From: Klebsormidium nitens
Taxonomy: Eukaryota > Plantae > Klebsormidiophyceae
NCBI GenBank assembly: GCA_000708835.1
Contig: DF237004.1
Coordinates: 7,480 to 71,479 of the forward strand
Length of the DNA stretch: 64,000 bases
Direction of reading: 5' to 3'
Shown here: positions 1 to 64,000 of the stretch, one piece after another
Position numbering within the stretch: the first letter of the stretch is position 1
Layout: every line of letters starts with the position of its first letter
Program-made: the position numbers and the translations under genes
Notes under the pieces: generated by a model
The model's input: only the letters and a program-made list of their open reading frames with translations
The model's database searches: none
Told to the model about the DNA's origin: nothing

Positions 1-41
1 GAACCGGCGCTCGAACGCTCTAGCTCCCTACGGACTACGGC

Positions 42-80
42 GGCGGCAAAGGCGGCAAAGGCGGCAAAGGCGGCAAAGGC
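42..80 (+). repeat. (GGCGGCAAA)n 9-bp tandem repeat, about 4.3 copies
   Basis: Direct reading: ggcggcaaa at 42, 51, 60 and 69, then ggc. Confidence 0.9.
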
Positions 81-600
81 ACAACACTGGCGCTAATGCT
101 GGCGCATTGAGGGTTTATTTTGACTAATATAGAGTTGGCTCAGCCTTGGGTTAGGTCTCATGGATAACCATTCAATCTCGTAACCATAACCCGTAGGAGT
201 TGCCACGTCATCCGGGTTTGGTTACAAAACTTGTTGACCCGGGTGTAGGTTCCATTGACACAGGCAGGCAACCTGACCAGTCACCTTGAGCACATATTCA
301 AGGCCATAGGGGGGCCATAGTTCCCGAAACTGGCAAAGAATCAAAATTTGCAAGGGGTGCGCACGGGGTGCGCAAGTCTCTAACCATCACCTGACGTTTG
401 AAACAAGATCCAAAACGTCTCGAGCATACATACCTACATATATTTGCGATCGAACTTCAAGTCCTTGACTAGTTGCCTTATTGTCCTATACACATGATAC
501 TCCTTGAGGCTGCATAACATGTGCGCTTCGACTCACTACAACAGCTTAAGCATCTCTCTTCTCTATGACAGTGTTCAGGATTCTGCTTCCCATTCATAAA

Positions 601-3600
601 CTACAACTCGCCATCCCAAAGCTCTGTCGTCGTTTTGTAAGGACCCGTTTTTTTGCCAACGAAACCCGTTCCAGCAACGATGCGCCCCTGCAAAACATAC
701 CACTTCTTTTAGTGAACGCGAACTATAACGGCAGCTCCGTGAAAAGTCGATTGCTCGAACTCAATTGACGGATGTCATGCTGGTCAACGCGGATTCCAGG
801 AGCTAGGCTTGAAGTTGGACCTGAGGACAACTCCAGGACTGTTCAATTCACTCGGCCCGAGGACACCTTTTCAAACCAGGCCCGGGACTCTAGACTTGAA
901 GGGGAGCACAAACCTGGGAATCAAGTTCAGTGAGTTGCGCACAAAGACGAATCTCATCAGGGCCGCAAAAAGCAAGTCGAGGAGTTGACTCAAGACCTAG
1001 ATGTGGGGCAAGACTCAGACAGAAGCCAAACTGACCTGGTCTTCGATCGAGCTGAGCGCCTTCATGTCCTCTTCCGAGAGCGACCACTCGGTCACCTCCA
1101 GATTGCTCCGCAACCGGTCGAAGTTGGTGCTCTTTGGCAGCACGCTCGTGCCCCGCTGGAGGCCCCACCGCAGAACGACCTGCGCGGGCGACTTGCCCAG
1201 CTTCTCCGCTATCTGCACAAAAAGGATATCAAAGTAAATCCAAGCTGAGCCCAAGTCCACAAAAGGTATCAAAAACATAGTTGAACTGTTCACGTGGAAC
1301 CCATGCGGAGTGCAAAGCCCTTGCCCAGCCTTTTCGTGGGCATCGAACGTAGCGGCAAGTGCGGAACGTAAGGGAATTGCAGCAAAAAGCACTAGAACAT
1401 GCAGCTGGAAAAGGGGACCTTCGTGCTTTACAGCACCAGGACAAGCCATTCGACGTCGAAAATCACGAGGTTTCAAATATCAGTGTTGTCCTTGCGTTCA
1501 GATTAAGACTCCGAGAAAATTCGACAACAAACCGCCCTTACTTGCTTCACCACCGGGTACTCAAGCACCTTCCTGTTCTCGTCGCCAGAGCCCAGAGGCG
1601 AGTACGCCTGCAATCAACGGGGAGAGGATGAGAAGCGGGGAAGAAAAGCAACGAAAGAGCGTGCAAAAGCTAATGGGGCGGGTGATTCCAGAATCTTTCA
1701 AAGCCTCAGCGCGCTACATCTGAAAGGCAATCTTGTAAACGGGTTCGAGCAAAGACCAAGGCTTTGTCCGGAACAATCTGGGACAAGTACTTCTGCCAAC
1801 AAGGGATATCGGTACGTTCGTACAACTCCAATAACTCGAGTTTCTACTGCAGCACTGGAGAAAAGCCGTCATTCAGGTTTCAAAAACCCAGCGCATCAAT
1901 ACTTTTTCACCGTTGCATATGCAACATTTCTTGCCGACTGAACTCCTTCCCTTGTCTCCGAATCTTCGGACCAAAGTATTCCTGCTTCGTTTGGAAAGCT
2001 CACCGAAAGATGCACGCCCTTCTCCTTTGCGAACGCCAGCATCTTGTCGTTTCGCCACAGCGGGTGCAGCTCAATCTGGTTCACAGCGGGCGGAACCTTG
2101 GCATAAGACAGAACCTCGCCCAGCTTCTTCATTGACAGGTTGCTAACCCCAATCGACTTCACTAAACCCTGCTCCTTAACCCGCTCCATGGCCCGCCACG
2201 TCTCCTCGTAGTTGGTCTCATCCACCAGCTTCGAGTCGCTCGTGTCGCCCTTGCGGACGCGGAGCGGCCAGTGGATCTGCGGATTAAGAGAGGTTTGAAA
2301 AGGATTAACCAGTACTGTCAGATGTTTTTGGTTCGCCACCACGCTTCGTCGTTCTGAATCTCGCGAGCTTGAAGCGGACAGGTGTGATTACCATATCAGA
2401 GCATGGGCAAGCATGAACACAAAACATGGGTTGGGAGGACTGGTTGTGGCACCTCTACTTCGAGAACGTCCTGATAAGGTTGACTTCATACAATGAGGAA
2501 TAATGGCTAAAGGTAGACACCTGGATACAGTGAAGAAGCTTGCTTGGCTGAAAGAAAGACCAAAACGCACCAGAGGGAAGGAGGGAGGGCGACGAGAGAC
2601 AAATTGCACAATATATCAAAGTCATCAATACAGTGAAAAAGCACCGAGAGAGCCCCTGGAAAGATAGCACCCAAACGAGAAAGGTTGGCGCTCACGGAAG
2701 AAACGATGGCTCACTAGGGCAGATGCATCAAGAAAAGTATGCTTACCAGATACAAGTCCAGATACTCGAGCTTGAGGTCCGACAGCGTTTGCTTGAGAGC
2801 TTGTGGCACATCCTCCGCCGCATGCTGGTCGTTCCAGAGCTTGGACGTGACAAAAAGCTCCTCCCGCTTGACAAGGCCCTCCTTGAACGCGGACTGGAGC
2901 GCTACGCCTATCTGCATATGGATTGTGGTACATCACTCGTGGCTTTTCTAGATCCTTGTCAGGAAAAAAGACTTCTTCTGTCGTGTTGGATAGGAGACTA
3001 TGACGAGGTCTGCGTGGTTGAGCCCCTGTCAAGGCAGCGACTCCGGTCACAGAGCCGCTCTCATAGAGCAGAAGGTTCAACAGGTTCGGTCCACCAGCAA
3101 CCCTGTTTATGAGACTGTGACGTAGCTCCTGAAGCTTGTTCTGAGGCGGACAAAGTGCTGCCTGCAGTATGCATCATGATGTAAAGCCTCCAAAAGTTCC
3201 AGTTTGAGAAAAGCTTCAATGCTCAGAGCAAATATAAATGAAGAGATAATCTCAAAGAGCCCCACCGCACAACTTTCTAACAATGGTGGTACAGATGGTT
3301 TCTTTGAATGAAGAGAGCCCTTATGCCCTGCAAAATCTCCCTGTTTGGCATCGCTAAAACTGAACTGTGGGCTTCCAGAGATGGAGAGGTGTAGCTGCAT
3401 GCATTGGTGGCAAGCAGTCAATAGTCTAACTATACCAGCACAGCATCAGACAGCATGGCCGATGGGAGAAGCCTGAATTGCACCCAAGCACAAAAGGGAG
3501 GTCAAGCGGGGGTCAGTGCAGCCAAAGCACTGGTTACATAGTCCAAGCTACCACCACCACTACTTTTTTCACCCCCTTTTTCTGAATGTTTTCCAAGCCG

Positions 3601-4092
3601 CAGCCAAGGAGGTGAGAAACCCTCCCTAACCAACAACTGGCTAAAAAGTTTAAAAGTCTTTTGACAAGGATCAGGTTTTGCACCATCCCTTCATAACGCC
3701 GTTATGTGATGGTGGTGGATATAATTACACCACACCACACCACATGTCCATCACAAGATTGCTTCCCTCAAGCTTGGCATACTGATCAAAGCACAACCAA
3801 AGCATGGTATCAACAAGTGAAGGAGTTCATCCGTTGAACCTCCGGTTTCAGTGAGGGTCTTCTGCATCAACTTAGGAAGAAAGTATATGCTGAAAAAGCT
3901 CCTTACCTCAGCCTCATTGCCGTAAATTGCCGCGCAGTCAATGTGCCGGTATCCAGCCTTAATTGCAGTCTTGACAGCCTCCCCCACTTGGCCTGGCTCA
4001 GATCGCCAGGTCCCCAAACCAACGCCAGGAATCTGATGGCCAGAGTTCAACTTGAAGGAAACTTTCGTCCCCGTGCCCACTTCAGAACCCAT
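601..4092 (-). CDS. NADPH-dependent aldo-keto reductase (plant AKR4C-like), 6 exons, ~317 aa
   Basis: Exons 4092-3907, 2911-2747, 2276-2004, 1607-1542, 1212-1036, 687-601, all GT-AG and phase 0. Motifs [64 protein letters not shown]; ends ELWDGEL*. Confidence 0.93.
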
Positions 4093-4442
4093 GCTCACAG
4101 CAGATTGCGCAAACGTGCGGAGCAGGAACGAGGTGCGGCGGGCGCACGTGGCAAGCAAACTTTGAGACGCAATGGTGCTTGATTTGGGCGTGAGGAGATC
4201 AGGATGGAAGTCGGAAGGGACACCTTTTAAATTTTGATTGACCCACTTGATCAGCAAAAGCTTGGACGAAGCTTTGGCCTAGGGAAAGCGACTGGCAAAC
4301 AGTGTGGATAGATACCGGTACTCAAGGAATCACGAGGAAGACGGTCCCTTTCAAAAAGCATCCAGCCAGCATGCAGCCGTCGATGATCGTAGAGGGTGCC
4401 ACTTGTGTGCATGTGGGAGTTTCTCGACCCTCTCTGACGTAC

Positions 4443-4707
4443 CCGTAGTGGCACGACCCATTCGCACCAAGCTCTTACGAAAATTATTTTTTTCGCTTTT
4501 CTGATTTCGCACCAAGGTTCGGGGGGATATTTTCTTATCGCACAAGCGCAAATTTACAGTGTTTCAGCCCATTTCTACGCGATTTCAGGCTTCATTTGGG
4601 TTTATTTCCGTTTCGCTCTTTCGCACCAAGGTCAGAATAATTTCCGGAATTTTTCGCACCAAGGCCTTTCGAATTATTTTTGGTGCGAATGGGTCGTGCC
4701 ACTACGG
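4443..4707. mobile_element. MITE, 265 bp, with perfect 28-bp terminal inverted repeats
   Basis: CCGTAGTGGCACGACCCATTCGCACCAA at 4443-4470 and its reverse complement at 4680-4707. Flanked by direct TAC (4440-4442 and 4708-4710). Internal TTCGCACCAAG repeats at 4461, 4506, 4620 and 4653. AT-rich interior with no coding capacity. Confidence 0.85.
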
Positions 4708-4825
4708 TACCCCTTACGTCATTTCAATGGCGGATCAGTCCATTCAAGTTGGCAAGCTCCAACCCACGAAAGTGCATTCTTGATCCGCATTTGCTTCTCA
4801 ATCCAACGGATCGGCACCTGACCGC

Positions 4826-7800
4826 ATGTCCAGTCTCGTCCTCCTGGCAGCACTTCAGAAGCGTTGCCTGACGTCCCCTTTTACTTCTCGCATCACATCA
4901 CAGGCGCGCACCACTTATCAGAGATCTGTCATAGGCTTATATCATCCCTCCGTTGCATTTACTGGGACTGCAAGCGGAACTGCACTTATCAAACCAACGT
5001 TGGCATCTTGCGCTTATCGCAGCCCGCACAACGGTTCTAGGGTAGTGTCATTTCCTGCCAGGGCAACGATGTCGGCTGTGGACAACAAGAGAGCAAGGAC
5101 GGAGGAGGCAGTCGGGGAGGGCGCCAAAAAGCTGCAGCTCTACTCGCTTGCTACTCCGAATGGACAGAAGGTAAGAGTGCAACAACTAACAGTCAGGGAA
5201 GGAGGGTAGAAAGCAAACGAACGTGATCTTTCGTTGTTAATCAGGATTGGTTCCTCCCATCTGAGATGAGCACTGGTGGTTGAAGTAAAGTATCCAGAAG
5301 AGGTTTGCAAGGTGGTCGTTTGATGGCCGCTCTAGCACCTGCAGTGGCTCAGAAAACAAGGTGATGCTGTGGCTTGCTTGTGCACGTTCCTTGCACATGT
5401 TGCCTCATATTTTGACGTGGATTGCACAAAGGTTTGCTGCGTAGGCAATTATTGGCGGTCTTTTTCAACAATCTGGCTGAGTGGTCGCAACAGTGGTCGC
5501 ACAGTGCTTATAATCTGATCCGTACTCAAAAGGTACTATTTTTATGCAGAAGGTTTGCTTTGATTTGAGTCCTGAGCAAAAGTCTGAAGCAGATTCTAGA
5601 CCACGCTCAAATAGGAATGGTAGAAACAGAGGGCAGACAATCGTGGGCTCGAGTTTCTGAAATACCTGGCAAGTCTGACTAACGAAGAGTAAACCTCTAA
5701 AGGGCCTCAATCAGGACCAAGCTTGGGAACAGCAGGATGATTAAATGATGGCTCAAAGATCTGGCCTTTAGAATGTTCATCAATTGCCACCTTTAGGAAG
5801 AAGCTGGAGGAGCATGTGAAGGAGCCTTGTGGAGAATACTGTTAGATGGATTGCCGATTGCCTTGTTAAGCACTCGCCAGACTGAACAGCTGATCTCCCG
5901 ACAGCATTGAAGTGTCAACCCACCAGTCCGGACGATTACCATAATCACCACCTCCATACGAATTGATTAGGAAAATGATGGTGTTCCAAGGTCCTTTGAG
6001 GTTGCCACCTCCTGACAGGCGCTCTGGGACAGTCACAGGCTTGATCCGGAGAGAGGTTGCTCTGTTTTAGACCGGATTCTAGGCAAAAGCCCCATACTTC
6101 TATCTGACTGCCATGTTGATTCTGGGGACTTCAGTCCATGACATGGTACCTGAAGAAAGTAAAGATGGTGCGCGAGGTGTGGTTGGCATCCAGTAGCAAG
6201 ATATGCACTTTACAAAGTGTCCCTGCTCATGCAGATTGGAGTTGCGCTGGAGGAGATGGAGATTCCTTACGACGCGCACACTATTGACATATTCAAGAAC
6301 ACCCAGTTTGAGGACTGGTATGTGAAGATCAACCCCAACTCCAAAATCCCGTCAATCGTGGACCCCAATGGCCCAGGTAAGCAGCCCCTCATATGTCCTC
6401 GAAGGCTTGAGCACAGAATTCGCGTTTGAATTGGGTCAATCACTGCACCCAGATTGGCTTGCCACATATGGTGCTGTAAAAGTCGACTCCATGGAAAACA
6501 GAAGTTAGTTAACGATTGTTGTTTCAGAAGCCCTTGTATTTCCAGTGGCCCTGCGGAAATAACCACAAGGATGATCTACCAAGGCTCGTTAGCTTGGTAT
6601 CGTACATATTTCCACTGACATGAAACCATTGAAAAGCATCTGGTTTGGCTTGGTGGATTTGCAGTTATTGAGCAGAGTCGCTGGTCGATTCAGTTGTTGG
6701 AGTTGACTTCAGAAAGAAAGTCCGCCATCTCTAAATCATCGAGCAAGTCATATCGTTGGACATTCGGCTTTTGTTTCGGTCGAGTACAGCTTCGTATCAA
6801 ATTGATTGAAACCATTTCAACATCGGCAAAACGTCAGCCACTCTCAAATGCTTGGGTAAGGCACCTCAATAAAGACCCGACCTTCAATCAGTCAAAATAA
6901 CATGCATTCAAAAGCCTTGTGGGTGGATCTCAACTGCATCCGCTTGTCTGCTCTGGGCGTGCTTTTTCACGGCAAACCGACCAGCTTTCTGCATATCGTG
7001 CCAATAATCTTTAGCAATTGTGTGCAGGCGGTGAAGAGGTGCACATGATGGAGAGCTGCGCAATCCTGGTGTACTTAGCGGAGAAGACGGGCAAGTTCCT
7101 GTCCAAGGATCCGATCAAGCGGCTCGAGACCCTGCAGTGGCTCTTCTTCCAGGTGGGTTTGAAGAGTCTGAGCTCTTCTCCACTTTCGTGACCGCCGGTA
7201 TCATCGCTTTCCCAGAGATTGAAAGTGTTGTGGGCTGCGCTGAAAAAACTCTTTTTATTCTTCGCTCCAACGTTGTACAGCGTTTTGAATTCAGGGAATG
7301 TCAGGTCCCCATTCCTCATGTCTGGCTTCTTGCGCCTTTCGCATTCTTGCACGAGCCAGAACGATGATTTGTGGGACCAGTCCGTGAACTCCGTTCAGAC
7401 TCTCCTGAAAGCAGCACTACGTTCTCGAAACGTAAGCTTCTCGTTTTAAGCGCAGCCCGCGTTGCGTTCCATCTAGTCCTGGCGCGCTTTCTGTAACAGA
7501 TTGGAGCTTATGCAGGCCAGTCCGCCCATCAAGTAGTTTGCCGCTCGTGTCATACAACGGCATGGGTTCTCTCTACCGGTGAAGTCGTTTGCTGATTCCA
7601 TCGGTCACCTCCTTGATTGAACCGCTAGTTCAAAGGTTGACCATCATTGATTGCGTCACAAGGCTCCTCAAATCGGTCAATATTGGGGCTGCCAGTACGG
7701 GCACTCCACAACGCAGGCGAAAAGTGTGCACATTATTCTTCTCCCTGACGTCAATCGCTGATCTCACTGCCCATCTAGCTCATTAGTCAGCTGACGTCAT

Positions 7801-9072
7801 TGCTGGCGTCATCAGGCGGCCCGCATCGGGCCGATGTCGGGGCAGTACGGTTACCTCCTCAAGTACCTACAGCGGCACAAAGTGCACTTGATTGCTTCCA
7901 CTTCTGACGTCGGACGCTTAGGTTATCGTTGATGTGATTCCTTGTTTCACCGGCTGACGTCATTCCTCACGTCGTCAGGCGGCGCACGTCGGGCCGATGT
8001 CGGGGCAGTACGGCCACTTCCAAAAGCACGTCGGCAAGAGGTTTGCTCAATTCCTGCACGGCTGACGTCAGATACCAATGTCACCGTTCAACCGACTGCC
8101 TGTTTTCACCATCTGACGTCATTGCTTGCGTCATCAGGCGGCGCACGTCGGGCCGATGTCGGGCCAGTACGGGCACTTCCACAAGTACGTTGGCGAGAAG
8201 TGCACGCACCCGTACCCCGAAGAGCGCTACCGCACGGAGGTGACGCGGCTGCTGGGCGTGCTGGACAAGCGGCTGGAGGGGCGCGAGTTCCTCGTTGACG
8301 ACGGGTGAGTGTCGCTTTACGGTCCCTTTTCCTGACCTCGCGATGGGTTTGTTTGATTATGAGCATTTGGTTGCTAGTTCCATCTGTGAGTTCCGGGTGT
8401 CTTCTGAAGGATAGACCTTCTGGCTGGAGGGTCTCGAGTTCCTCAATGACGATGGGTGAGTCTCGGTTAATCTTCAAACCCATTGGGGCATTCGTTCAAT
8501 CACAAGATAGGCTTCTCGTCTTTTCCTAATTGCTTGTCTCTTACGGGCACTGGGGTTGTGGCGCGTTCTGCGCGCTTTATTTAGTAGGCTCGATGGACAA
8601 CTGCAACAGCAGTCCGCCAAAAGGCCAGGTCGCTTGATTAGGGCATTGGAACCGGTCACCCAGCGCTGAAGACGAAAGGCATTTTGATCAATCATGTTAA
8701 CCGTGTGCTCACGCTGCGCATGCAGTCTTACATTGGGCCCGAACCAACCCGTCTTTCAGAGAGCTTGCGATTCTTGTCACGGTTGCAGAATGGGTTCTTT
8801 AAAGACCCGCTCTCGGTCCACATTTAATCATGCTCGACGTCATGTAGCGTCGGTCAGGGTCGCACAAGCTGACGTCACGGCTCGCTCGCAGGTTCTCCAT
8901 CGCGGACATGGCCACTTTCCCGTGGCTCGAGTGCATCCGCGGGCCCAAAGGCTACGGCTCTCCGCAGTTGCTCGAGCCACACAAGAACGTGACGGCGTAC
9001 CTGGACAGGTGTCTGGCGCGGCCGGCCGTCAAGAGGGGGATGGGCGTCACCCCGTTTCCCGAGCGGAAATGA
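4826..9072 (+). CDS. Glutathione S-transferase / disulfide oxidoreductase of the YghU-YfcG (Nu/Ure2p-like) class, with probable organellar transit peptide; 5 exons
   Basis: Exons 4826-5170, 6235-6376, 7028-7152, 8138-8304, 8892-9072. Motifs LQLYSLATPNGQKI, INPNSKIPSIVD, MESCAILVYLAEK, LQWLFFQ, GPMSGQYGHF, FSIADMATFPW. The first ~80 aa are S/T/R/A-rich, which suggests a transit peptide. Confidence 0.9.
7690..8200 (+). repeat. Tandem ~150-163-bp repeats copying the branch point, acceptor and 5' part of GST exon 4
   Basis: g[cg]cagtacgg aligns at 7691, 7841, 8004 and 8163. CTGACGTCA...CAG|GCGGC precedes the copies starting at 7816, 7979 and 8138; only the last is the complete exon. Confidence 0.88.
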
Positions 9073-10417
9073 GTGCAGTATTAGGGAGTGAACGGCACGC
9101 AATTTTGCCGAGGAAGTGTAACACATTTTTGCGGATTGAGGTTGCACGATCACCCCAACCAAATCAATTGAAGCCGCCGAATGAGTTGGATCATTGTCCG
9201 TTAACTGGAGCCGAGAGACAGTCTGCGCCGCTCTCATACAGATGGATTGAGATTTGAGTCGGCTGTAACGATCAAAGCAAATATTCACTCGAGCTCCCTT
9301 AAGCAGTCAACAATGCACATCTCCAGATGTCAGTTTACCATGTAGTTTACGTGGGGCAGATTTAAACGCAGCTAGTAAGTCAAGCGGTCGGACATGATTG
9401 TTTTAACTAATTGGCTACAAAGGTTTTGCTGAGTTCGCTGCGTTCAATGTATTTATAGGTGTTTATTTGTTACGTGGCACGCAAAACTAATCGTGGATAC
9501 AGAAAGCCTAACTTCCTCAGGCAAGCTGAAGTAAAAAAGTCGCCATAACATGATGCAGAGATCGCGATCTCTGAATCCTGAAAGCATGCGCCATGGCTCT
9601 CAAAATATTTCCTTTGGCACCATTGCCGATGGTCAACTAGATGAAACTTGTGAAAGCATGCACAGTGGATCGACCACAATATCATCAGAGTGACAGCGCC
9701 TATAGCTGCAGATAGGCATGCTAAGAGCATGCTTGCACCTGATGGCACTGATCTCTTTGACAGCAACTTCATTTGGTTATGTCGGCTGTTTGATCCGGTC
9801 TGAATCCGCATTCGGTAGCAGATGTGGCGGCAGAGTGGCCGCAGCGTCAATATATCCCGTCCGGACATTTAAGACCTGGCCACCATTTCGACGATCACTT
9901 GATCATATGGGGAACTAAGTGGATATGCAGTGAGACGGAGTCCTTAAGACTCCCCATGCTTGACAATCGCAAGACATACCGGTATTGGGTTACGTAATGA
10001 CCCTACATTGCCAAGTTATACTGTTTTAGTCAACTTTGTGTTGACACTGATCCACCGGTGAAAACCCAACAATTGAAACGTGCAGCTCACACACGTATCG
10101 TCGTGGCCGATTGAAGCTTCGTTCGAACCAGAGTACCGAAGGTACATTGATGTGATTCGCAGCATATGATTTCAAATTGTGCTCCTGACTGTGCGGGCAC
10201 TTGCAAGCAGCGCACGCATGCACGAAGTGGTAGCGGCGAAGGAAGGACGACAGCAAGAAGCGCATTTGCAGAAGCGGGTTGCAAAGCGGAAGGCACAAAA
10301 CGCTGTGCGCGGACAAAACAAAAGCTGCAGTGGAGCTCACGTATCAAAGTAGAACCGTCATCACAACTGGGGTTGGAATCTCCTCAATCGAGGCGCGCGC
10401 GTTTTGTTTGCAAAGCG

Positions 10418-12685
10418 ATGGAGGGCGACCTGGACGAGACTGTGGAGCGCTGCGCTTCCCTGCTGACGTCAGAAAGTGACGGGATCCGGGCCGGTTGGAG
10501 CCTGCTGATAGGCCTTCTTCAAGGTGGAGATGAGAATCGGCTGAGATTCGCCAGGGTCGCCCAAGAGATAGCGGCATGTAACGGGGGCGCCGTACTTAGG
10601 CGGCTCTTGTGGCTGACGCTCGGGCGACTATACCGGATTGAGCTCGATACTGAAGGTCGCCAACACTTCCTCGCATCTAGTTACACGCTGTCGCTTGGGA
10701 TGCTGACGTCGAGCAAGGTGGTAGTGAAGCGCTGCTTGAGAGAGGGACTCCGGCCGGGAGGGGAGGAGAACAAATTCCGGCCGGAAGAGGATGATGAAAC
10801 CGGAACAAAGCGGGGGGAGAAGGACAACGGAGGAGGACCGGAAGAGAAACGGAACGGAAGAGGGCCAGAAGAGAAGGAGAACGCGCGGCAGATCTACGCG
10901 CACCTTTTGCGGCACGTCGCGCACTTCTGCAAGATCGTGCGCCTCTCGGGGGGCCTTTGGAACTCTTCCACCTTAAAACGTTTGTCCACTTTGGTCGTGG
11001 CCGGTTCTCTGGAATGCCTGGCCAACTTTGCGCGGGCTTCGAAAGCATTCCGGGACGCTATTCGCGACGCAGCGGAAGAGCCGAACATGTTCGAGCAACT
11101 TACGGACCTGCTGCGCTCGGAGTGCGTGGCACAAATGTCCTCTGATATTGTCCGGAAGATCCGGCTCGCTTTGGCGGGTCTAGCAGTCTCGCTCGCGTCT
11201 TCTGCGGACAGTCAATTTTGGGCAATCGACCGGGGTCTCCTAAAGCTGATCGCAACCATCTACGAAGCGTCCCCCGTGCGAGAGTTGGCCAAACTGTCCA
11301 AGCGGGCGGCGTCTCCGGCGTACCGCTGCAACATCGCCCTGTTCCGCTTGCTTTCCGTGGACACTCTAGCGGAAAAGCTGCGCGCGCACAACGTGCTCGA
11401 AGGTTTCCGCCCTCACAAGCGGACGATCAACAGCGCGGAACCGGAGTCCCACCCCTGGGCGTACTTCGAAGGCAGGTTGCAAGGTCTGGAGATGCCCCTG
11501 AGACGCGAGCTTTCCGCCGCGGATTGGAAGCTCGCGGAAGAACAGCTCAGCGGAAGGTACTTGGTCCCGGTTGTATGCTCGTGGAGGCTGTGCGCGGCCG
11601 GCCGCGAGCCCGTCATTGGGAAGGGGTTTAGCAAATGCGGGCGCTGCCAGGTGGCACGCTACTGCAGGTGAGAGCCCCGTCGTACCAGCGGAAAACCATT
11701 TCATTTGCCGGTCCGCTTCGCGTTCTGCGTGAAGTCGACAAGATGCGGCCAAGTGGTTCAATCAATGTCTTCCTTAAGAAAAGAAGGCATTATTTCCCGA
11801 TTCAATTGTCTTCAGATTGTAAGTATTTTCCCGTACGAGATCGTCTTTCTGAGGCTTCTCTTTTGATCTAGCCATTCCTACTCGTCTTGGCAATGACGTC
11901 AAGGATGCCTTCGGGTGGACAACTTGGAACTCTGGCTTCGAATCGTCTCTTTGCAACCTTGAGGTCTGATTGGGGCAACCGAACGTCAAAAAGTTTCCTA
12001 GCTCGACAGAAGGAGTCGTCAGAAAGTGTCAAATTGAATGGGGAGATCGCAGCCGCGGACTGGATACGCGGATTGACTTTCGTTCTTCCCTGTCAGACCT
12101 CACTTTGAGTACAGAGGTTACGAGTTGTCATGCTGCAGAGAACCTTTCAGGGTCTAGCTCGGGAGCTGGCAAATAGGCCCATGGCCGGTAATGTTTCTCT
12201 GCACGTACACAGTAAATCGAGACCCGGTTTAAGTACGCTTTTCAGTATGGGCAGGGAGGATTATGTTCAGCATCGATCTGAAAAAAGAGACCTTTCAGAC
12301 GATATTAGTCTTACGATTTGAAGTCGAACTTCAAGGCGCCTATGTCCTTGATGAGGGGACTTTTCAGTCGGAATCGTTCTTTAAGACCGTGCTTGATCCG
12401 GGTCCTGATTTATAGTGGTAGTCCAAATATGCATCCTTCGCGTCCCTGTTGCATTTGGTGTCCGTATCTCGCTCAGATCTTTTGGAGGATTTGGATCTAG
12501 CCCGAGCGTTCATCCGTTGAAGGTTACTTCAGCATCTGAACCGTGCAACATGTTCGAACACGGCCAAGTGTCATTTACACGTGCTTCTTTCATGCAGCAA
12601 GGAGCATCAGAAGCTGCACTGGGAGACCCATAAGAAACATTGCAAGGCACCTCAGGCAAAGAAAGACGTGACGAAGACAGAATGA
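10418..12685 (+). CDS. MYND-type zinc-finger protein (N-terminal helical region, C-terminal MYND), 2 exons, ~445 aa
   Basis: Exon 1 10418-11667 (ATG MEGDLDE... to YCS with ag|gtgag donor); exon 2 12598-12685 ([15 protein letters not shown]...*). Joined motif CSWRLC...[26 protein letters not shown] matches the MYND pattern. The start codon is inferred from the paralog at 34556. Confidence 0.85.
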
Positions 12686-14071
12686 GATCAAACTCGAGAC
12701 AATCAGAGGCCTAGGTCGAATAAAGTTCGCACATCCATCCGCCGATCTGCTTCGCTCAGCGGCCATGGGGTCATGGGCACCGCTTGGAAAAAGAGCTTTT
12801 GCGATTTGAGTCTGAGATCCGCCCTGAATTATGGTGCTCAATTGTGTCGTCCTCAGACCCAGTGTTCTCGGAGATAGAGCACCCAACCTTGAGAGAGTCT
12901 GCCGCACTGCATGACCCTCGGGTGTGAGTGAGGCAATCGCACGCGAATATTGTATGTGTTTGGAGTAACGGCGTCGTGCAATCGATGCAGCTGCCTCGTT
13001 CCAAAAGCGCCGCGCGCCCTTGCATGCTGATTGATACCATTGCACAGACATGCGAGCGGCTCTCTTGTTGGTGGATACTTGGGAAAAGGCACTCGACACG
13101 TCTCGACACTTCTTTCCAAACAAAAGTAAGTTCAGGATTGGGAGCACATGCTCCGCCGTTACAATGCACGCACCGCCCCAACTCCTCATGCCTGCAAGAA
13201 GCCTGATACATATGGACCTTGACGTATGCATTTAGAGCTGCAATTCGATCATTCAGGCTTGCTCAGCCTCGAATGACTGAAGCAGCTCTATCATTTGACG
13301 GGAGCTGACCATCATTGCATGCCGGCTGAAGCTCGATATTTATACAGGCTCGCTGTTCTGAATCACCATCTGCATGCCCGGTGGCAGCGTTGATCGAGTG
13401 CTTAATAGCCGCTTTAATGCATCACTAGAACCTAGCCGCCCTAGCTTTTATAGCATCATATACTGGCAGCCGTTCAACTGGCTGGCGGCCAACACAGCGA
13501 GAGCGATCAATCTGCATGTGGCCATTGAATTCAATGTAAGAACTTGCTTAACGGGCAGCTAGGTCCACCGGACTCCTCAATCAAATAGTCGTATACGGTA
13601 TGGCACGCAGCATCGAGAATAAATTGCCGGGGTTCAGGAACTTTGAAGCTCACTTCCATGTGAATGATTCTGCATGACGAACAATATCCAGCCGCCTTCT
13701 ATGTGTTGGAGGTCATGCAGAGCCGGCAGTAAAATCACTCACGTGAGAACGAGTGCACTTTGATATTTGCAGCTTTCACCTGGAATGAGCACTTTAATGA
13801 TGAGTCAATCGTCTTCTCGACCCGGTTGACTGCACTTAGCGGGTCTTTCGAAAATCAAACGTCGCACTTTGAGGCGTTGAGGCACCACGGTCGACGATAA
13901 CCATAACCGAAGCCCGTTTGCAACAGCATTCGCTTCCTTAATTCTGTATGAATTGCATTTCCGTCTTCGTCATCCTCATCACTTTCTGCTGAATACGGGC
14001 AAGCAACAATTCCCCATATCGCAACTCCCGTTGGGCTAATCGTCATGCAGTCTGACGGCAAACGACCCGTT

Positions 14072-17000
14072 TTAAGCGCTGTTGCGGTAGCTGCAGAGTA
14101 CGAATAGCCGCCAGCTTATGATGGCGAGAACGACAACCGCGGCGATCTCAAAGCCAACGACCGACACCCCGTCGGTAACCTTGCCCAGACGGAGGTAGCT
14201 GCAAGTGAAAGAAATTGAGTCAATCATCGCGTTGTCTCTTCTTTGCATGGAAAAGAAGTGGTGAAGCCAGAGCGGATGAGCGGGTGAGCGGATTTCAAAT
14301 CACGAATGACACTACAAGCTGTCCACACGCTTCTATCGAACGACCAGCAGACTCGTCGGTAATATTTGCGCTCCTGCGATAGGTTTCACAGAAGACAGAA
14401 CTGCATTCCGACCAGAAGTGCACCCTACCTGCTGCTTTCAACTGATACTTGTCTTGAAATCGTTCTCATCAAAGCAAGAAGCGCTTCGATTGCATTCTTT
14501 GCAAGCAAATGAAGAGGAAAACAAGCACAAGGGAAAACAATAACAATTACGTCCACTACGGGCTGGTACACTGGCAGAAAGCATTTTTGGGAGAAGGAAT
14601 GGGGGAGCTCTGGGGTGGGCATGGTTACGAGTAATAAATCTTCAACTTCAGGGGATCTACTTAGCTCATCCCCCGAGGGATCCTCAGAGAAGCATTGCAA
14701 CTTGTATCCTTCTCGAGGAAGAAAGTTACCAGTATTAGGGTTCGCTCACCTCAGGACAACAGGCAGCGCAGCGTGCACGCCCGCAAATGTGTACAGAATG
14801 GGCAGCAGGCCGGCGGGCTTGCTTTTCCGGAGCCAGATGAGGGACGCCAGAGCCGCCAACGACAGGTTGAAGACCTGGAGAAGTTTACGGAGCCCGCGGT
14901 CAGCCAATGGCCTAATTGGCAGAGCATCTTTTGACAGTGGATGCTCACTGCTTTGATTGTCACACAGCGTGGCCGAAGCTACCGTTCCAAATGCCTGCGC
15001 AAACTCATCCTGTTAAGTGATCACACACGTGGGCCTGGATCTCCACTCAACGGTCAGCGTATGTCTCCTCGTGAAGTTTTCACCATTCCGGAAAGGTCGG
15101 ACACAAAGGAGCGGCGACAGGGACAGTCCCGGCGGATCGGGGAACAGCATCGCTCAGAATTTTTAAATCTTGCAGCTTCACCAGAGAATGTCTGAGGGCA
15201 ATTATTCGACTTGCAGTCCTCTCCTCGCGTGGGCTTCGTCTTCCTGCGAAGCAACCGCTGATCACTTCACACCCATATCTTAGTCAACACCGGTTGTGGC
15301 AGCCGCTCAAAGGGGTCAAGGGCAACAGCTCACCAGGTTCGCGTTCGCCTCGAAGCCCTGCAGGAGGTCGTCCCAGGAGGACTCCGCCTTGCGTGCGTTC
15401 ACCCACAGGGGGACAGCCCGATGGAGCACGGAGTCGGCAAAGGCCCAACCTAAGAGCGAGGAAGAATAGATGAATGGGTGTGGCTCTCTTTCTCTACCTG
15501 ACAGCCCGCAGGAACCTGCGTCTCTACATTCTAGTGCACACAGAACGAGAAAAGAATTTCGATGACCTTGGAATCCCTCAAGCGCACATGTTGCTTGCCG
15601 AATGGCTTGCTGATGATGGGTGCAGATTACTCCGCGAGCTGGGAAACAGACGCGGAACCGCACGGTTTTCTGATGATAGACCGCCTATGACATGACTCGA
15701 ATAGCACGTAAATCACCCGCTGTCAGGCGGGAAGGGTCGACAGTGTCACTCCTCATCGGTCTCGCTTCTAGATGGCCGTCTGTTCTTAGCTTCCAGCAAT
15801 CCGTGTTGTCCATGTATGGACTGAACCCACTTAGATTCGACCATATCTGAATGGCCCCACTGGGAAATGCATCCAACGACACAGACAAGACACCTGAGGC
15901 GATACTCGCAAAACCTGTCGTAGGGGCTCTCTCATCGGTCGAATGTACCTCAAGCATCAAACGGTTAGCTGACACACTGGCAGTCTGCGAGATCTTTTTG
16001 ATGGTTTTGCGCATTGGAGTGTTTCTAACCTAAGCCGACCGCCTGGAACTTGTGGTTCTGGGAGATGTTGCGGTACTGAAGCTGCGTCAGAGCAAAGTAG
16101 ATGCCAACGATGTCCAGAAAGCCAATCAGGCCCTTGAGGATCTCCTGCAGCACACAGGCGACGGAAAGTGGAGGTCAGGTTTCGAGAGAGGCTCTTTCAG
16201 AGCTTGTGTCAGAAAGTCTACCACAGCATGTGAGACGGTGTGAACCATGTCACGAATAAGCTATGACCATATAGAGACCAGATGACAGCAGAGAAGTTGA
16301 TATGATGGCCGTTCAGAGAAGGGATCGGTGAAGGGAGGAAAGGGGGCGTTTGGGGGTTTACCTGGTTGAGATCGAAAACGTCTGCATCTTGAACTCGTAG
16401 GAACGTGGCTTGGCAGATGAGCTGCGAGGAAGAACAAGTGTTAGAATGGAGGAAAAGCAAGTAGTCCAGTTAAAAAGGGGGCACAAAATCGCAAAGGGGG
16501 GGTGCCAGATATTTTGAGGAGAACTCTTGGATGGATTGTAGCCTACCGTGTCTTATAAGTCAGCGAGAGAAGTCGCTTGATCGATGATCTGCAGTTGTCC
16601 AGGGATTCTCAAGTCTGAGTCTAGTTCAGAACGTGGCACGTAGCGTCTGAGTATGTTGTGATCCAACAATAGCAGGACGGCATGTTATCTGACTGCCAAT
16701 AAACGAGTAGCCCAAGACAGTGGTCAATCTCAGATCTACACCCAGAACATCTGGTCGGAAGCAATGTGGTGGTAGAAGTCGATACTCAAAACTGGCCCCA
16801 AAAAGCGGGGGTGGCTTACTTTTAGAAGGGCGGTGGCGATGTAAACTGCCGCTGCTTTTGCGCTTGTCGTGAAGGTGTCGTAGTCGGACCTGGCAGAAAA
16901 AACACGGCGAATGTTTAAGGACCAAGCAAGTCACAGACACAGAGTATGTCCGCTACTTCTCTCGATCAGTAACTTAAGGCCAGAACCCATGATTATTCTC

Positions 17001-17277
17001 AGTATCAATTGATCATTCTGCTCCATCAACTCTTCACCTACCAAATGATCAGGTCCATGGCTCACGCTACGGTATTATAGCATACATACATTATGGAAGT
17101 CTAAGCGGAGGGTTGAAGTTTTGTTGCATTGTCAGCACAGATTTGAGAGGCATGACGCATCAACTGTGTCACAAAGCTCAACGGCATCTGGTCAACTCAC
17201 AGTGGTGTGGCCTTGTAGTATATGAAGTGCGGCAGGAAGGTGAGCGCCGAGCAGTTGATGAAATGAAAGAACGTCAT
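14072..17277 (-). CDS. TMEM147: Transmembrane protein 147 (BOS/multipass translocon component), 7 coding exons, ~229 aa
   Basis: Exons 17277-17201, 16889-16820, 16421-16362, 16144-16030, 15449-15334, 14874-14750, 14198-14072 with consistent phases. Peptides MTFFHFINCSALTFLPH, RNISQNHKFQAVGLGWAFADSVLHR, QGFEANANL, LIWLRKSKP match plant TMEM147. A probable 5'UTR intron spans 17676-17287. Confidence 0.93.
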
Positions 17278-17864
17278 TGCCCTGGTCTGATTCTATGGAA
17301 GGCAATGGGGTATGAGCTTTCCACAGGGGAGACCCCTTTCTTCTAATGCGAGACTGTCAGCTTTTGAAGCTCATCAAGCCTATTGCAGCGTCGTTTCTTC
17401 TTGGGAGGCGCCACGCCTTTTGACGCAATTGCCTACCGTCAGCGGGGCAGGAATGCGTGCTATCCTACACAAGAAAGCCTGCTCGGACAAGGAAGATGTG
17501 CATCGACTTTGATGGCCCTTTGGCGTTGGTACTGTAGCCGAGCTACTTCAGCAATGCTTGAATGGAGGATTCTGATCAGCACCACTGCAAAACTGGCCAG
17601 TTCTAGTGCCGGTATAGGCCAGTCGAGTTTGCCGCAGGTTAAATCGGGTTAGCAACCCCAAATGGCACTGACTTACCACAGGCCGACTGGAAGCGGTTCT
17701 ACATAGTGAATGCAGTGTTACCTGAACCAAGTATTGGGTTTGACCGGAACCAGCAACGAGGGAAAGAGAAGGGTGCATGTGGAATCTCGATCTTGGCAAG
17801 CAGAAGAATCTTGATTCCTTTCTTCACAGCAGAGCGCGTACTTTTGTCCTTCTCGCCTACCACC

Positions 17865-20800
17865 ATGGCCAGCTTCAAGGATCTCTCCTCCGACGCCGGG
17901 TTGAAGGAGCTGGACACGTACCTTGCTCCCAAGAGCTACATCACTGGGTGGGTTTTCTTCCTGTGGCCGAAAAATGCGGGGATCGAGATGGTCGGCGCAC
18001 GTTTTGGCGTCCCGTTCTGTCAATTCACCAGACTGCGGGTTTTGAGTGCATTTTGGAAGGACGGCAAGGGTCGCGAATTTGCTTGTTGGAGTTTGTCAAA
18101 GGAAATTTGTCAAATCATTGACGATCACAGTTTTTGCGGATATGCATTACATCCTGGTTGTCTATGCAAGTTCCTCAGCATGTGGACAATCTGGCAATTT
18201 GCCACTAATGGCAATCTGATAAATTGAAGCTCTGGTCTTGAGCAACCAGGCTTCCTGTCTTTAACTTTGTAGTGCTCCTGATTTGCAGGTATCAGGCATC
18301 TCGCGATGACCTGGCCGTGTATGCTGCCCTCTCCGCCGCTCCCGATGCATCGAAGTATGTCAACGCCGCTCGGTGGTACTCCCACATCACTGCCCTGCTG
18401 GGCCACAAGTGAGTGCACCGTTACCATCTTCTCTTGTACCGTATCCCCTGTGAGCATGAATTGGACTTCTTTGAACTTGTACTGCATTATCAGCACATTA
18501 AGAAGGTGCAATTATCTGCATCCGTTACCAGCATGGCACTTTGATGAATCTGTTGCATCGGAAGGTGCGCTTTAATCTCGTTCGTATCCTAGTAACGCCA
18601 AATGGGCATTGTTCAGCTGTGTATCATCAGATTCCAAAGAAGTCATCAGATTCCGAAGAAGTTTTACTGCACACTGGCCTGGAGGTTGGGATCGGTGTAG
18701 TAGGATGGATCCACAGCACCTAGTCAAATAGAAAACTCGAAATGATCAATTGCGATGACATGGCACAGCCATCTTCGGGGAGGCCTGGTATTCCTACCAA
18801 ACTGAGCCCTTGGTATGCATTGGCACAACCATCCAAGAAACACAAAGTGCTTTTCATTAATGCATTTGCAAGAGCGATGCTGAAAGTATTTGCCAGCAGA
18901 GACCGTGTGTGCAAACCTGATTATCTTGCACCAGGATTGAACTTTCAAATTACTAAATGTGCAGCTTCACCGGTGCTGCCACTGGTGTGAGCATTGGTGG
19001 ATCTAGCGCGGCCCCGGCCGCAAAGGCCTCGGCCCCCGCCGCCTCTGCTCCCGCCCCCAAGACCCCTGCTCCTGCTGCCCCCAAGGCAGCCGCCCCTGCT
19101 GCTGTAAGGCTCGCTTCGTATTGTCTGGGTATAGAAGCTGAAGTTCCTTTCCTTGCCCTCACTGGGTTGAAATGCCGAAGTTCCTTTGCATTGACCTCAC
19201 GAAATATCATCCATGTTTTGTTGGTGGAATGCTTTCAGGAATTTTTGAGTTCATTTTGTGGGACAGACATTCGTGATAGGTTCGATGATGTAGTTGTCCT
19301 TCTTATGATCTGAGCGCAGCTGAGCACTTTTGAGTAGACCAAGGTTGCTCTTTGGCGAGCGTAATCTGGCACAAACATCCCGAGTCCTGAAGGATGCGAA
19401 CAAGTCTCTTGCGGACAAGTGTATCACTTTTCTAGTTGCAACTAGAGTTTTTATTACTTTTCTGGTACCCTACGCCCTCAATAAGCCGGCAGACAGAAAG
19501 GTGTACGCCGTTGAACTGACACTGCGACTATGAGGGCGCAAAGTGACATAGGGGCTGTCTGCCTGTCTTGACTTCTGAAGGAACGGGCCTGAGCTTCCTG
19601 AACATCTATCACCAATTCAATCTTCTCTGGAGTCATTTGTCACACTGTCATCATGCAGAACCGACATCCCTGATCATAGATTTGAGATCTATTTTCGGTT
19701 TGAGCCTCCGTTTCTTTAGGTCTTCAGAATCAGTCAACACATCCCCAATTAAATACATCACTCAAGGGCTCTCAATCAAGTCCTTCTTGACTCTCTCAAC
19801 AGGACGATGATGATGATGATGACGATGACGATGTCGACCTCTTCGGTGAGGAGACGGAGGAGGAGAAGAAGGCCAAGGCTGACCGGGAAGCGGCAGCCAA
19901 GGCATCCGGCAAGAAGAAGGGTGAGTGGAACAGCACACTTCAGCCCGTGGGCCTATTACAGCGCCACCAGGACCCTTCCATTGAACATCTTGTTGTCTGT
20001 GAATTATGGGAAGGGGCTTCAGAGTGTTATGGGTGTTCTTTGCTGACCGCAAAGGTTCGGGTATGAAAGAGATGACCGGAATCTTAAACTTGTGCATCTG
20101 CGTGGGGGCCTGGCTCCCAGTTGCATCGCATTGCTCCTCGTCTTCCTGAGCATAGTTGCCGGGCTTTTCTGTGTCTCGCTGCTTCCCGTGGAAAGTGGCT
20201 TGAACTTACGCTTCCTCGATTGCCTCAGCTTTCAAGTATGTCAGTACCAAACTTCTAGCCGCGTTTTCGCTGCAAAAACCTTTGCCAAAAGGTAGGTGTT
20301 GGAGCTGAGCGCTTTTGTAAACAATACATCTTCAGGTCGGATGAGCTGACCGTTAGACCTGCTGCTTGTTTGGTGCAGTCATCGGCAAGTCGTCTATTTT
20401 GCTGGACGTCAAGCCGTGGGACGATGAGACCGACATGAAGAAGCTGGAGGCCGCAGTCCGGGCGGTGAAGAAGGACGGCCTCGTCTGGGGAGGATGTAAG
20501 TGCCAAAATGCTGCTCTGGTTCCTTACTTGTTCGAATCATGGATGTCTCTCGTTATGCGATTGGCATGATGGTATGCAAGTTTCTGCATCCAAGCAAATG
20601 CGTTCAGACAGCCCTGTCATTTTGACCAGCCAACGGGTTCCAATCATGTTGCTTTTGTCAACTTGCTGAGAGTTTTCATGGCCGATGGAAGAGCCACTTA
20701 AGCAACGTAACACGGAGGGTAGAAGTTTAATTTCTTGTCGCACCTCTTCCCGCTGAAGTCTGTCTCCGTTTAGGCCGACTCGCATGACTTAATCTTCTAC

Positions 20801-21783
20801 TGCTGTTGAGGTTATGTGGTGCTGTCAAATAAAGGTGGCTCTGAGCCATCTTCTGAACTTGCACTCGAGGGTTCCCAGGATGCTTGGCAACGTTTTCAAT
20901 CAGCGTGTTTCGGCAGTGGATTAGCTTTCCGGTTCCCCACAATGTGAGCGCAAGCTTGTGTTTGCTATTAAAACAGACGCTCATTGTTTGCCTTTCGAAG
21001 AAGAAAGAGGACGGAGGTCTTTCGTCGGATTGATTGTCCTATCGCGAGAACCCAACAGCACATTCTGGAGGTCGTAACCCGCTATCTTTACCAGCACGTT
21101 TATTGACCACCCATGTTCCATGTCGTTTGTCCAGCCAAGCTGCTCCCCGTTGGCTACGGCATCAACAAGCTGAACATTCTGATGACGATCGAGGACGAGA
21201 AGGTGTCCATCGACGAGCTCATCGAGGATGACCTGTGCGGCGGAGAGGAGACCAAGGAGTACGTCCAGTCCTGCGACATCGTCGCCTTCAACAAGATCTG
21301 TGAGTACATACTACACCCCAACCTTTCTGAAACACTAAGTTGGTTCACAGTGGATTTGGTGCACGGGGTTTTGGTATACGCTTCAGATTATTGGAGGTGG
21401 ATGTAGGATGATTTGAATCCAACGAGACCAGTATCGACGGAACTGGGCGCCACATCTTTCGTGATTTATAGTGGCCAACATCTATATTTTATCAATCATG
21501 GTCGGCATGCGTAAGAGTGCTGGCAAATGTCATCTGTTTTCCAAGTCCCTTTGGACACGTGTTCCATTATTGTTCGTCTTCCTGTTCCCACTACGATGTG
21601 GAGGGCTCCTCTTTTTGTCTGCTTTGCTTAGCGTGGTGCAGGATGACTGGACGTCGATGATTGGTCGTCATGTCAGGAAGGCGCGGGGAGGTTCCTCCCT
21701 TTCCGGGCTGCTCTTTCCTGCTTGCCCGCAGTTCTTTTTCAACGTTATCAAATGCGTTCTAACGGCCGCCATTCTGTGCAGAA
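17865..21783 (+). CDS. EEF1B: Translation elongation factor 1-beta/delta (eEF1B guanine nucleotide exchange subunit)
   Basis: Exons 17865-17947, 18289-18408, 18965-19103, 19803-19920, 20379-20495, 21135-21299, plus a probable stop split across an intron (T|AA, 21782-21783). Motifs [55 protein letters not shown]. Confidence 0.93.
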
Positions 21784-23258
21784 ATACGTCCAAGAAACGG
21801 ACAGGCTCTGTCAAGCATCCGTGCGGTTTTGTTTATGAGGAGCTGCTTATTCCAAGCGCAAGGCGGGTTTGCAGAATAAAGAGTTGACTGTGCATCAAAC
21901 ACGGACGCGTCATGCCAAGCGTGTAAGCTGATTGACGTGAATGCCGAGGAACGTCGAGTTTTGTCCAGCCAATAGGTTGGTCACATTCCAAGTTTTGCGG
22001 CACAAATCCATGCTTCATGTCAAGCATGCAACTATGGGTAGCCATTGAGTAATTGCGTTGGGGCAGCTGCACCCAGTGACTACGATGGGCTCTTCAATCC
22101 TGATTGCGAGTGCATCAAAATTACAAATTATTTTGAGTCCTTCTACTGAGTTAGTCGGCCATAAGGAATCACATGACGTGCGCTCATTGATGGCCTGATG
22201 GTAGTAGTAGTATATCAACAAGTCTGGTATGTTCATGATAGTTTATGCGCTGTACATACGAATTCGTATATCTCATGCACATGTGAACGGTGTCATTTGA
22301 CAGTTCGAGACATGGTCGAGCTCCTACAGCAGGCCGGAGCCAATCTACCTCTAAAGCAAGCATCGTGTGAATATTTGTCGCAAAGAACCGGGTCATGACA
22401 GTAGTATCGATCAAAATCAATCAAGGTATGGTATATGTAGAGTTTACTCTAGTACGAAACCCTGCGCGCGCCGGCCGGAAAAGGAAAGTCGATCAAAAAT
22501 GCAACATGCACTGGCCTAAAAAGATGATTAAGCATCTAACTGCATGCCAAGCACACCAACGGCATCAGGATATTGGCTTGCCTCTCTTTTACGAAGTAAA
22601 ATAGCAAGCTATTGCATTCGGGGCAACCGCGTGTCGGGCGACACTGTACGACGTGGCTCTGCGGAAGATAAGCATGTCCAGACTGGTGGTATTTCAACAT
22701 GCGTGGTGTTCGATACGAAAACGTACGCAGAATCCCCCTAAGGGAGGCGTCATTTTGAAGCCGTACCCCCCGTATTAACTGCTGTGGGGGGGGAGCCTAA
22801 AGCATCGGGTCAATGTTGAGGGTCGGAAGGGGGGGGAACCTACCAACTATGTGGCTGCGAAGCGGCCACATGGGGGGGGAACCCAAGCAGAAATGCAGCG
22901 GACCAGCATATGGAGGGGGGACTTGAGGCCTTCAGAGGCCTACTAACGCTGATGGGGGGGGGACTTGAAGAATTGGGACGGCCTGGACGGCGGCTGGCCC
23001 GCCCGGCCTGCCGGGCCGGCCGCAAACCCTTAAAGCCGCGGCCGGCCTATACTAGGATAAATGCCGCGCGTCCGATCGCGCACTTTCAATCAGCCCGAGC
23101 ACTCAGCTGCAGCATGCATGTACCGGCAGTGTCGAGTCTACAAGCTTGAAGTTGAAGTTGAAGACGGATCCGCACTGGCATTGTGCACCTTGCTGGCTGA
23201 GCAAGTCTTCCTGTAGTTGCTTTGAGGTGTACTTGCTGTAGCTTGGAACTGGGCAGCC

Positions 23259-26070
23259 ATGAAGAAAGCGTCAAATACGTTGCATGACTTCCTGAGCAAG
23301 CCCCAAGCAGGGCTGCAAACTGGTGGGAAGGGGGCAGGTGCTGGTAAAGACCGAGCACCCACTTACTTGGGCAAGGTCAATCTGAGCTGCCTAAGTGCAT
23401 CCGGGAAGAAGCCTGCAGCTCTTACAACCCTCTGTCCAACAAGGAAGCCTGACATCCCGCGCAGTGAGTCAGAGTTGGAGAAGCTGTTCCATGAAGCTCG
23501 CGACCAGCCCAACGCTCGCAAGACAGGTTCAAATGAGCTTAGGCATTTGCTGGCAACCTTTGTTACATGGGAAGAAGCCCTGCGCAAGGTAAAGGAGGAG
23601 CTGAAGCGCCGTACGGCTGAAGAGAAGAAGTGGAAGGCGGGTGCGCTGGAGCTGACCCCTGGGCTGTGGTGGAGCATGGCTGCCAACCGCAGAGCTGTAT
23701 CAACGTGGGAAGCAGAACTCACCAACCGGAAGGATCAGTACCAGAGGTATCTCCAGGAGTTGTACGACTCTGTCCTGGAGGAGCTTAACGCGGGAGCTGA
23801 CATGATCAAGTACAAGTGCACTTTGTCAGCTCGGTGAGTAACTTGCCAATCTCGCACACAACCTGGTAATGGTTAGCAGGTTGACTTCTGATCAGATGAC
23901 GCAGTTCTCTTCTTTGGATTCTGATACAACAGTTGGCAATATCACTTCATGACTGAACACTGTTTACAGTACCTAGTAGGACATGCATGAGAATCTGATC
24001 CGTGGTCAGTGCCACTCTGTTTCTTGGTGCTACTTGAAGACAAGGTTGCTTTCAGATTTTGAGGACGTTCAATTGCTTTCGGCCTGTCCCATATAATAGT
24101 TGCACATAGTCTAAAGGTGCTTCTTTTTGTGCAACATCCAGAATGTACAGGGACCAGATGTCATTTGCAATGTTCATTGCTTCAAAAGTGCCAAGGCAGC
24201 CAGCCTTTCATTTGAGCTTTCAAACTGATACAATTACATTGCTGCTTTTTGCAGGAGTATTCCGGCCTTTGTCAAGCAGAAGAGTCTGATTGACAAACAG
24301 CTGGACGATCTCCAGTCCTGGATCCGTCAGATGCAGCGCGACGAGAGCCGGTACTTGAAGGACAAGATGGCAAAGCGGAAGCTTGATGGGGTTTCGGTGG
24401 AGGGGGCTGTAGACGCTCCTGATCAGAAGAGGCTGCGAGCGCTTGAGAACTTCAAGGGGAAGTCGAGCAAGGGTCAGCTTGACATGGGCAAGGGCGAGAT
24501 TCTGATCCTCCTTCCTGAGCAGGATGAAGCGGTTGTCGCAAAGGGGTGGTATCGGGTGCAAAACGAGGAGGGTGCAGAGGGGCTTGCGCCGGTGGCCTGG
24601 TTGAAGGAGAGGAGTCCTTCCCCGCCTCGACGAGCCGCCAGCCCTGAGGCTGGTGACAGAGAAGGGAGTGTCAGTACGGCGCCTGCGCTGGCCCCCGGGA
24701 GCAGCCCCCCCCGCACGCAGGTTGGTCCTACAGAGGTACTCACTCCCACGTCCCGTCCAGTTTCACAGACCCCGTCAGGAGGGGTGGCTGTGAGTGAGAA
24801 GCCGGAGGGGGATTGGGAAATGGCTGGTACGGAGGCTGCAGAGGTCGAGAGACAGCGAGAAGCTGAGTCTGGCAGTCCCCGCGCTGACAGTGAACCGCAA
24901 TCCGGGAGCTTAAAGCTTCAGTTCTCGGAGAAGTCTTTATGAAGCCAGGAAGCCGCTGCCGGGGGAGGAGGCGGCTTGGGGAACGGGGAGGGTGGCGGCT
25001 TGGTTTTGAGAGAAGGGGGCGCATGTGGGGGCGCCAATCTGAGCGGAAGAGGCAGTGACTGCGCAGAAGCCAGCGCAGATGCTGAAGACTCCGCTGCAGA
25101 GAGTGAGGGCGAGGAGAGGACGGCGAAAGAGTCGGATGGTTCTTGGCTGGGGGTGCGGATTGTCCAATTGAGCAAAGGTTTGTTTGCGTCCTCAGCTCCT
25201 ATGGAGTGGGCGCAAGCAAAAGTCCTGCTTCGCAAGGCAATCAGTGATCCCAAGTTCAAGAGGCAAAGCTGGTGGAAGAGTTGTCGGCTGGTTAACATGA
25301 AAGGGGCGCTGGCAGCGATGGAGAGGGTTGATGGGTCAGATTCGGCAACGTTGGAGCTTTGGGAAGCATGGCATTGCTTGCAGTCGGTGGAGGGGTCAAA
25401 CAGAAGCGACTTTCAGAAAAATGCCCGAGCAAATTGCTGGAGAGCCTTGCTTTCCGTCGCCCCCTTCGTCGCCATTGTCATCGCTAGCAGTGACGACACC
25501 AGCTCGCATAGGACAATTCTCTTGCCTCGCAGCGGCGAGGTGGAGGTTTTTAGGGAGTTGCAGCAACATTTCAGGACTTCAGTAGAGCTTGATACCGCAG
25601 GAAGGTTGGCTAAGATTGCGGGTCTGCCGTTGAAAGATCTCCAACTCTTAGCAGGGTCAACGCAAGCCTCGAAAGTTTTGGACTACGCTCTAGGATTGGT
25701 TGTAGGAAAGAAGCAATTAGCCAGGCAGGTTGATGGGGTCAGTCTTCGTACGCTGCGTTCGCACACCAGGCAGACAGAGAGCGCTCTCGATGCCATGCCC
25801 AGCATCCTCAAAGAGGTAGTTGACGAGGTCAGCGGCGAGCGAGAGAGATTCATGGAGGTAGCGGAAAAAGCTGCTGCACGCGCACTAGACGCGCAGGATC
25901 AGGGAAGGGGTGTTCCTGCTGAACTTCTTGAAACAGCGGCGTTCGTAGCACAGCGGAAAGGGGAGATCAGAGAAGTTGGAAGCAAGGCATGGAGGGCGCT
26001 GGTGAGGAGGCGATTCAAGAAGCGTTTGGAGAACACCCCAGAGCTGAGGCATGTGGCACGGGGCCACCAG
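23259..26070 (+). CDS. Transposon ORF1: coiled-coil region, SH3-like domain, low-complexity linker and helical domain; one in-frame TGA
   Basis: Exon 23259-23833 (cg|gtgagt) joins exon 24255-26070 (tttgcag|g ... cag|gtaagt). The second exon is one reading frame of 605 codons broken only by TGA at 24940-24942. SH3-like segment at 24427-24612. Confidence 0.65.
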
Positions 26071-26254
26071 GTAAGTATCGAAAGCTTCCTGCTCGAAAGT
26101 GGATTGTCAAGCGTCAAGTTGCTGCATGTTCGAGTTTGCCTTGCCTTTCAATCTCAGTATTAGGGCTTGATTCGTTCAAATATTCGCAGCGATTTGGGTT
26201 TTAACAAGTCATTTTGCTCAAGTGAACTGTCTGGCTGCTTGAAGCAGCTAGTGC

Positions 26255-26326
26255 GCAGGGGTGTGCAATATGGTCTGGGTAGAAAGAGCAGCAGGGGTGT
26301 TCAATATGGTCTGGTTGGAAAGAGCA
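26255..26326 (+). repeat. 36-bp tandem duplication inside the transposon
   Basis: gcaggggtgtgcaatatggtctgggtagaaagagca followed by gcaggggtgttcaatatggtctggttggaaagagca. Confidence 0.85.
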
Positions 26327-26770
26327 GCTGGAGTTCAGTGCAGGGATTTGCAATCGAGCAATCAGTCTTTTTGGGATTTCAATTCTGCGCAGACTGCAGG
26401 CATGGGCATAGTGCACATCTCAGCGCCATCTTTTCTGCCTTTGCTTCAATGATAAAGCACCCCTTTCTTTCGAACACCTTGAAACCCCACTTTCACGAGT
26501 TTTTGTCTCAATGATCATGAGAAAGACACGCTTCTTGCTAGCGTCCCTGCTTTGAAGCTCCTTGTCCAGGTGTTTGACTGGCCCCCCTTGTTGACTGGCT
26601 CCAAAGTTTGCTCGGCACCTAGAGGAAATGAACTTGGTGTTTTCGGTCAACTCTTCTTGTAAACCCTCACAAACCCGGGAAACTTTTCTGCGGCCAACTC
26701 TAGGCCTAGTATTAGGGACTAGTTCAAAAGCTTTTTTTAGTATACATGGTGACTGATTGAGGCTTTGTTG

Positions 26771-29700
26771 ATGTGCAAGATCGCTGTCCATGTCAAGTAC
26801 CCCCACTTCAAGCCCGCGGTGGAGCAGCTCGTCATGCACATGAACGGCGGTCGGGCTGATGCCAAGCGGGCGTCAGTTTCGATCTACATGGGGAAGAGCA
26901 CCTGGAAGACGGTGGTCAAGAAGCTGGCTGACGAGGCGTCCATGGGTGATTTGGGAGGCGCTATCCGGGTCTCCGAGTCCACTCTGAAGAAGCATCGGAA
27001 GCGAGCCGATCGGTCCATCCAACCCAAGATAGCAGATCCTGCCGGGCAGGTGGATCTCTCCTCTCGCAAGGTGGCCAAGGTCCTCCTCCCCACGGAGGAT
27101 GAGCAACCAAACGGGTACATCATGAACAAAGCCCTGAAAGAGCTCGAGGCTTGGGCGGTTCTGAACTCATATTGGGTCAACACTGACAACACGTGAGAGT
27201 TTATGACCAGCTTCAGAGCCTTTTCTGCTTGTACTTCCACTGAGAAAAGTGAACGTAGTCTGTCTACTGGTCAGCTAGGAGGAAGTCAGGTTTTGATGGT
27301 GGAGTAGACAACCAGCATGCGTCCTTGTGTGTATATGACTGATTCTGTTTGCATACTTCCAAATCTGACCCATTCTTGTTGCGTGCTTTCAGTTACTGTT
27401 CGTCAGCGAGTAGAAAGCCAGGTTTGATGGTGGGTTTGACCATACTTCAATTCTGCCTGCTATTATTGTTGCATGTTCAGTTACTGGTTGCTGCGCAATT
27501 CCTTCTTGATCCTTTTTCACTTATCCATAACCTTTGCGCAGGGACGACAAAGCAAACCTGCTCCTCGACCTGATATACTCGAAGAAGACCCTCCTCCAAC
27601 TCCTCTACCAGCAGCGGCCCAGTGCTGAGTTCAACCTGGACGCATACGACAAGCAAGTGAAAGCTCACATGCACGATCCCCCGACTGCTGCGGGGTATAA
27701 GCTGGTCCTCAGCTCTCATCTACTCCTCCACCTAGGGACGGATGCTGTGACGGAAGCCGTACCTCAAGGTAAATTAGCAGGGTGCCGTTTGTGTCTCGTG
27801 CTCAAAGAGTAATTGCTTTAACTGGTCTCAGCTTATTCTGACATGCTGGTTTTGCTGGTCCGTGACAGTCACATGTTCGACATGCAGGCGTCCTTTTCTG
27901 GATAAAGATGGTACACTGTCGCTCGTTTGAAGTCTGTGCTTGTTGCGCTTGCACGTTGTCTTGTTTTTCGGTCCAAAATCCGGACAATTGGAGCATTTGG
28001 TATATGCAAACCATGCTGAGTGCTGAATGCGTTTCAAACTTGTGTGGCAAGGTGGACCGCGTCCGGTGCTGCTCTGGGATGTCTCTGGTCGGAAGCACAC
28101 GCGCGACGGCCTCATGGTCGTGTACGTCAAGGGGATGAAACTGCAGCGATCCACAGCGTACGAACACACGCGCAACATGCTCCACAACCTGGAAGCGTCG
28201 CCTGAGCTGTACCAGGTGCGAAGCTGTGCTAATTTAGCATCAGGAGATTTCACCGTCAAACTGATTGCTGTAAACAGTGGAACGAAAGGCCCTTGTACTT
28301 TCTGCTTCATCTTAGTTCAGACGTTTGTCCTAATGCTATGGCTTGTCTGATTCGGATCGGCAACACAATAAGGCGTCTGAAGTGCTCGATTGCAGCTCTC
28401 AGAATCATCAGCATAAGTATTGGGCTGTCCACAGATGTCTTTCCGCACCCAAAAGGCTCCCGAGATTCAGACATGCACGGCGCTGTTGCCACCAATATCA
28501 GCTGAAACCACCCGCAATTGATGTCCCAACAGCAGTCAGCCCCATGGACGATAGATCAGGATGTGGTGTTCTCCTTCACATCCAAGGTATGGGATGTCTT
28601 GAATCGTGATTGATATCCTGATTCCATGTGCACACATTCAGGTTCCAGGAACGGAGAAGACAAAGCCCATCCTGGTCAACATGGTGGACGGCGGTGGCGA
28701 CGAGAACCCCCGCTTCTACGCCAAAAAGATGGCTTCCGCTGTGCTATTCATGCGCGGCGGGTATGAGCTACTCATTTGCGCGACGCGCGCTGCCGGCTGG
28801 AGTGCGTACAACCCGGTGGAGCGCGGGCAGTGCTACCTGACCCAGGCGTTAGACGGCTGCATTTTCGAGTCGGACTTCTACGGCAAAGTGCGGTTGAAGG
28901 CGGATGGTACAGCGGCTTCTGATGCGGTTCGTCGCATTTCACCATCACTCTTTGAAAAGTCCCAGCTGATTCCTCGCTTGCCCGTTTTAGCACGTGTTGC
29001 TTTGCAGGGCCCCTACAAGCTGGTTTTGCAGTCTCATGCTTGTGGGTGTAGGTGGCAGATTGTATTGCAGGCTGTGCGTAGGCCTAGATTTGTTGAGCCT
29101 GAAGCCTTTCTCAAAGCACTTGAGCTTCACCAGGAAAGGTTTGCTCGATCCCTACAAGCTGGCTTCGCAGTCTCAGGCTGGTGGGCGTTTGTGGCAGCTT
29201 GTGTTTGAGGCTCTCCGCTGTCCTTGGTCTGTGGAGTCTGAAGCCTTTCAAAGCACTGAAATGCCCCCCGAGGAAGGATTGACACGCCTGGGGTTGATCG
29301 TGTGCCGTCAAAACAGTTCATTAATGTTTTCACTTGAGTGGCACGACGATAAGATCTCTTCATATCTGCAGGACGCTAAGCTGGAAGGACGAAACTTCGA
29401 GTACGCGGTGGAAAAGTGCCGGGCCACGTTAAACAGATCAGCGGCCTTTGAGAGGTAAGCAGGTCGAACGCTTGCTCTTCAATACAAGGCTGTTTTGAGA
29501 CTCAGGGCAAGCAGCCTTGACAAAGATTGTCTAGTTGATAAGCCGGTGATTCAGATGCTCTTGATTCAGCTGTGGCGCACATTGATTTGCTGCACTATTG
29601 ACCGCAGAATCAGGGCCAGACTCTGATGGTGAATATTCTATGCTCATGAACACAAATCTGGTTATCTAGGTTGTACACAACTGTTTCGGATCCTCTGCAA

Positions 29701-30497
29701 ACAGACCTATACTAACGTGCATCATGGTTGTTTTTTGCAGGGAGATCAAGGCTGTCGTCCCCCCCCCACCTCAAAGCAGCTCCCCGTTTGTATATATTGA
29801 CCACGAGGCGTTTGAGAGCTACCGCAAGAGTAGCGGGGAAGGCGGGTGCGGATGCCAGACGGAAGACCGGTGCTCGAGCGCTCGGTGCCGGAAGTGCTGG
29901 GATCAGGGTCTGCCGTGTACGAAGCGCTGCAAGTGTCAAGGGAAGTGCGGCAATCCACATCTGATGCCGCTCCCCGAAGACCTGGCTTGCTATCCCGTGG
30001 AGAATCGCGCGCTCGTCTCCCTCGAGGAGATTGTTGCGCAGCTAACTCCGCGAGATGTTGAGTTTTGGGCGTTGAAACATGGCAGGTTCAGGCACTACTG
30101 GTTCCAGTACAAATTGTGCGATCTCGCGGAGGCGGAGAGTTGCTGGTACTGTAGTCGGTTCGGCGAAAGGCAGATACCTACTCTGTCTTTCTTCCCCATC
30201 GTTTCCGTCCCTGACGGTGAAGGGAAGTACGTCGACCTGAAAGAGCGTGCGGAATTGGTGAAGAAAAGGGATCCAAGTGCGGAGGCCTTCTTTGCCGACT
30301 CTGCGCTCCCCTCAGTGATTCTGGCCACCGCCTGGCAAGCGTCACCAACACTGACTGACGAAGCATTGTCCAAGTTAGTTGACGCCACAAATCTTCAGAG
30401 GGCTTCAATTGTAAATTATTTTAGGAAGAAGAATGAAGCGCCCAGAGAAAACAATGCTGCTGACAGAGACAGAATTGTAGAAGATGGTGTCGAATAA
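26771..30497 (+). CDS. Spliced Zator-like DDE transposase with CXC and homeodomain-like C-terminal modules
   Basis: Exons 26780 (or ATG 26771)-27192, 27542-27768, 28052-28215, 28642-28887, 29372-29454, 29741-30497, phases consistent. Candidate catalytic motifs TDDKA (27543), VDGGGDENPR (D at 28687) and SAYNPVER (E at 28819; 43 residues between D and E). Further motifs HDPPT..YKLV and LEGRNFEYA. Family assignment is from recalled motifs. Confidence 0.8.
29011..29260 (+). repeat. Diverged ~139-bp tandem duplication in a transposase intron
   Basis: ccctacaagctgg at 29011 and 29150; both copies continue through similar sequence to ctgaagcctttc. Confidence 0.8.
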
Positions 30498-32490
30498 CAT
30501 AACATTATACAAATTGCACTCGCAACTTGAGTCTCACGTACGGATGGAGGCTAATAAATCTGCTTGTATCAAGAAGATGGTTCGATGCTGTTTGGAATCG
30601 CAATAAATTAGCGCGTGATGTGCAGCGGTTCATCTCACTTGCGTCTGTCATACCTAGCTAGTATATATGAAATTGATTACATGTTCGAGAGAATGTATGG
30701 TGACATTTGCTACGATCTCATTGGGTCCTCGGTCACTCAGCACTGCCAAGCATAATATATACTAATATCATTCATACATGGTTCGACTGCATGATGTCGT
30801 GCATCATTAACAAGAGCTATACATGCTAATTCAAGAAAGGCAAGGCTTGGCGACATATTTGGAAAGCGGTCTTGATTTATGGCCATGCAGATTGAAGAAC
30901 ATGGTATGATGTTCTCTTTTTACGCGGTAGCCACCTGGATGATGAAAATGAGATACGAGTGCAAGATTGTGGTCAGGATACAGATGTGACATGGATTGTA
31001 TATTGCAAGCATGTATTTAAGAGCAGCTGTCCTGACTGCTGTGGCGGTTCATGCGCAGGTTCATATGCATGCCGATTACTACGGTACCATGCCCTACACT
31101 CAAAGTGACAATGTGACATGGCTGCGTGTGGCTTGCATGATCATACGGTCCAAAAAAAAAAACTCAAAGTGACATGGGGGGGGGACCTGAGGGTCGAAGA
31201 TTAGGGTTTGTGCGATGAAGGGGGGGGTACTTGAGACCTATACAATACTTCTCGGCATGGGGGGGGGACTTGAGGCTTAAGCCAACGGGCCAAGTCAACA
31301 TGGGGTGAAACCTGAAAGCTCATACAAAAACCCCTCAGCAGTTAATACGGGGGGTACGGCTTCAAAATGACGCTTCCCTTAAATAGTCCAGACCATGTTT
31401 ACGTCCAAGCCTAGACTGCCCCGCGCGGCTGCGCAGAATTAAATGCTACTCGGAATCGTTCGCGGACGCGAAGTTGCCGCCCCAAAAATCCGTAACGATG
31501 TAACGTTTGGCCTCGATTTCTCCGAACAGGCCTGCTCTAAAGCTGCCACGTTGCATGGCGAGGTCAAAATAGCTGCCACGTCCTGATTCGTACCGCTGCC
31601 CAACATCTGACACTGTGAAGCACCCCGGGCTCTGAACGTCGAAATCAAAATTCAAAACACCCTTATTTGCGATGGACTCCTTCAGTACTGCTTGCCTTGG
31701 GATTTCAGAAGGTATTAAAGTGCCCGGAAGGTAGAGTGGCGAGTAGCCTGGTACGCACTGTAGAGATACCCACGGTGCGTACCAGAAGATGGTGTACGGA
31801 TTACGTCTAACGTGTGCGCGCTCGCGCAAGACTTCCATGGATAGAGCCACGTACAAGATATTAAAACGCCAAACAATGCCCTTTTAAAATTTTGCCCAGT
31901 CGCACCACAGAGAGGCAAGCCCCCGCCGCCCTTCTGGGCGGTCTATCATGTACATGGCCCGGGTGATTGCACATGCAGTTTTACGTCTCAAATCCAAATC
32001 TAAGTGGCGTGCATGTACATACGCAGCTGCGTGATAGTACACTGAGTCAAGGTAGCCGCTGGGGGTGCTGCCGGCCTGCCTGCGGATGCAACATTCCATA
32101 TAATACTTCCGAGTCCGATCGATACGCGAGGGCAGCAACTTCAACATAAAACAAGAGTTCATTTGATGCGCGGCATCAAACATGCGTTGGGAGCTTGCCT
32201 TCCGCTCAAGCATTTGGAAACACTTGACAATATAAGCGCACCTACTTCTCTGCTTCATCTATGGAACATGTTTTGGACCATGCGGATTTTCGCGCCAGTT
32301 TGCGTGCTGAGTCTACTCGTCGACAAGCTTGAGTTGCTAACTTTTGGCCCGTCGATTCCGGATCTACTGCAAAGGCAGAAAGCTTCTTCTCTGTAAGGTG
32401 CTCGAAACTTCAGGTCTGCTATTTGGCGGCGGCCGGTGCTCCTGGAACTGGTGTCCGAGCTAGCCCTATGACGATCCCGTACATGATGAC

Positions 32491-34556
32491 CTAATCTGCC
32501 TTCGTAGTGTCCTGCTTCTTTGCCCGACTCGCTTTGCAATGTTTTCTGTGGGTATTCCAGTGCAGCTTCTGATGCTCCTTGCTGCATGAACGAAGCACAC
32601 GTGATGCTTGGTTAGCGGGGTTTGGTTGACACGTGATAACCCGATTGCAAGTGCTAAAGTAGACTCGCAGAAACGTTGCTCGGGCTTGTGTGCAGAGTCA
32701 ACCATGCCCGACTCTGGTGCATGATTTTCAATCCAATGATCGAAAGAAAATTGCAAAATTGGCGAGGAAACTGCGTCCAAGGTAGTCAATCAGCTCAAGA
32801 GTCTGGTCTGGCCTAACTACCCAAGCTACTCATCAGCAAAATCATAGCGAGAAGATTCGCAGCTTCTGCCGAGGATTACTACGACTGACAAGAACGAAGG
32901 CTCCTTGTCAGAATCGTAATGCGGCCGCAAACAGCCAATCGGTTCCAGAGCTTCTTCTATCGAACTTATATTGAGCTTCTCAACGTTTTGTTGGCCCGCT
33001 CTGATCTCAACGTTGCAATGAAAAGGGACGGTTCGAAGCCAGAAGTCGGCAACGGCCAGAAATTTCACGGGTCTTTGACGTCATTGGCGATACGATCATG
33101 ATGTAACAACGGCTAGTGCAAAGTAAAGCCTTCGGAAAGACATTCCCGACCAAAATAACAGTCGCAATCTTAAGCTTACTGATGTGGAGAAGAAAGGCGT
33201 CTGTCCGATGATGCAAGAAACTAAACGGATCCACTGAATCGGCAACTAGTCGCATACGCGCAGAACGCAAAGCATTGCCGCAGATGAAAAGGGTATCTGA
33301 CTATACGACGTAGGCTCTCACCTGCAGTATCGCGCCACCTGGCAGCGCCCGCACGACGGGCTCGCGGCCGGCCGCGCACAGCTTCCGCGAGCACACAACC
33401 GGGGCCAAGTACTGTCTGCTGAGCTGTTCTTCCGCGAGCTCCCAATCCGCGGCGGAAAGCTCGCGTCTCAGGGGCATGTCTAGACCTCGCAACCTGCCTT
33501 CGTAGTACGCCCACGGGTGGGAGTCCGGTTCCGCGCCGTTGATCGTCCGCTTGTGGGGGCGGAATCCTTCGAGCGCGTTGTGCGCGCGCAGCTTTCAAAA
33601 GGAAAGTTTCCGCAAGGATGTCCACGGAAAGCAAGCGGAACAGGGCGATGTTGCAGCTGCGGTACGCCGGAGACGCCACCCGCTTGGACTGTTTGGACAT
33701 CTCTCGCACGGGGGACGCTTCATAGATGGCCGCAATGAACTATAGGAGGCCCCGGTCGATCGCCCACATTTGACTGTCCGCAGAAGACGCGAGCGAGACT
33801 GCTAGACCCGCCATTAAAGCGAGTCGGATCCTTCGGACAACGTCAGGAGACATCTGCGCCAAGAACTGCGAGCGCAGCAGGTTCGTGAGTTGCTCGAACA
33901 TGTTCCGCTCATCCGATGCGTCGCGGATGGCGTCCCGGAACGCTTTCGAAGCCCGCGCAAAGTTGGCCAGGCATTCCAGAGAACCGGCCACGACCAAAGT
34001 GCCCAAAGATTTTAAGGCCGGGAAGTTCCAGAGGCCCCCCGAAATGCGCACAATCTTGCAGAAGTGGGCGATGTGGAGCACAAGACGCGCGTACATCTGC
34101 CGCGCGTTCTCCTTCTTTTCCGACCCGCTTCCGCTCCGTTTCTGGTCCGGTGCTCCTCCCTCGTCTTTTTTCCCCCGCTCTGTTCCGTTTCCATCCTCTT
34201 CCGGCCGGAATCCGTATTCCTCCCCTCCCAGCCGCAGTCCCGCGCTCCACTACCACCTTGCTCGACGTCAGCATCCCAAGCGACAGCGTGTAACTAGAGG
34301 CGAGGAGGTGTTGGCGACCTTTGCTGTCGCCGTCAATCCGATATGGTCGCCCGAGCGTCAGCCACAAGAGCCGCCTAAGAACGGCACCTCCGTCCCATGC
34401 CGCTATTTCCTGGGCGAGCCTAGCAAAGCGCAATCCATTCTCATCTTCCGGACTCTTACAGAGGCCCATCGGCAGACTGCATCCGCTCCGGATTCCGTCG
34501 TCTGACGTCAGCAGGGAAGCGCAGCGCTCCACGGTCTCGTCTAGGTCACCCTGCAT
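32491..34556 (-). pseudogene. Pseudogenised paralog of the MYND gene at 10418-12685, in inverted orientation
   Basis: Starts MQGDLDETVERCASLLTS and has the same intron position (donor after YCS; exon 2 at 32581-32491, KEHQKLHWNTHRKHC). Lesions: frameshift after SKVVV (~34245), in-frame TAG after RGLL (33740-42), frameshift near 33600, and a net 20-nt loss just before CGRC. Confidence 0.88.
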
Positions 34557-35903
34557 CGTGTTGCAAATAAACGCGCGCCTCTCAATTCGAGACATTTCGT
34601 CCCAATTGCTATGACAGATCTGAGAATCTCGTGAGCTCCGATGCGGCCTCCATCTCTTTAAGTACAGAAGGCGCCAAAGAAGTTTTCGTCCTAGTTGCGA
34701 TGGCGCTTCTGAAAGATCTTGTGAGCTCTGGTGCAGCTTCGCAGCTTGTCCTTTCCCCTCGCATAGCGCTTCGTGGCTTCCTTTTTGCAACCCGCTTCGC
34801 TCTCTGCATCGCATAACAGTGTGCGCTGCGTGCTGGCCAGGCGGCCTCCGTCTCTACCACGCTTCGTGCATGCGTGCGCCGCTTGCCAGTGTCCGGACAG
34901 GAGCGCATATACAGCTACTGAAGAGATCACACATGTATGCTGCGAATCAGAGAATGGCACTTGAGTAAATTGGGCCTTAAAGCGACCGGCCACGTACAAA
35001 ATTGTGCAGTAACACTGAACAATTCAGTTGGGCGAGTTGGCACCGGTCACCACTAATTCACGAAGTAATTGACTGCATGAACCGGAACTTCAATTGGAAT
35101 CACGTAAAGCAAAACTGCCGCCTGAGTTTGCAACTGTCGAGCGCAAGATTTTAGCGTACAAGCCACAAGCCACAAGCCACAATATACTTGCTACATGTCC
35201 TTCCATATCCCTGGCGAGCTATATCTTGGCCTGCAATGAATCAAAATTTTGAGGTTAACCCTCAAAATGAGGATCGGGGCCTCAGGATGACGTTGCGATC
35301 CTGCGGATTGCTTGCGCGATCAAAGAAGATGCATGCAATTGGCACCATATTGCATCATCATGCTCGTGCCGGGTTCATTAAGCAGGTCCGACACGAACTA
35401 ATTTACGGTGTTTGCTTCACGTTACCATTGGCTGCAGAAGACTGTGCCCATTTAAGAGGTCTTCACACGAACATATTATGGGCGAGGACCATGATGGCTG
35501 GAATATAGTGACGCCGAACCGGTGCGTGTATCCTTTTGCGAGGGCTAGCTGGACTGTGGCTGGACAAGTTAGATTACCAACGGCCTGGCCTCGGATATGG
35601 ACCAAAAGAAGAAGAGACGATGTTCCCTTATGAAGCCCGAATGGACCACGATTACGCGATTTGCCAGTTAACCTGGACTCACAGTGTCTAAAAGAATACT
35701 CAAATCTATAAGAATCACTCGACAAGGGGCGCAAATCGCCGTAAGAACAAACCTACCTTCGAAGTATAATCCAGACCTCTTAAACCTCCATCTCAAATGC
35801 CAGCCAGCAAAGTCTTAACATGAACCTAGAAGAAGTAAGACCAACATGTCAATGTATCCTAACATATCTCGATCAAAAGACACCACCTTGTCTATTTTCA
35901 GTG

Positions 35904-38900
35904 CTACTCAGGCTTCCTCGCAGTCAAGAATATGTGCAACCTGTTGGTGTTCTGTGTGTATTCTACAAACCCGCACCTCGTCAGCAAGTCCCTGAGCTCA
36001 GGCTCCGTGAAGGGACGCACTGGCAGGGCCTGTACAAGCGGAGGGGCGGAACGAAATTCAGCGTATCGTACATGGCGGAAGTTCGTTATCTAAACCCCTC
36101 TTCCTGACGAAAAGGTCGCTCGCGCTTTGCTGCCAACGTTTGAACCGACCGCTCAAACCGGCTGCTTCCGGCCAAACGGACAAGCCCTAAGCACTTCCAC
36201 CGGTCACCCAACCCGACCTGCCACCTTAGCCCAGCCTTAACCACCCGGCCACCCGACCCGACCCCTGACCTCACCCCTTAACTTTACCCCCGCCAGACCC
36301 TTTTCATTCCCCGGGCCTATCAATCGGCCTTTCTAACAGACAGAATGATGAACTGCCGGTTCCGTGTGCAACAGAAGTCGACGAGGCCGCAAGCGCGGGC
36401 CAAGTCTCGGAGCTCGTCCTCCTTCCACTGCCTGTACGCCGAGTTCGGCCCAAACGTCTGCAGGCAGACACGTGGCTACGCTCAGAGTCCACTACGTGGC
36501 AGGCGGNNNNNNNNNNNNNNNNNNNNNNNNNNNNNNNNNNNNNNNNNNNNNNNNNNNNNNNNNNNNNNNNNNNNNNNNNNNNNNNNNNNNNNNNNNNNNN
36601 NNNNNNNNNNNNNNNNNNNNNNNNNNNNNNNNNNNNNNNNNNNNNNNNNNNNNNNNNNNNNNNNNNNNNNNNNNNNNNNNNNNNNNNNNNNNNNNNNNNN
36701 NNNNNNNNNNNNNNNNNNNNNNNNNNNNNNNNNNNNNNNNNNNNNNNNNNNNNNNNNNNNNNNNNNNNNNNNNNNNNNNNNNNNNNNNNNNNNNNNNNNN
36801 NNNNNNNNNNNNNNNNNNNNNNNNNNNNNNNNNNNNNNNNNNNNNNNNNNNNNNNNNNNNNNNNNNNNNNNNNNNNNNNNNNNNNNNNNNNNNNNNNNNN
36901 NNNNNNNNNNNNNNNNNNNNNNNNNNNNNNNNNNNNNNNNNNNNNNNNNNNNNNNNNNNNNNNNNNNNNNNNNNNNNNNNNNNNNNNNNNNNNNNNNNNN
37001 NNNNNNNNNNNNNNNNNNNNNNNNNNNNNNNNNNNNNNNNNNNNNNNNNNNNNNNNNNNNNNNNNNNNNNNNNNNNNNNNNNNNNNNNNNNNNNNNNNNN
37101 NNNNNNNNNNNNNNNNNNNNNNNNNNNNNNNNCCGAAGAGTTGACACTGCTTGCTCCTGCTGACCGGTGCAAACCCCGCACAACCGTCCAACAAAGAGCT
37201 GAACTTCCACACGGTACAAAAAGAAAGGCTTTGGAGTGATCTGCTTACGCGGCTCAACGTGACTCGCCCTTGTCTGGTTGCAAACCCAAAACGTCCCACG
37301 TTCCAACAGCAGCTGCCTGACACCTTTTGGGAGTTGCCCAAGTTCGCGAGACTTACGATACATGAACATTTCAGGAGTGACTATTTCGAAACCAGAACCC
37401 TAAGACCTTGAAATCGTCAAAGCCTCAAAACCTTATAAGCCACTGAAGGTGACAAGCCAGCCCGTTTCCCAAGCGTTACACTGGATTGCAAAGAAACCCA
37501 CAGAACGCGCGACAAATGAAGAAGGCGACGACAAACTAGAGGCGCGGTAATGTTGAGCCCACCTGGCGGGCTTGCCGTGCAAGCGGGCTGGGGATGGGGG
37601 CACGGGGCGCCAAGAAAGTACTCGCAACGAAGACGCCCCCAGGTCGTAGAACTCGGCTGATCTCCGCTACCTGCCGACCGCAAAAGACCGCATGAGTAAT
37701 CAGATTGCCACTAACTCCGTGGAAAAGCAGAATTAGAGGACGCACACACGTGACTTGCTCTGCAGATTTTAAAGGAGACTCCGCTTCACTGTCAACCTAC
37801 CCGCTCGGCAAAACGCAAAGGAGTCTCCGATGTCGAAATTCTATTCCCAAAACCTCCATGCTTACTTTTCAGCAAGGCAACCCCTCATAACATGCTAACT
37901 ACGCCAAGCAGCCAGGGCCGATAGCCCGGGGTCCAGTGAACCAGTTTTCTTAACCTAGAGGGTCCTAGACCACGTCTTCGTTCGGCTACAGAGTAATACA
38001 CTCAACCGGACACTCAACCGTCCAGATCTTTCCAACATGCGAAGTCGAACCCCCTGACTAGGAACAGGCTTCCCAGGACGTGACTTACTGCTGAGCTGGG
38101 TGACGGCCAGCAATGAAGCGCGGCCCCCGCGTGCACTCCGTCAATCGATCCCGTCTCAAAGGGCAGCCGCCCGACGTCTGCTCGGACCAGCGCAAGGTTT
38201 CTGCGGCAGCATGATAAGAGTGGTTCAGAGTCTGGGAGTCGTCCGTTCTGACCGATTTCAGTCTGATCGCTTTGAGTATTTCCCGACAAACAAACAGTCG
38301 GGCAACACCTCGGCTAGCGCCAAGTCGGCTGGAGTCTGATCTTCGAACAGAAGCTATCCACAGAGAGAGTTTGATCGCTTGCTCGTACATCCGACTATCA
38401 AGTGTCCGTAGCCGTGCCCCAAGTTCGCGTTCCAATTGGAGAAGTCTCGCGTCTAGTTTGAGCAGACCTAGGCTTCATCAAGCCCCTGGCTCCTTGTGAA
38501 TAGAGTCCCGCATCCTCCACGAAGTGGAAACTGCCGCGTGTCCGTTTGTTCAACTAGCATGGGCGCAAAACTCACGCGTCGTCGAGCGTCCGGTCCTGGC
38601 GAATGAAGTCGCGCGTTTGTACGAGCATGCTTTCCGAAAAGTCGGAGCCGATGACGGCAGAGTACTTTCCGCTCGAAGCGAAGCGACGCGTAAAGAGCCC
38701 GCTGCCGCAGCTGACGTCAAGGAGGACGCCGCCGGCCGCAGGCTCAAGGTAGCGCTGCGCCATTACGAACTGCAAGGAGACGGTTGCGGGAATATTGATA
38801 AGCGGACTATAACGAAGCTCTCGGACTGGTTTATGCTTTGTAGAGGGTTGTGAAGAAAGAAATAATGAAAAGGAGGTAGCGCTGCGCCATCACAAACTGC

Positions 38901-41571
38901 AAGGAGACGGTATTAAACAAGTCCTCCGCGGAGCTCGACGAAGCTCTAGGTTTGTTCTACAAATGTGTCCGAGCACGGAAGTTCTATCTGCGCCGTCGCA
39001 AAGGTTTCGGGAGAAGTAAGTAGCCTGGGTTGAGAAACACTTTGAAGTGATCTATGTTCTGTCGAAAATTCAGTGGAAGAAAGACAGGGAGGAAACACGA
39101 GATGCTAAGCCAGTAGGAGCTTCGATGCGTCATTGAGGTGCAGAAAAAACAAACTGCCGAAGAAGAGAGTCGACTTGACTCAATTGAGAAGCGCAATTCT
39201 GAAAAGCATAACCTGGTAAAACGGAGGGGCAAACACACCTCGCTATACGGTCCCAAGCAAACAAACAACTTATTTGTGGAATGGTGGGAGGAACAATCTT
39301 AACCTTGTGACTTAAGTCGACACAGCTCAACTCCTTCCAGCAAACCGAAAGATCCAACAACCTACTAGAATAGCAAGCAAAGACACGAACAAACACCGTC
39401 TCATGACAAGAAAAAGAGAGAGTGAGGGGAAATTTTAGCCCCAGAAAAAAGAAAAAGAATCGATTAATAGGGAAAAGGATTAGAGAGAGATAAAAGATTA
39501 CACACAGGAGGTAGAAAAAACCACGAAAGAAGATACGTATTCTCTCGAAAGAAGTGACGACCTTCAAAAAAGAACGGAAAAAAAAGAAAGAAAGCTAAAC
39601 ATGTCAATCATTCCTGTGCGCACCTCTTGATCCACTCCTGGGAAGCCCGCCTGCGCAAAGCCCTGCCGCCAGCCACGCTCGTACACAAAGCTCACCAACG
39701 GATTCCTGCGGAGTGCACAAGGCACAACATCTCTCTCATGTGGTACTTTGAACTCAGCGCCGATCCCAGCTCCATATAGACTCCAATAAGGCCACACTCT
39801 AAAAAGCCCCTCTTGAACAGCAACGTCTTTGCTTCAGACAAAGGGTGCTCCCTCGAACGAAACTCAAAGCCGGCTCAAAGCGGGCTCTTAAGGACATGTC
39901 TACTGTCACCAATTGCCTGAGCTTGCTCCACCCTAGTTGCTCGCAAAGAGGATAATAAGCGCAGGGACTTGAATGACCGACAACACCCAGACACCGAAGA
40001 AAGCCTTGTTCCCGCAGACGCCAGTCTCAACAGCCTCCTATCTTTCCTCTCAGAACGCCAAACTTAACAGCCTCCTTTCTACTCACCTGAAAATCTGTGT
40101 GCCTGGTGGTAGGAAGTCTGCATACTCCTGCGCTCCTTCCAGGACGGTCAGGTCTGCGTAGCCCTGCTTGCCAGGAAAGGAGCGCTTGCAGCGAGGGCAC
40201 TCAAACCGGGAGGCGTCCACGGCAGCTCTGCAGAGTCAGACCTTGTTTCGAGTCTGTTTAATTATTTCACCACAGACCTTGTTCTGAGTCTCGGTGATTA
40301 GACTTGTGAACCTTATTCTAAGTCTGTTTGGTGGTTACGCTGATGACCCAAAAAGAAGGGGGGGAAAACCAATCCGACACGTTCTGTGAACCAACCTGAC
40401 AAGACCGTTGTTTGATGCTATCGTGAAACCCCAGCAAAGGGGGGAAGCCCTGTACCACCAAGGGCTCTTGATGAGGTTCTTAAGGCTGGGGTATCTATAG
40501 CAAGTTTGCTCAATCTCGAGCTTTGAAGCTCCGCTGATACACGTAAGACCCAAAGACGTAGCCGAACCCCCACAGAGTGGAAAAATAGACTGACAGCCAG
40601 TCCATTGACAAAATACAAATTCAGAAACGTCCCGGTAGGTAGGAACTGCAAGGCTTACCGGCTGAAACCCTCTGGTCCCCGCCTTTCAATTGGCCCATAG
40701 CAGATGGGGCATGCGAGGTCAATTGTCTTGGGTTTCTGTGCTGCTTCTGTTTCCACCTGGAAGAGAATCCCAATGGTTAAGATAGCAAGCAAAGCAGCTC
40801 ATGGCAGCTCCTGCAACAGAGGAGCTGCTCCTTCTCCAAACCTGACTATCACTCTCAAAGAAACTTCAGACTTTTCTGGACTCAGACAAAGCAGTTCAAG
40901 ATGAGGAAAATGACAGGCATGAAAGGGGTTGGGGTGGAAGCAGTGGGTTCAACAAAGACAGAAAGGTAATCGCTGGTTTCAAGTCCGAATCCAACTCCAT
41001 GGTCTTTCAATCCATACCTGGATTGGACATAATAGCAAAGCCGCAGTTTGAGAAAACTGGTGTGCAAACGACTTCCTCTCAAGAGCAAAGAAATCACGCA
41101 CACAAAATTCCTGTACCTCCTAGAAACATACTTCCCAGGTTATATTTTCTAAGTCCCGCTTAGAAGCAATCGGCAAATGCTTGTAACAACAATCAAGGAT
41201 CGAGGAGGATACATCGGGGGATAGAATCTTTTGGATTCGAACCTCGGCGGGTTGCTAAAAGTCCCGCCTGATAAAAACAAGAATCCTTGGGCCCTTACTT
41301 GGGTTACGACAGACTCCGCTTGAATGTCAATCACTTCGCCTGCAACCACCGCTTGTACCACTCCTCGCCTGGCGCTAGCAGCCTCCTGGGAGAAGGAGTG
41401 TCTGGTTTGACCGCGATGTTTTTGAAAAGTTGCTGGCCATCGGAAGCGGAGCTGCCGGCTGAAATCAGGGACAAACGGGAGGACAGGGTGAGCGCTCTCG
41501 GAGTGGCGGGCGAGAGAGGCCTGGAGAGAAAGGCAAGGGACCAGCTTGCGAGCTGTCAAAGAGAGCGCCAT
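35904..41571 (-). CDS. Plastid SAM-dependent methyltransferase (type 11, At2g41040/At1g78140-like, N-terminal CxxC..CxxC); two alternative last exons
   Basis: Exons 41571-41299 (transit-peptide-like), 40756-40659 (LACPIC), 40227-40087 (FECPRC), 39705-39624 (SFVYERGWRQGF..AGFPG), 38769-38576 (LLDVSCGSGLFTRRF), 38200-38089 (HAGAALHCWPSP), 37670-37563 (EISRVLRPGGVFVASTF). Last exon is 36457-36320 or 36029-35904. Confidence 0.9.
36507..37132. other. Assembly gap (626 N) in the last intron of the methyltransferase
   Basis: Run of n characters. Confidence 0.99.
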
Positions 41572-42281
41572 GTCTTCTTCGAAAAGCTTAATCTCAGCGG
41601 GCAGTTCAACAAAGAGCAATCCAACTAGTGGCCCCCAGATGAGCGCTGCAGAGTGATCACAATTGCCCCCTTGCTGGATGCGAACCCTAATGTGAGGAGA
41701 GGTACCATCCACATACCGTCGATCAGCATGATCGAACGGCCGCGTCGAACACACGTTCGCCATTGTAAAACGTCGCCCCCCTGCTTGTGAATCCACCAGC
41801 GCGGAGGCAACTAGAGGAAGGAATGCGGGAAGCGAAGGAGAAAGGTCGAGTTTACAACTTGGAAACCTCATCGACGGTCAAGGTTCTCTTGTTAATTCCC
41901 GCCATATTGTATGAGGAGCGACATAAGGCCTCTTCTATAACATGCAGCATGCCGCTTTTGGTGCTCAAGGGTCGCCGTGTTCTCCAAAAGGGACTGGGGG
42001 CAGGACTCTTCACGATATCGGACCGTCCGTTGGGCCATTTTGGAGATTGTCCCTGGTGCTGATCAATCTACCTAGGTAGTAGCTGCTTGCCTGTAACACT
42101 GATGTCAACAGGCTGTGTAGGATCCTCTTCCTTCGTCTCTCCTTCGAAACCGTAAACGTAAAGCAGTTCACGAAAACAGGGGTCCTCAACTGGATAGGGG
42201 GAAGGCAGGATCAGCCTGTTGTACATTTGCTGCTTTAAGGTCTAGCTAGAGCGCTGAATACACCTTGAAAGCGCCGGAAGG

Positions 42282-53630
<11,349 letters not shown>

Positions 53631-54832
53631 AGCGGCCGCAGAGTAGTATGAACCTCCGTTGACCGTCCATTGGCGCTAAGCGACTCCCATTAAATGTATA
53701 TGGTGACCATGTTGAATCCGAGGTGGCAACCAGATGTATGAAGCATCCTCAGCGCTCACGTGACGCTCCATCCCCTTTCTGGTCGTGTGATAGGCCTTTT
53801 GCGCTTAGGTGGGAGGCTGCAAGATCCCAAAACCTCGGGTCGGATTTCACGTCTCCCGTTTTAACGGATCCTAGTACCTTTTTATATTAGTAATAGCACC
53901 ATTTTATATTTGTAATAGCATCATCCTATATGCTTGATGATATCTCAAATTGGACAATCTTGTCGTGCATGGTTAATCACGGTTCGTGCCTCACAACAAA
54001 TTTCATGCAGCACGAGTCTTTGCAGTCACCCTCAAAGAGTTCGTCCATGGGACGGTCTTGCGCAAAGCGCGGGGGCCAATGTTGTCATGAGTGCAGCGAT
54101 GGATTCACGCACATGATATTGCAAGCATCCAGTACAACACATCAATACCTGTATAACATCGACGTCGGAAAGCTAGAGTCTTCAATTGTTCGTGGAAGCA
54201 GCCTTGACAAAATCAATACTCTATAACTGCAGCTCCCGAGTCCGTTGCTAAGTTCATTCTTGGTCAGATCAGGTACATGCAGTGTCCGGTCTCGGTACGC
54301 CTTTAGGTTTAGCTGGCCGGGCACGACATTCAATCTAGTGCGGGGGGTAAAACCTGCAGACTAATATTAACAGGCGTCAACTTCATCCGTAAGAAACGTA
54401 ACGGTGCGGTACCGTACCGCCTCTCAATGCCCGAAGAAGCCTGAATGCGATCATCGATGTACATACTAGGTACCTACATTGTAACTTTAGCAGTGTACTG
54501 TGCTCAGGTACCGCAGTACTAACCGGCCGGTTTTTGTTCAATGCCTTTTATTCCGGTCACCTCTGATATATAAGTGTCAAAATGCAGCGCAGATGGAATC
54601 GGCACAACGCTTGGCACCAACTGAGAAATCTGCATGCCACTGCCCGGTGTACACTTTTGTGCCCGGAAGCTCCGGGTCGCGCACCTCGATCTTGGACGCA
54701 ATCTCTCACGCTTGAAATAGGTATCTGGAATGGTCCACTTTTGCCGCACTTCTACCAGCAAAGTCGCCCTTCTGCAAGCAAAGAGCACCTTCCCTGTCCA
54801 TCTCCTTCCCTGCTCAGGCCTTACCTGTTGCA

Positions 54833-57031
54833 ATGGCTGCTTCGACCAGCGCCACGAAGGTGAAGCTCAAGAGTTCCGACGATGAGATGTTTGAGGTGGA
54901 CGAGGCGGTCGCTCATGAGTCGCAGACCATCAAGAATATGATTGAGGGTGAGCGGACTGTTTGTCAACGTATCTTTTGCGTCACCGCCCTACAATCCTCT
55001 ATGCTTCTGACGTCTAAAGCAGAACTTTACAGCTCATACCGGAGAGGTTTTTGTTCATGCTGAGCCTTTCCTCTGAATCTCGAACCATTTGCAGCTAAAG
55101 CACCTTAGCTGCGGTGTGATTGTTGTGCATCTTAAAGCTATCTCATCGGACTCTAACAATCTGCTTTGAATATGCAAAACCTGGGGTCCTGTCATTTTAC
55201 CAGTAAGCTTTTTGCAACTTAACGCTTGACAGAAAGCACCTGCTGTCGTGTCCATTCGACGAACTCTTTTTATTCTGGTAATCCTTTTTGTCAAGTGACT
55301 TTTTCTCATCGGGACATCAGAGCGTTTTTGCAATCAACAAGCGCTGCGGCAGAAAAACCTGTGGGAATCATTCAAGCTATCTTCAGAGCTTCAGTTTGAC
55401 AGTGACTTTATCTCGCTCGATCTGCAACACCAGTTCCGATCAATTGTTATGCATCTGTATAGTTTGCAACATCACAATTGTTCAACTATGATGCATCTGC
55501 GACGTTTGGGTATTCAAAAACTTGTTGAAACCCTGCAGATACTGGCGTCGACGCTCCCATCCCCCTTCCCAACGTCTCAAGCAAAATCTTGGCCAAGGTC
55601 ATTGAGTACTGCAGATACCATGTTGATGCGGCAAAGACTACCGATGACAAACCGGCGGTTGGGGAGGAAGATGTGAAGACTTGGGATGCAGAGTTTGTGA
55701 AAGTCGAGCAGAGCGTCCTTTTTGATCTCATCTTGGTAAGTGCCGATGTGGGATTGCGTTGCTCAGGGTGTTTGCGGTGTTTTGACCTACCGCGCACAAC
55801 AAAGTTGTACAAAGGCATATCTGATCTGCGTGTCTTATCCTTTTTTGCCCTTAATAAATGGTCGAAGCACCAGATTAGAATGGCATTGAGTTTCCATTTT
55901 TTCCTTTGAGAATCCGAGAACTAATGAGTTTGTTTGGTCTCTAATCTAGGGTTCTCTTTCTTTCAACACAGGAGTTGAAGCACTTGTTGGGGGCGTTTGA
56001 TTAACAACACCTTGTACATTTTTTGCATTTGAACTCACGATTGGGGGCCTGAGCAAGTTTGTTCCTGGGGCTTCCTAATCTGTCAAGCAAGTCAGTGCGT
56101 GTACGTTAACCAAGGGTTTTGTTGTCTCTGCAGGCTGCTAACTACCTGAACATCAAAAACCTTCTAGATCTGACGTGCCAGACCGTTGCGGACATGATCA
56201 AGGGTAAGTTGGCAGACTCAATGCAGCGAGCTCATTTTAGCCCTCTTCCTCAATCGCATCGCTGTGAGAGTGGTGCAAATGTGTCTTGTTGGTAGTCTTA
56301 AGTGAGTCAGGTTGAGTTTCAGAACAAACATGTGAAGAAGCTGCTCAAGTCATTTGTGACAAAGTTTGGTTGGGAAAAGTGAGGTCCTGGCACTTGCATT
56401 CAGTCCCAGCCAGTTCATTCCTGATGTAGAGGAAGCATGGGTTTGTTGTTGACAATTTTGCAATTTTTGTTTAAGAGCCAGGAAGATTGCCTCAGCATTA
56501 AGTGCAGAAAAGGATTGGTCTTTGATTGGTTGTAGCCATGCCATGTAGGTACATGCTGGACAGCAGGTGGATTATTGAGTCTCAACTTTATTGTGATGCT
56601 TGCAGGAAAGACGCCAGAGGAGATTCGGAAGACATTCAACATCAAAAACGATTTCACGCCAGAGGAAGAGGAGGACGTGAGGAGGGAAAACCAATGGTGA
56701 GCAACTTCGATTCCTCTTCTTGTTCCAGCTTTATTGTTGCAGATATTGCTTCTCTTTGCCTGTCTGCTCCTCACTTAGGAGATGAGACAAGGTACGCTGT
56801 TTTGAGTCCGTTCTAAGAAGGTAGCAGGGCAATGTTCTTTTGGCAAGGTTTTAAGAACTTAAAAAGGCATCGGAAGAATGCACAAGTTTTTAAAGATTGA
56901 GCAATTTTCATGAATCCATCAAACACTTCAGCGTCCGTCTTCAACACCGGATTTGTGGCCGTCAAGTTGTTGAACACCGAATTGCTTCAAGTAACACGGT
57001 GTGTATTCTCCCTTACAGGGCTTTCGAGTAA
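54833..57031 (+). CDS. SKP1: SKP1/ASK SCF ubiquitin-ligase subunit, 5 exons, ~157 aa
   Basis: Exons 54833-54947, 55539-55735, 56134-56203, 56606-56696, 57019-57031. Motifs [75 protein letters not shown]. Confidence 0.96.
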
Positions 57032-58085
57032 GTTGTCGGACGTCTCAGCAAAGATCCCTCATTGAACTTGTAAATTGGTCCAATCTTTTGCATGAGAGAA
57101 CTTTGCAATCAGAGTCGAGGAACAGAAGTGCCTCAGAAGTCATACTGAAGCTACCAGAAATGATGAGGATAGGTCAGTTTGTGTCTTGAACTTCCAAAGA
57201 ACCATTTTAGACTTTGATGAATATTTGGATCCTGCTTCCAGGCAAGGCTTTTTGCCGCCATGGAAAGATGCTCGTCAGGTCACATCTGGGATGCATCTTA
57301 TCAAACGGTCATAACTCGAATCATTTGAACTTGGAAAGTATCCACGATGTTTGGTAGTCAAGGGCAATGCAAGACCTTGATAATCCTGCCATGGTAAATT
57401 TAGGTGTTGAGGATGTTTCGACATGCGACTCGGATTGTGGCATGCATTTACACGACTGTTAAAGCACGCCAATCAACAGAGCAATGCCATGTGAGAACTT
57501 ACCATGCGGAACATGATAAGTCTATCTCTAAAAAGCTTAGGTTGTGTCGTCGTTAATTAGCCTTGCTTCAATTCACATAGGATTGCTTCTACGGCTCACA
57601 AAACTAACTACGAGGAACTTGTACCCGTACTAACCGGTAAAACGGTCGGTTGTGAAATGAAATCATGCCAGATCTATGCGATGACATGGCACTCAGTGCA
57701 GTGGATGCGTGGATATTTACCATTGCACATACGATCTGATATAACGCTGCACCGTGTCCATCCAATGTGCTTAAGCGGCAGCCAGGCGCGCATGCGCCGC
57801 ATTTAAAGATCGATATGGTAAACAAATTGCAAAAACCATGTATGCAGTGAACTCCTGGTTCAATTTGTCAGAACACTAGCGCTCGGCCAGATCGACATGC
57901 ACGCGGTTCAGTACCAGATCTGACATGCATGAGCACTTCAATACCGCAGAGTTCAGCACCGGACCTCACAATCTCGATTGGAAGCGTGACCTCTGAACCT
58001 TGCAACATGCGGAAGCGGGTTCGATACCTCGCAAACAACGGCGTGAAAGTGCAACGTTCCCCGAATGACACCACCAGTACCTAGC

Positions 58086-64000
<5,915 letters not shown>

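What the first reader, a model, noticed from the sequence alone, without database searches (positions are those of the whole stretch)
22741..31379. Large, multi-intron Zator-like transposon with a multidomain coding cassette
Near-perfect 44-bp TIRs enclose an intact-looking DDKA / DGGGDENPR / NPVER triad encoded over six exons. The upstream ~800-codon ORF ends in a phase-0 donor (26070) that matches a phase-0 AAG acceptor (26780). Joining all eight exons would give an ~1,430-aa protein: coiled coil, SH3, helical domain, transposase, CXC and homeodomain-like tail. I recall Zator elements as compact and mainly from animals, protists and fungi, so this architecture in a streptophyte may be undescribed.
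Basis: partly seen in the sequence, partly recalled or inferred. Interest (0 to 1): 0.82.

Follow-up and report, generated by a model that had tools for sequence, protein, structure and literature searches.

The report
Zator transposon with conserved internal stop
This is a real, nearly intact 8.6-kb cut-and-paste jumping gene of the rare Zator type in the green alga Klebsormidium nitens. Its eight-exon gene puts an SH3-containing module in front of the transposase, and the two are separated by a stop codon that diverged copies all keep.

Summary
The element at 22739-31381 is real. It has 48-nt inverted ends (2 mismatches) that start GGG and are flanked by TAA/TTA.

All splice phases fit. A diverged K. 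nitens copy conserves only the exons (overall dN/dS about 0.10). Intronless relatives run straight across the junctions, including the predicted 26070/26780 one.

The catalytic core is homologous to bacterial ISAzo13/TP36 transposases, the defining feature of Zator. hhalign gives 94.4% probability (E 8.5e-8) with D, D and E aligned. The nearest named fold clusters are all PF07592, and 4 of 95 relatives hit PF07592 directly. The GGG ends and 3-bp TAA/TTA duplications match bacterial ISAzo13 copies and published amphioxus Zator-1.

The SH3 domain, a conserved Cys-rich domain and a homeodomain-like tail are supported.

One correction: the "~800-codon ORF" is not open. An in-frame TGA sits at 24940-24942. 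It is kept at the same codon in two other diverged copies, and coding continues after it with no start codon in the window and one of those copies. So the fused ~1,438-codon protein needs stop-codon readthrough or a stop-removing splice. Neither is shown.

This scan had already reported Zator-type elements elsewhere in this genome. Verdict: new variant of a known kind.

The parts
22739..22741 (.). Left 3-bp target-site flank, TAA
   Evidence: The related full copy L127 has a perfect TAA/TAA duplication. Bacterial ISAzo13 copies have TAA or TTA repeats. Published Zator-1 has TAA/TTA (PMC12905397).
22742..22789 (+). Left terminal inverted repeat, starts 5'-GGGAGGCG
   Evidence: 51-nt arms including the TWA flank, 96% complementary; unique to the two ends, 0 matches expected by chance.
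23259..23833 (+). Exon 1. ATG at 23259. Charged helical (coiled-coil-like) region. Ends in phase 2 at a GTGAGT donor.
   Evidence: Conserved in L127 (59% aa) and L128 (72% aa). pN 0.15 against pS 0.62 versus L128. Only weak Pfam matches to coiled-coil families.
24255..24939 (+). Exon 2, first part: SH3 domain (about 24436-24591), then a Pro/Ser/Glu-rich disordered tail ending ...SL
   Evidence: Pfam SH3_1 E 2.8e-5, 24.0 bits, cut-off 22.9. All 30 PDB sequence hits are SH3 domains, best E 3.1e-5. Conserved in L127 and L128. pN<pS.
24940..24942 (+). In-frame TGA, conserved at the homologous codon in three diverged family copies
   Evidence: Window ...SEKSL*SQE, L128 ...SDYSL*SED, L127 ...SQNSL*TEA. 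The nucleotide block TTATGAA is identical in all three.
24943..26070 (+). Exon 2, second part: Gly/Ser/acidic linker with no in-frame stop or Met (to about 25140), then the conserved helical N-terminal domain of the transposase. Ends in phase 0 at a GTAAGT donor.
   Evidence: Residues about 119-376 align with Cymbomonas P0011, and 221-375 with P0177. dN/dS 0.09 versus L128.
26780..27192 (+). Exon 3: helix-turn-helix DNA-binding region of the transposase
   Evidence: Aligned with the winged-HTH region of ISAzo13 transposases in hhalign. 52% identical to the contiguous sequence of intronless P0177.
27542..27768 (+). Exon 4: first catalytic Asp (27543-27545, 'DDKA')
   Evidence: D aligned with the invariant D186 of ISAzo13.
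28052..28215 (+). Exon 5: beta3/alpha1 of the RNase H-like core ('STAYEHTRNML')
   Evidence: Conserved at 85% nt in L001 while the flanking introns are not alignable. Matches 23 homologous proteins.
28642..28926 (+). Exon 6: second Asp (28687-28689, DGGGDENPR) and Glu (28819-28821, NPVER), 44 residues apart
   Evidence: Aligned with ISAzo13 D279 and E322, which are 43 apart. 147 database proteins match this exon.
29372..29454 (+). Exon 7
   Evidence: The junction 'ASDA|DAKLEGRNFEYAVEKCR' matches the continuous 'TDADAELEKRNHAYAVEKCR' of homologues and the model P0002.
29741..30497 (+). Exon 8: Cys-rich CXC-like domain (about 29847-29960), a second Cys/His-containing region, a homeodomain-like three-helix tail (about 30309-30437) and the stop codon
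   Evidence: Cys36/38/44 are invariant and Cys49/52/69 nearly so in 23 homologues. Pfam TCR match is weak, E 0.29. AF2 model pLDDT 80. The top ~40 listed Foldseek PDB hits are all homeodomains, target-normalised TM 0.7-0.8 for the compact single-homeodomain hits, but E 0.3-2. dN/dS 0.07 versus L001.
31331..31378 (-). Right terminal inverted repeat, ends ...CGCTTCCC-3'
   Evidence: The paralogous copy L001 ends with the same ...TTCCC|TTA.
31379..31381 (.). Right 3-bp flank, TTA (differs from the left TAA at the middle base)

Best explanation
What it is: one nearly intact copy of a Klebsormidium family of Zator-superfamily DNA transposons. These are the eukaryotic relatives of bacterial ISAzo13/TP36 insertion sequences.

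How it moves (inferred from the family): a DDE transposase with an RNase H-like core (D at 27543, D at 28687, E at 28819) binds the GGG-initiated 48-nt inverted ends. Binding would use its helix-turn-helix region, and perhaps the C-terminal homeodomain-like tail and Cys-rich zinc domain. The enzyme cuts the element out and pastes it into TWA sites, duplicating 3 bp.

How it is expressed: the element carries one eight-exon transcription unit with two conserved parts.
- Part 1 is a 420-codon front module (helical/coiled-coil region, SH3 domain, proline-rich tail). It ends at a TGA that all three diverged copies keep.
- Part 2 is the transposase. It continues in the same frame with no start codon of its own.

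Most likely the front module is made by default, and the transposase is made only as a C-terminal extension of it. That would happen either by occasional readthrough of the TGA or by an alternative splice that removes it. This would limit the transposase dose, as Gag/Gag-Pol does in retroelements and OrfA/OrfAB does in bacterial IS3 elements.

Shown here: ends, flanks, exon structure, homology, selection, conservation of the stop.
Inferred: activity, roles of the accessory domains, and how the stop is passed.
For: Superfamily:
- hhalign of a 95-sequence family alignment against 37 Pfam-verified ISAzo13 transposases: probability 94.4%, E 8.5e-8, 283 columns, with D/D/E aligned.
- AF2 model of the intact homologue's core has pLDDT 76. 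Every named cluster listed among the nearest ESM-Atlas models carries PF07592, with TM by row 0.28-0.69.
- 4 of 95 family members hit PF07592 directly (best E 8e-6), and no other transposase family appears.
- GGG ends and TAA/TTA 3-bp flanks match three bacterial ISAzo13 copies, published amphioxus Zator-1 (PMC12905397) and the stated 3-bp TSD of Zator and ISAzo13 (PMC10045372).

Gene model:
- All phases are consistent.
- Only the exons and the right-hand terminal region with its TIR (31220-31381) align with paralogue L001; the introns do not.
- Overall dN/dS is 0.10.
- Intronless homologues L003 and L004 are collinear across the junctions.
- K. nitens models P0002 and P0180 use the same junctions.

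Front module belongs to the element:
- The exon order is the same in L127 and L128.
- pN is well below pS in those exons.

Conserved stop and translation beyond it:
- The stop sits at the same codon in all three copies.
- After the stop there are 0 in-frame stops, against 1-10 in the other frames, in all three copies.
- The 20 codons before the first downstream Met change mostly synonymously.
- The window and L127 have no in-frame Met in the linker.
Against: - No RNA or protein data were available, so neither transcription, the splice junctions nor passage of the TGA is shown directly.
- The stop context (UUA UGA AGC / ACC) is not a known leaky context.
- The 90 nt after the stop fold no better than shuffled sequence, z about 0.
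- No GT-AG intron spanning the stop is conserved between the three copies.
- The window's 3-bp flanks differ (TAA versus TTA) and the TIRs have 2 mismatches, so recent mobility is not shown.
- The other copies found are damaged: L128 has two frameshifts; L127 has a TGG>TAG change, a stop in exon 1 and a frameshift in exon 8.
- No Repbase Zator transposase was available for a direct phylogeny.
- SH3 support is modest, and Pfam does not detect the L127 version at E below 0.05.
Confidence: 0.62

Rival explanations
1. Two separate products, never fused. The TGA is the ordinary terminator of a 420-aa accessory protein (coiled coil + SH3). The transposase is made from its own mRNA (internal promoter or alternative first exon) or from a non-AUG start in the linker. 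This would resemble two-ORF transposons such as PIF/Harbinger or MuDR.
For: - The stop is conserved, and so is the short tail before it (L-x-L...SL), as expected for a real C-terminus.
- There is no leaky context and no downstream RNA structure.
- No conserved stop-removing intron was found.
- Being in the same frame has a 1-in-3 prior and was inherited once.
Against: - The linker after the stop is kept free of stops only in the shared frame in three diverged copies.
- Coding-type substitution extends upstream of the first Met.
- The window and L127 have no in-frame AUG between the stop and that conserved stretch.
- No homologue was found with a transposase beginning at that point.
Confidence: 0.28
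2. Decayed family. The TGA is an old inactivating mutation inherited by all sampled copies, which spread afterwards only by using a transposase supplied in trans.
For: - Every other copy sampled carries further lesions.
- The window copy has mismatched flanks.
Against: - The three lineages differ by saturated synonymous change yet keep pN well below pS both upstream and downstream of the stop. Dead copies would not show this.
- The codon before the stop (TTA) and the base after it are also invariant.
Confidence: 0.06
3. The element belongs to another superfamily with similar ends: PIF/Harbinger (also 3-bp TWA duplications and two ORFs) or Tc1/mariner (TA duplication).
For: - TAA/TTA flanks and a two-part coding layout resemble PIF/Harbinger.
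- The window's own flanks can also be read as TA + AGGG...CCCT + TA.
- The best PDB fold hits are mariner-type catalytic domains, though weak.
Against: - No DDE_Tnp_4, Plant_tran, DDE_1, DDE_3 or Transposase_1 Pfam hit in the exons or in 95 relatives. PF07592 is the only transposase family found.
- hhalign and the fold search point to ISAzo13.
- The TA reading fails in L127, where only the 3-bp TAA reading gives a direct repeat.
Confidence: 0.03

Closest known systems
Zator superfamily of eukaryotic DNA transposons (Bao et al. 2009; e.g. amphioxus Zator-1)
   Same: - DDE transposase related to bacterial TP36/ISAzo13.
- Terminal inverted repeats.
- 3-bp target duplications that are TAA or TTA (PMC12905397, PMC10045372).
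- Not detected by Pfam models in most members (PMC5751038), as seen here.
- Relatives occur in Mucoromycota, Cnidaria, Rotifera and arthropods.
   Different: - The host is a streptophyte alga. My literature searches found no report of Zator in Klebsormidium or other green plants.
- The element is 8.6 kb with seven introns.
- It has a conserved coiled-coil/SH3 front module.
- A conserved in-frame TGA sits between that module and the transposase.
- Direct grouping with Repbase Zator proteins could not be tested.
Bacterial ISAzo13 (TP36, Pfam PF07592) insertion sequences
   Same: - Aligned D/D/E residues, with D2-E spacing of 43 in ISAzo13 and 44 here.
- An HTH region before the core.
- GG(G/A) termini.
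- 3-bp TAA/TTA direct repeats.
   Different: - About 11% sequence identity.
- The bacterial elements are about 1.3 kb with one ~400-aa ORF.
- They have no introns, no SH3 module and no Cys-rich or homeodomain-like C-terminus.
- The D1-D2 spacing here is about 145 residues, against 93 in ISAzo13.
Gag/Gag-Pol readthrough in retroelements and OrfA/OrfAB recoding in bacterial IS1/IS3 elements
   Same: An upstream non-catalytic module ends at a signal that most ribosomes obey. The catalytic part lies downstream without its own start, so it would be made as a minor fusion product.
   Different: - Recoding is only inferred here.
- The context is not a known leaky one, and no stimulatory RNA structure was detected.
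- IS1/IS3 use -1 frameshifting, whereas here the frame is unchanged.
- I know of no eukaryotic DNA transposon shown to use stop-codon readthrough (own knowledge, not searched exhaustively).
The other Zator-type element of this genome reported by this scan (s1-261770: B-box/B-box/DDE/PHD, about 1,900 aa)
   Same: Same genome, same superfamily call, and a long multi-intron transposase gene with extra domains.
   Different: The accessory domains differ: SH3, CXC and a homeodomain-like tail here, against B-box and PHD there. I did not examine that element.

Membership tests
Zator superfamily | DDE transposase homologous to bacterial TP36/ISAzo13 transposases (PF07592) | tested here: met
   hhalign 94.4%, E 8.5e-8, catalytic residues aligned. 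The nearest named fold clusters are all PF07592. 4 of 95 relatives hit PF07592, best E 8e-6.
Zator superfamily | 3-bp target-site duplication (TAA/TTA in published Zator-1) | tested here: met
   Perfect TAA/TAA in the full family copy L127. The window copy has TAA/TTA, one mismatch. Literature.
Zator superfamily | Terminal inverted repeats bounding the element | tested here: met
   48-nt TIRs with 2 mismatches. Related TIRs are present in L127 and L001.
Zator superfamily | Transposase core clusters with reference (Repbase) Zator transposases in a phylogeny | not testable with these tools
   No Repbase sequences are held. The only indirect support is that relatives occur in taxa where Zator is reported.
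PIF/Harbinger | IS5-like DDE domain (Pfam DDE_Tnp_4 / Plant_tran) and a Myb-like second ORF | tested here: not met
   No such Pfam hit in any exon or in 95 relatives. Only the TWA duplication is shared.
Tc1/mariner | TA target duplication and a Pfam DDE_1/DDE_3/Transposase_1 core | tested here: not met
   The TA reading fails in L127. No such Pfam hits. PDB mariner matches are weak, E about 1e-2.
SH3 domain | Sequence match to the SH3 profile above Pfam's gathering score | tested here: met
   SH3_1 24.0 bits against a cut-off of 22.9, E 2.8e-5. 30 of 30 PDB hits are SH3. The L127 version is not detected at E below 0.05.
Tesmin/TSO1 CXC domain | Match to Pfam TCR (PF03638) above the gathering score | tested here: not met
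   E 0.29 and 11.9 bits against a cut-off of 23.5; best among relatives 0.0085. It is a conserved Cys-rich domain with a C-x-C pattern, but membership in TCR is not shown.
Homeodomain fold | Three-helix bundle superposable on homeodomains | tested here: inconclusive
   The top ~40 listed Foldseek PDB hits are all homeodomains. The best compact matches (engrailed, DUX4-HD2) align 42 residues at rmsd 0.7-0.8 A with target-normalised TM 0.7-0.8. E is only 0.3-2. Pfam Homeodomain E 0.67.
Programmed stop-codon readthrough | Stop conserved among relatives, with in-frame coding sequence continuing after it | tested here: met
Programmed stop-codon readthrough | Known leaky context or stimulatory downstream RNA structure | tested here: not met
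   The context is UGA-AGC or UGA-ACC. Fold z-scores are -0.22, -0.06 and -0.08. No Rfam match, including SECIS.
Programmed stop-codon readthrough | Direct detection of the extended protein or of ribosomes beyond the stop | not testable with these tools
   No RNA-seq, Ribo-seq or proteome data are accessible here.

The most novel reading that the evidence does not exclude
A eukaryotic cut-and-paste DNA transposon regulates its transposase by translational recoding. A conserved UGA makes the SH3/coiled-coil protein the default product. A rare readthrough product, SH3 module fused to transposase, is the active enzyme. This would be a Gag/Gag-Pol-like dosage control not described for DNA transposons of eukaryotes.
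Probability: 0.3. Interest if true: 0.8.

Novelty: new variant of a known kind. Interest (0 to 1): 0.55.

Why it matters
Zator is one of the rarest and least studied DNA-transposon superfamilies. I found no published record of it in green plants or their algal relatives.

This family gives three things:
- A near-intact reference copy with a homology-supported eight-exon gene model.
- Clear conservation of end sequence and TWA target between bacterial ISAzo13 and a eukaryotic descendant.
- An unusual expression layout: a conserved accessory SH3 module joined to the transposase through a conserved stop.

If the stop is read through or spliced out in a regulated way, it would be a new example of self-limitation in a DNA transposon. 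It can be tested directly with existing K. nitens cultures and RNA data.

Tried and rejected
- Pfam and NCBIfam on single exons and on the gene model P0002 found no transposase family. Ten long homologues also gave none.
- tblastn of the core against plasmids gave nothing useful.
- A profile word search with A1 returned only its own members.
- A candidate exon at 28403-28586, which I first derived by hand, was rejected. It is not conserved in L001, and exon 5 joins exon 6 in phase without it.
- The TA-duplication reading of the ends was rejected using L127.
- +1 or -1 frameshifting, or AUGA stop-start coupling, at the TGA was rejected. The downstream coding frame is the same as the upstream one, and the overlapping AUG opens only 7-39-codon ORFs that are not conserved.
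- Selenocysteine is judged unlikely. No SECIS or other Rfam match was found in 22000-32200.
- An SH3-like domain at the N-terminus of Cymbomonas P0011 is not supported.
- The metagenome scan with the SH3 exon gave only a 22-residue low-complexity match.
- I did not build or search the joined spliced protein. All searches were run exon by exon by reference, or with database proteins.
Full report
**Source.** The window is Klebsormidium nitens. Paralogous copies of the element lie on contigs DF237613.1 and DF238546.1 of assembly GCA_000708835.1. An earlier report of this scan on the same window (s1-310305) also names the species.

**Ends.** An inverted repeat of 51 nt, 96% complementary, lies at 22739-22789 and 31331-31381. 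Its core occurs only at these two places in the window, with none expected by chance.
- Both arms begin TAAGGG.
- In the full copy L127 (a 232-kb contig of JGI metagenome 3300060284), the ends read TAA|GGGTACGG...CCTTACCC|TAA. That is a perfect 3-bp direct repeat outside GGG...CCC termini.
- The second K. nitens copy ends ...TTCCC|TTA.
- The window therefore has 48-nt TIRs with two mismatches and flanks TAA/TTA. That is a 3-bp TWA duplication with one mismatch.
- A TA-duplication reading fits the window but not L127.

**Gene model.** I derived the model from stop-free segments and the sequence. Every junction is GT-AG and in phase.

| Exon | Coordinates |
|---|---|
| 1 | 23259-23833 |
| 2 | 24255-26070 |
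| 3 | 26780-27192 |
| 4 | 27542-27768 |
| 5 | 28052-28215 |
| 6 | 28642-28926 |
| 7 | 29372-29454 |
| 8 | 29741-30497 |

Independent support for the model:
- Against the diverged K. nitens copy L001, BLASTN aligns only exons 3-8 (75-87% identity) and the right-hand terminal region with its TIR. The introns do not align.
- Exon-by-exon counts give dN/dS 0.02-0.17, and 0.10 overall.
- The intact 896-aa homologue P0152 (locus L003) has the exon 3-8 equivalents in one frame. The intronless homologue in L004/L005 runs collinearly from exon 2b through the first part of exon 6 in one frame, then has a frameshift inside the exon-6 equivalent and continues through exon 8 in a second frame.
- The official K. 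nitens models of the other copy use the same joins. P0002 reads ...NTDNT|DDKANLL and ...AAFD|REIKAVV. P0180 reads ...RHVARGHQ|VAIHVKYPHFK.
It falls inside a motif (RGH-x-IAVH-x-K-Y/F-P-x-FK) that is continuous in P0177 and in Cymbomonas P0011.
All searches used single exons by reference or database proteins.

**Superfamily.** Pfam and NCBIfam see nothing in the exons. This agrees with a published remark that Zator cores lack detectable similarity to Pfam domains (PMC5751038).
- A full HMMER search with the K. nitens model P0002 found 165 relatives at E up to 1e-3. They include proteins from Cymbomonas tetramitiformis, a thrips and a springtail.
- I aligned 95 of these sequences (A1).
- I fetched bacterial and archaeal ISAzo13 genes by a DNA pattern. 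I checked 10 of them against Pfam (PF07592, E 1e-128 to 1e-142) and aligned 37 (A2).
- hhalign of A1 against A2 gives probability 94.4%, E 8.5e-8 over 283 columns. It runs from the HTH region to beyond the catalytic Glu. 'sDDKA' pairs with 'SVDtKKK', 'vDGGpDENPR' with 'tADgGGSNgxR', and 'SAxNxVER' with 'SKWNKIEHR'.
- An AlphaFold model of the intact homologue's core has pLDDT 76. In the ESM Atlas its nearest matches are unnamed eukaryotic clusters, and among named clusters only PF07592 ones. PDB matches are weak and of the mariner/integrase RNase H type.
- Four of the 95 relatives hit PF07592 directly, and no other transposase family appears.
- Three bacterial ISAzo13 copies have GG(G/A) termini and TAA or TTA 3-bp repeats. 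This is the same end and target pattern as the alga's element.
- Amphioxus Zator-1 is published with TAA and TTA duplications (PMC12905397). Zator and ISAzo13 are both stated to make 3-bp duplications (PMC10045372).
- PIF/Harbinger shares the TWA target but is excluded by the protein evidence.

**Accessory domains.**
- *SH3.* Pfam SH3_1 is just above its cut-off, and all 30 PDB sequence hits are SH3 domains. The region is conserved in L127 and L128, although Pfam does not see the L127 version.
- *Helical domain (exon 2b).* It is shared with P0177 and Cymbomonas P0011.
- *Exon 8.* It matches 43 database proteins. An alignment of 23 shows a conserved Cys cluster (GGCGC...C...C..C...PC..RC.C) and a second Cys/His region.
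- *C-terminal tail.* The exon 8 model has pLDDT 80. Its three C-terminal helices match homeodomains in all of the top ~40 listed Foldseek hits, at E values that are not significant on their own.
- The coiled-coil label for exon 1 rests only on weak Pfam hits and composition.

**The internal stop.** The '~800-codon ORF' contains an in-frame TGA at 24940-24942. Two further copies carry the complete front half in the same order: L127, and L128 (K. nitens DF238546.1, probably the 5' half of the copy whose 3' half is L001).
- Both have a TGA at the homologous codon. The window reads SEKSL*SQE, L128 reads SDYSL*SED, and L127 reads SQNSL*TEA. The nucleotides TTATGAA are identical in all three.
- The front exons are under purifying selection. 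Versus L128, dN/dS is 0.12 for exon 1 and 0.16 for the SH3 part. Versus L127, pN is 0.27-0.31 against pS 0.70-0.79.
- After the stop, the Gly/Ser/acidic linker has no stop in the shared frame but 1-10 in each other frame, in all three copies.
- The 20 codons before the first downstream Met (SWLG.R..QLS..LF.S.AP) change largely synonymously.
- L127's extra stop there is a TGG-to-TAG change of a conserved Trp.
- The window and L127 have no in-frame Met in the linker.
- Translation of the transposase part must therefore enter from upstream, or from a non-AUG start.
- I found no leaky context, no downstream structure (z about 0), no SECIS or other Rfam match and no conserved stop-spanning intron.
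- The annotators' model on L128 spans the stop and is 36 codons shorter than the open span. It must therefore splice out 108 nt, and the only GT-AG fit is 1611-1718. That is a prediction, not evidence.
- Other agents of this scan report conserved leaky UGA codons in retrotransposons of this genome. I did not test those.

**State of the copy.** Apart from the conserved TGA, the window copy has no frameshift or stop in any exon. The other copies have extra lesions. L127 also lacks intron 4, because its exons 4 and 5 are contiguous.

**Verdict.** The architecture is real but bipartite: a conserved SH3 front module and a transposase separated by a conserved stop. How that stop is passed is the open and most interesting question. 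This scan had already reported Zator-type elements elsewhere in this genome (s1-261770 and s1-339160), so the superfamily's presence here is not new to the scan. I found no published report of it in green algae or plants.

Noticed in passing
L004:214-4551 and L005:1-4245: An intronless homologue from two independent ENA metagenome assemblies is split into three overlapping ORFs (242, 770 and 444 aa, 1,456 aa in total). The frame change inside the exon-6 equivalent is the same in both samples. This could be a shared lesion or a programmed frameshift.
   Followed up: partly
L127:12463-12834: The related full copy has exons 4 and 5 contiguous in one frame. So intron 4 of the window copy (27769-28051) is absent there, which is intron gain or loss within one transposon family.
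   Followed up: partly
L128 (DF238546.1, ends in exon 3 at residue 104) and L001 (DF237613.1, starts in exon 3 at residue 106): These two short K. nitens contigs look like the two halves of one element copy separated by an assembly gap.
   Followed up: no
window 29011-29275 and 26255-26328: There is a 139-nt tandem duplication (1.9 copies, 75% matches) inside intron 6 and a 36-nt tandem repeat (2.1 copies) inside intron 2 of the element.
   Followed up: no
L023:2767-4084, L059:4541-5865, L075:6523-7848: Bacterial ISAzo13 copies show GG(G/A)...(C/T)CC termini and 3-bp TAA or TTA direct repeats. This is the same end and target pattern as the algal element.
   Followed up: yes
L128:1250-2278: The K. 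nitens annotation has a 306-aa model that spans the conserved TGA and must remove 108 nt. The only GT-AG fit is 1611-1718. It looks like a gene predictor splicing around the stop.
   Followed up: partly
L127:10001-10957 (protein P0179): The JGI record names this transposase N-terminal ORF 'ribosomal protein L17', which looks like a mis-annotation.
   Followed up: no
window 36001-38000: G+C drops to 0.38 against about 0.50 elsewhere in the window. This is near the methyltransferase locus treated by another report.
   Followed up: no

Follow-up and report, generated by a model that had tools for sequence, protein, structure and literature searches.

The closest described relatives of the element reported here are the Zator transposons, which resemble ISAzo13 and for which there is no Pfam model (PMC10045372, PMC5751038). 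Both Zator and ISAzo13 make 3-bp target duplications (PMC10045372). An accessory protein beside the transposase is found in PIF/Harbinger elements, as a Myb-like ORF1, and in CACTA En/Spm elements, where TnpA and TnpD come from one transcription unit by alternative splicing. In retroelement integrases (the chromodomain of chromoviruses, the SH3-like C-terminal domain of retroviruses) a small beta-barrel has been added which plausibly docks host factors; these modules have chromo- or SH3-like folds without an SH3_1 sequence match and are located at the C-terminus of the integrase. Retroviral gag-pol read-through offers yet another layout, an upstream frame closed by one conserved stop with the enzyme in frame behind it. 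To our knowledge no DNA transposon has been described with such a layout, and there are almost no functional data on the Zator superfamily. DNA transposons do add modules for DNA binding or chromatin reading (THAP, BED, PHD, chromo). A full-text literature search yielded no description of a DNA transposon that keeps a sequence-level SH3 domain under selection, and the SH3 domain described in this work is an unusual addition for such an element.

The window, which is the whole stretch of 64,000 nucleotides of Klebsormidium nitens DNA that was analysed, contains an 8.6-kb element at 22742-31378 with 48-nt terminal inverted repeats. From its sequence the element appears to be a Zator/ISAzo13-like DDE transposon, Zator being compared by its published description. 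It carries a gene of nine exons, all GT-AG, in which a separate upstream frame of 420 aa (ORF1), with the SH3 domain in exon 2, precedes a transposase of about 1,018 residues:

22739-22789, plus strand: left end, TAA (22739-22741) and then, from 22742, the terminal inverted repeat starting with GGGAGGCG
22785-22977, plus strand: subterminal G-run repeats GGGGGGGGAACC / GGGGGGGACTTGA, direct repeat families with a spacing of about 43 nt
23259-23833, plus strand: ORF1 exon 1, with conserved ATG, helical/coiled-coil region and donor CG/GTGAGT
24255-24939, plus strand: ORF1 exon 2, with long helix, SH3, Pro/Ser-rich and acidic tail, and conserved C-terminal ...SL
24427-24612, plus strand: SH3 domain, from SH3_1 (27.1 bits), PDB matches, Atlas look-alikes and pN/pS
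24940-24942, plus strand: in-frame TGA closing ORF1, conserved in three of three copies in a three-way alignment
24943-25134, plus strand: Gly/Glu/Ser-rich spacer in the same frame as ORF1 and the transposase, with no ATG
25135-26070, plus strand: transposase N-terminal domain with donor CAG/GTAAGT, shared with L001, L002 and L005-L007 from about 25168
26780-27192, plus strand: transposase exon 4, 45-47% amino acid identity to L005-L007, its junction agreeing with that of the annotated K. nitens protein P0003
27542-27768, plus strand: transposase exon 5, from copy comparison and splice sites
28052-28215, plus strand: transposase exon 6, with LLWDVSGRKH
28642-28926, plus strand: transposase exon 7, catalytic core with VDGGGDENPR and SAYNPVER
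29372-29454, plus strand: transposase exon 8, from copy comparison and splice sites
29741-30497, plus strand: transposase exon 9, with VPPxP motif, Cys-rich CXC-like cluster, C-terminal region and TAA stop (30495-30497)
31331-31381, minus strand: right end, terminal inverted repeat ending in ...CTTCCC (31378), then TTA (31379-31381)

Other copies are present at other loci, one more in K. nitens (L001) and two in a metagenome alga (including L002). Wherever copies have their ends these are homologous, the flanks are unrelated between loci, and between copies the exons align while the introns do not. A chance inverted repeat around a host gene was ruled out, since at other loci the same set of genes is enclosed by homologous ends. 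The location of the SH3 inside a DNA transposon, as claimed in the preliminary description, is in agreement with the inverted repeats, the homologous ends elsewhere and the downstream DDE transposase. Including the flanks, the inverted repeat comprises 51 nt (22739-22789 and 31331-31381) and is 96% complementary. The TAA at 22739-22741 is likely the 3-bp target duplication: the window element is flanked by TAA and TTA, with one mismatch, L002 has TAA on both sides (a perfect duplication) and the end which follows its TAA is homologous to that of the window, and in L003 the same right end as in the window element is followed by TTA. Repeats similar to the G-runs of the left end occur also at 31173-31275, and these subterminal repeats are possible binding sites of the transposase. 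Except for the family-wide TGA the window gene is free of lesions, and this copy is apparently intact.

The transposase has a conserved D..D..E core, in which the Asp of LLWDVSGRKH is likely the first catalytic Asp. In L002 there is no intron between exons 5 and 6, which form one continuous ORF. Exon 9 is conserved in L002-L007; the VPPxP at its start is kept among five sequences and its Cys cluster gave a faint match to Tesmin/TSO1 CXC (E=1.5). Scanned against Pfam and NCBIfam, none of the transposase exons, the N-terminal domain included, gave a family match, all searches having been run exon by exon. A profile search with exon 7 identified 169 relatives; in 78 of these, each of the core positions (Asp, Gly, Asp, Ala, Gly, Glu) is invariant to at least 90%. 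Fungi-like and rotifer clusters are included in the transposase relatives. PF07592 is touched by three of the 78, with a best value of 8e-6, and the one inspected falls under the cut-off; the Atlas lead from the transposase to PF07592 has a score of 0.85-0.86.

The likeness to Zator, the relatives of ISAzo13 (PF07592), consists of the terminal inverted repeats, the 3-bp flanking repeat (TAA/TAA in L002), the DDE core with D-GG-D-x-N-x-R and N-x-V-E-R motifs and the lack of a direct Pfam match, as the literature states for Zator. In distinction to Zator, the K. nitens element is much longer and intron-rich, with its nine exons, its long transposase has a large N-terminal domain and the CXC-like Cys cluster, and the upstream frame with the SH3 is added. 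A TWA-type 3-bp target is shared with PIF/Harbinger, and the production of two proteins from one transcription unit, as in CACTA, may hold for the K. nitens element as well. However, the accessory frame is here composed of a coiled coil and an SH3 in place of a Myb/SANT DNA-binding domain, the DDE_Tnp_4 type does not apply to the transposase, and the two frames are parted only by a conserved in-frame stop. Whereas the retroelement modules resemble SH3 in fold, the K. nitens SH3 is a sequence-level SH3_1 match and comes ahead of the transposase in a DNA transposon gene. With the gag-pol layout the accessory protein would be plentiful and the fusion scarce, but neither a read-through context nor a downstream RNA structure was found in the K. 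nitens element.

Positions 24427-24612 translate exactly to the peptide which had been described as SH3-like. This peptide alone matched Pfam SH3_1 (PF00018) with 27.1 bits, and within its ORF with 24.0 bits, the gathering cut-off being 22.9; SH3_9 was also matched. The match spans positions 1-47 of the 48 of the SH3_1 model, with a Pfam envelope of about 24436-24591. When the window SH3 was searched against the sequences of solved structures all 33 matches were SH3 domains, the best being the SH3 of CIP4 (2ct4, E=2.8e-5) in an end-to-end alignment. The family profile gave SH3 domains in 15 of its 16 PDB matches, and the language-model (Atlas) look-alikes are SH3_1 clusters. The Pfam cut-off and the PDB sequence matches confirm, at sequence level, a divergent SH3 domain with a marginal match.

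The best sequence matches are canonical SH3 adaptors (CIP4/Toca, Crk, ITK/Tec), which are signalling or endocytic proteins, whereas the setting here is a transposon. In the C-terminal half of the ITK SH3, 14 of 24 residues are identical to the transposon SH3. The Trp of the WW motif (GWY) and the Pro of the 3-10 turn (APV) are kept and are invariant across the three copies. In contrast to the canonical adaptors, the ALYDY motif is ALENF, AVREF or AIQAF, with the first Tyr replaced by E, Q or R, the last aromatic residue (the Tyr position of SNY) is variable, being W in both K. nitens copies and R in L002, and the n-Src loop is four residues longer than that of CIP4. The ligand-binding positions appear only partly canonical.

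ORF1 is composed of a helical/coiled-coil region, the single divergent SH3 and a disordered Pro/Ser-rich and acidic tail. Exon 1 has 73% amino acid identity to L001, with pN of 0.14 and pS of 0.62, and 58% to L002; its Pfam matches were weak and to coiled coils only, and a PDB sequence search gave no match. In exon 2 the acceptor GCAG/G, like the donor of exon 1, is kept in the three copies, and the helix has a pLDDT of about 90 in the AlphaFold model. The Pro/Ser-rich stretch after the SH3, which had been proposed to provide a PxxP ligand, is present. Its PxxPxR motif occurs in the window copy only (PSPPRR, with LSPPRR in L001 and PSPERL in L002), and the idea of a self-ligand beside the SH3 was set aside because this motif is not conserved among copies. 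Word searches that used the SH3 ORF, the ORF after it or a profile of the SH3 exon retrieved four proteins, all from copies of the same transposon family. Neither these protein searches with the SH3 ORF and exon nor an exact look-up of the 203-aa ORF of the window, which returned no recorded entry, gave any evidence of ORF1 expression as RNA or protein.

The three copies which reach that far (window, L001 and L002) all contain the SH3 exon, and ORF1 has a conserved ATG, conserved splice sites (donor of exon 1, acceptor of exon 2) and a conserved TGA. The SH3 is under purifying selection, pN/pS being 0.24 against L001 (bootstrap 0.11-0.43) and 0.31 against L002 (bootstrap 0.20-0.48), at pS of 0.56-0.73 and thus with synonymous sites near saturation. 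Both ratios come close to the values for the transposase exons. The SH3 of L001 is interrupted by a stop and a frameshift; L002 has two Trp-to-stop changes, both outside the SH3. The distant relatives L005 (from Cymbomonas), L006 and L007 (two environmental contigs) align from about 25168 to the end of exon 9, with exons 1-2, including the SH3 exon, absent from the alignment, and no SH3 was found in their upstream ORFs. Nor was an SH3 found in any of 78 transposase relatives, in line with the earlier remark that this domain is not a usual transposon component. Since L005-L007 share the whole transposase but have neither exon 1 nor the SH3 exon, a lineage-specific gain is indicated. On the sequence comparisons, the SH3 frame is a retained addition specific to the Klebsormidium lineage and not random cargo.

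We favour an explanation, with a probability of roughly 0.6 for the whole of it, in which Zator/ISAzo13-like transposons of the Klebsormidium lineage gained ORF1 with its SH3 in front of the transposase, retained it under purifying selection and would use it as an adaptor for the element. The coiled coil would oligomerize ORF1, and the SH3 would bind a proline-rich partner. This may be a host protein that serves nuclear import, chromatin or target choice, or it may be the transposase, a candidate ligand there being the VPPxP with which exon 9 begins.

It is very unlikely that the domain is another small beta-barrel, such as a reader of the Tudor or chromo kind, or that the match arose by chance, with likeness in the C-terminal half only. 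Such a view could draw on the SH3 of L002, which is 62% identical to that of the window and had no Pfam match at E<=1 when scanned alone, on the best family-profile PDB matches (ITK), which cover only the last 24 residues, and on a reader-like module in a Zator-like relative, the weak Tudor_3 match of L006. AlphaFold too gave no confident barrel: for exon 2 and the SH3 alone mean pLDDT was 53 and 56 and only the last strands were built, a low confidence due to there being just two sequences to align. The top Foldseek matches of the SH3-alone model were all SH3, none of them significant (E>=0.03). However, the window domain is over the SH3_1 cut-off across the full model and aligns end to end with CIP4, and all significant or near-significant matches in the PDB, look-alike and family-profile searches are SH3. 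The L002 domain alone had six PDB matches, all of them SH3 domains (E 0.13-1.7). Captured cargo, one of two options in the preliminary description, is likewise very unlikely in a passive sense, in which the transposon would, like a Pack-type element, carry part of a host SH3 gene that does nothing for the element. The SH3 has indeed been acquired, since other superfamily members do not have it, and it is broken in one of three copies (L001). This view is disfavoured by confidence limits of pN/pS below 0.5 and by an exon which has kept its own ATG, splice sites and stop across lineages near silent-site saturation; the neutral evolution within one young subfamily that marks Pack-type capture is not what pN/pS of 0.24-0.31 between lineages at this divergence indicates. 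A word search of 5.8 billion proteins, within the limited length range covered, also found no host SH3 paralogue or donor.

The stop between the two frames bears on a further alternative, in which the SH3 is the N-terminus of a single transposase with about 1,440 residues, the TGA being spliced out with a short intron or routinely read through, and a separate ORF1 protein is immaterial. The spacer keeps its frame in each of the three copies, with lengths of 192, 279 and 201 nt that are all divisible by 3; in the window and L001 it is without in-frame stops, with 2-3 stops in each other frame, and the window spacer has no ATG. The K. nitens annotators placed an intron over the stop in L001 (P0001), and in the window a strong phase-0 donor (GCT/GTGAGT at 24790) could join the conserved AG/G at 24948, excising 159 nt in frame. 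We nevertheless consider this long protein somewhat unlikely. None of the splice donors by which an intron could remove the stop is shared by all three copies, and the intron of the L001 model was rejected, its donor GT being missing from the window. The TGA is in a conserved island of 16 nt (TCnTTATGAAsCsAGG), and ..S-L-TGA fits a real C-terminus because it is the best conserved island of a poorly conserved region and the change in its Ser codon is synonymous. After the TGA no stable or conserved RNA structure was found (z = -0.95), and no read-through context at it. We incline to the view that a stand-alone ORF1 protein and, more rarely, an N-terminal ORF1-transposase fusion are both made, the stop being bypassed by either splicing or read-through. 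A more elaborate form of this view, a retrovirus-like two-product strategy in which a leaky stop or a retained in-frame intron gives abundant ORF1 and a minor fusion while the transposition complex is anchored through the SH3 to VPPxP or to a host factor rich in proline, we regard as unlikely.

With its intact-looking copy, the window provides an element of the Zator-like kind that is a candidate for activity. A hint that two products are expressed under regulation lies in the conserved in-frame stop which parts ORF1 from the transposase. Were the SH3 to dock the element onto a host protein, cut-and-paste elements would have a new way of recruiting host factors, and such docking, if true, would give a handle on target choice in an early-diverging streptophyte.

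The 8.6-kb cut-and-paste DNA transposon at window positions 22742-31378 is bounded by an inverted repeat of 51 nt, 96% complementary (22739-22789 and 31331-31381), with subterminal G-run repeats inside both ends. Related copies are present at three further loci: L001/L003 on the Klebsormidium nitens scaffolds DF238546.1 and DF237613.1, respectively, with exons 74-87% identical to those of the window; L002, a complete 8.4-kb copy at 7580-15984 of a 232-kb contig of JGI metagenome 3300060284, with terminal repeats homologous to those of the window element; and L004, a 5'-truncated copy from the same metagenome. As L001 ends and L003 begins at adjacent element positions (window equivalents 27092 and 27094), the two are probably a single copy split by an assembly break. 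Flanking sequences did not match between loci, so these are separate insertions. The flanks, TAA left and TTA right in the window, a perfect TAA on both sides of L002 and TTA at the end of L003, fit a 3-bp TWA target. In L004 a reverse-transcriptase ORF (RVT_1, L004:428-1471) takes the place of the expected 5' half, probably through insertion of a retroelement or through rearrangement.

The transposon lies about 1.3 kb downstream of a housekeeping-type gene whose exons (20366-21406) look like those of translation elongation factor 1-beta/delta. A large inverted duplication (10271-12663 and 32516-34798) encloses about 20 kb, transposon included; its arms, each about 2.4 kb long and 79-95% complementary depending on the segment, contain a long ORF of 501 aa (10166-11671) that has a MYND-like Cys motif, and they resemble two paralogous genes in inverted orientation. 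At 60200-63850, pairs and triplets of direct repeats (spacing 110-210 nt, 81-94% identical) suggest a gene of tandemly duplicated exon-intron units, and 36300-37370 is a compositional oddity, a low-GC block (0.38 vs about 0.51 in the rest) where both strands carry long overlapping open frames.

A nine-exon model of the window copy was built by comparison of the copies and from the junctions of two annotated K. nitens proteins (P0003 and P0006); every junction is GT-AG and the phases are consistent. Searches and folds were done exon by exon, the exons never being joined. The features are:

23259-23833, + strand, exon 1, ORF1
24255-24939, + strand, exon 2, ORF1
24940-24942, + strand, in-frame TGA closing ORF1
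24943-26070, + strand, in-frame continuation after the TGA
26780-27192, + strand, exon 4
27542-27768, + strand, exon 5
28052-28215, + strand, exon 6
28642-28926, + strand, exon 7
29372-29454, + strand, exon 8
29741-30494, + strand, exon 9, stop at 30495-30497

The coding length is 420 codons before the TGA (ORF1) and 1,018 after it. Apart from this TGA the window copy has no lesion; L001 carries a TAG and a 1-bp insertion within the SH3 domain, and L002 two Trp-to-stop changes, one in exon 1 and one where the transposase domain begins; the damage is ordinary recent decay in both copies. The intron separating exons 5 and 6 of the transposase (27769-28051) is found in both K. nitens copies (window and L003) and is precisely missing from L002, which reads straight through (L002:12460-12861), a case of intron gain or loss in a transposon family.

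The segment 24427-24612 (+), whose translation agreed exactly with the peptide of the preliminary description and whose placement inside a DNA transposon was correct, matched Pfam SH3_1 across positions 1-47 of the 48-position model. At 27.1 bits for the domain alone, or 24.0 bits within its 203-aa ORF, it lies above the curated cut-off (22.9 bits); SH3_9 was also matched, just under its cut-off. All 33 matches in a sequence search of solved structures were SH3 domains, the top one being the CIP4 SH3 (2ct4, E=2.8e-5, end-to-end alignment). In a protein-language-model search with exon residues 50-125 the main set consisted of SH3_1 clusters (score 0.91, 170-176 shared features). The match is nonetheless marginal: the 62%-identical L002 version had no Pfam match at E<=1, and its six PDB matches were all SH3 domains (E 0.13-1.7); a two-sequence family profile gave SH3 domains in 15 of 16 matches (best E=3.9e-4). 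Two AlphaFold runs, with alignments of 2 sequences only, gave a mean pLDDT of 53 and 56, and Foldseek with the second low-confidence model returned SH3 structures only, all at E>=0.03. The WW-motif Trp and the Pro preceding the last strand are invariant across three copies; in place of the first Tyr of ALYDY the copies have E, R or Q, and at the position of the last aromatic W, W or R. We consider this a divergent SH3 domain, with a probability of about 85-90%.

Exons 1 and 2 are present in all three copies reaching that far. The ATG of ORF1 is conserved between window and L002, and the exon 1 donor, the exon 2 acceptor and the stop in the three copies. Nei-Gojobori counts over 62 SH3 codons gave pN 0.135 and pS 0.563 for window vs L001 (pN/pS 0.24, bootstrap 95% 0.11-0.43) and pN 0.230 and pS 0.731 for window vs L002 (0.31, 0.20-0.48). 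Since the transposase exons have similar values (pN 0.07-0.21, pS equally saturated) and introns compared between copies do not align at all, the SH3 domain has evolved under purifying selection during most of the divergence of the copy lineages. The more distant relatives L005 (the prasinophyte Cymbomonas tetramitiformis), L006 (an ENA metagenome) and L007 (a Logan assembly) can be aligned to the window protein starting at 25168 (LSKGLF...) and over exons 4-7 and exon 9, with no alignment to exon 1 or 2. No SH3 was found in their upstream ORFs or full proteins, nor in any of 78 scanned transposase relatives; the domain is not a standard component of such transposons. Word searches that took the SH3 ORF or its profile as query, covering proteins with a length 0.55-1.75 times that of the query, returned only the family's own copies and identified no donor gene. 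ORF1 is thus an acquisition confined to the Klebsormidium-type lineage.

ORF1 ends in S-L-TGA in all three copies, and the TGA lies within a 16-nt island that is more conserved than any other part of a region otherwise hard to align; the Ser codon before the stop varies synonymously. The Gly/Glu/Ser-rich spacer that follows measures 192, 279 and 201 nt, all multiples of three, and is open in the ORF1/transposase frame; the other two frames contain stops (2-3 each in window and L001), the window spacer has no ATG, and the transposase of the distant relatives begins near the spacer end. Given the lengths divisible by three, the single open frame and the missing ATG, the spacer appears to be translated, and both frames are kept in register. 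Splicing over the stop was considered: the window has a good candidate intron, from GCT|GTGAGT at 24790 to the conserved AG|G at 24948, whose removal would take out 159 nt and preserve the frame; the three copies share no conserved donor site, and the GT of the intron in the annotated L001 model is missing from the window. No stable or conserved RNA structure was found after the stop, and a look-up of the window's 203-aa ORF retrieved no transcript evidence. With this layout ORF1 could be made as a stand-alone protein, as a fusion with the transposase, or in both forms.

No transposase exon matched Pfam or NCBIfam. Because these scans left the protein open, and the claim of novelty depends on the content of the relatives, a large profile search was run with exon 7 (window and L002), giving 169 proteins at E<=1e-3. 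When 78 of these were aligned, invariance at the VD-GG-D..NPR and ..VE-R positions was 90% or more. PF07592 (DDE_Tnp_ISAZ013) was touched by three of the 78 (best 8e-6); one of these, when inspected, scored 23.2 bits, under the cut-off of 26.9. A language-model search had pointed to the same group, ranking fungal and rotifer clusters highest, with PF07592 at 0.85-0.86. Zator resembles ISAzo13, both producing 3-bp duplications (PMC10045372), and is without detectable Pfam similarity, occurring e.g. in Rhizophagus (PMC5751038). From the exon 7 relatives, the PF07592 leads and this literature we call the element Zator-like, as a tentative assignment. Near the C-terminus of the L006 relative (L006:3310-5247, residues 569-597) there is a weak Tudor_3 match (E=0.001, below cut-off), which hints that superfamily members acquire differing small reader barrels.

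ORF1 is a conserved, selected, lineage-specific upstream frame, with a long helix (exon 2, confident in AlphaFold, pLDDT about 90), a coiled-coil-like exon 1 (by Pfam matches), one SH3 and a disordered tail. It could act as an oligomeric adaptor whose SH3 would bind a proline-rich partner. The Pro/Ser stretch after the SH3, proposed at the outset as a PxxP ligand, fared poorly, its PxxPxR motif occurring in the window copy only. The sole PxxP of the whole transposase, the VPPxP with which exon 9 opens, is kept in the four SH3-lineage copies (PPPP, PPSP, PPVP, PPLP) and missing from L006; from these five sequences it is at most a lead to a candidate partner. The SH3 finding of the preliminary description is real. 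The element is a DNA transposon of the Zator-like kind that has acquired an SH3-bearing accessory frame and kept it under selection, and its most unusual feature is the conserved in-frame stop.

Follow-up and report, generated by a model that had tools for sequence, protein, structure and literature searches.

At the 3' end of a methyltransferase gene in Klebsormidium nitens two coding segments, here called 8a and 8b, lie one behind the other, and either could complete the protein. The question raised by this locus is whether one gene, by the choice of where its last intron ends, makes two complete enzymes with different C-termini. The gene lies on the minus strand of the window, which is the whole 64-kb stretch of DNA that was analysed. 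It was placed in the At1g78140/At2g41040 family by a HMMER search with exon 5 together with a word search using a relative, and is the K. nitens homologue of Arabidopsis PGMT1 and PGMT2, a plastid-type methyltransferase. At1g78140 and At2g41040 are given as the plastoglobule proteins PGMT1 and PGMT2 in a 2025 review (PMC12587418). Since the function and substrates of these plant proteins are unknown according to a 2024 review (PMC11594162), no functional parallel with the K. nitens endings can be drawn. The annotated K. nitens protein P0157 (381 aa) matches exons 1 to 7 plus 8a exon by exon, and 8b is absent from the annotation. The features of the gene are as follows, in the order of transcription.

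41299-41571, minus strand: exon 1; ATG at 41571-41569, 91 residues, translating as the start of P0157
40659-40756, minus strand: exon 2; first half of the CPxC...CxxC zinc ribbon, with cysteines invariant or nearly so in the family alignment
40087-40227, minus strand: exon 3; translation matches P0157
39624-39705, minus strand: exon 4; YERGWRQ motif, translation matches P0157
38576-38769, minus strand: exon 5; SAM-binding motif I (DVSCGSG), matches to Pfam Methyltransf_25/11
38089-38200, minus strand: exon 6; the loose contig end at 37670 reads into the end of this exon in all four RNA runs
37563-37670, minus strand: exon 7; ends in phase 0, its donor is common to both endings, and joints from 37563 are seen in RNA
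36507-37132, no strand: assembly gap of 626 N inside intron 7; true content three bases (GTT on the plus strand)
36320-36457, minus strand: terminal coding segment 8a; 45 codons plus stop, the default ending and the C-terminus of P0157
36030-36319, minus strand: spacer of 290 nt; 3'UTR in the 8a mRNA, intron in the 8b mRNA, first half G-rich
35904-36029, minus strand: terminal coding segment 8b; 41 codons plus stop, the alternative ending
35560-35903, minus strand: 3'UTR common to both mRNA forms; in all four runs the contigs end at 35558-35583

The body of the protein is that of its family. Exon 5 scored above the Pfam cut-offs for both Methyltransf_25 and Methyltransf_11 (P0157 also has a precomputed Pfam set), a fold search gave matches to the class I methyltransferase fold at E values of about 1e-13, and C107, C110, C134, C137 and the residues Y179-Q185 are invariant or nearly so across 43 family members. 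The 91 residues encoded by exon 1 are a probable transit peptide; residues 1-91 have pLDDT values below 50 in the AlphaFold model of P0157, and this N-terminus, disordered as modelled, is the sole hint of a plastid or plastoglobule location. Like PGMT1 and PGMT2, with which it is 45-50% identical, the protein thus combines an N-terminal presequence, a CPxC...CxxC zinc ribbon and a class I SAM methyltransferase domain, and all three share the C-terminal pattern EL..L..CG...(F/Y)...FI...KP. They differ in that angiosperms have two genes, which arose by duplication in seed plants, whereas K. nitens has a single gene that carries both endings. Repeats were noted in two of the upstream introns. Intron 4 carries a tandem duplication of about 127 nt (38874-38959 versus 38747-38833; 95% identity over 38 nt, and a further 22-nt block with a spacing of 126) that copies the exon 5 acceptor and the first 24 nt of that exon; the upstream copy is a decoy acceptor which, if used, would put the frame onto a stop after about 20 codons. 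In intron 2 a unit of about 35 nt occurs three times in tandem (identity 61-100%) at 40237-40334, directly upstream of the exon 3 acceptor.

The original prediction held that two intact, homologous terminal segments could each follow exon 7, which ends in phase 0. Their translations proved exactly as claimed, with 45 residues for 8a and 41 for 8b, and a CAG acceptor is present before each. The 8a and 8b peptides share 43% identity across a 37-residue alignment (pairwise E 1e-10), and no similarity was found between the DNA flanks of the two segments. A profile of the family C-terminus was built from 70 homologues with every Klebsormidium row excluded and was run against the 2041 six-frame pieces of the window. 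It matched two of them, 8a with an E value of 1.6e-18 and 8b with one of 1.4e-13, against 0.8 for the best of the remaining pieces, and since nothing else in the window matches there are exactly two copies, neither of them a chance match. Profile searches found no other exons of the methyltransferase family in the window, and a Pfam scan of 8a and 8b by themselves gave no match, the pieces being too short. The pair consists of two adjacent, homologous coding segments in the same phase, which is how tandem-duplicated exons are recognised, and on the evidence of their sequences 8a and 8b are old tandem duplicates.

Both of the junctions predicted for these segments occur in RNA. One search found the stretch from 8a to 8b in 20 runs, and we aligned contigs from four runs of four studies (X1, X3, X11 and X12) to window positions 35300-37750; these runs are labelled only as guessed RNA, but spliced joins in all four show them to be RNA-derived. 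The joint from 37563 to 36457, leading into 8a, has GT..AG ends and was present in all four runs, at depths of 181, 96.5, 52.3 and 17.6. The joint from 37563 to 36029, leading into 8b, also has GT..AG ends, is in frame, and was present in one of the four runs (X12), at a depth of 13.7 against 17.6 for the 8a joint there, although isoform ratios, like absence, are not readable from contigs. The 8b junction is carried by a single contig of 57 letters, found in X12 only, with 26 of them on the 8b side; this falls below the 31-letter bridging rule, 26 being the maximum for a junction contig at k=31, and the corresponding 8a junction contigs in X1 and X3 carry 27. The X12 contigs moreover break at 36003-36032, as expected for a branch of the assembly graph at the 8b acceptor. 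Rare variants drop out of contigs, and the three runs lacking the 8b joint are uninformative on low-level use.

The same contigs settle two features of the locus that bear on how the choice is made. It had been suggested that further exons might be hidden in the 626-N gap; low-depth unspliced contigs in X1, X3 and X12 refute this, as they bridge 36506 to 37133 with GTT alone between. With the gap reduced to three bases, the intron is about 482 nt long when it ends at 8a and about 910 nt when it ends at 8b, and the K. nitens assembly is corrected here in that the size of the gap is spurious. The two segments had also been described as alternative last exons, and here the picture had to be redrawn. 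Separate 3' ends were not seen. Starting at 36457, the contigs cross the 290-nt spacer and 8b unbroken and reach 35558-35583, and one X11 contig joins 35568-36457 to exon 7, which places 8b in the 3'UTR of the 8a mRNA and gives both forms a single 3' region with a common end near 35560; contig ends of this kind can neither prove a poly(A) site nor rule out a minor proximal one. Because the 3' end is shared, the choice is one between a proximal and a distal acceptor within one terminal region and not one between two exons each bearing its own poly(A) site. The folding energy of the RNA over the spacer and the 8b acceptor showed no excess (z -0.16), and we found nothing relevant in the literature on Klebsormidium splicing. 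A G-rich tract with about ten runs of GGG or GGGG (36190-36310, minus strand) lies in the spacer just downstream of the 8a stop, and could influence the choice of acceptor.

The gene would then work as follows. It would have one promoter and one 3' end, and its intron 7 would have a single donor (37563) and two acceptors. Use of the proximal acceptor at 36457 would yield a 381-residue enzyme ending in 8a, from an mRNA that carries 8b in a 3'UTR of about 760 nt; use of the distal acceptor at 36029 would remove 8a with the intron and yield a 377-residue enzyme ending in 8b. The 8a stop codon makes the two endings mutually exclusive. Both forms are known from RNA and sequence, and the proteins themselves are predicted ones.

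We compared AlphaFold models, made from family alignments, of P0157 for the 8a form and of a natural protein with an 8b-type end (P0158, from a relative described below) for the 8b form. In the former the last helix spans residues 349-358 and is followed by strands at 361-369 and 372-379, with C-terminal pLDDT values of 95-98; in the latter the helix spans 263-272 and the strands 276-283 and 286-292, with values of 96-98. Either ending is thus predicted to complete the class I methyltransferase fold with a last helix and a beta-hairpin. The fold search returned small-molecule and lipid SAM methyltransferases, and a sequence search of solved structures concurred. On these models the swap would exchange a core element bordering the substrate side and leave the SAM site unchanged. 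A Phe of the penultimate strand that is conserved in the family is replaced by His or Ser in the 8b types (by His in K. nitens 8b), and this replacement is a candidate for a functional difference between the two enzymes.

Two relatives among the Klebsormidiophyceae have genes of this family with an 8b-type ending. In the first (L001; 393-1280 of a 29.5-kb contig from SRR23617307), which encodes P0158, exons 2 to 7 and the 8b-type end form one intronless open reading frame. In the second (L002; 1503-2722 of a 3-kb contig from SRR14092360), which encodes P0274, exons 2 to 5 are fused, as are exons 6 and 7 and the 8b-type end; between these blocks intron 5, which L001 has lost, is still present, with GT..AG ends and with its position and phase homologous to those in K. 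nitens. Introns 2-4, 6 and 7 are missing from both. The length of the L001 contig and the retained intron of L002 show that these are genomic genes and not transcripts. In both, the fusion at ...RQ|AL... coincides exactly with the K. nitens junction of exon 7 and 8b, the endings are identical to 8b at 26-27 of 41 residues and to 8a at 12-14 of 43, and an acceptor-like site before exon 2 is seemingly kept. No trace of 8a was found in the L001 or L002 locus, nor was any relative found that carries both segments, and a word search with the 8b-type tail by itself (P0158:232-295) gave no candidate. When C-termini were put into a tree, 8b grouped with the endings of L001 and L002 in a clade (SH-aLRT 98) in which the 8b end branch was very short; a clade uniting 8a with the 8b type, which would bear on the date of the duplication, was on 46 columns neither supported nor rejected (p-AU 0.51).

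A tblastx comparison of L001 with the window found no synteny outside the gene itself, so that an orthologue and a dispersed copy are not separable in this case, and L001 could be a retrogene. Whichever it is, the sequence of the fusion indicates that the ancestor of L001 and L002 made an mRNA in which exon 7 was spliced to 8b. The K. subtile transcripts P0001 and P0151 (EukProt TRINITY_DN2932) end early, one of them after exon 5 (...TLNSE) and the other inside exon 7 (...VASTL), and as they stop before the C-terminus they cannot show the ending used by that species. The K. subtile protein is 76% identical to P0157, a value that may, for two Klebsormidium, reflect distant species or a paralogue.

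Comparison with these relatives also bears on the claim that an old duplication has been kept by selection. Between 8b and the L001 and L002 endings dN was 0.24-0.26 and dS 1.4-1.8 (dN/dS 0.13-0.18), the ratios being rough because synonymous sites between K. nitens and the two relatives are saturated (dS at least 1.3, or undefined); between L001 and L002 dS was 0.63-0.86. Elsewhere in the gene dN was 0.22-0.33 for exon 2, 0.31 for exon 7 and 0.07-0.11 for the core exons, so that 8b is comparable to exons 2 and 7 and lies above the core exons. The low value for 8b partly reflects selection in the lineages of the relatives, but neutral drift on the K. nitens branch would give a dN of about 0.7 or more, and probably stops or frameshifts too. 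The sole length difference between 8b and its counterparts is an in-frame indel that leaves K. nitens six residues shorter in the loop before the helix. The low dN and the intact frame together argue that 8b has remained coding through most, if not all, of the period after the split. The claim is supported as regards the age of the duplication and purifying selection on 8b; for 8a, which was compared with distant homologues (47-55% identity), it may hold as well.

It had further been proposed that 8a is of the At1g78140 type and 8b of the At2g41040 type, so that one gene would supply by splicing what angiosperms encode as two paralogues. A quick tree comprising 86 members of the family showed the At1g78140-type and At2g41040-type clades as sisters within the seed plants, the split between the paralogues lying above ferns, lycophytes, bryophytes and streptophyte algae; in it L001 and K. 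nitens were sisters with a support of 100, among the streptophyte algal members and beside Chara. When aligned with family members, each of the two segments falls at their very C-terminal end, 8a being the more canonical. The best family match of 8a was Spirogloea (23 of 43 residues identical, against 20 of 43 for Chara), and 8b was about 40% identical to all endings outside the Klebsormidiophyceae. With two Andrographis proteins for comparison, 8a scored 95 against the At1g78140 type and 49 against the At2g41040 type. Chlorophyte and charophyte endings likewise score higher against the At1g78140 type, and since they share this bias the likeness of 8a to At1g78140 is a shared ancestral character; it holds as resemblance and fails as homology, because the paralogues split within seed plants. 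For 8b the scores were 62 and 70, which amounts to no real preference, and its nearest kin are the L001 and L002 endings. The equation of the two endings with the two angiosperm paralogues is therefore not supported, as the split of the paralogues long postdates the branching of Klebsormidium.

On balance we think it likely that the choice between the proximal and distal acceptors of intron 7 gives two complete enzymes with homologous helix-hairpin ends, the 8a form being the default and the 8b form minor or conditional yet functional. Three other explanations have to be set against this. One could suppose that 8b comes from another gene or a paralogue, or that it is an artefact of the assembly beside the N gap, which lies 50 nt upstream of 8a; relatives do have intronless genes of the 8b type. 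Yet the RNA contigs match 35558-36506 without a mismatch and cross the gap with three letters, the window is free of other exons of the family, and the genes of the relatives, at 73-84% DNA identity to that of K. nitens, cannot be the source of the reads. The 8b joint itself leads without a mismatch from the exon 7 of this gene, which also disposes of a separate paralogue as the owner of 8b, and we find an outside or artefactual origin barely credible. It would also be conceivable that the distal splice mainly tunes the mRNA, cutting its 3'UTR from about 760 to about 345 nt and thereby altering stability or translation, the change in coding being secondary. A 3' end common to both forms and the unusual length of the 8a 3'UTR, which holds the G-rich tract, agree with this explanation, but it leaves unaccounted for the family C-terminal pattern of 8b, its open frame and low dN, as well as the 8b-only endings of the relatives. 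For these reasons we rate it as very unlikely.

A more serious competitor, though still an unlikely one, is that 8b in K. nitens is relic sequence in the 3'UTR whose acceptor is hit by splicing noise, and that the resulting protein is without a role. The 8b joint is missing from three of the four runs, whose contigs cross 36029 unbroken, the endings of outgroups are closer to 8a than to 8b, and 8b, with its shortened loop, no longer has the conserved Phe. Against this, the depth of the 8b joint in X12 is above the level of noise, thin as a single contig is for evidence, the frame of 8b is intact with only an in-frame indel, its dN of 0.25 falls far short of what neutral drift along one branch would produce at this dS (about 0.7 or more), and its end branch is very short. 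A functional 8b would be in keeping with purifying selection and with its being the only ending left, fused to exon 7, in the related Klebsormidiophyceae. These two algae, with the 8b-type end only and a fusion at the exact junction, form an unusually clean evolutionary control, and their fused ends support the view that the alternative mRNA is old and that its product works.

Under the acceptor-choice reading, the fusion of exon 7 to 8b in the relatives would most likely have come about when the gene recombined with a cDNA copied from the 8b mRNA, an event that would have removed the introns. Such a loss of introns agrees with the exactness of the joins, with intron 5 still being present in L002 and with the acceptor-like site ahead of exon 2. 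More tentatively, one may picture a single gene giving two enzymes with a common SAM site but a different last helix and beta-hairpin, in which the 8b form is switched on by particular conditions, and sister lineages that copied the spliced 8b mRNA back into the gene, so that it became their sole product; this fuller account is possible but somewhat doubtful. If it were true, the locus would be a natural record of an isoform becoming a gene, and either ending would be sufficient for function. As it stands, an unannotated isoform is added to a conserved plastid enzyme, and the paired endings offer a natural handle on the role of the C-terminal hairpin in PGMT-type enzymes.

Alternative homologous C-terminal exons are known from other systems, an example being the exon 9 variants of vertebrate tropomyosin. 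The K. nitens segments resemble these and other mutually exclusive exons in being adjacent, homologous and compatible in phase, with one of them used for the protein of each mRNA. They differ in what makes them exclusive, which in K. nitens is a stop codon together with a shared downstream region and not incompatible splice sites, competing RNA pairings or separate poly(A) sites. To our knowledge, few genes of the green lineage have been documented to use tandem-duplicated homologous exons; the alternative use of such exons is thus already known, and the K. nitens methyltransferase is a new, unannotated case of it. Intron loss mediated by reverse transcripts, in which a gene recombines with its own cDNA, is likewise an established model. 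As this model has it, L001 and L002 are without most introns, at exact exon-exon joins, with intron 5 kept in L002. What would set them apart from the usual case is the template, which would have been the isoform that is minor in K. nitens, so that the alternative exon was deleted along with the introns.
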